A stretch of 62,088 bases of DNA, the filler included, from Pirum gemmata (lineage: Eukaryota), in assembly GCA_002812295.1 (NCBI GenBank). It is 13 parts of 13 records of this genome, joined end to end, with 100 filler letters (N's around TTAATTAATTAA, not from the genome) between each part and the next. Parts side by side here need not be neighbours in the genome. Positions count along the whole stretch, not along the records: positions 1 to 4,543 come from PDIN01001061.1; 12 more parts are not named here. One strand, written 5' to 3'. Both the position numbers and the translations under genes were made by a program. How positions within the stretch are numbered: the first letter of the stretch is position 1; each line of letters begins with the position of its first letter. The notes under the pieces were generated by a model, which saw nothing but the letters and a program-made list of their open reading frames with translations, was not told where the DNA came from and ran no database searches. Shown piece by piece: positions 1 through 62,088 of this stretch.

Positions 1-1951
1 AAAATGTTACCCTTAATAATAAAATAAAAACCTTGAAAATGTACATCGTTGAGAGTTTACCTTACTTTGTTGAGACCGTGGTTTCTTATATCACTATGGG
101 TATATATGAGTTAAAAGTTACTGATGAGCATGGTAATGAATTTAAGACCTTGACTAGGCGTGAGGTGAAAAACATTGTACAGGAAGGTACAAGGGTGGGG
201 CGTAACTTGTTGCTACCGTATGTTAGTAACAAGGTGGTAACAAATAAACACACTAAGGAGTTGAATAAAAGTCTTTTATTACAAGAAGAGCAAGAACTTG
301 CTTGCATGTTGTCTTTTACAGTTAGAAGTACTCCTGATAGAGAGTTGTTTTTGGAGCAAATTCCTGGTTGGGAGCCCTCGGTAGTACCTGAAGATGTTTT
401 TGGGAACAAAGTGGTGGGAGAGCCGGCCATCTTATTAATAAAACAATTGAGAAGGGTAGCATGGGACCCCAGGTCCGGCAAATTCATCAAAGGGTACCAA
501 CATAAAATAAAAATAAAGGAAGGAACTACTCCTATATTTCAATACTATAAAGAGAAACATGGTGAGAAGAGTAAGTATAGGGATGTAGAGACGAAACAAA
601 TGCAGGATTACGATTTTGTTGAAGATGCCCCTTGGGATAGCAGGTGGAATAGTCAACCTGTGATGGTTGCTAAGCCTGGGGATCAAGGGTGGCGTATGTG
701 TGCGAACTTAGCACCTATAAACAAATACGTAGAAGCAGAAACGTTTCCGATTATGACAGAAGGGGAACTAATGGAAGAGATTGGTGACAAAAAGTGTTTT
801 ACAGTATTAGANATACTACTTTCACTGTTAGTGAAGGTAGGAAACAATATAAGAGGCTACCCATGGGTTTGAAGGATGCTTCTTTTGTTTTCCAGAGGAT
901 CATGAACTCTATCTTAGGGGATATAGTAAATCTGTATATATATATAGACGATTTAATTATAGCGACTAACACTGTGGAGGAAAACCGGGTTATACTAACT
1001 GAGGTGTTACGGAGGATGGATGACCATGACATACAGCTACGTATTGAAAAGTGTATGTTTTTTGAGTCTACAGTAACATACTTGGGGCGCAAGGTATCAA
1101 ATGAGGGGGTATCGGTAACTGATGAGGCGTTGTTGGGTATTAAACGATTGAAGCCACCGGAATCTAAGGATGATGTTAGGAGTGTGTATCAATCATTATC
1201 ATGGTGGTCCAGGTTTATTCCAAACTTTTCGATTATAACTGAGCCTATATCTAAGTTAACTAAGGCGCAGGTTAAGTTTGAGTGGGGGTTGGATCAACAA
1301 ACAGCTTGGGCCAGAGTTATGAGTGAGTTGGAGTTAAAAAGACGACTCACCACTCCAGATTATAATGGCCAGTTGGTATTGTATGTGGATGCTTGCTTAA
1401 CAGGTCTAGGTGCAGCTCTATTTAATAAGATAGAGGATGAATTGGTACCTGTAGCCTTTGCGAGTACCAAGTTACAGGAATGTCATTTCAATTACTCGCC
1501 AACTGAGTTAGAGGGTTTAGCTCTAATATTTGGTATAACCAAGTATGAGAAGATATTGTCAGCCTGTGTTAACCCTTTTACCATATACACGGACCATAAA
1601 CCTTTGCTGGGTATATGGAGGAAGTTAGATGGTTACAGTACTGATGATTCAGTCAAGTATAGGAGGTTAAGACGGTGGTGGTCACTTATGAATGCCTTTA
1701 ATTTCACTTTAGAATATGTGCCTGGTAAGTTTAACTACCATGCTGATTCTCAGTCTAGAATGGCGAGTGAGATCAGTCAATGGTTACAGTTTGTTGACAC
1801 ATACGATAGAAAGGCGGAAGACATACATCTAGGGACGATAGTCTACAACAACAATAGTATAAATGACGAAAATAATGTTGGTGATAATAAATTAAATGGC
1901 ACTAATGATAGTAAAAATATTTATGATGCTAATAAAAAAGATAGTTTTATA

Positions 1952-2346
1952 GATTTTAAATTGAATCCTATTTTATTCTCTTTTATTAATAACTTAATGG
2001 GTACATTGGATGTTGATTTATTTGCAGCAGAGCATAATTGTCAATTGCCTACTTTTATAACTAAAGAGAAAAATTCTTTTTTATTAGATTGGAATATGTT
2101 TAGAGGCTGGGCTAATCCACCTTTTTATTTATTACATAAAGTTTTATTAAAAATTTATCATTCTGGCGCTACGGTGATAGTCTGCCACCCTTACGACCCT
2201 TCTGCTAGTTGGTGGGGGCTTTGGACCACCTTGTTGTGTTGTGATCCGATTATTCTACCCAGAGCTACTAACACTTTTTTGCATAGGGGGGACAAAATTT
2301 TAGGACCACCCCGGTGGTCGGTCATTTTGGTCTCCAAATTGTCCGG
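1952..2346 (+). CDS. DIRS-type Dam-like N6-adenine DNA methyltransferase domain embedded in pol
   Basis: DFKLNPILF...GTLDVDLFAAEHNCQL (SAM-binding motif, DLFA 2015-2026), WANPPFYLLHKVLLKI (catalytic NPPF 2114-2125), VIVCHPYDPSASWW, ending KLSG. Same motif order as the MT domain of DIRS1 elements. Confidence 0.85.
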
Positions 2347-2699
2347 AAATCAAAGTTCTCATTTTATGCCATCTGAAAATTTTTTTTGGGCTTTAGACGC
2401 CCAGTTGCAACTAGGTGTATCCTTATCGGTGGGCCCGCTTCCTGTTGATGAAAAAGGGGACACATTGTTACCTTATTTTGGGAACAGGGCATCTTATCAA
2501 TTTTGGCCCAAAATGCAGGCGGCTGCTGGGCAGGTTGTGACGTCACATATCAGTCCCGTTTTGGGGGATTTTGGTTTGGCTCTCATTGGAGCAGAGCGGG
2601 GGGCTTCCGGGTCTGCGGAAGTTCAGTCTGCTGAGAAAAATTTTGAGACAGTTTTTCACATTTTACCTGATGGTACCAAATTAAATAAATCAGATCTTA

Positions 2700-3660
2700 T
2701 TATGCACATACATTTATTTACTGGTCATGGAAAATTAAAAAAAATTCGTTTTCAGTTGGGTCTTATGGACTATGTGTCTAGTTTTTCTGACAGTTTCATT
2801 GATAGTGTTGTGTCTCGTTGTAAATCTTGTGATTTATTTAATAAAACTAAGAAGGTTAAATTACCTTTGGCTTCCTATCCTTTGTGTACCAAGCCATTAG
2901 AGCGTGTATCTATGGATTTATGTAAACTTAATGCAACGGTTGGTGGGTATAATTATATTTTAGTCATCATTGATCATTATTCCAGGTTTGTAGCGGCTGA
3001 ACCTTTAGAAAATAAAAATTCTACTACTGTATTTCCTTATATTATTCAATTTATTCACAATTATGGTCAGCCTGTTGAGTTTAATAATGATGGGGGTCAG
3101 GAATTCTTGGCTGATGATACTATTCAACAATTACGTAGTCTAGGTATTATGGTTCATCATCATACTCCTAGACGTCATCAGGCTAATGGTATGGTTGAAC
3201 GTGTAATTGGCACTATTCAACACATTTTACGACGTTTTATGCATGATGATAATAAACAACAGTGCTGGGTTCGTTATTTGCGGAAGGCTGTAGAGGCTTA
3301 TAATGGGTCTTTTCATTCTAGTATTAAAAACATTCCTGATTTATTGTTTTTGGGGCGTTTACGTAATAATCCTTTTGTGGTCAGTTCTTCACCATATCAA
3401 CAACGACAATCAGTAGGGGCACAACATCTGGCTGCGTCTCATCGCAAGCATAATTATGATAAAACTGTTTCTTGTCCTTTTCGGTTTCAGGTTGGGGATA
3501 AGGTTTGGCGTTTGTTAGATAACAATAGGGATGATTTGGCTAGTGTTTGGGAGGATAATGTTTTGACTATTGAGGTGGTGAATGATACCCATGCTCTTTG
3601 TTCTGATGGTGTACATGTAAAGCCTATTAAGGTTCATCTAGACCAGCTGCGACCTGCTAC
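2700..3660 (+). CDS. DDE integrase domain (HHCC + core + SH3/GPY-F-like tail)
   Basis: HIHLFTGH/CKSC zinc finger, PLERVSMDL, YILVIIDHYSRF, NDGGQEF, HQANGMVERV, FQVGDKVW. Confidence 0.9.
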
Positions 3661-4120
3661 AGATGCTTATGTGTTTGATACTCCTTTGTCTTATGGTCAA
3701 ACCCCTACTGTTTTGCATCATTCTAGTTTAGCTGTTCCTATGTTAGGTGTAAATTTTTATTCAAAATGGTTGATGGACATGCCCTGGTATGATTCTGGTT
3801 CACCCTATGTTCTACGTTTAATAGAAATTTTGAGTAAAGGTAAGAAGTTTAAAACTGAGATGTCAACTCATTTTATGTTTTGGTTCAAGTTTCGGCAGTC
3901 TTCTTCTTTTGATTGTTGTTTGGAGGATGGTATGGCTAGTCCTTGGTCTGCGGCTTTGCGCTCTGCTGTTCGCTCGCAGATGTGTTTCGCTAGTGCTCAG
4001 ACTAGAGAATCTGGGGTCCGCCGTGCTTTGAAGTTTGGTTTATGTGCGGATTTTCGTGATAAAACTTTGGATCGTTTGTCTGCTTGAAGTTATATTTTTT
4101 ATCTGCTTGAAGTTATATTT

Positions 4121-4125
<5 letters not shown>

Positions 4126-4162
<37 letters not shown>

Positions 4163-4168
4163 AAATGG
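4126..4168 (+). promoter_or_regulatory. Candidate polypurine tract
   Basis: A35-GAAAATGG lies 39 nt after the pol stop and directly before TG. Confidence 0.5.
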
Positions 4169-4513
4169 TGTTTTGTCCTCGCTTAATAAAGATTTTTCAG
4201 CATAAAAAGGACCTATCACCTGTGTTTTGAGCTACATTTTGTATTTTTTTTTGCTCATTTTCTCTTTCTGGATTTTATTTTCTTGGTTTTCTGGGTTTGT
4301 GTTTTATGGACTCTGTTTGTCTGTGTTTTTTTTTTCTTTGATGCTTTTTAGTCGGATTTTGGGTCTGATTACCTTTTTTTTTGTTTAGGCTTAATTAGCT
4401 TTGCGTTTCTTTTTCTTTTTTTCCTGACTCTTGGGTCTGGTTCTGTTTTGATTTGTTTAGTTAGTTTGGGTCATCTTTCTGTGTTTCAGGCAGATGACCT
4501 TGGGCGTGTCACA
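4169..4513 (+). repeat. Candidate 3' LTR (TGT...ACA, ~345 bp)
   Basis: Starts TGTTTTG immediately after the purine tract and ends GTGTCACA. The 5' LTR is outside the window, so this is unconfirmed. Confidence 0.5.
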
Positions 4514-4643
4514 GCTCGAGTGTTCGAGGTGAGTTTCGAACTCNNNNNNNNNNNNNNNNNNNNNNNNNNNNNNNNNNNNNNNNNNNNTTAATTAATTAAN
4601 NNNNNNNNNNNNNNNNNNNNNNNNNNNNNNNNNNNNNNNNNNN

Positions 4644-5092
4644 CCTAACCCTAACCCTAACCCTAACCCTAACCGAAACCCTAATTATAACCCTAATCCT
4701 AACCCTAACAGTCCCTAACCCTAACCCCAATTCTAATTATAATCCTAACCCTAACAGTCCCTAACCCTAACCCCAACCCTAACCCTAATCCTAATCCTCA
4801 GCTAACCCTAACCCTAACCCTAAGCTAACCCTAACCCTAATCCTGTTCGTGCTTAATTAGTAATAATGTATTTATTAGCTTAATAATTGGGATTAATTTG
4901 GTCTGTGATTTGGTAGTTCTTATTTCACTTTTTTCAACCCCAAATTGATTGATAAGTTTTAAGGTTAAGGCTAGGGTTAGGGTTAGGGTTAGGATTAGGA
5001 TTAGGGTTAATGTTAAGAGTTAGGGTTAGAGTTAAGAGTTAGGGTTTGAGTTAAGAGTTAGGGCTAGAGTTAGGGTTAGGGTGAGGGTTAAG
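4644..5092. repeat. Degenerate (CCCTAA)n - ~120 bp spacer - (TTAGGG)n
   Basis: Direct reading: 4644-4842 CCCTAA-like, 4961-5092 TTAGGG/TTAGAG-like. Confidence 0.9.
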
Positions 5093-6334
5093 GACTAATG
5101 GGACTGTGAATGACTATGACAGACGGGGCTTAGCTAGCAGATTACAGTTATTTTGGTATATTTTAAAATTTATTATCTTTATATTGATTTAAAAATGTCA
5201 ATTTAAATATTATAACCCCCCAAATAAATATTCAGAGTGAGAAAATAAATGAAAAACACGATAAATAATCATAAAATAAAAATCGAAATCAACGTTAGAA
5301 ACTTTACCAGAAAGGAAACTGGATCATTTATTTCAGTGGAAATATGGAGTGAATATTGAAATTATTTAACACAGTCTATTGGTCAATTTTTTACGCCATT
5401 TCTTCCGTCATTAATATGATATATCACAACAATATCGTCTATTTCATTACAGTTGTTCTCTCAATTGTTAATTTGGTACTGTTTTTGAACTGGATATTAA
5501 TAACACCATTGAAAAACACGATAATTTATTACGTATTAATACAGCATTACCATTTCCATATTGATTTCATGGAAGATATTCATCAACATTATCGATAATA
5601 TATATATGTAATATTTATAGTGCTTTTCATTTGTTTTTTCATCATAAAATATACAATAAATAGTACCAAATAAATACAATATACATCCATTTAATTTAAT
5701 TTGGAATATTTTATTATCTATATATTGATTTAAAAATTATAACCCTCCAAATAAATATTCAGAGTGACAAAATAAATGAAATGCACGATATAAACCAAAC
5801 AAAATATTATAATGTTATTAATATTAGGAATAGTTTTAGAACTGTGTTAGAAAAGTAGGGGTGAGATGACTTTATTATTACCGAACAGCTGCCGGAACTC
5901 TTCCGATTTTACTATTAATGCTAATATTATTACTTTAATTGGTATCTACTATAATTATATTTACTATGTTAAGCTATTGAACTTCCATTATTAGTAAAAA
6001 ACACGGTAAACATCTGTTAGATATCTCACCCTTACTGTTAGAAATATCATTATCTATATGTAAGTTAAACTGAAATTTTTAAACCGGGCAACATACCGTG
6101 CATTTCATTTATTTTGGCACTCTGGATATTTATTTGGAGGGTTATAATCTTTAAATTGACATTTTTAAATCAATATATAGATAATAAAATACTACTGAAA
6201 AGCACGATATTAATACTAGATTCTTTATTTCACAATGCCTATTAGAAATACTTTTTAATAAAAAAAAAGATAAGAAACTAATCTAGTTGCTACTACCGGG
6301 TAGATTAGGATTAGTGTATAATATCGCAGTATAA

Positions 6335-6711
6335 GGGAGCGTTCAAATACTACGTAACGCTTACGGGTAGGTAGGGGGGGGTAGAATTTTGTAGCTAATT
6401 TTGTGACCAAAGTGTGACCATTTAATTAGTGTAGGTAGATATTTCGCAATGTTACGTCACTCAAAAATATATATATATATATATAGTGGGAAAAAAAAAA
6501 TGAGCTTTTTTTGGGATTTTTTTAGCTTTTTTTGGGATTTTTTGAGCTTTTTTTGCTTTTTGAGTATACTAATTAGGGTACTATTTTTTTAAAACGTTAC
6601 GTCATTATGGGTAAGTCATTTTTCTCGATGTTACGATTGTGTGACATTTGAGTAGACTAGGTGGGTAGGTTCTTGCCAGAAATTAGCGTTACGTAGTATT
6701 TGAACGCTCCC
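6335..6711. mobile_element. PIF/Harbinger (Tourist-like) MITE, 377 bp
   Basis: Perfect 27-bp TIR GGGAGCGTTCAAATACTACGTAACGCT; TAA TSD at 6332-6334 and 6712-6714. Confidence 0.9.
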
Positions 6712-8668
6712 TAATATCGTACGTACTTTTCAGTTGTTTTGTCATCATAAAATATACAATAAAGAGTACCAAATTAATACAATATAAATCCTTTTCATTT
6801 AATTTGGTATATTTTATTAACCATTTATTCATTTAACAATGTCAATTTAAAAACTTATAACCTACCAAATAAATATTCGGAGTGACAAAATAAATGAAAA
6901 GGGCTATACTAATTATAATGCAGCTACTAATGCCCTCTAGCTAAGTAGTAGCAACTTATCAAGGGGAAACTAGCTACTAGTTAGCTATAGAGTAGTGCTT
7001 AGCGGCCTGTGCTTAGTTAGCACTGCTTAGCTATAGCATTGATAGTAGAGATCAAAAGGAGTTGAAGTTGAACTTCTTGGCTACTCTAGCTAGTAGCTAA
7101 GCTAGGCAGTAATACTACTACCAGTAGTCTACTCTAGTATCTATATATAGTATCTATTGTGCTTTTCATTTATTCTGTCACTCCAAATATTTATTTGGTT
7201 GGTTATGATATTTAAATTGACTTTTTTAAATGAACAAATAGATAATAAAATATACCAAATTAAATGAAATGGATTTATATTGTATTAATTTGGTAGTCTT
7301 TTTTTATATATTTTTTGATGACAAAACAACTAACTGAAGATGCGGTTTTTCTTTCTTTTTTTGAAAATCGACTTGAGAGAAGAATCAGAGAGAAATGTAT
7401 TAAATTTTTGTATAATATCAGACCAGCTATCAGAAGTTATCTCTATCAGACCCCTAATATTATAATGTTGCGGCATTTTATATTTTAAACCTGTTGTTAT
7501 GTCGTCATAAAATTATAGTGACGTTGTATTTGTAAAGCTTGGTCGAAAGTTTGACTACCTCCAGCCTGCCCCCAGTAGTAGACTATCACAAAACTACCAC
7601 CGTATCATAGCATCGAGTCATAGAGCCATGACAGCCAGCTACTACTACTACTAGCTAGCCTACAACAGCACCGTCTATTTCTTTACAGTTCTCCTCTCAA
7701 TCTTTAATTTGGTACTGTTTAAGTGTATAATTGGACTTTTTTATAAAATACAACATTATGTATAAAATACCAAATTAATTAAAACATGTCTGATAGTTTA
7801 ACCATAATAATAATTTGGTACGTTTATTTCAGTTTTTGAACTGGACAACACTATTGAAAAACACGAAGCTACAAAATACGTCACGTCAAGGGGTAGGTAG
7901 ATAGGTGGTAGTCCTAGTGGTGGTAGTCTATCTGACCGGAAATTAACGTCGAGGGGAAGACTAGGGGAAGGTAGGTAGGGGTATTTGAAGCTGTATTTGA
8001 CTGGATATTGGCGTTACGTAGCTGTTACGTATACCTGTACTCTGGTCCTTGGAGTCTGCACTGCCATGAGTCTGCATTCTGCAAGCAGTTTGTGCCCGCG
8101 GGCTGGGTCGCAGCTCTACCGATTACAGTTCACAAGCTAGCATCGTACCTTTCATTTATTTTGTCATTCTGAACATTTATTTGGCGGGCTATAATCTTTA
8201 AATTGACATTTTTAAATCAATACTTAGTACCAAAATAAATTAAATTTATTGTATAATATTTTATGATGGCAAAACAACTGAAAAGTATAATTTTTTTAAA
8301 AAAAGTATTATAGACTACCATAGACTCCATAGTAGTAGTTTTTTAATAGTAGACTCAGCTCTGTAACCCCTCTGTAGTTCGCTAGAATCGCTAAGCGATA
8401 CTTCTCCATATATGGTAATTTTGGGGTTGTTAATTAAAGGCGGAGCCGGCAATTGCGGCGGCGGCAAAGACTCCAAAAGTCTGTCGGCCTAGTGTCGGGT
8501 GACTCAGGTTGGCCGAAGAAAGAAAAAAATAAAATGATTTCCAAAAAAAAATCAAAATATACAAAAAAGGCATAATGTTTCGGTAAATTAAGTGTAAAAA
8601 AATATATATCATATATATAAACAGAGTAATCGTGTAAATCGATCACAAAATGTGAAAAAAATTCTAAG

Positions 8669-9200
8669 TATTTTTTTTACCAATTTTGTTTATTCCTTAA
8701 CCATAATTTGTGGTACTTTTTACCATATTTGCTCAAAATATCGTGTGGCCAGGGGGCCTTTGATGTCATTTTTTTATATTGGAAACAGAATTTTCTGCCA
8801 CCGTGAAATCAGCTAACAGAATTTGTCACAACACCGATAGATTTGATAACAAATGTGACGACAAATTTTCGTTCAATACGTCACAATATTTAATAATATG
8901 ATATCTATTATTATTATTAATTATTATTAATTTTATTACAATGATATTGAATTCATTAGTATTATTATTAAGTTTATTACAATGATATTAAATTCATCAT
9001 TATTATTATTAAGTTTATTACAATTGATTAGTTGATCACGAGTATTACGAGTATCACGAGTATCATCGTTAATACATCAACCATTAGATCCCATTGATCA
9101 ACATTTGTTATGCCCCCTGGCCACACGATATTTTTAGCAAATATGGTAAAAAGTACCACAAATTATGGTTAAGGAATAAACAAAATTGGTAAAAAAAATA
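8669..9200. repeat. Long inverted repeat: 89-bp arms (8669-8757 / 9112-9200), 354-bp spacer
   Basis: Arms match at 88/89 positions; the right arm runs into the gap. Confidence 0.92.
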
Positions 9201-9917
9201 NNNNNNNNNNNNNNNNNNNNNNNNNNNNNNNNNNNNNNNNNNNNTTAATTAATTAANNNNNNNNNNNNNNNNNNNNNNNNNNNNNNNNNNNNNNNNNNNN
9301 TTGTTATTATTATTATTGTTATTGTTATAGTTAGTTATTGTTATTGTTATTATTTTTATTTTTTTTTTTTGACCACTCTAGACTCTAGTGTATTATTATT
9401 ATACTATATAGCGGAAAATGAGCGAAAAATGAGCGAAGAATATTTTTAAAAATGAGCATTTAGATTGCCTAATTAAGGTGGTTGTGATTTTTTGCGCTTT
9501 TTTATATGTTTACTATATTTAGACTACAAGTTAACCAATAAAAGGTGAATTTTTTTTTATGGAATTGTTGATTAACAAACTTTATCCAACAATCCCAGGA
9601 CCCCTGTTTTGGAGTCCTTTTGTTTTTAACCCAAACCCTAATTACGATTTTAGGGTTTGGGTTATTACAACGTTGGTGTTTGGAATCTCTAAAGAAAGAG
9701 TTTTGATTGGATTCGATTTTTTTTCAAATAAAATCCAACTTTCTCTATGAATAAGCCGACGAAAATAGACTTGTTGTATGTAATTAATTATCGAATAATT
9801 GTATTTTCGCAAAATCTTTCGCATACGTTTTTACTTACCGGTAGAAGAAATTATCACTACTCTTTGATTCGATTTTTTGATATATCATATTATTAAATTA
9901 TCCAGATTAGCTTGTAA

Positions 9918-10068
9918 GGGTTAGGGTTAGGGTTAGGGTTAGAGGGTTAGGGTTAGCCTAACCCTAACCCTAACCCTAACCCTAACCCTAACCCTAACCC
10001 TAACCCTAACCCTAACCCTAACCCTAACCCTAACCCTAACCCTAACCCTAACCCTAACCCTAACCCTA
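9918..10068. repeat. Head-to-head (TTAGGG)n|(CCCTAA)n telomeric array
   Basis: Orientation switches at 9956/9957 (GGTTAG|CCTAAC). Confidence 0.92.
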
Positions 10069-10589
10069 ATTATTATGCGTATATATAAATTATTAATATA
10101 ATAATATAAATTATAATAATAGGTAAAATTACTAGGGTAAAATTAGGTGGAATGTAAGGATTAGGTTAAAAGTAGGGTTATTAGGGTTAGGGTTACGGTC
10201 ATAGTTACATATTATATCAATATATGTGTGTGTGTGTTTAGAGGGCATACCAGTACCGGTTATAGTACTGGTTGGGTTAAATCTTTTCTAGCTAGAGCTG
10301 TGGCTGGGTATTAATACTAAATATAGAGTTAGAGTTAGGATTAGAGTTTGCTATAGTAATTAGGGTTAGGGTTAGGGTTAGCGGTAACGATATCAATATT
10401 GATAACAGGGTTATAACTAAGGTTGGGGTACTCGGTTAATCAACGTTAGGGTTAGGGTTGGGCTCGAGTTATAATATAATTAAGGCCAAATATATTATAA
10501 TTTAGCTGTGGGTTAGGGCTAATTAGGTTTAGAGTTAGGGCGTAGGGTTCTTGGATAAGGCTATAGATAATTACATGCATGTTATTAAT

Positions 10590-12125
10590 ATGGCTAGGGT
10601 TATAATTAGAGTTAGGGTTATAATTACCTATAGCGCTGTTAAGTTAATTAGGGTTAGGGGTTATTATACTAAAGAGTTAGGGTTAGGGGCTAACGTTAGG
10701 GATAGAGAGTTAGGGTTAGGGTTAGGGTTAGGGTGTTAGGGTTAGGGTTAGGGTGTTAGGGTTAGGGTTATAATTAGGGTTTGCGAGTTGGGGGTAAAAT
10801 AATGGTTAATTAAGGATCCGGAGTTTTAACGTTAGTTAGAGTTAAGCTGGCCTAGTTAGCGTTAGAGCTAGCTAGCTAGTAGAGTTAGTGTAAGGGTTAG
10901 GGTTAGAGCTCGAGCTACTAGCTAGAGTTATGGTTAGAGCTATATAGCTATAGCTATAGCTAATAATTAGCTAATAATTACATTATTATGGCTAGGGTTA
11001 TAATTAGAGTTAACATTAAGCCTAGGGTAATTAGGGTTATAGCGCTGTTAATTAAATTAATTAGGCTTAGGGGTTATTACCTAACCCTAACCCCTAACCC
11101 TAACCCTAACCCTAACCCTAACCCTAACCCTAACCCTAACCCTAACCCTTATTAAGGAGTTAGCTATAGAGTTAGGGGCCAACGTTGAGGATAGAGAGTT
11201 AGGGTTAGGGTTAGGGTTAGGGTGTTAGGGTTAAGGTTATAATAAGGGTTTGCGAGTTGGGGGTAAAGTATTAATAATGGTTTTAAGGAGTTAACGTTAG
11301 TGTTAGAGTTAAAATAAGAGTCAGGTCGGCCTAGCTAGGGTTAGAGCTAGCTAGTAGAGTTAGTGTAAGGGTTATTTATGGTTAGAGCTCGAGCTATTAG
11401 AGTTATGGCTAGAGCTATAACTATAACTAATTGCACATTATGGCTAGGGTTATAATTAGAGTTAATTATATAATAACGTTAAGCCTAGGTAATCAGGGTT
11501 ATAGCGCTGTTAATAAATTAATTAGGGGAGGTTACTAATAAGGAATATAGAGTTAGGGGCTAATGTTGGGGATAAAGAGTTAGGGTTAGGGTTAGGGTTA
11601 AGGTGTGTTAAGGTGTTAGGGTTAGGGTTAGGGTTAAGGTGTGTTATTAAGGTGTTAGGGTTAGGGTTAGGGTTAAGGTGTGTTATTAAGGTGTTAGGGT
11701 TAGGGTTAGGGTTAAGGTGTGTTATTAAGGTGTTAGGGTTAGGGTTAGGGTTAAGGTGTGTTATTAAGGTGTTAGGGTTAGGGTTAGGGTTAAGGTGTGT
11801 TATTAAGGTGTTAGGGTTAGGGTTAGGGTTAAGGTGTGTTATTAAGGTGTTAGGGTTAGGGTTAGGGTTAAGGTGTGTTATTAAGGTGTTAGGGTTAGGG
11901 TTAGGGTTAAGGTGTGTTAAGGTGTTAGGGTTAAGGTTATAATTAGGGTTTGTGAGTTGGGGGTAAAATAATGGTTTTAATAAGGAGTTAACGTTAGTTA
12001 GAGTTAGTTAAAAGAGTCAGGCCGGCCTAGCTAGCTAGGGTTAAAGCTAGTTAGTAGATTTAGTGTAATATAAGGGTTTTATAATAGGGTTAGTAACTGT
12101 TAGAGCTCGAGTTATGTTTAGAGCT
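10590..12125 (+). repeat. Three copies of a ~400-680 bp telomere-derived satellite unit, containing a 39-bp minisatellite (11577-11930) and an inverted CCCTAA block (11080-11148)
   Basis: Anchors ATGGCTAGGGTTATAATTAGAGTT, ATAGCGCTGTTAA, GAGTTGGGGGTAAA and AGAGCTCGAG each recur three times. The 39-mer GTGTTAGGGTTAGGGTTAGGGTTAAGGTGTGTTATTAAG occurs x7 plus two shorter variants. Confidence 0.85.
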
Positions 12126-12229
12126 ACTCCTACTAGTTAGCTAGTTAGAGAGCAATGGCTAGAGTTTTAAAATTAAAGTTATGATATGGTTAGAGTTAAA
12201 ATAATCATTATAATAATTAGTTAGTCTAG

Positions 12230-13060
12230 ACTATGATAGCTAGCTAGTAGGGTTAGTTAGTTAGGGTCAGGGTCTACTCTAGCTAGCTACTCTAGCTAGT
12301 AGTAGTAGGGGGTTTAGTTAGAGTTTAGTTAGACTCGTTTAGTAGTATCGATAGAACTAGCTAGCTAGCTAGCTCTAGCTAGGGGTTTTATCGGTAGTTA
12401 GAGAGTTACATAGAGGGTTAGGGTTAGGCTAAAACCTGGCTAAAATCACCCACTCTAGCCAGATACTACTGGTCTAGCTACTAGCTACTAGCTAGCTAGT
12501 AGTAGACCTACTCTGCTATCATAGCTAGCTAGACTAGCTAACTATCATAGATACTACTAGCTAGAGTAGCTAGCTATGATAGTATGATGTACTATCGCTA
12601 GCTAGTAGCTAGTCTAGCTAGCTACTAGTAGTAGCTACCTACTACTAGCTAGCTAGCTAGCTAGCTAGCTAGGGTCGCTCATAGGAGTCATAGACCGGGG
12701 GGGGGGGGGGGGGGTCTAGCTAGCTGCCTTTTAATTAAGTTTAGAGATAAGTTTGGCTTTGGCTAAGCGTAAAGCACTCATATATAAAGCTAAGTTTGGT
12801 AGTTTATATCATAACCCTAGCTAGACTAGCTAGTATCATAACCGGGCATAACCAGTGCTAGTTAGTAGCTACAGCTAGTTAGCTATGTCATACTAGCTAT
12901 TAGTAGTCTATCAATAACCACTAAGTAGCTACGCTTAGCTAGCTAGTAGCTAGAGCTCTGTAGCTACACAGCACAGCTCTAGCTAGCTAGTAGCTAGAGA
13001 GTATGTAGCTAGTGAGTACTAAGTAGGCTAGCTAGCTAGCTAGCTACTAGCTAGAGATAT
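12230..13060. repeat. (TAGC)n/(TAG)n-rich low-complexity tract
   Basis: Dense AGCTAGCT/TAGTAG. Similar tracts at ~36780-36930, 41100-41800, 50330-50600 and 55440-55680. Confidence 0.85.
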
Positions 13061-13661
13061 TTATCTTCGCTTTGCGAAATCACATGTGATGGTTCTCAGG
13101 AAACAAAGCTCAGGAAAAAAATTGACCTTTTATATAAATATGTTAGCCCTGCACATAAAAACAGCGAAAAATAGCGAAAAATATAAAATTATTCTTATTG
13201 ATCATATAAATTTTTTCTGCGATAATTTTCTTGAGGCCACCGGGAAAAAATTGTAACAATAGAAGGAGACTATAGAAAGACTATAGATAGTCAACCTAAC
13301 CACAAGCGGAAAAAAAAAAACGAAAAAAAGCCTGCACAAGAATTCCAATCATGTGGCTTGATTTATTATTATTTTTAAAATTTGTTTTTTAAGCGGGGAA
13401 AAGTTTTCGCCAGCTAATTAAAATAAATTAATAACCGAAAATATAGTAATTGTTTGGAATTTCGGGATTCGTTTTTTCAATTGTGCGGGATCTGTTTCGA
13501 GTGGTGGTAGGACTTGTTGCACCCTTTGTATAGTTTTTGAGTATGATAGTTTTTGTATGTTCAACTTTCCGCATTTTTATTTCGCATTTTTTCACTTTTT
13601 TTGATTATGCGCATTCTTAAGTTTTTTTTTTTTTTTTTTTTTTTTGGTTGCTTTTTTTTTT

Positions 13662-13694
<33 letters not shown>

Positions 13695-14096
13695 TTTTTT
13701 TTAGAGCAGTTTTATTTATATAGTTTTGTATATATAATCCTGTTTTTTCAATTGTTTTTCCTTTTATTTTTATTTAATTCTCTTTNNNNNNNNNNNNNNN
13801 NNNNNNNNNNNNNNNNNNNNNNNNNNNNNTTAATTAATTAANNNNNNNNNNNNNNNNNNNNNNNNNNNNNNNNNNNNNNNNNNNNTTACTATTATTATTA
13901 TTATTATTATTATTATTTTTATTATCTAACTTTAAAACTCTAACCCCAACCCCAACCCCAACCCTTACACGAACTTTAACCCTAACCCTAACCCTAACCC
14001 TGACCCTGGCCCTAACCCTAACTTTAACTTTAATCTTAACATTAAGCGTAAGCCTAAGGCTAAGCCTAACCTTGAATTTAACCTGAACCAACTTAC

Positions 14097-14353
14097 CTAT
14101 TCTTAGTAATATTTGCTATTGGGTATTTACCACAATCTATTTCATAATCAGCACTTTGTAATGGAGGATTAGCACCAGTCCACTGGGGTTGTAATATTTC
14201 ATGTTTTACAACTTTATCAATTTCAACTTCAACTCTAGCAGCAGTCGTACTGTAATATGAACCTATCTTCGAAAAAGAATGAGAATGGGATTTAATGATA
14301 CACTTTTGACGTAAAGTTAAATTGAAACTTTTCAAGATTGCCCTTTTCAACAT
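14097..14353 (-). CDS. First exon of a probable mitochondrion-targeted protein (partial)
   Basis: ATG at 14353. MLKRAILKSFNLTLRQK... is basic and Ser-rich with no acidic residues early. Ends at AG|GTAAGT donor (14096); the intron is filled with TTAGGG-like repeats. Product not identified. Confidence 0.65.
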
Positions 14354-14465
14354 TTTAAGAAGAAATAAAATTAATAAGAACAAACAAACAACAAGATGTA
14401 AAGATTGGAATTAAAAGAGGGTACGAATGCAACTAAACCTATAACTTGTGTTGATAATGATAATT

Positions 14466-14518
<53 letters not shown>

Positions 14519-14840
14519 GATAACTGTGACTTCAACCTTAGCACAAACAGTAGAGTGACTTACTTCAACAGGCAACAGGTCAACTCTCAAGTCTCGACCC
14601 AAATTTAGTTTATCAGATAGATGACACCTCATTTTTTTTTTTTTTTTTTTCGATTCCAAATTCTACCCTTTTTTAATTAAAAAAATAGTAAAATACTTTG
14701 TAAACACTATCGAGCTAGAAATACCAAAATACCTCCCCCCAGCCCCCCCCAATTAGTGCTTTCTAAAACTTTTCTAAAGTGCTTTTTTTACTTTTTTTAT
14801 ATTTCACTTGAAATTTCTTGAAATTTTCTATTTCTGGAAN

Positions 14841-17800
14841 AAATTTTAAACGTGAAATATCATTAATAACAATTAAGTCAGGGTTAATATAAAACTTCTT
14901 ATCTATCTTCCTACTATTAACCCTCTTATATAAATCACATTTACTCTTGGCATTTATATCTGTCGTAAAATCTCTAAACTCTTTTCTATTAATTCTTTTT
15001 CTTACTTCACAATTCCACTTATTCATATTAATATCACAAGAGACTAGGCTGTTAAAATACTGAGTAAGTTTACACTCTTCAATACATTTATCAGTAAACG
15101 ATTTCCATGTTCTTCTGTTAAAACCATATCTGGGATCTAAATCAATTACTTTACCAATAATATTAACATTTTTGTGAACAATAACATTGCCAAACCATTT
15201 GAGCCTTAATTTTATCAATTGATATTCCAACTTTTCTATACCCAACTCATTTCGGACATAAGAACTTGAAGTTGTATCACTACAACCCAATATCCATTTC
15301 AACACACATAATTGTAAACTCTCTAGCTTTTTAAGTTGTACCGCATCACACCACCAAATTTCACAACTATAGGTAATTATAGGCTTAATAATATTATTCC
15401 AGATAATTAACTTTGTCATACTATCAATTCGACTATTTCTAAAAATTAAAAACTTCCAATTATTAATTTTAGTTGACACCTTATCTACTATATGATCAAT
15501 ATGACTATTCCATTTCCAGTAGTGATTAACCCATAATCCCAAATACTTATATTTGTCAACAAAAGGCAAATTATTTTCCGGAAAATTATCAATATACTGC
15601 TGAATTAAATTATTTCTAACCCCATCTTTTTGAACAACTATCATAATCCCACTCTTTTTGAAATTAATTTCAAGTCTCCATTTTTTACAAAATAGAACTA
15701 AACAATTAATGAGTTTATCCAAATCACTATCATTAACAGCCACTAAAGCGATATCATCCGCATACAACAAACAACGAATAACAGAACATAATTCATTCTC
15801 AGATAAGTCTAAATTTAAACTATTAATATCAACAATTAAACTATTAATAAAAATTTTAAATAAAGTAGGAGATAAAACATCACCCTGTCTCACACCAATT
15901 ATAATATCAAACATATCACAGTCTTCACCATCAACTAAAACTGTACTGCGACTATTTTTATACATCTGCCTAATAACACGCCACAATCTGCCTTTAATAC
16001 CGTATTCAAATAGTTTAACCCATAAACCTTCTCTCCACACTCTATCAAACGCTTTTTTCACATCAATAAAAGCTAAGTAAGTAGGAATACCATTAGCTAA
16101 ATTGTTCTCAATAATCTTATTTAAAACAAACAGGTGGTCCACACAGCCTTTNNNNNNNNNNNNNNNNNNNNNNNNNNNNNNNNNNNNNNNNNNNNNNNNN
16201 NNNNNNNNNNNNNNNNNNNNNNNNNNNNNNNNNNNNNNNNNNNNNNNNNNNNNNNNNNNNNNNNNCCACTACTAAATCCCCCTTGTTCATTATTAATAAT
16301 TTTGTTAGTATCCAGGAATTTGGTTAACCGCTTGTCAATTAAACAACTCAATAATTTGTACATAACACTAAGTAAAGTTATACCCCTAAAATTATTACAA
16401 TCAAACTTATCACCATCTTTAAAAATGTTAACTATTCTACCAATTTTTAATTCATCACTAAGATGTTCATTAACCCATAAGCAATTGATAACTTTTGTGA
16501 ACATTATTTCTCCATTTTCAGTATTACACAATTTAAGCAAATCATTTGTCAATTCATCAGCACCACCCGCTTTATGACTTTTTAAATTAAAAATACATTT
16601 ACTTACTTCCTCAACAGTAAAAACAGCATCTAAGATAGGATCAGGATCAACAACTCCACTAAGTATCTCATACCTGCTCAGAGTATTTTCAATATCATTC
16701 TTAAACTCAGAACAAAAACAATCATCATTAATTTCATTACCCAATTTAGCATAATGATCTCTCCAAGTTTTTTTCTTCGTCTCTTTATCATTAACAATTT
16801 CACCACTAGAAATTCTCACACCCAAATTAGCATCATTATTATGACCATTAGTTAACAATTTAATTAAAGTATAAAACTTCTTCGGCTCAAGTCCACTATT
16901 AATTTTACTACAAAATTCTTGATACGAGGTTTGATTGTCTTCAAAACATTGTTGTTTAATCTTGGTATTTAATTTGTTTACTGTTTGCCAGTCCGACTCA
17001 TTGTTTCTGACCAAGGCCCTTTTTTTAAATTTATTCCTTCTACTAGTCAAACTCTTAACTTTAGAAGAATTTTTACGATAGAACCCAGAACATTTAATCT
17101 CAGTTTTTCCAACTACATCATTACAAATCTCTTTAAACTCTGCCAACCAATCATTAAAACAAACATTATTTTCATCACGGTACATATCATCATTAACCAC
17201 TTCAGGCACCGAATTATCAAAATTATGAAACTGTTTCATCCACTCAGAGTATACATCCTTAATGACAAATTTACAACTATTCATTTGACAAAAACGTAAG
17301 TCTAAATCCTTTTGTACTTTATCAATAATTTCAAAACTATCAACCTTAGTATTCCATTTTCGAATAATTTTACAAGGAACCCTTTTGTATTTAAAAGGGA
17401 GTTTAATGGTAGCATAAACTAACTTGTGATTACTTTCAATAACATCATCAATCTCATCTCCAACTAATGAGTTCATAATTAAATAAGGTTTAAACCTATT
17501 TCCGATGATGTAATCAATTATACTACTACCAGTCTGGGAACAGAAGGTATACAAGATTTTCTCTTGGAACCTGTTATTTTTTGTTATACCGTTGTAAATT
17601 TTTAAATTGTTTTGAATTAACCAACTAATAAGTTTATGACCATTTGAATTAATAGTAGATTCACCAAACTCACTAATAACATCACCGGTGTAAGAGTCAC
17701 CAATTCCAACTCTAGCATTAAAATCACCCAAGATCCAAACCTCACCCAACAACTCCAAAGTTTGTTTCATTTTACTAATCTCAGAAAGTATACTATCTCG

Positions 17801-19222
17801 GACCATAGTACTACTATTTGCAACATCCATGTACACAGAGCATAGATATACATTTTTACAGCCATTACCATTAGTAATCTTAATCCACATTATGCGATCA
17901 TTAAATTTATCACTTAAGTTTGGAACAATATTGATTAGGTTAAAAATGCTTTTTCTAATCAAAAAGCCAACACCACCCCGACCACGTTTGGCTCCAGGCA
18001 CAAGATCAGCACAATTACCAATCCATTTATACCTGTTTATCTTAACTTTCTCATCACCTTTTAACCAATGTTCTGAAATGGCAACTATATCTAATTTCTT
18101 TCTAAAGAGTATGTCATCTAAGAAGGTCCACTTGCTATTAATACCACTAACATTCCACGTACCAATATTTAACCTGCTTCTTTCGTATTCAATCCATTTT
18201 CCATCCGAAACAGAATTAGTATAAGTAAAATTAGAATTAGAGAATAAATGTGTTACATCATTCCATTCCAATAACCATTCCAAGTACACATTAGGACCTA
18301 ATATCTTATCATTTAATTTCATACCGCATGAACGCAATAAATAAAATTTGTTATTACTGAGAGGATCCACCACCAGATCCATCTCTTTCTGAAGTTTTTC
18401 TCTATGATATTGTCTGGTCTTAAAAGACTGACCTAGGTCTGCTTTCCACCCAAGTAGTTTTTGCCTTCGTTTTATAATTTTAAAAATATGATCCCTGTCT
18501 TTACTCTTAAATACTATAATATATACATATCTATTATCATCATACCCCTTCCACTGGACTTTTTCGATTAAATTCATATCAATATGCATATTTTCCAACC
18601 ATATACAAAGTTGACATTCTACTATATATCTACCTACACCCCAAAGTACTATAGCACGACTCTCTCTCTCATCCTTCTTAGACTTAAAAACAGGAATCCA
18701 ATCACCTTTGTCATCACCTTCGGAGTCGTCATCACTAATAATATACTCATCACCATTATCTTTACCATTTTTAATCTCATCATTTATCATTAAATCCTCA
18801 TTTATCAACAACAAATTATTAATTAAGTTTCTCCATAAATCCACATCAATCAATCTACAAAACGGACTAATATCATTAGCCATACATGGACAATTATATG
18901 TGGCACTCCTTCTAATCTCACCAACATTATTTATCTCTTCTAACACCTTCTTCCAATTAACCGTACTATTCGTATCAGATCTAGACATCACTTTACAACA
19001 TCTATTGTATACTTCTCTCACCACCTTTTCTCTCTTCATCATATCAACTTCTTTCTTAACATCACAGGACATACAAATCAAAAAGGATACTCTTTTAATT
19101 GATTTTAACAAATTATTATTATTACTACCGATACCAGAGTACCCTACGTGCACCAAAATTGATGACAGATTATTAAATAATCGTCACACTTTCTTTCTTT
19201 TTTCTTTAGAACAACTATTCAT
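14841..19222 (-). mobile_element. Non-LTR retrotransposon (LINE), APE endonuclease + RT, 3' end lost at N 14840
   Basis: APE motifs: TWNVSG, AISEHWL, ILGDFNA, SIIDYII, SNH. RT motifs: KAGGAD, NFRGITLL, EQGGF, AFIDVKKAFDRVWR, GVRQGDVLSPTLF, LLYADD, YKYLG. The two ORFs are split only by the N-gap 16152-16265. Confidence 0.95.
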
Positions 19223-20427
19223 TTTCATTAATTATTTTTTACTTTTTCATATTCATTACTTTTCTTACACTTACAAACCATGTAATCCTCCTAATTTACT
19301 TAACCTAAGTTAACCTAACTTAAGTANNNNNNNNNNNNNNNNNNNNNNNNNNNNNNNNNNNNNNNNNNNNTTAATTAATTAANNNNNNNNNNNNNNNNNN
19401 NNNNNNNNNNNNNNNNNNNNNNNNNNATTAAATTATAAAATATACCAAATTAAGTAAAATGGATTTATATTGTATTAATTTGGTACTCTTTATTGTATAT
19501 TTTTTTATGATGACAAAACAACTGAAACGTTTATTACATATAATAAGTTATCATTTATTACCTAATTTGAAAATTGTATCAACTTTTTTGGAAATATCCC
19601 TACATGTATAAAAAAATCCCAATAAAATTTTTTAAAATTAATATTATTTTTAGAAAAAAAACCCATATTTTACCAAATATATTACTATTTTTATTAAAAA
19701 AACACCAAATTTGATTAAGAATTCCAAAATTATACAATTAGTTACCATATTTAGAAAACAGATAACACTTACTTTTTTCCCACCCTAAAAATATTCGCAA
19801 AAAAAAAGTGGATTCTCGAAAAATTAGGTAGCTCAGGTATAGAAATAATTTGGCCAGTAGACTAGCATTCTATTTTCTATAGAAAATGGTGTAAAGATTT
19901 TTTTTTGGTAGACTAAAAAATATTTAGATACAAAATCTTTTATTTAGACACATCATNNNNNNNNNNNNNNNNNNNNNNNNNNNNNNNNNNNNNNNNNNNN
20001 NNNNNNNNAAACGAGCTATTGAAATGAAACTTTCACTTTTCTCATTTACTTTTTCGAAACGAATCCATTGATACCAATAGTCTATTGGATGAAATAATTT
20101 TTAACTCAAAAAATTTTAAAAAAGAAAAATACATTAATTTTTAGGCCCGGAAAAAAGTAAGTGTTAAAAAAAAAAAAGAAAATCTCTTGTAAACAAGACT
20201 TAGTGCACTGTTATTATCGTGCTTTTCATTTATTTTTTCACTTCGAATATTTATTTGGTTGGTTATAATATTTAAATTGATACTTTTAAATTAATAATTA
20301 AATTATAAAATATACCAAATTAAGTAAAATGGATTTATATTGTATTAATTTGGTACGATTTATTATATATTTTATGATTGCAAAACAAATGAAAAGTACG
20401 ATAATACGAGATTATAATTAACTTTGA

Positions 20428-20583
20428 CCTAACCCTAATTTTATATAACCCTAACCCTAACCTTAATTTTATAACCCTAACCCTAACCCTAACCCTAACC
20501 CTAACCCTAACCCTAACCCTAACCCTAACCCTAATTATAAAACCCTAACCCTAATTTATACCCTAACCCTAACCCTAACCCTA
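20428..20583 (-). repeat. Interstitial (CCCTAA)n array
   Basis: Direct reading. Further arrays at 22954-22992, 32425-32485, 32725-32978, 34534-34605, 45281-45317 and 48578-48713 (with GGGTAA variant). Confidence 0.9.
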
Positions 20584-21929
20584 TATAATCATATCATAAG
20601 GTCTAGATAAAGTATACGTATTAATTATGATACTTGTTAGACCTCATAGTGCAATTTAATAATATTATATAATAATAATAATAATAATAATAAAAATAAA
20701 AAATAAAAAAAAATTGAGAATTATTCAGAACAGTTATCATATTAATAATTCAAAAGGCGTAGCCCCCTTTTTTAATTTGTCCTCTAGTTTTTTTTGGACT
20801 CTCATTTTTCAGTTATTGGATAAATAAACCAGCACTACTAGGAAAAAAAAAAAGTGAAAGTAAAATAAAATATTATTAGTTACGTATATTTATTTTATTG
20901 TACAATAATAATTATAACAGTAACAGTAACACTAACAGTAAGAATTAAAATATCGATAGTATAATATATTATGTATACGCATAATTATTATATATTTAAT
21001 AACAATAATCAAATTTATATAATTATATATATATGTACAATATATAATTACCCTAATCCTACTGTTACCCTAACCCTAATTATAAACCTAATAACGTTAA
21101 TATATATATCGTCTATTTTATATTGCAGTAGTAGTATCTTTAATTTGGTACTGTTTAAAAGTGTTTATAAAATGAAATGTTAAAAGTTTATTTAAATACC
21201 AAATTAATTAAAACATGTCTGATAATTTATACCATAATAAAAAAATGTTTATTTCAGTTTTTGAACTGGTCAACACTATTGAAAAACACGCAGATGTATA
21301 CGTACGGTAACCCTGACCTTATATATATATATGTTTAATACTAGCTAGCTCAATAGCTAATTATAACCCTAACAATATTAATGTAACGTTCAATTTACTT
21401 AAAGCCGCTAACACTGATTATTTTAGCTAATAGTAGGCCTACCAGCTCTAGCTAGGGCTAGCCAGCATTATCATAATATTATTATAATAACATAATAATA
21501 TTATTATATAGTATTAATACTCTAATATTAAAATATAAAACTAGTACTAACATTTACTTTATTTATGATAGGGTAAAATAGGATTCAATTATGTTATTAT
21601 ACCGGTAATTAGAAACTATCTGATAGTAATCTGATAGTGCTCTTTTTTTGGCACACAGACTAAAACCAATCATCATTCAATACCACTCATAGACTACCCT
21701 AACTAACCTAACCCTAACAGTCCTAACAGTACTAGTCTAGTCCCAAACTACCTATGATACTAGTATCAGGATAGCTATGATTGCTAGCTAGCTCTGATCA
21801 TGATATAATATTATGTAGCCCTAACCCTTCATAAATAATTTATAAAAATAATTTTAATATTAATAATAATAATATTATGTTTATATTAAATTTTATTATA
21901 ATATTAATATATTATTATGATAATAATAT

Positions 21930-21975
21930 TATATATATAGACGTTAATTGTATACAATTAACGTCTATATATATA
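21930..21975. repeat. Perfect 46-bp palindrome
   Basis: TATATATATAGACGTTAATTGTA|TACAATTAACGTCTATATATATA. Confidence 0.9.
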
Positions 21976-22820
21976 TATGCATATTATATACAAAGACTCT
22001 TTGTATTATTATAATCATAATAATATGACTACATCATAATTATAATTTATAAAAATTTAATTTTTAAAATGTAAAATATAGACTAAATTTATTTTTGTAA
22101 AAATTTTTTTTTAAAAATTTTCGAACGTCATCTGAGATCCATTTTTCGACCATTACCATACTTTACTTCGCATAGTTTTTTTTAAAAAAAATAATAATTT
22201 AATATCGTTCGATCATATATATTAATTAAAGTCGAACTTTGAATAACACTTCGATCAAATTCTAAAGGAAATTCTAAAATCAAACACTAATTTTTTTTTT
22301 TTTTACATATTGCTGGATCAAAAAAAACTAACCCTAAATTTTCTTTTCTAGACTACGATCGAATTCTAAGGAAATTCTAAGATCAAACACTATTTATTTT
22401 AACCAGATAAAACTTCGGAAATCATTTTTTTCAGACTTCTTTTCTAAAAACCTTTTTAATACTAGCCAAATTATTTTTAAAATCTAGCCATTGGTTCATA
22501 ATAGAGTGTTTTTAGTTAGACAATTTATAAATATTTGCTAGTACTTTATATTTTAAAATTGGAGTATTTTGAGAATTTTTGGATTTTGGCAGTTTTTAAA
22601 AAATAGACTATTTTATAAAAAAAAATAATTGTAATAATTGTCGAGCTTCTTGTTTACAAAAAATAAAATGTTTGAACAGGTTGTTTGAACGTACATATTC
22701 TATTATTTTTAAAAAAATTAATAAAATTTAATAGGTTTGATCGAAGTCATTTTTTAAAAAATAATTTTGGCCTTTTGGGGTCTATTCAAGATTATTAAAA
22801 AATTAATTATTTTTATAATC

Positions 22821-22861
<41 letters not shown>

Positions 22862-23951
22862 TATTATTATTATTGGATCATCGAGCTTCTTCTTACATAA
22901 TAATATTATAATAATATGATAAATGTTTGAACATAATGACATTGTATAGAATGTTAGGGTTAGGGTTAGGGTTAGGGTTAGGGTTAGGGTTATATAGTAG
23001 GTTTATCAATACATAGGAAAAAAGAGTAGGGGTAAGATGACGTCATTTTATTATTACCGAACAGCTGCCGGAACTTTTCCGATTTTTAGCTATTGAACTG
23101 CTATTATTAGTAAGAAACACGGAACTAAGGTTGGCTCGATAAGCATATGTTCGAAAAAAGTTTCAGTAGATATCTGATCGTATCTCACCCCTACCGAAAA
23201 AAGTCGATTTTTCAAACCAAAGTAAAATATACCACACCTAGAGAATACCACCAATATTGTATTATGGACTGACCAATCCTTTATCGTTAAAAAATTGTTT
23301 TGAATATATATATGGACTTATATGGTCTCACATGATCACATCATCAAATTATTTTTCAAAATTTATTTAAAAATAATAATTCTAATAATATTGTTTGGAT
23401 AAAACAATATTATAATTATAATGATAAGAAGATATTAACAAATAAAAGAGCATACATAATATTATTTTTTTATAGTGTCTACCAATACTTTGGTGTAAAA
23501 AAGAAGGCATGAATAGTTAGCTATGGTACTAATACACATACTAACATGGGCATAATAATGCGCTCTAACTCTTTTTTAAAAAGCTACAACATTACCCTAA
23601 AACTAACCTTTTTTCCCAGTTTTTGAATAAAAAGTTGTTACAACTAGCTGGCTATTGACTGGCAGAATTTGAGTGTGTCCAAGAAAAAGTTCGAAAATTG
23701 GAAATAAATTTTTTTTATAATAATGATTTTTTTTATATAGACTATGACCATATAAATAAAAATAATAATTATGACATTGTTATGGTAAAGTTAAGCTCGA
23801 TAAGCTCGAACTTTTTTCTAAGGTACGTCATCCCCTTATCTTTTCTTGCTTATCAATATCATCTTTTGATATAATTATGATGTACTACTAAGGCAGCTAC
23901 TACTAGCTAGCTAGCTAGCTACTAGCAATTCGTTTTATATAAATTTTTTTT

Positions 23952-23983
<32 letters not shown>

Positions 23984-24622
23984 CTTTTTTTTTTTTCTTT
24001 TTTAATTATAATAATAATAATATTATGATATCAGAAAATTTTTAATAATAATCATTTATACAAGAGAGTTCTATTTTACCCTATTTACTCAATTTTAATA
24101 TTGGAAGCATAGTATATGATAATATTATCATTATATAAACAATTGTTTTAACAATTATTTGGACTTGAGAATTGGTATGTTTTTTTTTTTTTTTTTTTAC
24201 TTTTTTGTTTCTTTTTTTTTTTTTTTTTTTTTTTTTTTTCTAATAATACCTTAAAAAAACAAAAACAAAACAAAAACAAAACAAAAACAAAACAAAAAAA
24301 CGAATTCGGTTATTTTTATTTTACACGTTCTACTATTGAATATAAAATTTCAAACACAAAATAGATATTTTAACGAAAGTGACAAAAAACAAAATTTACT
24401 TAAGACGTCGTTCTGTTTCATTCAAATTCTGTTAAATGACTCTTATCAGGTTATATATCACAATATTATATATAGCAAACGTTTTTGGAAAACATAGACA
24501 ACATTCTCAATTTATTTTATTTTATTTTATTTCATATTTCTATATTTTATAATTTATTTTATTGTATTTTCTATTATTTTTCATTAAAACTTTAATTTTT
24601 AAAACATAACAGCGATAAAAAC

Positions 24623-24888
24623 ATGGCAGCAGGGAGTTCAATTTCTACTGAAGATGGGAGTGATGATTTTTTAGCAAAGGTTATTTTTTTTATCACCAAC
24701 CCTAACCCCGACCCATTTTTCGCTATTTTGTAGCGATATTAAAACGTTGTCTTTTACATCAATAATGCAGGTAGAGAAAGATCTGGATAGTGGATTTGAA
24801 ACCCCGCGATTTTCTGTTCAGCATTTAGCCAGTCAGTTTAGACAAAGTAAAATAGCCTTGGATGAAGAAGATCAAATTAATAATGATG
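24623..24888 (+). CDS. 5' part of spliced gene, unknown product (exons 24623-24679, 24771-24888)
   Basis: AAAACATG context; MAAGSSISTEDGSDDFLAK|VEKDLDSGFETPRFSVQHLASQFRQSKIALDEEDQINND. GT-AG intron keeps the frame, next donor at 24889. Missed by the ORF track. Confidence 0.7.
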
Positions 24889-25779
24889 GTACTTAACGCT
24901 AACCTATCACCCATCACCAATTACACCCTAACCTTAACCCTCACTCGCTAAAACCATATAATCCCTAAACCCTAAACCATAACCGCTAACCGGTAACCTC
25001 CAACCCCAGCCGCTAACCACTAACCACTAACCGCTAACCGCTAACCGNNNNNNNNNNNNNNNNNNNNNNNNNNNNNNNNNNNNNNNNNNNNTTAATTAAT
25101 TAANNNNNNNNNNNNNNNNNNNNNNNNNNNNNNNNNNNNNNNNNNNNAATTATTTTTAAAAGAAACGTCCATGGGCGCACTATTTTGGTGAAAAAAAAAG
25201 AAAGAAAGAAAGAAAAAAAAACCAAAAAAAAAAACCTAAAAAAACAAAACAAAAAACGAAAAATGGCAAGCTCATTCAGTACCCATAATAATTACTTTTC
25301 ATTTATTCTCTTATGTATTAAACTTTTACATGTTTTTCAATAGTTCTGTCAATTTCAAAAAATATAGTAAAACTATCAGACATATACATATATATTATGT
25401 TTTATATAATTTTTTATTTCATGTTGTACAGCTGCTGTACATTTATTATAATGAATAGAAAAATTAAATAAATATATTTTGAACTAAAAAAAATTATTTT
25501 TTTTTTCTTGAAAAAATAAAAATTAATGCAAATTTTACATTGTTATATTATAAATACGTTCAATAAAAATTAATTATATTATATTCTTAAGCAGTACTAG
25601 TCTCAATTAACTGTATCATCAAAGTAAATATCGAGGTAACACCTGTAATGTATTCAAAATAGATGATGATATAATATAATAACACTGTAAAGTGGCACAA
25701 TGTAGGTTCTACAATGACATAATAACAATAGATTTTAAAGTAATAGTAAAAAATATTATGCTAATATATATTAAATTAA

Positions 25780-28330
25780 AAATTAAAAAAACGCAAACGC
25801 GCTATTAAAAGCTTATATGTTATGCGCATGCCTATAAAAGTCTACAAACAAAAAATAATAAATGTCGCAAAAAAAAACAAAAAAACAAAAAAACAAAAAA
25901 CAAGAACAAACGGACAACAAACAAACCCCCGAACAAAAGCAGTGCAAACAAAACAAGGAAAAGAAAGTAGACAAATACAAAATTAAGCAAGTAATATAGA
26001 AAAACTAAAGAAAAGGAAAGAATTATTCACGTGCACTCCAAGCCCAAAATAAAGAATTCACAAATATTTTGTTTTGATATTTTTGTGGTCTTAAAAATTT
26101 TAATGAGTTGCATTACACTGTAATAATAAGCGAATTCAAAAAAGATTGCGTTGTTCTCTAGCTTTTTTTATTTTATTAAAATATTATAGATAATGATAAC
26201 AATAAAAATAATAACACAAAGATGAATACGCGCAAAGTTTGATATACTTTACAACCACAAGCACAAACATAAGCACAGACAAACAAAAACAAAAACAAAA
26301 ACAATAATAATAATAATAGTAATAAACAATATTATACAATGTCCTAATAGTTATTATTAAATATAATAATAATATTGTAATAAAGTTAATTTGAATTAAT
26401 AATAATAATAATATCAATAATAATATAATAATAATATATTAATAATATGGCAAAACAAGCTTATTATTCAAAACAATAATTATGCCTAGAAACATAAAAT
26501 CAGTAATTATCACAAAAAACAAAAAACAAAAAAACAAAATATATCAAAATAGAACAAAAACAAAGCAAAACAAGAGTACAAAACAAAACAAAACAAAAAA
26601 AAAAAAGAAAACAAATGCAAATTTAAACAAAACTTAATAATTATAATATAGAAAAACTATAGAAAAGGAACGCACTAGTAACTATAAGCCCATAATATGC
26701 AAAGAAAAGAATCCGCCGACTTTGTTTTGATATTAGTGGTTTTCGAAATGGTTTAATAATATTGCCTATGTATAATTTATATAATATAGGTTTAACATTA
26801 GAGTCCTTTAATTATCGAGGAAAGCTTAGTAGATAAACAAAGGATGTAGCTAGCTAGCAGATCCACAGGAGCTAAGAGAATGGGACAGTATTAATATGGG
26901 ACTCTACATAGCTCTACAGTTTTTTCTTTCTGCCTAACTAAAGAAAGAAAGAAATACGTTAGTGTCCTGTACGCTGTAGCAATGTAGGATTCTGGCCTAC
27001 TAGTTTAAATAGTAGAGGTTGGCAGGACTCGGTACTGTTTGGTAACTAGGTCTACTTGGTATGATTATACCTACAAACAAAAAAACTATATTACAGAAAA
27101 CAAAAAAAAAAACAACAAAAAAGCTAAAAAACGAAAAAACGGGAACATAAGCTGAACAAAAACAAAACAAAACAAGAGAACAAAACAAATATAGAAGATC
27201 AAAATAAAGCAAAGCAAACACATACAAAAGTAAACAAAAGTTATAGAAACAGTATACTATATAGAAAATAAAAATACTGTTCACTCGAGCTCCAAGCCCA
27301 AAATAAGCAAAGAAAAGAATCCATCGTTTTTTTTTTTAACAGCCAAGCCGGATAAAATTGTAATAATCATTTTTTTTTAGACATCTTTTCTAAAATTCTT
27401 TTTAATAATAAATAGCCAAATCAATTTTAAAACCTAGTCATTGGTTCATAATAGAGTTTTATTAGTTTCAAATAATTTCTTATAATTTGGTAGTACTTTT
27501 ATTAACATTGGATCATTTTGAGATTTCCGGCTTGGTAGTTTTTTTTTTTTAAAAAAAAAATCTTTTGATATTAGTGGTTTTCAAAAATTTATTGAGTTAC
27601 ATTACACTACACTAACATGCGATTTCAAAAAAGATTGCGTTATTCTCTAGCTTTTTTAATTTTATTAGAATTAATACATAATAAATAATAACAAAACAAA
27701 TATCAATACCACTAACATAAGCACAGATACAAAAACAAAAACAAAAACAAAATTGTAATAATAATAGTAATAAATAATATTATAAAATGTCCTAATAACT
27801 AGTACTCCTAATATATTATAGTTATTATTACACATAATAATAATATTGATGTACTAACGTTAACATTAACTAACAATAATAATTGCTATTATAATTATAA
27901 TATCCATGTATGGGAAAGCAAACTTATTATTGAAAACAATATAATTTAATTCCCATGGTATAATATGCCTACAAAAAAAAAAAAATCAATATTACAGAAA
28001 AGAAAACAAACGAAAAAAACAAACGAAAAAAACAAACGAGAAACAAAAAAGAAAATGACACAAACGCAGAACAAAAACAAAACAAAACAAGGGAAAAGAA
28101 AAGAATGCAAACAAATAAAAGATTATACAAAGAATATAGAAAATAGATAATAATATAGAAAAGGAAAGCACTGGTTACTCCAAGCCCAAAATATGCAAAG
28201 AAAAGAATCCACCGACTTTGTTTTGATATTAGTGGTTTTCAAATTTTATGATTTAAATTTTACTGTAATAATGACCGAATTCAAAAGAGATTGCGTTGTT
28301 CTCTATCTTTAAAAAAATTTAATATTCCAA
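25780..28330. repeat. Decayed tandem array, ~4 units of 600-900 bp
   Basis: Anchor CCAAGCCCAAAATA..AAAGAATCC at ~26036, 26685, 27290 and 28178. AAGATTGCGTTGTTCTCTA at ~26142, 27631 and 28288. Confidence 0.75.
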
Positions 28331-29901
28331 TTATTGCGATATTGGTGCAATGTCATTATACTAGCTATGAGCTCGAGATTACACGAAAAACAACGTTAGT
28401 TTTAATTTAACCATGCATACGTAAAGGTATTATTATAATTACATTTTAATTTAAAAATTACACTGATAATTGAAATAGGGTTAAAGTTACTGTTACAGAA
28501 CTGCAGAAACAGATAGGGTTGGTAGGGTTAGGGTTAGGGTTAATTCTATTATAATATATAATATTGAGAATATTATAATGTATAATGATATTTTCAATAG
28601 CTATAATAATTATATATATAATATAATCTTTACGCAAATATTATAAATAACTTAAACCTAAAACCCTACAATTAATTGGTCAATAATTATGTATTAGATA
28701 TTGTACATGATACTAATCATGATAGAACGATATAAGTTTTAATTAATAATAATAATATAATACAGTATTAAAATCTATCGTATAATAGAATAATCTGATC
28801 CAGACAACACTTTAATTTACTTTATATTATGTTATAAAGTTGGAATTTGGAATATTATATTATATTATATATTTGACCAGTAGTACTGAGACGACAAAAT
28901 TATTATTATCAGTTGACCACAATCTCAACTTCAAACCTAGTATCATAATATTTATTAATATCGGATAACATAATAATTATAATAACATTAAACTTTATTA
29001 AAAAATAACAAAACGCAAACAAAAAAGATCGCTTCAACCTTAATTGCTGAAGAGTGCTAAAAAGTTCCTAGTAAAAAGTTTAATTAACAGAATGCCAAAA
29101 AGCAGCAGATCCATCATCAGCATATACATATTTATGTTTTATACTTTTCATTTTATGGTGGTTGCTTTTGGCCAAGTCTCTGAGACTGGAACGGTTTGAA
29201 CCTCTCCTTCTTATCGGCCTGAAGGCAAATGACATTATGAATTATTTTCAAAAAAAATTTGTCTGGTTTCTCAGAGTTTTTCATGAAGTGACTTTAAATG
29301 TTTCACTGAAATTCAGTTTATTAGTACCTACACTTTAAAAAAACACTCTCTGCAGTTAAAAATTAATGTTCTAATGTATACGATAGCTAGCTATACGTAG
29401 TAGCTAGAAAACTGCTATATGTATCGTGATAAGTTATATGTAGTAGCTAGCTAGAAAACTTGAAATTTATGGTAGTAGTAGAAAATGGGGTGAAACTGTG
29501 AAAGTGAAAATGACTGTGATTTTTATTTTATTATTATTTTTGTGGTTTCGCTATTCAATTATTTCATTGGTTTCTAGCTTTTTTTTAAAAATTAATAATA
29601 GTTTTTATTGGGTTGATTGTTAGAATAATAAAAGCTACTTAATTTGGATTTTTTTTTTATCCTGATCCATTGATGTTTGATCATCTTTTCTAGCCTAGAA
29701 AATGGTAAAAAATANNNNNNNNNNNNNNNNNNNNNNNNNNNNNNNNNNNNNNNNNNNNTTAATTAATTAANNNNNNNNNNNNNNNNNNNNNNNNNNNNNN
29801 NNNNNNNNNNNNNNGGTTGGTGGTTGGTGGTTGGTGGTTGGTGGCTGGTGGTTGGTGGCTGGTGGTTGGTGGCTGGTGGCTGGTGGTTGGTGGTTGGTGG
29901 T

Positions 29902-29938
<37 letters not shown>

Positions 29939-30109
29939 TATTAGTGTATTAACAATTACCCATTTGTTCAAAATTATAACAGAGAAAATTCAGATTTTGT
30001 TTTAGACGACATCATTGTAGAAATTGTGGCTTTATATTTTGCTTTTTTTGTTGTAAGAGATTTACTAACATCAAAGCTCTTGGTTACCACTCCCCTGAAC
30101 GAGTCTGTA

Positions 30110-30831
30110 CAAGTTGTTTTCATGATATACAAAGTGATTATGGTTCTAACTAAATATATGCATAGTTGTATTGAAACAACAACAACAATAAGAACAACAA
30201 GAACAATAACAGCAATAACTAAAACAATAACAACAGTAATAACAACAATAACAACAATAACAACAACATCATTACCATCATTGTTATATCGATACAAAAG
30301 AGTGGTGTGACAAAAGTGAATCGCTTCAGCAATAGCAACTGTTGTAGATATTATTTTGTAAAGGTTTGATCCTGGATTATTTGTTTAAGCTGTTTCCATT
30401 GTATTCAAAGTGATTATAGTGCTAAAGGTATATAATTGAAAAATAACAACGACAACGACAGTAAAAACAACGGCAACAACATAATTGTCATAGAAAGAGT
30501 GGTGTTATAAAAGTAAATTGCTTCAGCAATAATTGTAAATGTTATTTGTTAATTTTTGATTAACTGTCAAATCTCATAGCTGTTTCCATTATATTGAAAG
30601 TGATTATCGTACTAAATAATCCAATTTATATAATTTTTTGAAATAACAAGAAAAACAACAACAGCAACAACAAGAGTAACAGTAACAGCATCATTGTCAA
30701 AGAAAGAGTGGTGTTATAAAAGTAAATTGCTTCAGCAATAATTGTAAATGTTATTTTGTTCAGTTTTGATCAAATGTCAAATCTCGTACCTGTTTCCATT
30801 ATATTCAAAGTGATTATGGTACTTACTAATC

Positions 30832-30862
<31 letters not shown>

Positions 30863-31420
30863 TTAATCATACCATAACCGTCGTTAATATATCTATATAA
30901 TTTTCTGAAACAACAACAACAACAATAACAATAATAACAACAACAACAACAACAACAGCAGCAGCAACAGCAACAGTAGCAACATCATTATCATAGAAAG
31001 AGTGATGTTATAAAAGTAAATTGCTTGGGCAGTTAATAATTGTAAATGTTATTTTGTAAAGGTTTGATTAAATATCAAATCTCCGGGGTTATTTGTTTAA
31101 GCTGGCTGTTTCCATTACATTCGAAGTGATTATATATATCACATATATATATATTGTTCTGAAACAACAACAACAACAGCAACAACAACAACAACAACAG
31201 CATCATCATTGTCATCAAATAGTAGTTTATAAAGGTGAATTTAGCAATAATTGTTAATGTTTTATTTTGTAAAGATTTAACTTAATAAATATCAAATTAC
31301 AACAACGTTAACAACAACAGCAAACAACAAACAATAAATAATAAACAACATCAAATATTGGTGTTCCAAAGGTCAATTTCTATTTGAAAGCTTGTTTTTC
31401 CATTGTATTCAAACTGATTT
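30110..31420. repeat. Decayed tandem array of 190-320 bp units with (CAA)n inserts
   Basis: Anchor TTTCCATT.TATTCAAAGTGATTAT at ~30131, 30407, 30597, 30807, 31123 and 31411. Confidence 0.8.
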
Positions 31421-31550
31421 TTAATATGGTGTTAACTGTATATCTATGTAGCGTAATTGAACTTATTATTTGTAATGGTTTCTTTGTGGGTGTCCCAGTT
31501 TGCTGTTTGAAAATAATCCCGGCAGCGAAAGCGCAGGAAGAGACTCTGAG

Positions 31551-31948
31551 ATCCGGGCTCAACCCCGGATTCAATCCCAGGCTTAACTCCAGGCCTAACT
31601 CTGGGCTTAACCCCGGGCTTAACTCTGGGCTTAACTCTGGGCTTAATTCTGGCTTTAAGTCCTGGATTAACTCCGGGTTTAACTCCGGGTTTAACTCCAG
31701 GCTTAACTCCGGTTTTAACTCCGGGCTTAACTCCGGGATTACTTTGGGCTTAACTCTGGGCTTAACTTTGGGCTTAACTCTGGGCTTAACTTTGGGCTTA
31801 ACTCTGGGCTAAACTCTGGGCTAAACTCTGGGCTTAACTCTGGGCTTAACTCTGGGCTTAACTCTGGGCTTAACTCTGGGCTTAACTCTGGAGCTCCGAT
31901 ATTAACTCCGGGCTCAATTCCGGTATTAACTCTGGGATCAATTCTGGG
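31551..31948. repeat. 12-bp minisatellite (TTAACTCTGGGC)n
   Basis: About 33 units with variants. The minus strand reads CCA GAG TTA AGC (PELS). Confidence 0.9.
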
Positions 31949-33519
31949 TTTTTAGTATAAGAAAACCCACTTAGTTTGGCCTTCTACATTTCCTTACCTT
32001 CATTGTTGATGTACTAATAATAAAAATTGTTGCTCGTACTTTTTTTTTTTTTGTTGTTGTTATCGTACCTAACCCTAACCCTAACTGCTAACCCTAATCT
32101 TAACTGCTAACGCTAGCCCTAGCCCCCAACCCCTAACCTCTAATCCTAACCTCTAACGCTAATGCTGACGCTAACCCAACCCAACGCTAACGCGGTGTTT
32201 TCAATGAAATTGCACGTAAATGTAAATCAAACTTGCCAGGTAATTATATAATCTATTAGTTATGGATACGGCTTGAGAACATTGATATTCTTATTAAAAA
32301 ACACCCAACTTTAAAATTCAAATTACCAAATAAAAATCGAAGTGACACAAATTGAGACTTATCACGTTTTTTTATTGGTTTTACCGTTTTTGCCGTTTTT
32401 CATTGGTTATAAATATCCCTGTGAACCCTAACCCTAACCCTATAACCCTAACCCTATAACCCTAGCCCTATAACCCTAACCCTAATCATTTTACAATTAT
32501 TTGGTTTTATCAACTGCGTCAAATTGAATAATACAATTATCATTGCAAAGGAGTTGAAAGCGGATGACGTCATAATAATAATAATAATAAAAATAATGAT
32601 ATTTAGGGATGTGTGGCAGTTCAACTTTCTTCATACTCTCACACATCGCTCGTAAAAACAAAAATATTATGACGTCATCCGCGTTTCCCTCATACTTAGA
32701 CCTCATGATTTTAGTCGTCCTTTGTAGGGTTAGGGTTAAGAATTAGGGTTAGGGTTAGGGTTAGGGTTAGGGTTAGGGTTAGGGTTAGGGTTAGGGTTAG
32801 GGTTAGGGTTAGGGTTAGGGTTAGGGTTAGGGTTAGGGTTAGGGTTAGNNNNNNNNNNNNNNNNNNNGTTAGGGTTAGGGTTAGGGTTAGGGTTAGGGTT
32901 AGGGTTAGGGTTAGGGTTAGGGTTAGGGTTAGGGTTAGGGTTAGGGTTAGGGTTAGGGTTAGGGTTAGGGTTAGGGTTGCTTGGGTAATTACCACTTCGA
33001 TACTATCAATAGTACTATTAATACTATAACAATAAAACATGCGAACGAAAAACACATTTTCTGGGATTTTGTCATTGCAGTTTGTTTATTTGGTAATTAC
33101 AAATTTAATAATCAGAGTTCTTTAAATCAATAAGTAAAAAGCTAAAAAATGACAATGAAATAAATTGTATCAAATAAATAAATAACATAATATAATTAGG
33201 CAGTTTTAGTTTCTATTTTCACAAAGACAAAATCAGATTCTTACCCAAAACAGAATACCAAAAATATAATGATAAATTAAAATTTATACATTTTAAAAAT
33301 CAAATGAATAATGATATTATTTACTAACTATATGATATATAAGGTTCTCAGCCTCCTCTCGCGGTTTGGACCACCAAGCGAGGCCTACTAGGGACCCACA
33401 AGCTCTCGGAGTTTATCCTATTAGACTTCGATCTAATTTCGAGTTCGGGTCCGAGTTTGTTCTGAGGCCCGAATTAGTTCGGCATAGAGACCGAGTATGG
33501 ATCCGATTCAGTTTCAATG

Positions 33520-34216
33520 TTGATTTCGATTTTAAGTTCGATTTCAAGTTCGATTCGATTTTTTAAGCTTAATTTAAATTTCGAGTTTATATTTCAATTT
33601 CGAGTCCAAGTTTGAGCGAAATACATTTAGAGTTCGATTTCGAGTCCAATTTTGAGCGAATATATCGAGTTCAATTTCGAGTCCCAAGATTGAGCTGGCC
33701 AATCTATTATTGTTTAGTATACGTCTTATTTTCTCCATTAACAAGTGCCAACACGAATTAAAAAAAAGTTTGGGTTCGATTTTGATTTTGTTTTTGATTT
33801 TGATTTTTCAAGCATTTTTTAAATTTCGAGTTTGTTTTCTATTTTTATATCGAATCCAGGTTTGAGCTGACATATCTATTGTTTACTAAACATCTTACTT
33901 GTCTCTATTATCATGTGCATACCAACTCGAATAAAAAAAGTTTGGGTTCGATTTTGATTTTGATTTTGATTTTCATTTTTCAAGCTTGATTTAAATTTCG
34001 AGTTTGTCTTCCAATTCTATATCGAGTTCAAGTTTGAGCTGGCTAATCTATTATTGTTTACTATACATCTTCCTTGTGTTCAATATCAAGTATAATAATA
34101 ATAATAATAAAAAGGTTGGGTTCGATTTTCATTTCAATTTTGATTTTGATTTTTCAAGCTAGATTTAAATTTCGAGTTTGTTTTCTATTTCTATATCAAG
34201 TCCAAGTTTGAGCTGG
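33520..34216. repeat. Tandem array of ~170-bp units (~4 copies)
   Basis: Recurring TTTAAATTTCGAGTTT, CAAGTTTGAGCTG and AAAAAGTTTGGGTTCGATTTT. Confidence 0.8.
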
Positions 34217-34667
34217 GAGATAAAGGAAATCAAATCAAACAGCTCGATCCTAATTATTAAATTATGACAATTTTGAAATGCTATTCTTTTTTTTTCGAGC
34301 TTCAAGTTTTTTCTATGGAAATTTCTAAGAACTTTTAAGAATTTCTTGATGAAATCAAAAGTGAGTCAATACTTAAAATTAGATCGAAAAATTTCGAAAA
34401 TTTCGAACTAGTTTTGATTCGATAGTTTTCCCCNNNNNNNNNNNNNNNNNNNNNNNNNNNNNNNNNNNNNNNNNNNNTTAATTAATTAANNNNNNNNNNN
34501 NNNNNNNNNNNNNNNNNNNNNNNNNNNNNNNNNGTTAGGGTTAGGGTTAGGGTTAGGGTTAGGGTTAGGGTTGGGGTTGGGGTTAGTTAGAGTTAGGGTT
34601 AGGGATAAGATGCCAATATCGATTACAATTAATTAATGGGTTTGAAACAGTGACATAATATTATTAA

Positions 34668-34796
34668 GGGAACATTCAGCAATGACGTCACTTTTTGAAA
34701 TACCCGTTTTCTAGATTTCCATTTTTTAATGGCTTAGATTGCAATATAAAAGCAGCTTATCATATAATTTCCGGGTTAGGACACATGAATGTTCCC
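34668..34796. mobile_element. Tourist-like MITE, 129 bp
   Basis: 11-bp TIR GGGAACATTCA; TAA TSD at 34665-34667 and 34797-34799. Confidence 0.75.
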
Positions 34797-37700
34797 TAAT
34801 AAATTATTATTAAAAACTGAATCAAATTGATGTATTGTATTGATTATGTTACTAATAACAGTCTAATAACGTTAAAACTAAGGTAACATAATGTGTTATA
34901 GCCACTATAAGCTGAATAAATTTTTTAATTTTAATTAATAAGTAAAAAAAAAGTGTAAATAATGACTTTTTTTTCTTCACATCATTATTTCACATGATTT
35001 TTTTCTTCACATCATTATTGCACATGATTTTTTTCTTCACATGAAAATAATAAAAAAATAGGTCTAATAATAGGTCTAATCTATATCAGTTCACCTCCTT
35101 GTCCAAAACACTTTTGGTCGTAATTTTAAAGTTCATTTTAATAATTATTTACTGCCTAAAACACAGTTTAATTAAGTCACAATTTCGAGCAATGACCTCT
35201 ATCAAAGAATAAGTGACTTCCTTTATGAACGTTCCCCTACTACTAGTAGCTACTAGGGAGACTATATATAAAATATCATGATAGTCACCACTAGCTAGCT
35301 CTAGAGCTAGCTAGCTAGACCTATGTAGTCTAATAATTATTCATATAGACTAATATGATATTTAAAATATAATTTAAAATTCTACTCCCAGTCCCAATTC
35401 TGATTCCTAATTTTGTTAAAAAAATCGAGTTTTCGAGCTTTATTTATAAACCCGAAAAAATGGAAAAAATAATTTTCGAACAGGGTAATTTCGGCTTTTT
35501 TTTTTTTTTTGATATGATAGCAGAAATGCGAGTTTTCGGGCTCGAGCAGAAATTGCAGCTGAATAGGGAGAGGCTTACGTGATGATGCATAATTGACCAA
35601 TGATGTTTATGGATGTATGATGTATGATATTCAAATAATACGCCACGTCAAGGGGTGGGTAGGTAGGTGGTATTTGACCGGAAATTAACGTCGAGGGGTA
35701 GGTAGTTAGTGATACTATTTGAAGCTGTATTTGACTGGAAATTGGCGTTACGTAATTTTGTGCTATCAATACGAACGAGTCTTTTTATACGACTAGCTAC
35801 TAGCTAGCTAGAGATCAATACTAGCTAGCTAGGCTACTAGCTACTAGTAGCTTTGTGACTATTTTGTGCAACGTTCGCTTTTCTTATTGTATGGTGCAGC
35901 ACGCCTAACATTTACCAACTTTTGAAAAGTGGCCAAATTTTTTCTGACAGCTCGAAAATTTCAAACACATTAAATTTATATATTCGAAATAGAATATTAT
36001 TATTACTATATCCAAAAAGTTGGGGTTTCTTAGACACAATGCACCATATCATATTATTTTTAATTAAAAAAAATATCCAGGCAGGGAGTATTAAAAATTA
36101 CCCAGGCAGGGGCCGCAGGGAGTATTAAAAATTACCAGGGAGTATTATTAGTCTAAAGTGCTTTTCAGTTGTTTTGTCATCATAAGTAAGATATACAATA
36201 AATAGTACCAAATAAATAAAATATAAATCCATTTGATATATTTTGGTATATTTTATTATCTATGTATTGATTTAAAAACGTCAATTTAAAGATTATAGCC
36301 CTCCAAATAAATATTTAGGGTGACAAAAGCACGATAAAAATTACAAAATTTAAAGGGGGGGTAGGCTGTGTAGCCAGCTGTGTGTAGCTATGATACTATC
36401 GATACTACTAGCTACTAGCTAGTAGCTATCATACTTAAAATAAGTATGATAATCATATCTGATAGCTAGCTGCATATATAACCATATTGATATATACCGA
36501 AGTCCTTGTTATATCATACGAATATCACTAGAATATAAATTATATAATCACTGCCACTTCACTCACTACCTGTATTCTGAACTATTCTGAAGATTCTGAA
36601 TCACTATTTTTTTAAAAAAAAACTATATTATTAAAAAAATCGTAAACAATTTTGGTTTATAATAAATAGTAGCTAAATTTAGTATATGTAAAATGATTTT
36701 CCAATGTACATTGTACACTGGAAAAGCTATTGGAAACTATTGGAAAGGTGATTAGCCAACCATTTTTTTGCACCATTTTCCTAGCTAGAGTAGCTAGCTA
36801 GCTAGCTATCGATAGCTAGCTGCTAGCTAGGAGGTAGCTACTACTAGCGACTCTACCAATAGCTAGCTAGTAGCTATCGATACCTAGCTAGCTAGCTAGT
36901 AGCTTAGGCTAGCTACCTAGGGCTAGCTAGTCTACGATACAGTCGATGGTTTACAGAGCCTTCAGAGTCTGGACTATCGTTATAATATTATCATATCTAT
37001 TATTGATACTGTGCTTTTCATTTATTTTAGTCACTCCGAATATTTATTTAGTTGTTTATAATACTTAAATTGATACTTTTAATTAAATAAATAAATATAT
37101 AATAAAATATACCAAATGAAATGGATTTATACTACTTATTTTATTTTTTATGACGATAAAATAACTGAAAACCACGATAGTCTAACTTATACCAAAGTAT
37201 CAGATAGACTAGTCTATGAAGCAATATTATTTTAAAAAATCAACAAAATTTTTAATTACAACTATAATTATCGTGGTTTTCATTTATTTTGTCACTCTGA
37301 ATTTTTATTTGTAGGGTTACATCTATAATATTTAAATAGACATTTTTGAATAAATAAATAAATAATAAAAGACACCACATTAAATTAAATGATTCATATT
37401 GTATTAATTTGGTACTATTTATTGTATATTTTATGATGACAAAATAACTGAAAAGAAGCACTAAAGAAACCATAGGAAACCATATTATACAATATAATGA
37501 TAACTGTATCATAAGTTTGTAGTGATTGTAGTAACCTAGCTACTTACTGCTCCTCCTTTTTATAATAAGGACCTTTTAGACCTATTTAAAATTCTCCTTG
37601 TAGACTAGACTATGCATGATAGAGAGAAAAAAAAAAGTAGTAGGTCTAGTCTATATTATTAATATATTGATATTATCAATTTATCATAGACTAGTCACTA

Positions 37701-39574
37701 GTCCCTTTCAAAAATTTTCGTCAGTTCAGTAACTTTGAATAATTGTTATCATACTATATAAGTAGGGTCTATCAATAAGGGTGAGATATCTACTAGAACT
37801 TTTTTCGAACAGATGCTTATCGAGCCAACCTTAGTTCCATGTTCCTTACTAATAATAGACAGTTAAATAGCTTAAAATAGTAAATCTAATTATAGTAGAT
37901 ACCAATTAAAGTAACAATGTTAACATTAATAGTAATGAAAACCATAAAATCGGAAAAGTTCCAGCAGCTGTTCGGTAATAATAAAGTGACGTCATCTCAC
38001 CCCTCGTGTTTTTCAATAGTATTGTCCAGTTCAAAAACTGAAATAAACGTACCAAATTATTATTATGGTTAAACTATCAGACATGTTTTAATTAAGTATT
38101 TTATACTTAATGTTGTATTTTATGAAACAAGTTCAATTATACACTTAAACAGTACTGTAATGAAATAGACGAATAAGTAGCTCTAAAGTTTATTAATAAT
38201 AAGTGAGTAGCTATTTTGCTCACAACAACAACAACAACAAAAAAGAACAATCAGAACAATACAATTGCTAATCATAAACTATAATATTATGGTATTACTA
38301 CGAAAAGTACAACAAGTTAAACCTGAACGACAATCACATTATTAACTTATACCAAAGAATTATAAATGAAACAAATCAGCAAATTACAATTTTAGTTAAC
38401 CATAATATTATAACCTAAAGCATTTGGGAGGTAAATTGGGACTTCTTCTATGATTATATTATGATACTGGTAGTAGACCCTACTCCGATCAGGTACTCCG
38501 GTAGTAGACTACAGATATCATATACACTTATTATTATTGTGCTTTTCATTTATTTTGTCACTCTGAATATTTATTTGGTTGTTTATGATATTTAAATTGA
38601 TACTTTTAAATAAGTAAATATATAATAAAATATTACAAATTAAATGAAATGGATTTATATTGCATTTTAAAAAATTTGGTATTATTTTTTGCTTATTTTT
38701 TGTATAGTCTAATTTTTTTTATAATGACAAAAGAACTGAAAAGCACGATATATAACTGATATATAGAGTATTATAGAGATAATATAGTCTATAGATAGAC
38801 CAACTCATAGCTAGCTTGGCACTGGTTAGATCGCAAATGTTTGGGCATTTTTTTCCATATAAAGAAAGAAAATAGTTAAATTTAGTATAGCTTTACTATA
38901 GCTTTAAACCAACTAAAACTCTCCATCTTTTATTATTATTATTCTATTTTTTAGCAGTTTTTTAGCTAGGTTTACTACTCTTCTATTATTCGACAATAAA
39001 TAATAATAGACTAATCTAATTTTTTTTTTTTTTTTTTTTTGTTTNNNNNNNNNNNNNNNNNNNNNNNNNNNNNNNNNNNNNNNNNNNNTTAATTAATTAA
39101 NNNNNNNNNNNNNNNNNNNNNNNNNNNNNNNNNNNNNNNNNNNNGTTATTGTTATTGTTATTGTTATTGTTATTTTTATTGTTATTGTTGTTATTGTTAT
39201 TGTTATTGTTATTGTTATTGTTATTGTTAATATTGTTATTGTTACTGATATTGTTATTGTTATTGTTATTGTTATTGTTATTGTTATTATTGTTCTTGTT
39301 ATTTGTTATTGTTATTGTTATTACTATTGTTATTGTTATTGTTATTGTTATTGTTATTGTTATTGTTATTGTTATTGTTATTGTTTTTGTTATTCTTGTG
39401 ATTGCAATTGGTTTTGTGATTATTCTTGCAATTGCTCTAGAAATTGTTCTTGTCATAATTACTCCTGCAAGTAATTGATGATGTTGTTGCAAAAGTACCT
39501 CCGATACATAGCTGATTCTATGGACAATAGTATTTGATAAACTCTCCTAGCTAGCTAGAGGCCTAAAACGTGTG

Positions 39575-39729
39575 CTGCACTTGGATTAAAACTTGCATTT
39601 CCTATCAAAACTTGTTTTTTCAACAACATCCATCATTTAAAATTAAGAAATTTTTTTACAACTTTTTGCAACAGAAGGACGTACATCGTCACAACTGCTG
39701 GCCCAAAGTGGCAAACTCAAGCCACCCGA
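39575..39729 (-). ncRNA. Candidate Fanzor omega-RNA scaffold / element right end
   Basis: Directly after the stop codon: hairpin GGGTGGC/GCCACTT (39727-39706), nested stems CAGCAG/CTGTTG and GACG/CGTC (39700-39669), CAAGTTTT repeats (39614-39607, 39595-39588), ending GTGCAG at 39575. Function is inferred. Confidence 0.5.
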
Positions 39730-40827
39730 CTAAGTAATTCTAGCCGGTTCTGGAAATACAATTTCATTACGTGTCAAATAACTTGATAAAAATATTTGTC
39801 GCCGCGTGAATATCACTATCGCTGCTAATAAACTTTTCTTGGTATTGATTTTGTTTGCATATAAACACTTTGCTTGAATAACTCCGCAATACCCACATGT
39901 TTTGGAAGTGTAGGATTCATCGCTTCGATCACATTACAATCGTTAAACAATTCGCTTTTGGCTATCAAGCGTTGTCTAAATTTGTAATGTGACTAACAAC
40001 ATTTTCCGTACAATTTTTGTATTAATTTTTCTTCCTTTTCGAATGCCCATGGCTTTGTATTAAATTTTGGTATTGAAATTACTTTATATGACAACCACGT
40101 ACTTAATTTTTTGTGAATTTCACTTATTTTGTTTTTAATTTTACTTCTATGATAAGTATTTCAATTACTTTTCTGACATTTCTTCTTTTACGTCGTGCTT
40201 TTTTTCCTTTTAGATTTTCAATTCTTTTCCATTAACTCGACTAATCATTTTATCCAAATATAAACAGAAAGAAAAAATTCGTTCCATGTGACCATCACCC
40301 CGGCCCATTCTGAGCAAAATCCATTGGTACCATATGTTGTCATAAATGTTCTTACTCCAGGATCCATTGACACCACGTCTTTAGGTCTCATATCGTGATT
40401 GTCTGGAGGAACACAAAAAATAATTTTATCATTGCGTCGTTCTTTAATTACACGAATCGACCCAATTGGCGTTAGTTTTTTGACTTCATTGTAAAATAAC
40501 AGAAATTCGCCTCGTCAACTTTCGTATTCTGTACTGTTATATTTTGTGTCACATTCTTATTTACCTTCCTTAAACGAAAAACTATACTGACTATTTTCAG
40601 CATTGAAATCTCGATGACGAACTTCAAATAATTGTTGCAAGTCTTTTTTACTACGAAATTTAAATTGACATTTCTTTCTTAGCACGAGCACGTACCGTGA
40701 GCCACGAATGGGAAGCTAAATTGGACCTCGTGCATGACCACTCCTGGGTAACATTTTTCCAGTATGGAACACAATCCAGACCCCTGTAATTCGATTCCTG
40801 AGTAGTCCGGTTACGTTTTTTAAACAT
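39730..40827 (-). pseudogene. Fanzor2 / IS607-TnpB-like RNA-guided endonuclease pseudogene
   Basis: Manual minus-strand translation across frameshifts: MFKK..VPYWKNVTQEWS..SHSWLT / QFKFRSKKDLQQ / DVVSMDPGVRTFMTTYG (RuvC-I, DPG 40364-40356) / ERIFSFCLYLDKMIS / KIKNKISEIHKKLSTWLSYKVISIPKFNT / RKINTKIVRKML / SHYKFRQRLIAK / DESYTSKTCGYCG (39921-39883) / KVFIC..DSDIHAATNIFIK (RuvC-III, 39820-39791) / YLTR..PARIT* (TAG 39732-39730). Confidence 0.9.
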
Positions 40828-42169
40828 AATTTAATATTTTAGTTTTTAAATTCATTGTTTGTTTGTTTTTGTTTTTTGTTTTTTGTTTTTTGTTTTTTGT
40901 TTTTTTGTTATTGCTTTTGTTTTTTTTTATGCTTGTTGTCTTACTGTGCTTGTGTTTGTGCTTGTGCTTGTGCTTGTGCTTGTGCTTGTGCTGTTTGTGC
41001 TGTTTGTGCTGTTTGTGCTTGTAGCTATGCTTATGCTTATGCTTATACTTATGTTTTATTGACAGTACAGCACTGCCACTGAAGTCACTGAACAAGGCTA
41101 GTTAGGAGCTAGCTAGCTAAGAACGTAGACTAGCTAGTAGTATCATGGTAGTATGATAGCCACTATCATATCTACTGGTATATATAGGACTTCAAAAAAA
41201 AAAAAAAAAAAAAGAGGTCCTAGTAGCTGGGGTCCAGGCAAAAGACTCGAGTCTCTAGCTAGGCTAGCTAGTAGCTAGGTCACATGGAAAAACACGAGTC
41301 ACGCGACACTACTGGCTACTAGCTAGTAGCTAGCTAGCTAGCGTATCGATAGGTCTAGCTAGCTAGTACACTTTCTACTAGCTAGACTTTAACCCTCTAT
41401 CATACTAGCTAGACTTTAAATTTTAACCCTCTATCATACTAGCTAGACTTTAACCCTCTATCATACTAGCTAGCTAGCTAGCTAGTAGCTGTTATGATAC
41501 ACTGTTATCGATAGCCTGAGTGTTAGTTAGGTCTTCGGTGCTTGGATGCTTGGAAAAGGCAAATAATTATAGTCCACTGTGATATCATACTCATATCATA
41601 GTAGCTCTGGCTAGAGCTACTAGCTAGCTAGCCTAATTTGGCTGGGGTTAATAGGTCTACTGGGTTAATCCACTATGATACTACTATCTATCACCCTAAC
41701 CCTGTTGTTACCCTAACCCCTAAGGGCCCTAACCCCTAACCCCTAACCTCACTATAGGCTAGCTAGCTAGCTAGCTACTGTAGCTATCCGATAGCTATCA
41801 ATAGTCTATCAATGTATCACAGTATCAGATCAATGTGTCATATCATAATATTGAGAGTCTGAGACCACATATTATCATAATATTATATCATAGATTCATA
41901 ATATCATATATGTGATATAACTATCATAATATATAGACTACGTATCGATACTATGATATTATTAATAAACTAGGGAACTATCGTATTGAAGTATCGTATA
42001 GTACAGTTTTACTCCAAAAAGAACCAAAGAAGTAAAAGAAGGTATAATTATCAGGTATGAAAAGTATTTTATTAATTTTAAAAAATATATCATCAATACA
42101 AGGTTCGGAAAATAAATATAGAACGTTACAATATGCTGTTCCTTCTTAAGGCGGCTTTCTTTATTCAAT

Positions 42170-43564
42170 ATGATGAAATCTAAAATTTTATTAAGAAACA
42201 AATGTATGAGTACAGATAGTTTGTTTTGTGATCTTGTTACAAGTAGAAGAAAATGTACAGCGATTTTGGGTATTTTTTCTCACTATAATAGTAAGAGGCT
42301 TGGTTGTAAAAGTGCTGGCCTAACCCACCACGCTACAAAGCGCTACATACAGTATTTGTCTCAAAGATGCGAAAATATAAATGTACCGAAAGTCCACCCT
42401 TATTTTGTTAATTTTCCGAGTGTAGGACTGGAGATGGCATTGGAAGATTTCGTTCATCGCTTTAAGTATAATAGAAGATATGAAGATAAACTGGCTAATT
42501 TATTACTTGGCAGCTGCTCAATTCTTTGGGTATATACTTTTAACTTGTCATTTTAACTTATTCTGCATTTAAGTGCTTTTCTATTTTTTTTTTTTATTAT
42601 CAATGGCCATATCTACCTTTATTCCATTATCATATACATATACTAACCATGTCACTTATTAGCCTAAGCATAGTAACAATCGTTTGGACATGATATCAAT
42701 AAACAATCATACAATAATGTGCACAATCCCAACCATGAGTAAAATCTTCATCTTTTATATAAGAACAAGCATATAAACATAAACAAAATCAATACAATCA
42801 GAAAAATAAACACAAGTTTAAGAGTGTTTATGTATATATATATTATATTATCTTATAAGCATAATCGTAAGAATAAAAAAATAAACAAAAAAAAAATATT
42901 AAACAAACAAACAAACAAACAAACAAACACAAAAAGTATTTTTTTTAGCAATTGACTATATAATCGTAAACTTTGGTTATCATTGCTTCTCCAATATATT
43001 TGGTTAATGTTTATTCTTTATTCTCTAGGATGTACCCAATTACCAAAAATCTAAACTGGCTTTAGATTTTTTTTTGAAATTGCATGCTTTAGGCGCCCCT
43101 ATTGAACAAGAACTCGTGATTACCCTCTTTAAAACTTATTTTGAAATAATGGGTCCTACTAAAACGTCTGAGGTATTTAATATATTATAATTTTGTTGCT
43201 ACCTATTGTGATAGTTACAAATAAACAATGTTCTGATTGAAAGTTTGTATTGATCATTGTTTGTTTTCATAAATTTCAAAACTGCCCTTTTGTAAGTTTC
43301 ACTAGTTAAACTAACTTTTACAATTATTTTATTCTTTCAGTTGATTGTGAGCTTATACAAAGAATATGGCTATTTTGATATTCTGGCACTTAAAAGTTTA
43401 ATTGTAACAACCATGAAATTTAGAGAAGAAACTTTTTTGAAAAATCGTGTCGAAAATCCTCTTGTTCATGTTTTTGTCGAACTTAACCCTATCTTACCGA
43501 AAGATAATCAAAACCTGGCGTGCTTTTATTTTCAAAATATAGAAACTGTTAATGAAGTACATGG
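42170..43564 (+). CDS. Partial spliced gene (exons 42170-42529, 43029-43172, 43341-43564), helical-repeat, possibly PPR-like mitochondrial protein
   Basis: Canonical GT-AG junctions keep one frame: ...SCSILW|DVPNYQKSKLALDFFLKLHALGAPIEQELVITLFKTY..TSE|LIVSLYKEYG... Basic presequence-like N-terminus. PPR resemblance is weak. Confidence 0.7.
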
Positions 43565-43892
43565 GTAAGAATTACAATAATTACTTAAATAAGCAATCTT
43601 TCAATTAAAAGTAAATACTGAAAAATGTCATGCGCACAGTAGGTGTGATTATTATATGTAAATATTAATACTTTTATATATTTTATTCGTTTANNNNNNN
43701 NNNNNNNNNNNNNNNNNNNNNNNNNNNNNNNNNNNNNTTAATTAATTAANNNNNNNNNNNNNNNNNNNNNNNNNNNNNNNNNNNNNNNNNNNNTAATAAT
43801 AATAATAATAATAATAAACCAAGACAACTACAATGAAAATAATAAAAGAAAAGAACATTTGTAAAAAAAACCATGGCAATAATAACAAAAAC

Positions 43893-44321
43893 CTTTTCTA
43901 TCTCTTTGGTTTCCTTCACTTCGCTTTCGAGTGACGTATCACTAAAATCACTATCATATTTCTGCAACTCTCTTATCTTATTTTGAATGTTAACATTTCG
44001 TAATTCTTTTTCTTTTTCTCTACTACTCACTTCTTCTTTTTTCTCTAAAGCTTCTGAAACCTGTTTAAGGTTAAACAAATCATGAACTTCATTGTTCTCT
44101 TGTTCAAAACTAAAGCTGGTATCGTAGCTTACGGGGAAGTTATTTTTGCTTTTAAAATCGAAATCATTATTACTATTATCATTTGTAGATATGGTACTAC
44201 TCCCAACGCTGTTCAAATCAAAATCTTCGAATGGATCAAAAGTAACGTCCGTATTCAGGGCCTCTTCTAAGGTGATAGAATCAAGAGCATCGTCTTCGTC
44301 GTCATCAATACCCCCAGGCAT
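43893..44321 (-). CDS. First exon of acidic/coiled-coil protein, unknown function
   Basis: AAAAATG start, 143 codons with protein-like composition, ends at AAG|GTTTTT donor before an (ATT)n intron. Confidence 0.65.
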
Positions 44322-44426
44322 TTTTATTTATTTGTTCATTTATTGATTTTTACATGTGCTTTGGAGATATGTGTCGAGTAATAAGAACGACAGAATAACA
44401 CACTAATGATAATGACAATAATAATG

Positions 44427-44459
<33 letters not shown>

Positions 44460-44472
44460 GTGATAATGATAC

Positions 44473-44530
<58 letters not shown>

Positions 44531-45701
44531 GATAATAATAATGATAATATTGATAAATTAAATAGGTTCGATTAAATATGATAGACTCTTGTAATAATAA
44601 TAATAATAATTGATATACTTATGATAATTATATCTAGGATAATAATTATATGTCTGATTACATGTCTAGTCTATGGTATATATATAGTTCACATAGCTCT
44701 TAAAAATATCTAACTATCGTAACAAAACGAAAAAAATTTAATTTCGAATCTATAGGTATGAGCACAATTTTCGAGTCTTAAAATGCGAAAAAAAATCATT
44801 TCGATTTCGATTTATATAAATAATATTTATAGATCGGGTCTATATTTCCAAAGTATATATTTCGAAAGAAGTTCGAAAGATATGGTTGGTTATTTAAAAA
44901 GAAATCTGTTAGTCCCCAAAAAAGATGGGTGTTTTTAGCTGTACCATTAAGTATAGTTTAATTGGTGCCAATTTAAGTTTTTTGGTGTATTTTTTTTATG
45001 CATATTAAAAAAAAAAAAATCAAATTTTATTAGACTACTAGTAGTTAGCGTTAGTATTAGCGTTAGCGTTAGTGTTAGTATTAGTGTTAGCGTTTATGTT
45101 AGTGTTAGTCTTAGTGTTAGTGCTATTTGTTAACGTTAGTGTTAACGTTAGTGTTAACGTTAGTGTTAGTGTTGGCGTTAGTATGTTAGCTTTAGTGTTA
45201 GTGTTAGTGTTAGTGTTAGCGTTAGTGTTAGCGTTTGTGTTAGCATTAATGTTGGTGTTAATGTTGGTGTTGGTGTTGGTGGGTTAGGGTTAGGGTTAGG
45301 GTTAGGGTTAGGGTTAGTGTTAATGTTAGTGTTAGTTTTAGTGTTATTATTAGCGTTAGTGAAAGTGTAAGTGTTAGTGTTAGTGTTGGCGTTGGCGTTG
45401 GCGTTGGCGTTGGTGTCCTTGGTTATTAGTCTACTTATTTAAAAGCAACCATTTGATAGTAATAATAGTATCAATACCAACGTAAAACAATAATAATATT
45501 AGATGTTTAATTTTAATATTTATTATTATTATAATATTCATATTTGTTTTATTTATATAAACTGCTATTTTACTTACTATCATAATATACTGGTAGATCA
45601 TTTTTTTTTAATCTTTCGAATTTTTAATTCTCGAGCCCTTTCTTTTTTTTTAAAATAATAATAATAATAATAATAATAATATCTATCACTGTTAAAACCA
45701 T

Positions 45702-47258
45702 TTACTTACATTCACCACAGAATTGTCGATTCATTTGTAAAAAAGCGTCTGCACTTTCTCGCAGAGTTCGTATCAACACAAATCTAAAGTAGTTGTCGCC
45801 AACATTTGCTTGATAATATGAATCTTCTACAATTTCTTTAACCATTTGCTCTCCGTCGATTACTTTATCAAAAAGAGCTTCCAACGCAATTTTCACAGCT
45901 ACTTTATATTGGGGTGTCGCGTCCGTGAAAATAACTAATGGGGTATTTTTGTTTACCTTTTTAGATTCTTTTTCCATTTTACATTTAGCAAACGCCAACA
46001 CTTTCTCTATAGACGTATCGCATTGATTGGTGGCATCACCACGTCTTAGATGAAGAGCTACGAAAGGAAATTTGGCTTGGCTTAATTTCCCGTTTTTCAT
46101 GCTTAAATCTATATTACTAACACTCTTATCAGCTTGGATTTCTTCCTTAAATAACTCACTCAAGAACTTTTTTTTTAAATCTTGATAAAAACGAGGGTTA
46201 TAATCATGCCGATACGAATACCCTTTCTTGTGATAATAGTAATTCGCGAAATTAGCACATTGGGTCTTATGCTTTTTCTCGTAAGACATGACATGGCCTT
46301 CAATATATGCACGATAGGTATAATAACGAACTTTAAAACCCACCTCTTGTCCGATACTCCACACGAAATTTTTCCCCAGTCTCATCAACTTCATAGCCTT
46401 GATTAAATCTTCTTTCGTTTTACCTTTATCTTCTGTGACCAAAACATAAGGACGGATTTTTTCAACTTCATCAAAACTATTCAAACCACGCGCAGAAAGT
46501 GTAGTTACAATATTATGTCCATCGTTGTATTTTCCAAAGTCAAAATAGGTATCCCAGTCATTATCTTTTGGAACCGGTTTTCCGTTGTTATGGCTTACCG
46601 CTAAAAATTTTGAAGGCGGTAATATAACTAATTGAGCACATAACGATAACGCTAAAAGTGCTGAATGTGAAATCACACTTAACCTATCGTTATAACCAGC
46701 AGTAACTCTTTCTTTTAGTACTAATATATTTTTAATTTCTTTGCAATCTAACAAATCTTTTTTCTCTTGTCCACAAAATTCTTTCAGCTCATGTTCTACG
46801 TCTACTTTCCCAAGTAATGCAAGAGTTTTCTCCTTGTTACCTTGGGGATTAATAATTTCGGCATTGTTATTATTAACTATGTTAACACTATCCGTATTTT
46901 TGGTGTCAGCGTCAACCTGATTTTGTACCTCCACAAAATCTTTTTTAATGTTAATTTTATTTTTAGAAGATAAAAGCTGAAAAGAAGTTCTTATTTTTTC
47001 CAACAAGTGAGTTTGATCACTATCATTACTATGTGTATGGCTAAGCTCTTTAATACTATTTGTTATATTATTATTATTCTCTGCTGTATTATCCTTTGTA
47101 ACTTTATCATTGTCACTTGTATCAAAATGTACATTAAATGTTGTATTTACTTCACCCGAGTCATAAACTTTGGAAGGTAATACTATGAGTAAAAATAACA
47201 AAATAAAAAATATAGTGTATACTTTTTTATTTATAATTATGTTATAAAAGCTACCCAT
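45702..47258 (-). CDS. Type II membrane glycosyltransferase, GDP-fucose-dependent fucosyltransferase-like (GT11/GT23/GT65/NodZ motif class)
   Basis: 518 aa intact. N-terminal TM (IFFILLFLLIVL), N/D-rich stem, AGYNDRL motif, FVALHLRRGD and VIFTD motifs. Confidence 0.75.
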   Translation of the reverse strand: MGSFYNIIINKKVYTIFFILLFLLIVLPSKVYDSGEVNTTFNVHFDTSDNDKVTKDNTAENNNNITNSIKELSHTHSNDSDQTHLLEKIRTSFQLLSSKNKINIKKDFVEVQNQVDADTKNTDSVNIVNNNNAEIINPQGNKEKTLALLGKVDVEHELKEFCGQEKKDLLDCKEIKNILVLKERVTAGYNDRLSVISHSALLALSLCAQLVILPPSKFLAVSHNNGKPVPKDNDWDTYFDFGKYNDGHNIVTTLSARGLNSFDEVEKIRPYVLVTEDKGKTKEDLIKAMKLMRLGKNFVWSIGQEVGFKVRYYTYRAYIEGHVMSYEKKHKTQCANFANYYYHKKGYSYRHDYNPRFYQDLKKKFLSELFKEEIQADKSVSNIDLSMKNGKLSQAKFPFVALHLRRGDATNQCDTSIEKVLAFAKCKMEKESKKVNKNTPLVIFTDATPQYKVAVKIALEALFDKVIDGEQMVKEIVEDSYYQANVGDNYFRFVLIRTLRESADAFLQMNRQFCGECK

Positions 47259-50200
47259 TATTTATATTTTCAATTTCGATTAAATTCTGTAGAAATTGTT
47301 TTTTTGTTACTATTAGCATGACATTGTTTTTGAATTTAGGATTGTTATAATAGGGCTGTTATAATACTACTTTATAAAAATAAGGAAAAGAGTAACTCCA
47401 GATAGTAATATACTGGAATAATTTATAAATACCAATGTTAATTAATAACACTAATTATAATATTAATTAACACTAATAACCTAATAACAATATCTAACCA
47501 CACCAATATAATATTAATAAAATGTTAGTATTAAATATTCGTTAATTTCAAAAAATTAATGCTGTTGTTGTTTGTTGTTGTTGTTGTTGTTGTCTGTTGT
47601 TGTTTGTTGTTTGTTGTTTGTTGTTTGTTGTTTGTTGTTTGTTGTTTGTTGTTTGTTGTTTGTTGTTTGTTGTTTGTTGTTTGTTGTTTGTTGTTTGTTG
47701 TTTGTTNNNNNNNNNNNNNNNNNNNNNNNNNNNNNNNNNNNNNNNNNNNNNNNNNNNNNNNNNNNNNNNNNNNNNNNNNNNNNNNNNNNNNNNNNNNTTT
47801 GTTGTTTGTTGTTTGTTGTTTGTTGTTTGTTGTTTGTTGTTTGTTGTTTGTTGTTTGTTGTTTGCTGTTTGTTGTTTGTTGTTTGTTGTTGTTTGTTGTT
47901 TGTTATTGTTGTTTGTTGTTTGTTGTTTGTTGTTGTTGTTATAGTTCTTGTCAGTGTTATTATTGTTATTATTGCTGTTATTGTTGTTATTGTTGTTGCT
48001 ATTACTATTACTATCACTATTATTATTGCTATTGTTATTGTTATTGTTATTGTTATTGTTATTGTTATTGTTATTGTTATTGTTATTGTTATTGTTATTG
48101 TTATCTCATAATTACAATAGGGATTTTGTCACTATATCCAATTGTTTATTCGACTTTCTTATGTATAATGTATTTCAAGTTAATATATAATAATACTAGC
48201 CCTACAACCAACCTCACACAAACACCTAAATCGTTTATTATTATTTTTATTTATTTTTTTTATTATTATTATTATTTTTGTTTTATCATAATTATTTCTT
48301 ATAAAATGTAATTTATATATACATGATTTCTTCTCTTTCTAATTATTTTTNNNNNNNNNNNNNNNNNNNNNNNNNNNNNNNNNNNNNNNNNNNNTTAATT
48401 AATTAANNNNNNNNNNNNNNNNNNNNNNNNNNNNNNNNNNNNNNNNNNNNGGATTTCTAATAAGTTATTCTTATCAAGTTGTGATATGTATGATACATAC
48501 CAGTAGAAACTATCTGTGAAGGGTATGATAGTATCGTACCGTGTTAGGCTTGTTATTATAGTATTTAGGGGATCTATTTAGGGTGAGGGTTATCAGGATT
48601 ATGGTTATAGTTTGGGTTAGGGTAAGGGTTAGGGTAAGGGTAAGGGTAAGGGTAAGGGTAAGGGTAAGGGTAAGGGTTAGGGTTAGGGTTAGGGTTAGGG
48701 TTAGGGTTAGGGTCAGAGTCTGTTAGANNNNNNNNNNNNNNNNNNNNNNNNNNNNNNNNNNNGTTGTTCAAAAAAATTTTTTTTTTTTTCTTGAACGCCT
48801 TGAGAAAAAGAAAAAAAAAAAACCGAAATAATCCACCATAAATAATCCGAAGCTTTTCGGATTCGTCCGAAACTATGATATTATCCAAAACGACTTCGAA
48901 TCAGTCGAATCAATCCTTCGGTTTTCATCCTACGAATGACTGTCACAGTTTACATGAAGTTATTAAAAATGCAAACTGTTATCAACTCTGTTCAGTCTGT
49001 CGTGCTTTTCAGTTGTTTTGTCATCACAAAAATACAAAAAAGAGTACCAAATTAATACAATATAAATCCATTTCATTTAATTTGGTATATTTTATTATAG
49101 ATTTATTCATTTGAAAATATCAATTTAAAAGTATTATAACCGACCAAATAAATATTCGGAGTAACAAAATAAATGAAAAGCACAAAGTATAGTATAATAG
49201 TATCGATAAGCACTTTCAGTTGTTTTATGATATCATTATAAAATATTATATGAAATAAAGAACACCAAATATAAATCTATTAATTTTTTTTTTTAATTTC
49301 ATTATCTGTTTGTTCATTTTTAAAAACGTCAACTTTTAAAAAGGTTATCATATAAGTTACCAAATAATATTCTAATTGATAAAATAAATGAAATTACAAT
49401 AGCTAGACTACTAGTAGCTAGACTAGTAGTAGTTATGCATAGTCTAGCTGTATCTATATCATATTATGAACACGTAGTAGCTATCACATAGTATCAATAT
49501 CATATCATTATATCATATAGACTAGCCTGCTATCAATAGTCTATATATCTAACTCTGCTGCTAGTACCAACCGTGCCAACTAGAGTAGTCTTAGTCAGCT
49601 TAGTCTCTATTAGTCTATATTGACTAGAGTCTATTAGTTTAGAGGCTTTTTTTTAGGAAAAAAAAAGAAAAAAAGTAGACTAGTATTATAATATATTACA
49701 TATAATCCAATATAAATTAACATCATTGCTAACATAATTTTCAATTCGTCAAACACTCCGGTTACACTCGTACGATATTAAAGCAGATAAGCCTAAAAAA
49801 AGTGTTTAAACACACCCTTCCAATGAGCTAGATAGAGGGGTTAGCTATGCCAATAGTAACTGACTTGTGCAAATTGTGAGAAATTGTGACCCTTTATTGG
49901 GTACCATTTTTTGGACATTTCTAAATTAGAAATATTCTTCAGCAACAGAGTTGAACAGACCTGAACAGAGTTCAACAGAGTAGCTAGAGTATCGTGTTTT
50001 TCCTCTAGCTAGACTAGCTAGTCTAGGTTTTTTTCAACAATGTTGTTCAGTTCAAAAACTGAAATAAACGAGTAATAAACGTATGATACCGTGTACCAAA
50101 AGAAATCATTTTTTTTAGACTTCTTTTTTCTTTAGAAAAACTTTTTTTTAAAAAAAAATTTAGCTAGCTAAATTATTGTTTTTTAATTAAAAACTGGCCA

Positions 50201-53005
50201 TTGGTTCATAATAGAGCTTTCTTAGTTAGACCATGCCTCAAATTTTGGTAGTACTTCTTTTATATTTTAATTAAAATTGGATCATTTTGAGGTATTTGGA
50301 TTTTTGAGCTCATATAGTCTACTGATAGTCTCTAGTTACTCTAGCTAGTAGTCTAGTCTAGCTAGGGGATGTCACCATTTTTATACGGCTTGGTAATTCT
50401 TTACTCTAGCTAGACTCTAGCTAGAGTCTCTTTATCATAATTATCATATAATTTGACAATTTTGACTGCCCTGACTTTCCTAACCCTAACTAGGGCGAGA
50501 AAGCTAGCTAGCTGGTAGTCTAGCTACTGTAGCTAGCTACCTATCATACAAGCTAGCTACTATCATAGCTAGCTATCTCCTAGCTAGTAGCTATCATATC
50601 TCTGATCAAAAATGAAGCGTACCTACTTGTACCTACTATATATAGATCATAGCTACGGGTATGTAGTGTAGCATAATAATTTTATGTCTTTTTTTTGGTT
50701 ATGATACAGATAATAATAATTTTTTTTTTAAAAAAAAATAAGTTTGGTTGTATTAGTTGTATTGTTGTTAAACTGTAAATAAGTACTAGTCTAGTTACAT
50801 TGGTTTATGAATGTAAGCCAATAATAATACACTACGAATTTATACATAGAATTAAGTATGGCTATCTATAATATAAGTATACATACTTATGTGTAATTAT
50901 CTATAATAATATTATAAATTATCCAAGTATAAAATGTATTTTTTATCAATAGTCTATACATAGTTAAAATATTATGATAAAGTGAGTGAGACAGGAGCTC
51001 GAGGCTTTGAATCTTTTGTCCTTAGCTAGTAGTACTTGGTCTACAATCAACTAGTCATCAGCATTTAATATTTTAAGCACCAATAATCATATTCCACAAA
51101 CACTTATAATGATTATAATTAGCAATATATTACTCAGTACCGGTGTGGCAAACTTTTGAATGCTGGAGGTTTTCGAAAACTACCATAACAACAAAAATGC
51201 AAAAAACAATACGTGTTTTTCAGTACAGTTATATAGTTTTAAATTAAAATTGTAATTTGTTGATTTGTTTCATAATACTTTGGTACAAGTTAATGGTTTG
51301 ATTGTCATTTGGTTTCAGCTTGTTGTACTTCTCATAATAATACCATAATATATATAGTCTATGGTAAGAAATTGTAATATTGTTCTTTTATTGTAGAAAT
51401 ATTGGTTTTTAGCCTTTGTTCCTGTAGTATTAAAGCGTTGTCGTCATTGTTGTGGATATTGTATTATAGACAAATTTGTAGCAAATCTGTTGACCTTTCT
51501 GACTAGTAGTTAGGTGTGGTAGAACACTACTCGATCAAAACTCTAGACTACTACTACTGTATATCGATATCTGTAATTATATAGTAGTATCATAGTATAA
51601 TAATTTGTTTGTAATAATAATAGCTATAATGATAATAATATATATTAATATAGTATCGACAAAAATAAATGATAATAATATTAATTAATAATATTAGTAT
51701 ATCATTGCGATGTTTAATATAGTATGATATAACAATTATAATAAAAAGATATAAAGGTAAGAAATTGAAACATTTTTTTTTAAAAAAAACAAACTTCAGA
51801 TTTCTGTTGTGATTGCTGTTTTAAATGAATATTGAGTTATTATGATTCTGGATTGATTACTATTATTATTCATTATCATTTTTTGTCGATATTCATTATT
51901 CATTTATGATATTCATTATTTATGTAGTATTATGATGTATATAATAAATCTATACATGATAATGTATAGCTGGCTAAAATTAATGTGGCTGTGGTCTACT
52001 AGCTAATATTTTATTTTTAAAAACCTTAATTATTATTATTTTAATAATAATTTAAAAAAAAAACTTAACTAAATTTTTTAAATGACTATTTATTTATAGA
52101 AAATTCCTGTCATACAGAGAAAATCAAACGAAAAAGTGCCGAAAAAGTCTGGCAAGATAAATGCGTTTTTTTTTTCTATCGCACAGATTTTCAAAAAAAT
52201 TTAAGATTCGACAACACTTCATTCATTCAAATAATTAACAAATATATTGATCGAAAAGCTAAAATTCAAATTTTATAATAATCTTTTTTTTTTTTCAAAA
52301 GTTGGGAACTTGGGAATTTTGGGATTCTTCAATGATTCTTCTGATTTTTTATTTTTCTATCATACATAGAGCAAAGTATAAGCAACAGGATCAAGGCCGA
52401 TCGATTACTGGCTCACTTGGGGAAGGCTCGATCAGGTTTCTAGCTTGTTTTAGGTTCGATTTATTTATTTTTTATTTTTTAAAAAAGACTCGAAAAAATA
52501 AGAATAAAAAAATATATAAAAATACTTTTCTGTGCCCAGTGCTGGGCCGGGGGATAATATTTTGTCATACCGGTGGTTCAATTTAAATATCACCCGGTAG
52601 ACTATCCGGAGTTTTTTTACTATTATTTAATACCGGTACAGAAAAAAACTGGCTGAAAAAAGAGCACGGAAGAAAAAAGAGCACAACTGAAAAAGCCACT
52701 GAAAAAAAACTCAAAATCGATAAGACTCGAAAAGTCTTTCCAGGGACTGTGCACACCCAAAAATCCAAAGAGTTCAAAAAAAATTCCCANNNNNNNNNNN
52801 NNNNNNNNNNNNNNNNNNNNNNNNNNNNNNNNNTTAATTAATTAANNNNNNNNNNNNNNNNNNNNNNNNNNNNNNNNNNNNNNNNNNNNTATTATTATTA
52901 TCATTATTATTATTATCATTATTATTGTTATCATTATTATTATTATCATTATTATTATTATCATTATTATTATTATCATTATTATTATTACCATTATTAT
53001 TATTA

Positions 53006-53036
<31 letters not shown>

Positions 53037-55080
53037 AATAATTAGTGTACAACCTGTCAACACTATCTGATAGCTACTATCAGATACTATCAGATAGTGT
53101 AGTCACTGTAGTGTACAAACCCTAAAATCAGCTGAATTCATAACCTCTAGTCCTAGCTAGTCTACTCACTCAGTTCTCATCGAGCCAACGCTGTAGACTA
53201 TCAACGATGGAGTCTGCCCACTGTCTGAGTCTGTCTCAATGTCTGGACCTACCTATTATCCATACTAGCTATGATACTAAGCTAGTACAATAATAATGGT
53301 GTTGATATTTTTACTTATTTTTAATAAAACGCGTAATAAGTTGCATAGTTTTCTTTTTAATTCATATGTAACATCAATGGTATGAACACAGAGTGGTTAT
53401 TCAAGTTGTTATATAAACCTCGTTTGCAGTTTTGAATTGTTTGATTTTTTTTAATTTCACAAAATTTACTCAAAATTCAATCCTTGTTTTGCTAGACTAA
53501 TATGAATATCATAATGTAGTGTGATAATAAACAGGATTATGGTATCATATCAATAATATGATAATAGTAGTCTATACTGTGATTGTAGAATTTGTAGTTA
53601 TAACCAATATGATAAGTTATTATCGATATTTTACTAAATTATAACATTTAATATTGTACATCAAAGAGTAGTAGTCTAGCTAGCCTAGCTAGTCTTGATC
53701 ACAGCTTTTTACTATAGTAGTAGCTAGCTAGTATGATAGTAGCAATCTATTAGCTGGGGCTGCAGTGCTGCACCCACTGAACTGATGAAAGTAGTGTGAT
53801 GAAAAAAAAAACTCCACGCAACCGATGAATCTGCAGCGATGAATCTCGGGCTGATCTTGAAAAAGATTCTAGAATTGGGAAACAAACTTCGTACTGAGCA
53901 CTTTTTGTTCACTTTTTTGAAATTTTGAGCCTTTTTGAGCCACTTTTTTTTTTTTTTTTTTTCACCAGCAAAAACGGACGGAGTCTAGATCTAGACTCTA
54001 TATGTCTAGCTACTACCAATTTCCGGGCAAGTACTGCTTCAAATACCCCTACCTACCTTCCCCTTGACGTTAATTTCCGGCCAAATACCACCTACCTACC
54101 TACCCCTTGACCTGACGTATTATTTGAACACTCCCCACGTAACGCCAATTTCCAGTCAAATACAGCTTCAAACACCCCTACCTACCTACCCCTTGACGTT
54201 AATTTCCGGTCAAATACCACCTACCTACCTACCACTTGACNNNNNNNNNNNNNNNNNNNNNNNNNNNNNNNNNNNNNNNNGTGCTTTTCAGTTGTTTTGT
54301 CATCATAAAATAGTTCCAAATTAATACAATATAAATCCATTTAATTTAATTTGGTATATTTTATTATCTATGTATTGATTTAAAAATGTCAAATTAAATA
54401 TTATAACCCTCCAAATAAATTTTCGGAGTGACAAAATAAATGAAAGGCAGAGTAGGCAGAGAGTAGTCTAGAATACTACTCGAAAAATATCGACATCCGC
54501 CATATCAAATCCAAAAAATCTCAAAATGATCCAATTTTAATAAAAGTAGTACCAATTATTGATAAATAATTTAACTAAGAAAACTCTATTATGAACCAAT
54601 AGCCAGTTTTAATAATAATTTGGCTAGTTATTATTAAAGTCTTTAGAAAAGAAGCCCAAAAACATGATTTCTACAGGTTTTTTTAAAAATAAAAATCTCT
54701 GCTCCAAAGAATTTCCACCAGAAGTCAAACTAAAAATTTTTGAACACAGACAAACTTGCAAAACTAGCTATGATAAGTTCTATGATATTGGTATATAGCT
54801 AGCTAGAGTAGAATATAGAATGGCTATCCCACATCATATCATATCATATGATATATATTTAAAAAAAAAAAGTAGTGTAGTTTATCAAAACGTTTTTGAT
54901 CAATCATTTTTTTTTTAAATCATTATAATAATTGTTGATGCAACATTAATAACAAACCTGCCAACAATATTTCCAACAATAAGTACACTACCAACCCAAC
55001 AACACCAACACCAGCACCATCCTCAAGAAAAACACCATCATACGATAACCATAACTCAACCTAATATATAATATATAATA

Positions 55081-55147
55081 TATAGACGCTAATATGATTA
55101 TTTACATTCTTAAATTATGTAAATAATCATATTAATTAACGTCTATA
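55081..55147. repeat. Foldback mini-element sharing termini with the 21930 palindrome
   Basis: TATAGACG...AATTAACGTCTATA outer ends; inner 18-bp perfect arms 55090-55107 / 55117-55134. Confidence 0.75.
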
Positions 55148-57180
55148 TATATAGCAAAATTTCCGTTATTTTCGACATCCCCCTCCTGGTCTATTGAATA
55201 ACTAATAAAATAAAAAATAAATTATCGTGCTTTTCAGTTATTTTGTCATCATAAAATATATACTAAATAGTACCAAATTAATACAATATAAATCCATTTC
55301 ATTTAATTTGGTATATTTTATTATATATTTATTTATTTAGAAGTATCAATTTAAATATTACAAACGGCCAAATAAATATTTTGAGTGACAAAATAAATGA
55401 AAAGCACAATATCATACAAGTTACTGTATTGATAGTATTGACTAGTAGTAGGACTAGTAGTAGTCAGTCACTAGCTAGCTAGCTAGCTATGATACTAGCT
55501 AGTAGTAGTAGGGTAGTAGTACCAGTATTCATATTAAAAAAATTATCTATGATATTAAATGCATAGACTAAAACTTGTGTTACTGTTGTTGTGTTTCTTG
55601 GTTTGACAGCTGACTGGCTAGTAGACTAGCTAGCTACAGTAGCTACTAGCTAGTAGCTAGCTGCTCTACTACTATGATACTATTGTGCTTTTCATTTATT
55701 TTGTCACTCCGAATATTTATTTGGTTGTTTATAATATTTAAATTGATACTTTTAAATAAATAAATATATAATAAAATATACCAAATTAAATGAAATGGAT
55801 TTATATTGTATTAATTTGGTACTATTTTATGACGACAAAATAACTTTTCACGATACCATAGACTACTAGGGAGCGTTCAAATACGTCAAGGGGTAGGTAG
55901 GTAGGTGGTATTTGACCGGAAATTAACGTCGAGGGGTAGGTAGGTAGGGGTATTTGAAGCTAGCTAGTCTAGCTACTGTAGACGATGGTGTAGCTACCTA
56001 GCTACAGTAGCTAGCTAGACTACCGACTGAGACTACCGATTTACTTGAGTGTTACTTGGCTGTATTCTCTGTGGCTTTATTGGTTGTTAGAAAAAAAAGA
56101 AAGGAAACGCACGAATGAAAAAGGCTGTTCGACATTCCTTTTGAAATTCTTGCCAAAAAAAATGAAAAAAATGAAGCGAGAAGAATGAAGCAAAAACAGC
56201 TAAACTGACTCTAAAGAACAGTATTATACTGTGAGCCTAGTATGAGCTGACTCTGAGTGAGCTGACTGGACTGTCGACTGTACAAAACAATACAATTATA
56301 CAAAACCTAAACCTCAAAAGCTAACAGTCACTTATAGTCTATATATGGTGAGACCCTACATGGTGCTATATAGTCAAAGACTCCATTTTCATGGAGTCTT
56401 TGCTATATCATAATTATATCGATACAGAATTGAGTGCATAAAGTGTGCATAATACATTAATACTTGCATAATACTAGCTAGGCTATATTAAATCATAGAT
56501 TATCAGGCATAGATAGACTAGCTAGTTCTAGTAGACTAGCTAGTCTATAGCAAGAGCTTGAGCTCTTGAGCTGTGAAAAAACCTCAAAAAAAAGAGTCCA
56601 AAAAGAAGGAAAAAGAGCCCAAAAAAAGGAAAAAGTGTCAAAAAAAGACAGAAAAAAGCATAAATCATTTTTTTTTTAATTTTTTTTTGTAAAAACCTAG
56701 CCAAACTAGTATATTATTATTATCATTAGTCTATTATGATATTTTTTTTATGATAAAAATAGTGCAATTTTATAAAAATAATTTTATCATATCAAAAAAA
56801 AAAAATTTACTAATAGACTAAATATTTATCGATATAATTATGGCTAAAAAACTGCTAAAAATATGCCGCCTTTATATAGGCCTCTTTATATGCGGTGTAT
56901 TGACAAGTCTGTTCTCTGTTTTTTAACTCGATCATATTTTTTGAAAAGTTTCTAGACTCTATCAATGACTCTATCATAGCTGTGTGTTTCTAGTAGAGGT
57001 GCCGCATTTTTGGAGACTTTTTTTTTTTTAAATTCCGAGACTTTTGAGTTTTCAAAGTTGGAAATCGGAGACTTTTCATAGAAACGTCATCATCACCTCT
57101 GATTAGCAGGGTAGAATTTTCGGTGAGGTGGGATTTTACCCCCCAAAAAAAGTCTCCGAAAAAAGTCGAGAGTTTCAGCA

Positions 57181-57217
57181 AAAAGTCTAGATCAGGTCAA
57201 CCCTGATCTAGACTTTT
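57181..57217. repeat. Perfect hairpin, 16-bp arms with 5-nt loop
   Basis: AAAAGTCTAGATCAGG-TCAAC-CCTGATCTAGACTTTT. Another 12-bp hairpin at 56375-56402. Confidence 0.85.
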
Positions 57218-57360
57218 CAACAAAACGGAGACTTTTTCTGGAGACATTCGATTTTATTTTTTTCCCAAAAAAGCTATCGAACGAGAATATCGAGCTGCAT
57301 GTGTTTTTTTTTATTTTTTTTTTATTTTAGACTACATAATTTTTTCATTCATTCATTCAT

Positions 57361-57399
<39 letters not shown>

Positions 57400-57922
57400 T
57401 TTTATTCATTTATTTAATTTATTCANNNNNNNNNNNNNNNNNNNNNNNNNNNNNNNNNNNNNNNNNNNNTTAATTAATTAANNNNNNNNNNNNNNNNNNN
57501 NNNNNNNNNNNNNNNNNNNNNNNNNTTATTTATTTATTTATTTATTTATTAAGTAAATGTGTATAGTTGTGTTATTATTTGTATATAGTTGTGTTAAAAA
57601 ATATAAATAAGTTTTTTTGTTATTTTTTACATTTCATTTTATTAATTAAAAGTATATAGTTGTGTTAAAAAATATAATTAAGACGTTTTGTTATTTTTTA
57701 TTATTTTCATTTTATTAAGTAAATGTATAGTTGTATTATATACATATACCATTCTATTCCAAAATTCATCAGTACTACAATAGTTGACAAAACATTTAAG
57801 ACATTTGAAATTTATGAAATTCAGTACGATTTTATTCTTATTTTTTTGAGTTAAAATTGACACTTTTTTAGTATTTTACATACTTTTTAGGGTTTATATT
57901 CTTATATATATAACATTTTATT

Positions 57923-60741
57923 CTAAAAATCATCAGTACTACAATAGTTTCCATTCATATCATCATTGGTCGCCGAATACTCATTAGTATTTTCAGACAA
58001 CATGTGTTCCGTGCCTACTTTGCCTTCTTCGCCGTATTCCATAGCGAAAAACGGTACATCTGGACACATTTCGTCTTCCATTTTACCACCAGCAGCCATA
58101 AAGTCGGCATCAGATTGCAACTCAATCCCAGGGGCATCTTCGCCCAATAACTCTTTGATATTTTTCTTTTCTTTCATCTTTTCTTTACGTTTTCTGCAGT
58201 ATACTGCTAAACCGATACCAATGGCTATTAATACTACCGCACCAACCACCAAACCAATAATAATGGGTGTCCAGTTTCTTGGAGTGGGAGAACAATAACC
58301 ATCTTTAACGTCATACCCATCTTTACATACAGAGCAAGCAACCATACGAGTATTATCACCAATACAAGCATCACTCACATTAAGACAATTAACAGGTGTA
58401 GAAAGAGTTAAATTAGATAAACAGGATATACAAGAAGTGAAGTTCATTTTCGTATCAGTAACCAAGGTATGGTTTTTAACTGCATCACATGCAACACAAA
58501 CAGCTTGGTCGTTGGCGTCAAAGTAAATGTTAGCTTCTTTCGCGTTAAAATCACAAGTTATACACTCGGAATCTATTTTGGCCATAATATTACGATGGTT
58601 TTCCTTTTTAATTAATTTCTTACTATTTCCATCAGTGATAGAACAATCAAAATCAAAGACAGCTTTAGTTTTTGTAAAATTACCATTAGCTGCATGCAAA
58701 GCTTCGCGATTTTTACAACAATGCATATCATTCCCATTCAATTTGACAATACTATTAGGATTAGTGTATAACTGAGAGAACAAATCCATAGACATTTCAG
58801 CAATGTTGTTGTTACTAAGGTCTAGTACATTAAGGGTAGTTAAGGGTTTCAAGATTTCTTTACTAACACTATTTAAGTTATTATTTGCAAGGCGTACTTC
58901 CTCAAGGTTAGCATTATTAACAAAAACATTTTTGGGCAAAGTTGCAATGTGGTTGTCGTCTAAATTTAAAGTTTTTAAAGCAGTAAATTTGGCAAATGAA
59001 AAAGGTTTGTCATTTAGAAGTGCGCCTTTTAAATTTAACGCTTCGATGGTTGGAGGAATAAAATTATTAGCAGGATCCACAGGACTAACTTGTAAAGGGT
59101 TCCCATGTACATCAAAAACTTTTACAGTTAATGGAATAGAACCTGCAGTAATTTCTTTAATTTTGTTGTTATTCAGAAGATAGGTTATAAGGTTAGTGGT
59201 ACTTTTAACAATTTTCGATACATCTTCAATTGCATTGTTTCCTAAATCTAAATATACAAGTTTCGTAAAAAGCTCCAAGTTGGCATTTGCCGAAAATAAG
59301 TTGTTGTTTGACAATTTTAAAGTTGTTAAGGTTCCTTTGAAATCCTCCAATTTTTTAACATCAGTCACACTGTTGTTACTTAGATCTAATAATTCAAGGA
59401 CGGTATGGTTAGGGTTAGCTGCAGGACCTACAATTTGATTGTTGCGAGCGATAAGTGATTTGATTTGGTTATTTGAGATAGTATTTTTTGGCAAAGATGT
59501 TAAGGCATTGTTTGATAAATCCCTATTTTTAAAAAAATAAAAAAGATAAACAAGTTAGAGATTTTATTAGAAATCTTACATATTAAACAAATAATAATAA
59601 CAAAAAATAATAATAATTAATAATAAATAATAATAAATAATAATAAATAATAAAAAATAAAAATAAATAGTAATAAATAATAATTAATAATAAATAATAA
59701 TAAATAATAATAAATAATAATAAATAATAATAAATAATAATAAAATAATAATAAATAATAATAAATAATAATAAATAATAATAAATAATAATAAATAACA
59801 ATATAATAATAATATAATAATAATAACACTAATAATAATAATAATAACTAATAATAAACAATAACAATAATAAAAATAAATATTTAACATTTTACATAAT
59901 ACTTACAATTCAATATCTTTCATACTTAGATCAGCAGTAAACAAATCATCTACAACAGTTAAAATACCAAAATTACTTAAATCAATAACATTTGGACAAG
60001 CAGTCAATTTCGAGGCGGTACCGTCAAAAGTTAATTTTTTTGCAGCATCTAGCTTAAAAGAAAATCGACTGCAATGAATTTTTTCGTCGAAATTATAAGT
60101 AAGCCCATCAAATTGTTCTTTAGAAAATTCTGTTCTAATAACTTTACTATTTAAAATAGTTACTGTGTCCAAATTTTGTTTGACTTTTGCATCTTGAAAA
60201 AAAGTTTTAGAAATAGTCGTAAAAGGGTTGTTTGATAAATCTAAATCTGTTAAATTACCAATTTTCCAAATTCCTTTAATGTTATTCAAATCCGCAATAT
60301 CGTTATTGGCTAAATTTCTAAACACATTTTAAATAATACAAGTTATAATGAAATGTCAATAAGAATGATTATCGCAATAATAATAATAATAAATAATAAT
60401 AGAGAGTAATAGATTAAAAGCATTAACAACAATAACAATAACAATGCCAATAATTAAAACAACAATAATGATAATAATAATAATAATAAATAGTAACAAC
60501 AGAGACTTAAATAATAATAATAATAATAATAATGATAATAATAATAAAAATAATAATAATAATAGCAGTAACAAAAACAATAGCAAAAATACCAAAAAAA
60601 AAAAAAACAATAACTACTACTCTATTACTACTAATACTACTACTACTACTACCACTACTATATAATATAAATACAACTACTACTTCTACTTATTACTACT
60701 ACTACTACTACCTACAATTTCAAATTAATGTATAATATAAA

Positions 60742-60782
<41 letters not shown>

Positions 60783-62063
60783 TTTCAAATAATATATAAT
60801 GTAAACAAAAATATAATAATACTTACAATTTCACACCATTATCGTTTGTGATATTAGCTTGAGCGAAAAATTGAGGATCCAAAGCACGTATACCACAGGA
60901 TTCCGTTCCACACTTACTTAAATCAATAGATTTACAGTGTTGTAACGAATAGGTTCCCCCACTTGCACTTATCAAAAGTCTCAAAGTTTTATCATCATTC
61001 CCAAAATCAAAACCATTTATACCACACTTGAAAGAAGGGTCAAGTAAAGGCATTTGTACATTACTAGGATCATTTTTGTAATTAAGAATTAAAGGTTTGA
61101 AAATTCCATATTGTAAATGTTTGAAATCCAAAAAATAAAGTTCGGCCTCTTTTAATTTCATATTTACAAACATGTCTTTGGGAAAAGTTGTAAAATTGTT
61201 AAAAGACATTCTAAGACTAGTTAATTTCGTGAAATTGGATAGATCCGGACTTAGGAGTAAATTGTTTACATTAAGATTTATACTTTCAAGAGTATTTTTA
61301 TGTCTGTTACAATGAAAATTTAAATATAATTAGTATTATTATTATTATTTATTATTATTTATTATTATTTATTATTAGTTTTTATTAGTTATTATTATTT
61401 ATTATTAGCTATTATTAATTGTTATTATTCATTATTTATCATTATTTATCATTATTTATCATTATTTATTATTATTTATTATTATTATTTATTATTATTT
61501 ATTATTTATTATTATTTATTATTATTATCAATAATAATAATAATAAATCATTATTGTCATTATTAAATAATTATCTTAACTATTGCTTGATATTCACTAA
61601 TAGTTAGAAACCAAAAACTAACATACATACACACATAAAACAAACAAACAAACAAACATATACATAAACAAATAAATAATTAACAAAACTTACACAGCAA
61701 GTGCTCCAGGTTCAATAACTGTAATTTTGTTATTAGCTAAGTTAATTTTTTTCACCCCTTGAATACCATTAAATGCAGTGGCAGAGATTTTCTTTATATC
61801 ACCATTACCTTGCGGCCTACTGATCCAATCCTGAATTGGACTCTTCGTCTCTGTGCAAAACCAATAATTAGGAAAATCCGAAAATTTTCCTGTGGCGATT
61901 TGAAATGTTCTACGAAAATCGTACCAATCTTTTAATTTCAAATCCATAATATTATCATTACAAATCGGTCTGTTAGCACTGGCTGCGGGGTTTTTTCCCC
62001 CTAACTGAATTTCTTCACATACCTTGTCTGTAACAGAAGGAAGCAATCCTTTTAACTCACCAG
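57923..62063 (-). CDS. Leucine-rich-repeat, Cys-rich, single-pass receptor-like protein (5'-partial; exons 62063-61694, 61303-60827, 60317-59907, 59522-57923)
   Basis: Many LxxLxLxxN repeats; three phase-2 GTAAGT...AG introns restore one frame. LRR cap (LNGNDMHCC), CxxC-rich stalk, TM (IIIGLVVGAVVLIAIGIGLAVYC), basic stop-transfer and ~90-aa acidic tail. Confidence 0.92.
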
Positions 62064-62088
62064 CTGTATATAATATATAATATATAAT

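Follow-up and report, generated by a model that had tools for sequence, protein, structure and literature searches.

A Ty3/Gypsy retrotransposon of Pirum gemmata that matches the ichthyosporean DAM-LTR lineage and bears a predicted Dam-type methyltransferase domain between RNase H and integrase

DIRS1-like retrotransposons carry a methyltransferase domain directly after RNase H in pol, according to the accessible part of their description (PMC3266345), and Iyer et al. placed the DIRS methyltransferases in the PCIF1 clade, calling them likely inactive. For LTR elements, literature searches returned a single description of Dam domains, a preprint of May 2026 (Fernandez-Moreno et al., bioRxiv 10.64898/2026.05.21.726589). 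In the portion of its text available, this preprint screens the EukProt protein set and reports an 'Ichthyosporean DAM-LTR lineage' in Pirum gemmata, Abeoforma and Sphaeroforma, besides another DAM-LTR clade in which DAM is flanked by integrase and reverse transcriptase (RT). The same portion associates DAM-LTRs with DNA 6mA and with AMT1 hosts, and records more 6mA and more expression in DAM-LTRs than in other LTRs of A. whisleri and S. arctica; its model of AMT1 and permissive chromatin is built on correlations seen in Abeoforma and Sphaeroforma. When eukaryotic DAMs were assayed in dam-deficient E. coli in that work, 6mA did not increase.

We analysed a window of 62,088 nucleotides (the whole stretch of DNA, from P. 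gemmata assembly GCA_002812295.1), which is a string of short contigs with N-linkers between them and in which the Dam-bearing contig occupies positions 1-4543. The open frame at 815-4087 (1090 residues) encodes RT, RNase H, Dam and integrase in that order (Table 1), and the element is very likely a multi-copy Gypsy-type retrotransposon of P. gemmata. A first-pass annotation had proposed a Gypsy pol with an in-frame Dam between RNase H and a DDE integrase, and this is borne out by the Pfam matches, by the DLFA, NPPF, HHCC and D,D35E motifs and by other copies. Its suggestion of an undescribed system does not survive: DAM-LTRs are catalogued in the preprint, whose available text covers both lineage and species, and the architecture is already known.

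An uninterrupted frame from position 794 had also been reported; in fact the single N at 812 is an assembly gap and pol begins before base 1. When the gap was checked against the contigs of four sequencing runs, two of the four, from two studies, showed 50 letters there, which would put the upstream frame at 3-811 in phase with the rest of pol and, once joined, carries pol beyond the contig start. A further copy, P0002, has 18 residues at this position, in agreement with a gap of 50 bases, and a frameshift at 812 was rejected, the missing letters restoring phase. Because the contig covers only 1-4543 and begins inside pol, gag and the 5' LTR are out of view. In P0002 a DTG motif resembling that of aspartic proteases lies upstream of residues 79-347, but no protease is matched in Pfam.

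Table 1. Features of the Dam-bearing contig, in window positions; Pfam residue ranges refer to the 815-4087 frame.
Feature	Position	Strand	Evidence
Upstream pol (post-protease region and N-half of RT), open at contig start	3..811	+	94% identity to P0002 residues 79-347
Single N, assembly gap of ~50 bases inside RT	812	.	50 letters between 811 and 813 in contigs of runs X1 and X2
RT, C-half; YIDD at 941-952	815..1279	+	RVT_1, residues 7-92, E 4.5e-15; best solved relative Ty3-G Gag-Pol, E 9.6e-38
RNase H, Ty3/Gypsy type	1352..1774	+	RT_RNaseH, residues 182-295, E 1e-18; aligns with Ty3 RT/RH
Asn-rich linker, predicted disordered, length varies among copies	1775..1942	+	74% identity to P0002; pLDDT <50; length variants in X1 contigs
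Dam-type N6-adenine methyltransferase domain (predicted); DLFA 2015-2026, NPPF 2114-2125	1943..2356	+	PF05869, PHROG 111, structure model
Dam-integrase spacer	2357..2680	+	83% identity to P0003; pLDDT <50 over most; no Pfam or PHROG match
Integrase: HHCC zinc finger 2705-2830, D,D-35-E core (D..D-35-E 2909-3205)	2681..3394	+	rve, residues 693-787, E 5.4e-13; D-E spacing 35
Post-core integrase region, possibly SH3-like C-terminal domain (weak lead)	3395..3679	+	Atlas scores against integrase C-terminal clusters 0.78-0.79, which lie in the chance range; no Pfam match
Orphan C-terminal domain, ~135 residues; stop 4085-4087	3680..4087	+	99% identity to P0003 over 131 residues
40-base pure-purine run, then TG at 4166: candidate polypurine tract and putative 3' LTR start	4126..4165	+	purine fraction 1.0 in 20 bases before 4166
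Start of high-copy repeat at contig end, begins TG; second candidate for the LTR start, or a different element	4507..4543	+	contig-depth jump at 4506

The Dam domain matches Pfam PF05869 over residues 387-468 (E 1.2e-7, 32 bits against a cut-off of 28.1) and PHROG 111 (E 5.1e-12), and its structure model (pLDDT 92.9) has an N6-adenine methyltransferase fold, as had been anticipated from the motifs. Phage DNA N6-adenine methyltransferases are the top matches to this model in BFVD (E 5e-10, TM 0.71-0.77), viral PCIF1-like proteins being weaker (E 6e-6 or worse), and the domain is thus predicted to fold as an N6-adenine methyltransferase closest to phage Dam. It shares both sequence profile and predicted fold with that phage family, from which it differs in lying inside a retroelement polyprotein and in an identity of 15-20%. 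The copy analysed keeps the NPP[F/W] motif, as do 20 of 26 aligned relatives; in a nine-row Dam alignment N-P-P is invariant and every row matches PF05869. Differences between copies are mostly synonymous among those listed (40 of 93 in one comparison), with transition bias ignored: 13 of 21 in Dam against 20% expected, 11 of 12 in RT, 18 of 23 in integrase and 8 of 18 in the spacer.

Beyond the integrase core the frame runs on for about 230 residues, and no Pfam family, the chromodomain included, was matched there (3392-4084, E up to 5), unlike other DAM-LTRs in which Pfam detects a Chromo domain. The orphan C-terminal domain has no Pfam, PHROG or Atlas match, and takes the position that the chromodomain has in chromoviruses. 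No second LTR is present on the contig to pair with the candidate 3' LTR start. At 4506 the depth summed over contigs rises abruptly, and loose contig ends whose upstream letters differ lie there. Hairpins at both candidate LTR starts were no better than shuffles (z -0.22 and -1.42), and ApT and GATC are as frequent in the element as in the rest of the window.

Separate trees, which the first-pass annotation had put forward together with the idea of a Gypsy-DIRS chimera, gave a divided answer, in that Dam groups with LTR-borne Dams and RT falls outside the DIRS-type clade; the chimera holds at most for the Dam domain, which is DIRS-related (28% identity to the homologous domain of a DIRS-type protein), and fails for RT, which lies with LTR elements. 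Since the nearest relatives of this Dam are other LTR-borne Dams, the data do not point to its having been captured recently and directly from a DIRS element. In the Dam tree (no row named Sphaeroforma) the window's Dam and a second P. gemmata family stand together (support 100/99) within an LTR-type clade of 22 rows (98/98) that holds P. gemmata proteins and three A. whisleri proteins; under a simpler model (LG+G4) and with 42 rows, support for grouping with the Abeoforma clade drops to 89/94, alternatives being kept at AU 0.23 and 0.14. In the RT tree, 22 RT-RH-Dam-terminal proteins, typed as DIRS by architecture and not by their recombinases, form a clade of their own (100). Near-duplicates and short or long-branched rows were omitted from the trees. 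Combined RT, RNase H and integrase data (36 rows, eight having been dropped by choice and five for duplicated or missing domains) reject grouping with the A. whisleri DAM-LTRs (AU 1e-7), whereas neither RT alone (AU 0.27) nor integrase alone (AU 0.17) rejects grouping with the Abeoforma clade. By this one of three AU tests, the backbone may derive from a Gypsy lineage other than that of Abeoforma. Dam-bearing Copia relatives also exist.

The element shares with the Ichthyosporean DAM-LTR lineage, as the preprint's available text describes it, a Ty3/Gypsy organisation, a DDE integrase, a Dam with an NPP triad (NPPF here), the lack of a chromodomain and P. gemmata as host; it differs in its backbone, which the combined test alone sets apart, and in the orphan C-terminal domain. 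Neither of these differences was found in that text, although the preprint's trees may show them. Ty3/Gypsy (Metaviridae) pols such as that of yeast Ty3 have the same RT-RH-INT order and provide the best solved relatives for RT/RH and for integrase, which aligns with Ty3 and foamy-virus integrases, but here some 300 extra residues (linker, Dam and spacer) intervene between RNase H and integrase. The domains flanking the Asn-rich linker are 95-97% identical to P0002, against the lower value for the linker itself. DIRS1-like elements have their methyltransferase at the corresponding place, whereas the present pol goes on into a DDE integrase and its RT lies outside the DIRS-type clade. There is no sign of a tyrosine recombinase on the contig, nor of another long ORF that could encode one, and classification as a DIRS element was rejected given this and the Gypsy RT, RNase H and DDE integrase.

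We consider that this is a Ty3/Gypsy pol with a conserved phage-Dam-type methyltransferase domain, matching the ichthyosporean DAM-LTR lineage, and that the domain probably, on balance, adds methyl groups to adenines in DNA freshly reverse-transcribed from the element itself. The domain order, the multiple copies, the intact motifs and the synonymous bias are accompanied here by a modelled methyltransferase fold. Following general Ty3 biology, the polyprotein would enter a virus-like particle and be processed by its own protease; Dam, held between two flexible linkers, would use SAM to place 6mA on nascent cDNA or on the RNA:DNA hybrid, and integrase would insert the marked copy. Under the preprint's model, host AMT1 would then maintain ApT 6mA and so keep the new copy in transcription-permissive chromatin.

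What counts against methylation of the element's own DNA is the negative E. coli assay of related DAMs in the preprint's available text, the view of Iyer et al. on DIRS methyltransferases and the solved-structure comparison, in which PCIF1 ranks above T4Dam and EcoDam. These observations would fit an RNA methyltransferase like PCIF1, setting m6A or m6Am either on the transcript of the element or on the hybrid's RNA strand and aiding stability, packaging or evasion of RNA surveillance, which we regard as unlikely. The best PDB match to the Dam model is PCIF1/CAPAM, a cap-specific adenosine methyltransferase of RNA (Foldseek E 5.7e-4; Z 10.0, rmsd 3.0 over 134 residues, 14% identity), followed by rRNA methyltransferases, with T4Dam at Z 7.8 and EcoDam at Z 7.4, and PCIF1_WW is weakly matched by one of the nine Dam rows and by one DIRS-type protein. 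Against this, phage DNA Dam models match far better than PCIF1-like ones, PF05869 is common to all nine rows, and the preprint's available text ties DAM-LTRs to DNA 6mA and AMT1 hosts. The 138-residue domain of the window lacks both a PCIF1_WW match and the other domains of PCIF1. The PDB ranking may itself mirror which structures are solved, because the Dam profile matched no PDB sequence as a methyltransferase, its only matches being Chk1 kinase and a racemase, taken as chance. The E. coli result and the opinion of Iyer et al. would equally suit a catalytically idle domain retained for binding nucleic acid or SAM, for instance as a 6mA reader or as a tether steering integration or polyprotein location, and NPP[F/W] is absent in six of the 26 relatives. 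This too seems improbable, given that DLFA and NPPF are kept in the window's copy and that N-P-P does not vary across the nine rows, as for a working active site.

That the enzyme is carried with integrase and acts in trans, on chromosomal DNA of the target site or of host genes and not on its own cDNA, is quite improbable: Dam precedes integrase in a single polyprotein and might remain joined to it once processed, and the orphan domain occupies the usual place of targeting chromodomains, but the enrichment reported in the available preprint text concerns DAM-LTR insertions themselves. It is extremely unlikely that the order is an artefact of chimeric assembly or of a DIRS fragment that happened to nest inside a single Gypsy copy. 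The contigs are short and fragmented, with the gap at 812, no single contig among those listed spans the Dam core to the integrase core, and run X1 may be the source sample of the assembly. Yet RT, RH and Dam share one frame, in that order, in P0002, a copy of 91% identity; P0006 has the RH-Dam arrangement at a Dam identity of 43%; contigs of X1 form a tiling path over 2031-2770 in which two divergent arms cross the Dam-integrase spacer, no joint being listed; and the whole order is found in 11 of the best 150 database matches. The architecture proposed from this one copy is therefore repeated, junctions included, and chimeric assembly, which the first-pass annotation had raised against itself, was rejected. 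The nearest proteins are P. gemmata entries of EukProt (91-92% identity), where the window's own protein is also present, in a 90% cluster with two P. gemmata proteins. Run X2 at 85% likeness covered RT and integrase and left Dam uncovered, and a word-based homolog search with the Dam region gave P0002 as the sole relative among 40 candidates. With P0155 as query, metagenome contigs yielded four loci, of which L001, the one whose ORFs were read, is a gag-pol Gypsy with no Dam-like stretch seen in them; a DIRS-type query found no matches in viral contigs.

A more specific history is conceivable, though we hold it to be doubtful: the Pirum family may be a second, unrecognised DAM-LTR assembly in ichthyosporeans, in which an unrelated Gypsy backbone acquired Dam laterally from the Abeoforma-type DAM-LTR clade (LTR to LTR, with no DIRS donor). 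This backbone would also carry a new, highly conserved C-terminal domain, placed where a chromodomain would lie, which could target integration by reading chromatin or 6mA.

No new system is established here; the window's copy is a compact example with its motifs intact, and is suited to biochemical test. In hosts whose active chromatin is marked by 6mA, DAM-LTRs point to retrotransposons being able to label their own copies with an activating DNA mark.

The element takes up the greater part of the first contig (1-4543) of a window composed of contigs of roughly 4.5 kb strung together by N-linkers. Its open frame (815-4087) matches, in this order, the Pfam families RVT_1, RT_RNaseH, Dam (PF05869, E 1.2e-7, exceeding the curated cut-off) and rve, and contains YIDD, DLFA and NPPF motifs, an HHCC finger and a D,D-35-E triad; Ty3 Gag-Pol is the best solved relative of its RT, RNase H (RH) and integrase (INT; E 9.6e-38). 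With these families in order and the catalytic motifs intact, the first-pass annotation was correct in placing a methyltransferase (MTase) between RT/RH and a DDE integrase in a Gypsy pol. Its description of one uninterrupted frame applies to 815-4087, but the N at 812 marks a gap where about 50 letters are missing. Contigs from two runs, belonging to two studies, have 50 letters there, with which the frame before the gap (3-811), which shares 94% identity with P0002, a P. gemmata protein in EukProt, would continue into 815-4087 in phase.

The RH-Dam-integrase fusion is real. The element's own protein, from its first methionine, is a EukProt entry clustering with P0003, a second P. gemmata protein. 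P0002 and P0003 are 91% (over 445 aa) and 92% identical to the element's protein, respectively, and probably represent parts of a single further copy, since their accessions are consecutive and they share a name suffix. These matches make P. gemmata the very likely host. In sequencing run X1, which may be the window's source sample, two contigs join the end of RNase H to the start of Dam with linker lengths differing from the element's, and contigs tile 2031-2770, where two arms, 11 and 19 letters different, cross the Dam-integrase spacer; no joint is listed within 1950-2850 for X1 contigs, and no single contig among those listed spans both the Dam and integrase cores. P0006 represents a second P. 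gemmata family with RH-Dam, its Dam being 43% identical to the element's. Among the best 150 matches from 1.84 billion representatives, Dam occurs in 27, Dam with integrase in 21 and all four domains in 12. Like architecture is found elsewhere, as RT-RH-Dam within the single frame of P0002 and as the element's full order in 11 of those 12 proteins, and we regard an artefactual domain order as extremely improbable. At 2017-2224, a variant of the Dam stretch with deeper coverage and small insertions departs from the element at 2224 and runs into a loose end rich in purines; it is possibly an abundant truncated, non-autonomous derivative.

The Dam domain was modelled from a 27-row alignment with a pLDDT of 92.9. 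Its top matches among viral models are phage DNA N6-adenine MTases (E 5e-10, TM 0.71-0.77), with giant-virus PCIF1-like proteins next (E 6e-6 or weaker); among solved structures PCIF1/CAPAM is best (E 5.7e-4; Z 10.0, rmsd 3.0 over 134 residues), followed by rRNA MTases, M.TaqI (Z 7.9), T4Dam (7.8) and EcoDam (7.4). Profile and structure prediction concur on the proposed MTase fold. NPP[F/W] is conserved in 20/26 aligned relatives. In a model of RH-Dam-INT (pTM 0.33) the linkers on both sides of Dam fall below pLDDT 50, so a fixed arrangement of the three domains is not predicted. Differences between copies are synonymous at 13 of 21 listed places in Dam, against 20% expected, and at 11/12 in RT, 18/23 in integrase and 8/18 in the spacer; because these counts cover listed places alone (40 of 93 and 40 of 374) and ignore transition bias, the excess is an approximate indication of purifying selection and does not measure dN/dS.

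The separate trees envisaged by the first-pass annotation placed the element's RT among LTR elements, apart from 22 proteins that end directly after Dam, form their own clade (support 100) and are DIRS-type by architecture, recombinases not being part of the typing. In a tree of Dam domains, built from 68 rows under a mixture model, the element and P0006 pair (100/99) within a 22-row clade (98/98) that includes three A. whisleri proteins and zero DIRS-type rows; with 42 rows under LG+G4, grouping with that clade received 89/94, and placement with other LTR Dams or with DIRS-type Dams was not rejected (AU 0.23, 0.14). A. whisleri-type RTs form a clade (100/100) with the Pirum RT outside. Forcing the two together was not rejected by RT (AU 0.27) or integrase (0.17) alone, and was rejected by combined RT-RH-INT (36 rows, 537 columns; AU 1.1e-7), in backbone trees where the element's branch is long (1.93) and Dam-less rows were chosen for likeness to its integrase. 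Given these features, and an incongruence between Dam and backbone that is one-sided, a swap of Dam between Gypsy lineages is a lead, not a result.

The element belongs to a published lineage and is hence already known. A bioRxiv preprint of 22 May 2026 (10.64898/2026.05.21.726589) screened EukProt V3 for Dam domains, claimed to identify Dam for the first time in non-DIRS LTR elements, and described an 'Ichthyosporean DAM-LTR lineage' (bootstrap 97%) from P. gemmata, A. whisleri and S. arctica, with conventional Ty3/Gypsy organisation and no chromodomain. The suggestion of an undescribed system accordingly falls; the exact family may be listed in the preprint's supplements, the position of Dam in this lineage not being spelled out in its available text. 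Elsewhere, DIRS1 has the layout RT-RH-MT (PMC3266345), the available part of PMC5890265 mentions Dam-like MTases for DIRS elements only, and that of PMC12695648 does not mention Pirum.

Where chromoviruses have a chromodomain, the element has, at its C-terminus, an orphan domain of about 135 aa (3680-4084), which is 99% identical between two copies (integrase core 97%, spacer 83%) and has no family match in Pfam, PHROG or Atlas. In P0007, a protein of the Abeoforma-type Dam clade, residues 1463-1504 give a weak Chromo match (E 0.055), so chromodomain absence may fail for part of that clade. A 23-base tandem duplication (4075-4120) crosses the pol stop codon immediately before a purine run that may mark the polypurine tract and LTR start (see table); contig 1-4543 contains no second LTR.

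Sequence features at the element's 3' end and in the rest of the window
Feature	Coordinates	Strand	Remarks
Purine run of 40 bases, then TG	4126-4167		Candidate polypurine tract and LTR start
LINE-type element	14766-19183	minus	Endonuclease (EEP) and RT start by Pfam; RT-like frame continues past N gap
O-fucosyltransferase-like ORF (weak)	45705-47261	minus	Host-like gene
Leucine-rich-repeat ORF	57926-59554	minus	Host-like gene
TTAGGG-type repeat arrays	4644-4850, 9958-10065, 32730-32990 and others		Numerous, some at contig ends

Dam also occurs in two Ty1/Copia pols from metagenome contigs (P0030, P0170), between the integrase SH3 region and RVT_2. The word 'copia' is absent from the preprint's available text (10.64898/2026.05.21.726589), and a literature search combining Copia with adenine methyltransferase found no description of a Dam-bearing Copia element; these may represent a further, unlisted capture. 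In other Gypsy pols the location of Dam varies, being after integrase in P0048, before RT in P0185 and between an EEP endonuclease and RT in P0145. The fungal protein P0181 (Olpidium) has a dUTPase followed by a Dam-like domain.

In Ty3, polyprotein processing and reverse transcription occur in a particle. The element's polyprotein would likewise be processed, and reverse transcription would proceed, in a Ty3-like particle, where Dam would meet nascent cDNA. Architecture, several copies, intact motifs, the predicted fold and synonymous bias are what the analysis shows; the particle steps are inferred from Ty3, and the marking steps are drawn from the preprint. There, DAM-LTR hosts mostly encode AMT1, DAM-LTRs exceed other LTRs in 6mA and expression in A. 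whisleri and S. arctica, and DAMs produced no 6mA rise in dam-deficient E. coli (10.64898/2026.05.21.726589); DIRS MTases have been assigned to the PCIF1 clade as likely inactive (Iyer et al., PMC4738411). That Dam acts on RNA is unlikely, as is, to the same degree, an idle binding module; methylation in trans is more doubtful still. We somewhat favour self-marking, in which, following the preprint's model, Dam would place 6mA on the cDNA or hybrid and, after integration, AMT1 would maintain the mark, keeping new copies active.

Follow-up and report, generated by a model that had tools for sequence, protein, structure and literature searches.

The window (the whole stretch of DNA analysed here, 62,088 nucleotides from Pirum gemmata) holds one copy of a broken gene on its minus strand, which is very probably a pseudogene of an IS607-family Fanzor2-type nuclease; most of the TnpA of its element was likely gone by the time decay in a eukaryotic genome began. 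Judged by its sequence, the relic is a dead Fanzor2, and such relics are known: decayed IS607-like copies in eukaryotes, interrupted by stops and frameshifts, were already published in 2013 (PMC3673617). We infer that today's locus can make no working nuclease. We also consider it likely that the Fanzor2-specific N-terminal domain (NTD), which in ApmFz2 holds the omega-RNA and makes the RuvC fold complete, arose as an overprint in the +1 frame of TnpA and stayed open after the death of the transposase. The relic and the clade of its intact relative P0180 would then be transposase-less eukaryotic fossil carriers of that domain.

The first-pass annotation had read eight peptide motifs in order along the minus strand, in a region hidden from the ORF track. 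We located all eight, in that order, between positions 40767 and 39791 and spread over three frames, and no ORF of at least 100 amino acids lies over the relic. The motif search placed them as follows:

40767, minus strand: PYW
40743, minus strand: EWS
40664, minus strand: FKFRSKKD
40364, minus strand: DPGVRTFMTTY
40073, minus strand: IPKF
39992, minus strand: SHYKFRQRL
39921, minus strand: DESYTSKTCGYCG
39820, minus strand: DSDIHAATNI

Frameshift-aware searches with Fanzor2-type queries gave strong collinear matches to P0180, P0002, P0031, and P0032. When the window was aligned in this way to P0180 (intact, 606 amino acids), 216 of 355 positions were identical (61%), so that the relic is collinear with intact Fanzor2-like proteins, where the annotation had named a lack of collinearity as grounds for dropping its reading. 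The corresponding counts were 137 of 201 (68%) for P0002 and 126 of 185 for P0031. With P0032 as the query, the minus strand scored 508, compared with 34 to 50 for 12 shuffles and 36 for the plus strand. Against P0180 we counted nine frameshifts (near 40673, 40305, 40228, 40148, 40056, 39998, 39921, 39877, and 39780), close to the approximately eight proposed earlier, and three in-frame stops (40559, 40517, and 39995) where several had been reported. Six deletions removed P0180 residues 80-279, 48-62, 38-42, 331-335, 376-378, and 557-561. The largest of these is the N-terminal internal deletion noted in the annotation; its 200 codons take away the thumb, the first WED strand, and the REC region, as well as the HTH_OrfB_IS605 domain that Pfam places at residues 163-189 of P0180. 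The parts of the relic are as follows:

40676..40827, minus strand: N-terminal domain remnant, with an ATG at 40827, a basic stretch, the PYW..EWS and SW motifs, and deletions of 5 and 15 codons
40673..40676, minus strand: junction of the ~200-codon deletion (thumb/linker, HTH_OrfB_IS605 region, REC), with a frameshift
40305..40673, minus strand: remainder of WED and RuvC-I, with the DPG Asp codon at 40362-40364 and the stops at 40559 and 40517
39916..40304, minus strand: bridge helix/RuvC-II region, with six frameshifts and one stop
39754..39915, minus strand: zinc finger and RuvC-III, with two frameshifts

The N-terminal remnant corresponds to P0180 residues 9-79 and matched the N-terminal profile (domain E value, 0.007); its basic stretch is a possible NLS. 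The ATG lies ~20 codons ahead of PYW, as in P0180 and the Naegleria protein P0112, with simple repeats upstream.

The Fanzor2/IS607-type identity and rearranged active site recognized in the annotation were supported by Pfam domains, by matches to the structure 9B0L, and by the alignment to P0180. The relic keeps the Asp of the RuvC-I DPG motif, has Pro at the canonical RuvC-II Glu site (40068-40070), and carries the shifted Glu at 39916-39918, six residues ahead of the zinc finger. This DPG and shifted-Glu signature is that of Fanzor and pro-Fanzor (bioRxiv 10.1101/2023.08.09.552727; PMC10530073). The RuvC-III Asp is kept (39812-39814), and the conserved Arg preceding it (RD) is Ser. In the zinc finger, the first CxxC is intact (39886-39897), the third Cys is kept, and the fourth has become Tyr; this fourth Cys and the RD Arg are both present in P0180 and P0002. 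Read as a single frame with X at stops, the relic matched 19 of 270 candidate proteins at an E value of ≤0.001, all with TnpB/Cas12f-type Pfam domains, and its homologues bear PF12323, PF01385, and PF07282. The single-frame peptide itself gave a weak Pfam match (E value, 0.12) and no match among PDB chains.

By sequence, the nearest solved structure was 9B0L, a mimivirus Fanzor2 (E values, 2e-20 for P0006 and 9e-48 for profile A1). It was also the best Foldseek match (E value, 1e-18) of an AlphaFold model of P0180 (pLDDT, 84.8), with weaker matches to ISDra2 TnpB (7e-10) and SpuFz1 (5e-5). VIA comparison of the model with 9B0L gave a Z score of 20.6 and an rmsd of 3.6 with 429 aligned, placing model residues 26-600 on chain residues 53-518, a range that gives the first and last residues only. 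P0180 residue 26 falls on 9B0L residue 53, where the Fanzor2-specific NTD begins according to the ApmFz2 structure paper (PMC11832414); TnpB/Cas12f rows start at ~146. The N-terminal-domain sequence profile did not match 9B0L at an E value of ≤10, and the equivalence of the NTD in P0180 and 9B0L is therefore drawn from the fold. Intact P0180 has a TnpB-like HTH/WED/REC architecture plus the Fanzor2 NTD, of which the relic keeps the NTD start, with the thumb, HTH, and REC deleted.

The window consists of 13 pieces of 4.3 to 5.6 kb, cut by 12 identical 100-base linkers (N44-TTAATTAATTAA-N44). The pieces are most likely size-sorted unplaced contigs, with adjacency across linkers meaningless. Because the contigs are joined by linkers, the true context of the relic is its own contig only, and neighbors beyond it were ruled out as context:

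39145..43693, no strand: relic contig, bounded by linkers, the only trustworthy context
43030..43565, plus strand: two likely exons of a host gene with a GT-AG intron, read from the sequence, with no Pfam match

In addition to these exons, the contig contains simple repeats and telomere-like TTAGGG-type repeats. The likely spliced gene on the same contig is evidence that the relic lies in eukaryotic host DNA, and other pieces of the window contain LINE and LTR-type elements; TTAGGG-type repeats, the GT-AG intron, and these elements together mark a gene encoded in a eukaryote or its virus. The ratio of observed to expected CpG was 1.30 in the relic versus 0.73 in the window, which fits a foreign origin of the relic.

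Other features of the window were also observed. Most pieces carry interstitial TTAGGG arrays and TAGCTAGC-type repeats, which in the relic contig lie at ~41250-41800. A retroelement polyprotein at 794-4087 (plus strand) carries RT, RNase H, a Dam-type N6-adenine methyltransferase (PF05869; E value, 1e-7; NPPF), and then an rve integrase. A Dam-like domain is a typical feature of DIRS elements, whose recombinases are of the tyrosine type, and an integrase-type retroelement with such a domain may merit attention. A LINE-type endonuclease and reverse transcriptase lie at 14763-19156 (minus strand) with an assembly gap between them. An intact 518-amino-acid, membrane-anchored, fucosyltransferase-like ORF lies at 45702-47258 (minus strand; O-FucT E value, 2.5e-5), and its Atlas clusters are all eukaryotic. 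At 57923-59494 (minus strand) is a receptor-like ORF with LRR, Cys-rich, and transmembrane parts, for whose C-terminal half no homologue was found; LRR-like ORFs follow at 59903-62046.

The annotation had suggested that intact copies may exist elsewhere, and intact relatives are indeed present on metagenome contigs (the P0180 cluster and P0295). P0180 was found in a repeat search with P0002, best of the 19 matched proteins; it comes from an ENA metagenome contig and belongs to a cluster of four at 93 to 97% identity, on contigs of 1.1 to 2.5 kb. P0002 is an NCBI record. A metagenome scan with P0032 recovered only L080, and phage records gave distant matches only (36 records, each at <60% identity).

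For a careful tree, 48 rows were chosen from a quick tree of 109 rows (109 of 184 after thinning of similar loci); it has no outgroup, and its bootstrap is still not fully settled. In this tree the relic fell in a 100/100 clade of six rows with P0002, P0031, P0180, P0291, and P0295. This clade nests in a larger one of 19 rows (99/99), among them L080 and a Durusdinium-annotated protein. The GVMAG rows, the cyanobacterial pro-Fanzors, and the large contigs from isolates, taken from their size to be giant viruses, all fell outside the 19-row clade. Naegleria Fanzor2 and the capsid-bearing giant-virus locus L001 belong to a wider group whose branching the careful tree did not resolve; the same holds for the placement of L080, which the quick tree makes sister to the relic (SH-aLRT, 90). 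By the fold scores of P0180 given above, the family groups with Fanzor2/pro-Fanzor rather than with Fanzor1 or IS605 TnpB; the tree had no Fanzor1 rows. Two other related proteins carry fusions within one ORF, according to precomputed Pfam accessions: P0221 (a cluster of 12) joins Fanzor2 to what is presumably an XPG-type nuclease, and P0268 (Naegleria) joins it to what is presumably a helicase.

Among known systems, ApmFz2 (L79 of Acanthamoeba polyphaga mimivirus; PDB 9B0L; PMC11832414) shares DPG, the shifted Glu, and the zinc finger with the relic lineage. Both it and P0180, whose model it matches best by fold, have an NTD that is absent from TnpB structures. However, ApmFz2 is only 18 to 20% identical to P0180 and is intact and viral, whereas the relic is broken, lies in host DNA, and is without the thumb and REC. 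The Naegleria lovaniensis P0112 cluster (11 members), which we take to be the NlovFz2 family, is eukaryotic like the relic and is multicopy with truncated members; P0112 has a short N terminus ahead of its PFW motif (N-terminal profile match, E value 4e-5), but it is 37% identical to the relic over 215 amino acids and lies outside the 19-row clade. NlovFz2 has been characterized (PMC10432273). The IS607-type ORFB sequences of Gilbert and Cordaux (2013; PMC3673617) resemble the relic in their stops and frameshifts within a eukaryotic genome, and terminal inverted repeats and a target-site duplication were found in neither. Like the Fanzor2 of Bao and Jurka (2013; PMC3627910), they differ in belonging to another subclade and probably another host. 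Both papers predate omega-RNA, and a dual-coded NTD is not described in their available portions. Cyanobacterial IS607 pro-Fanzor TnpB (bioRxiv 2023.08.09.552727) carries the DPG and shifted-Glu signature, and in 71 of 80 GTDB loci it overlaps TnpA in +1, as in the relic; unlike the relic, the cyanobacterial proteins sit in prokaryotic hosts and in separate clades, at no more than ~40% identity to it.

Beneath the N-terminal motifs of the relic we found a trace of the transposase:

40724..40801, minus strand: decayed remnant of an IS607 TnpA serine recombinase, read in the -1 frame of the bases that encode the N-terminal motifs

This trace of 26 codons was 46% identical to residues 137-162 of the intact TnpA of L001 (E value, 7e-4) and matched the TnpA of L080 (E value, 4e-5); its profile match was weak (E value, 0.6), and it had no Pfam match. 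As the same bases are used by both frames, the trace is not independent of the Fanzor-frame match. No catalytic or HTH part of TnpA was detected upstream of it, and the intact TnpA serine recombinase with N-terminal HTH that would characterize an autonomous IS607 element is absent at the relic. On these comparisons of sequence, the PYW/SW block is what an IS607 TnpA remnant encodes in its +1 frame.

The same arrangement was found across related loci. In L080, an IS607 TnpA (Resolvase E value, 1e-15) lies wholly beneath the first ~240 codons of the Fanzor frame; this tnpA (293-1024) has one in-frame stop, and the overlapping Fanzor frame (303-2198) is open for 631 codons. A nearby TnpA match was present in 47 of 80 loci, 43 of them on the same strand and all of these with an identical frame offset; in 40 of the 43, TnpA shared >60 bases with the open Fanzor frame. 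In the viral loci L037, L057, L071, and L072, tnpA and the Fanzor gene diverge from each other on opposite strands. The PFW, CTxTD, and SWF motifs result when the TnpA segment containing the DRLxR motif is read in +1, and a profile of the TnpA frame under the NTD matched solved IS607-type serine recombinases. Among 160 related loci, which were picked by similarity to a protein bearing the NTD and many of which are kin, the profiles for the two frames, TnpA and NTD, coincided (28 and 23 of these loci went into building the pair, with the 80 GTDB loci outside the training) at one place in 125, all in +1; 7 loci matched the NTD profile alone, and 28 had no match. Stops interrupted the TnpA frame in 24 of the 125 overlapping loci and the Fanzor frame in none. 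In the available portions of the earlier papers, IS607 is described as two overlapping ORFs with nothing further on the overlap (PMC3673617), and the word "overlap" is absent (PMC11832414, PMC3627910, and PMC10711439). We found no statement of a dual-coded Fanzor2 NTD in the literature searched.

At the other end of the gene, the 3' tail contains two further candidate features:

39655..39760, minus strand: predicted omega-RNA scaffold, two hairpins in a closed junction and a terminal stem
39661..39673, minus strand: candidate right-end motif, a 13-mer matching the 3' end of L080 exactly

The structured tail and the 13-mer are likely the omega-RNA and right end of the element. The G+C content of the predicted scaffold is 47% versus 30% for the window. 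These 106 bases 3' of the coding end, with boundaries set after inspection, had a fold z score of -3.1, and 3 of 200 shuffles were as stable; a 241-nucleotide span at the 3' end was not significant (z, -0.96). L080 ends in the same 13-mer, about as far from RuvC-III as in the relic, and the other 159 of the 160 loci lack it; in both the relic and L080 the 13-mer includes the 3' arm of the terminal stem. When six 3' ends were aligned, common structure was limited to these two. Rfam gave two chance-level matches over 37000-44000, neither relevant. As a search pattern, the hairpin plus 13-mer was rejected, having matched 57 viral stretches of which none was near a TnpB gene. An inverted near-copy of the right-end motif lies ~165 bases beyond it (39485-39496, plus strand), with a shared 10-mer found at these two sites only in the window; as the sequence is TTG-rich, the near-copy may have arisen by chance, or it may be a repeat bound by TnpA. 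Among the 25 longest of 216 inverted-repeat pairs, none enclosed the gene in the way expected of a Fanzor2* captured by a TIR transposon, and from this single decayed copy the element ends, target-site duplication, and TAM are not definable.

By analogy with ApmFz2 and NlovFz2, the ancestral protein of ~600 amino acids would have bound an omega-RNA transcribed from the right end of the element, with flanking DNA supplying the guide (PMC10432273). It would have cut double-stranded DNA adjoining a short TAM and thereby helped the element persist, and the element would have moved by TnpA supplied in trans. A Fanzor2 element, probably already short of most of its TnpA, would then have inserted in the eukaryote genome and decayed there, although TnpA may instead have been lost through decay at the relic site.

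The annotation had raised a giant-virus origin, which our results did not show. That the relic arrived within an endogenous giant-virus fragment bearing an IS607 element, and decayed along with that fragment, is compatible with the pseudogene reading, but we regard it as rather unlikely. Giant viruses are enriched in Fanzor2 (PMC10530073), and one Atlas cluster of look-alikes is Nucleocytoviricota. L001 is a giant-virus contig on which an intact TnpA/Fanzor2 pair (1909-5425) directly follows an NCLDV major capsid gene, with Erv1 also beside it; the quick tree joins it with the relic in a group of 47 rows (SH-aLRT, 90). However, the relic grouped with the P0180 set and not with giant-virus rows when NCLDV and eukaryotic Fanzor2 were placed in one phylogeny, and its clades (6 and 19 rows) contain no sampled giant-virus row. 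Viral scans with P0002, P0180, and A2 found no locus and no close DNA relative, the sampled viral loci being the best 80 of 465 confirmed viral matches. The 4.5-kb contig holds no recognized NCLDV hallmark or other viral gene, and has simple repeats and a likely spliced gene instead.

An improbable alternative is that, although the protein gene is dead, transcription of the right end continues and yields a "ghost" omega-RNA, which is loaded into an intact Fanzor2 from another locus of the same genome. Ghost omega-RNA loci are functional for SpuFz1 and are reported in Naegleria (PMC10432273), and the tail of the relic retains hairpins and a high G+C content; several of its stem pairs are G-U, however, which fits decay. 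P0002 has an open C-terminal half but is too divergent for a recent sister copy. We give very little credence to an intact gene that only looks broken because of errors in sequencing or assembly, or to the contig being a bacterial contaminant with a pro-Fanzor TnpB, even though the assembly is fragmented and the active-site signature is common to cyanobacterial pro-Fanzors. The breaks seem to reflect decay and not read error, because long homopolymers are not in excess at the frameshift sites (longest run, 2 to 4; background mean, 3.5) and open frames of 500 to 1100 codons are present on other contigs of the window; the clean multicodon deletions and the substitutions at conserved sites also argue against error. 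Against contamination stand the eukaryote-type repeats and intron of the relic contig, the separate clades of the cyanobacterial rows, and the absence of any A2 match in GTDB genomes.

Read as a decayed Fanzor2, the relic adds one further eukaryote to the past hosts of this family. It leads to a tight subclade with intact members of ~600 amino acids (P0180, P0291, P0292, and P0295). These share no more than ~40% identity with the named Fanzor2 proteins found here and are apparently uncharacterized, and assays on them need no resurrected protein; the 3' tail of the relic offers a first candidate guide scaffold for them. If true, dual coding would explain where the sole Fanzor2-specific domain came from, and it would be a warning against trimming the NTD in engineering.
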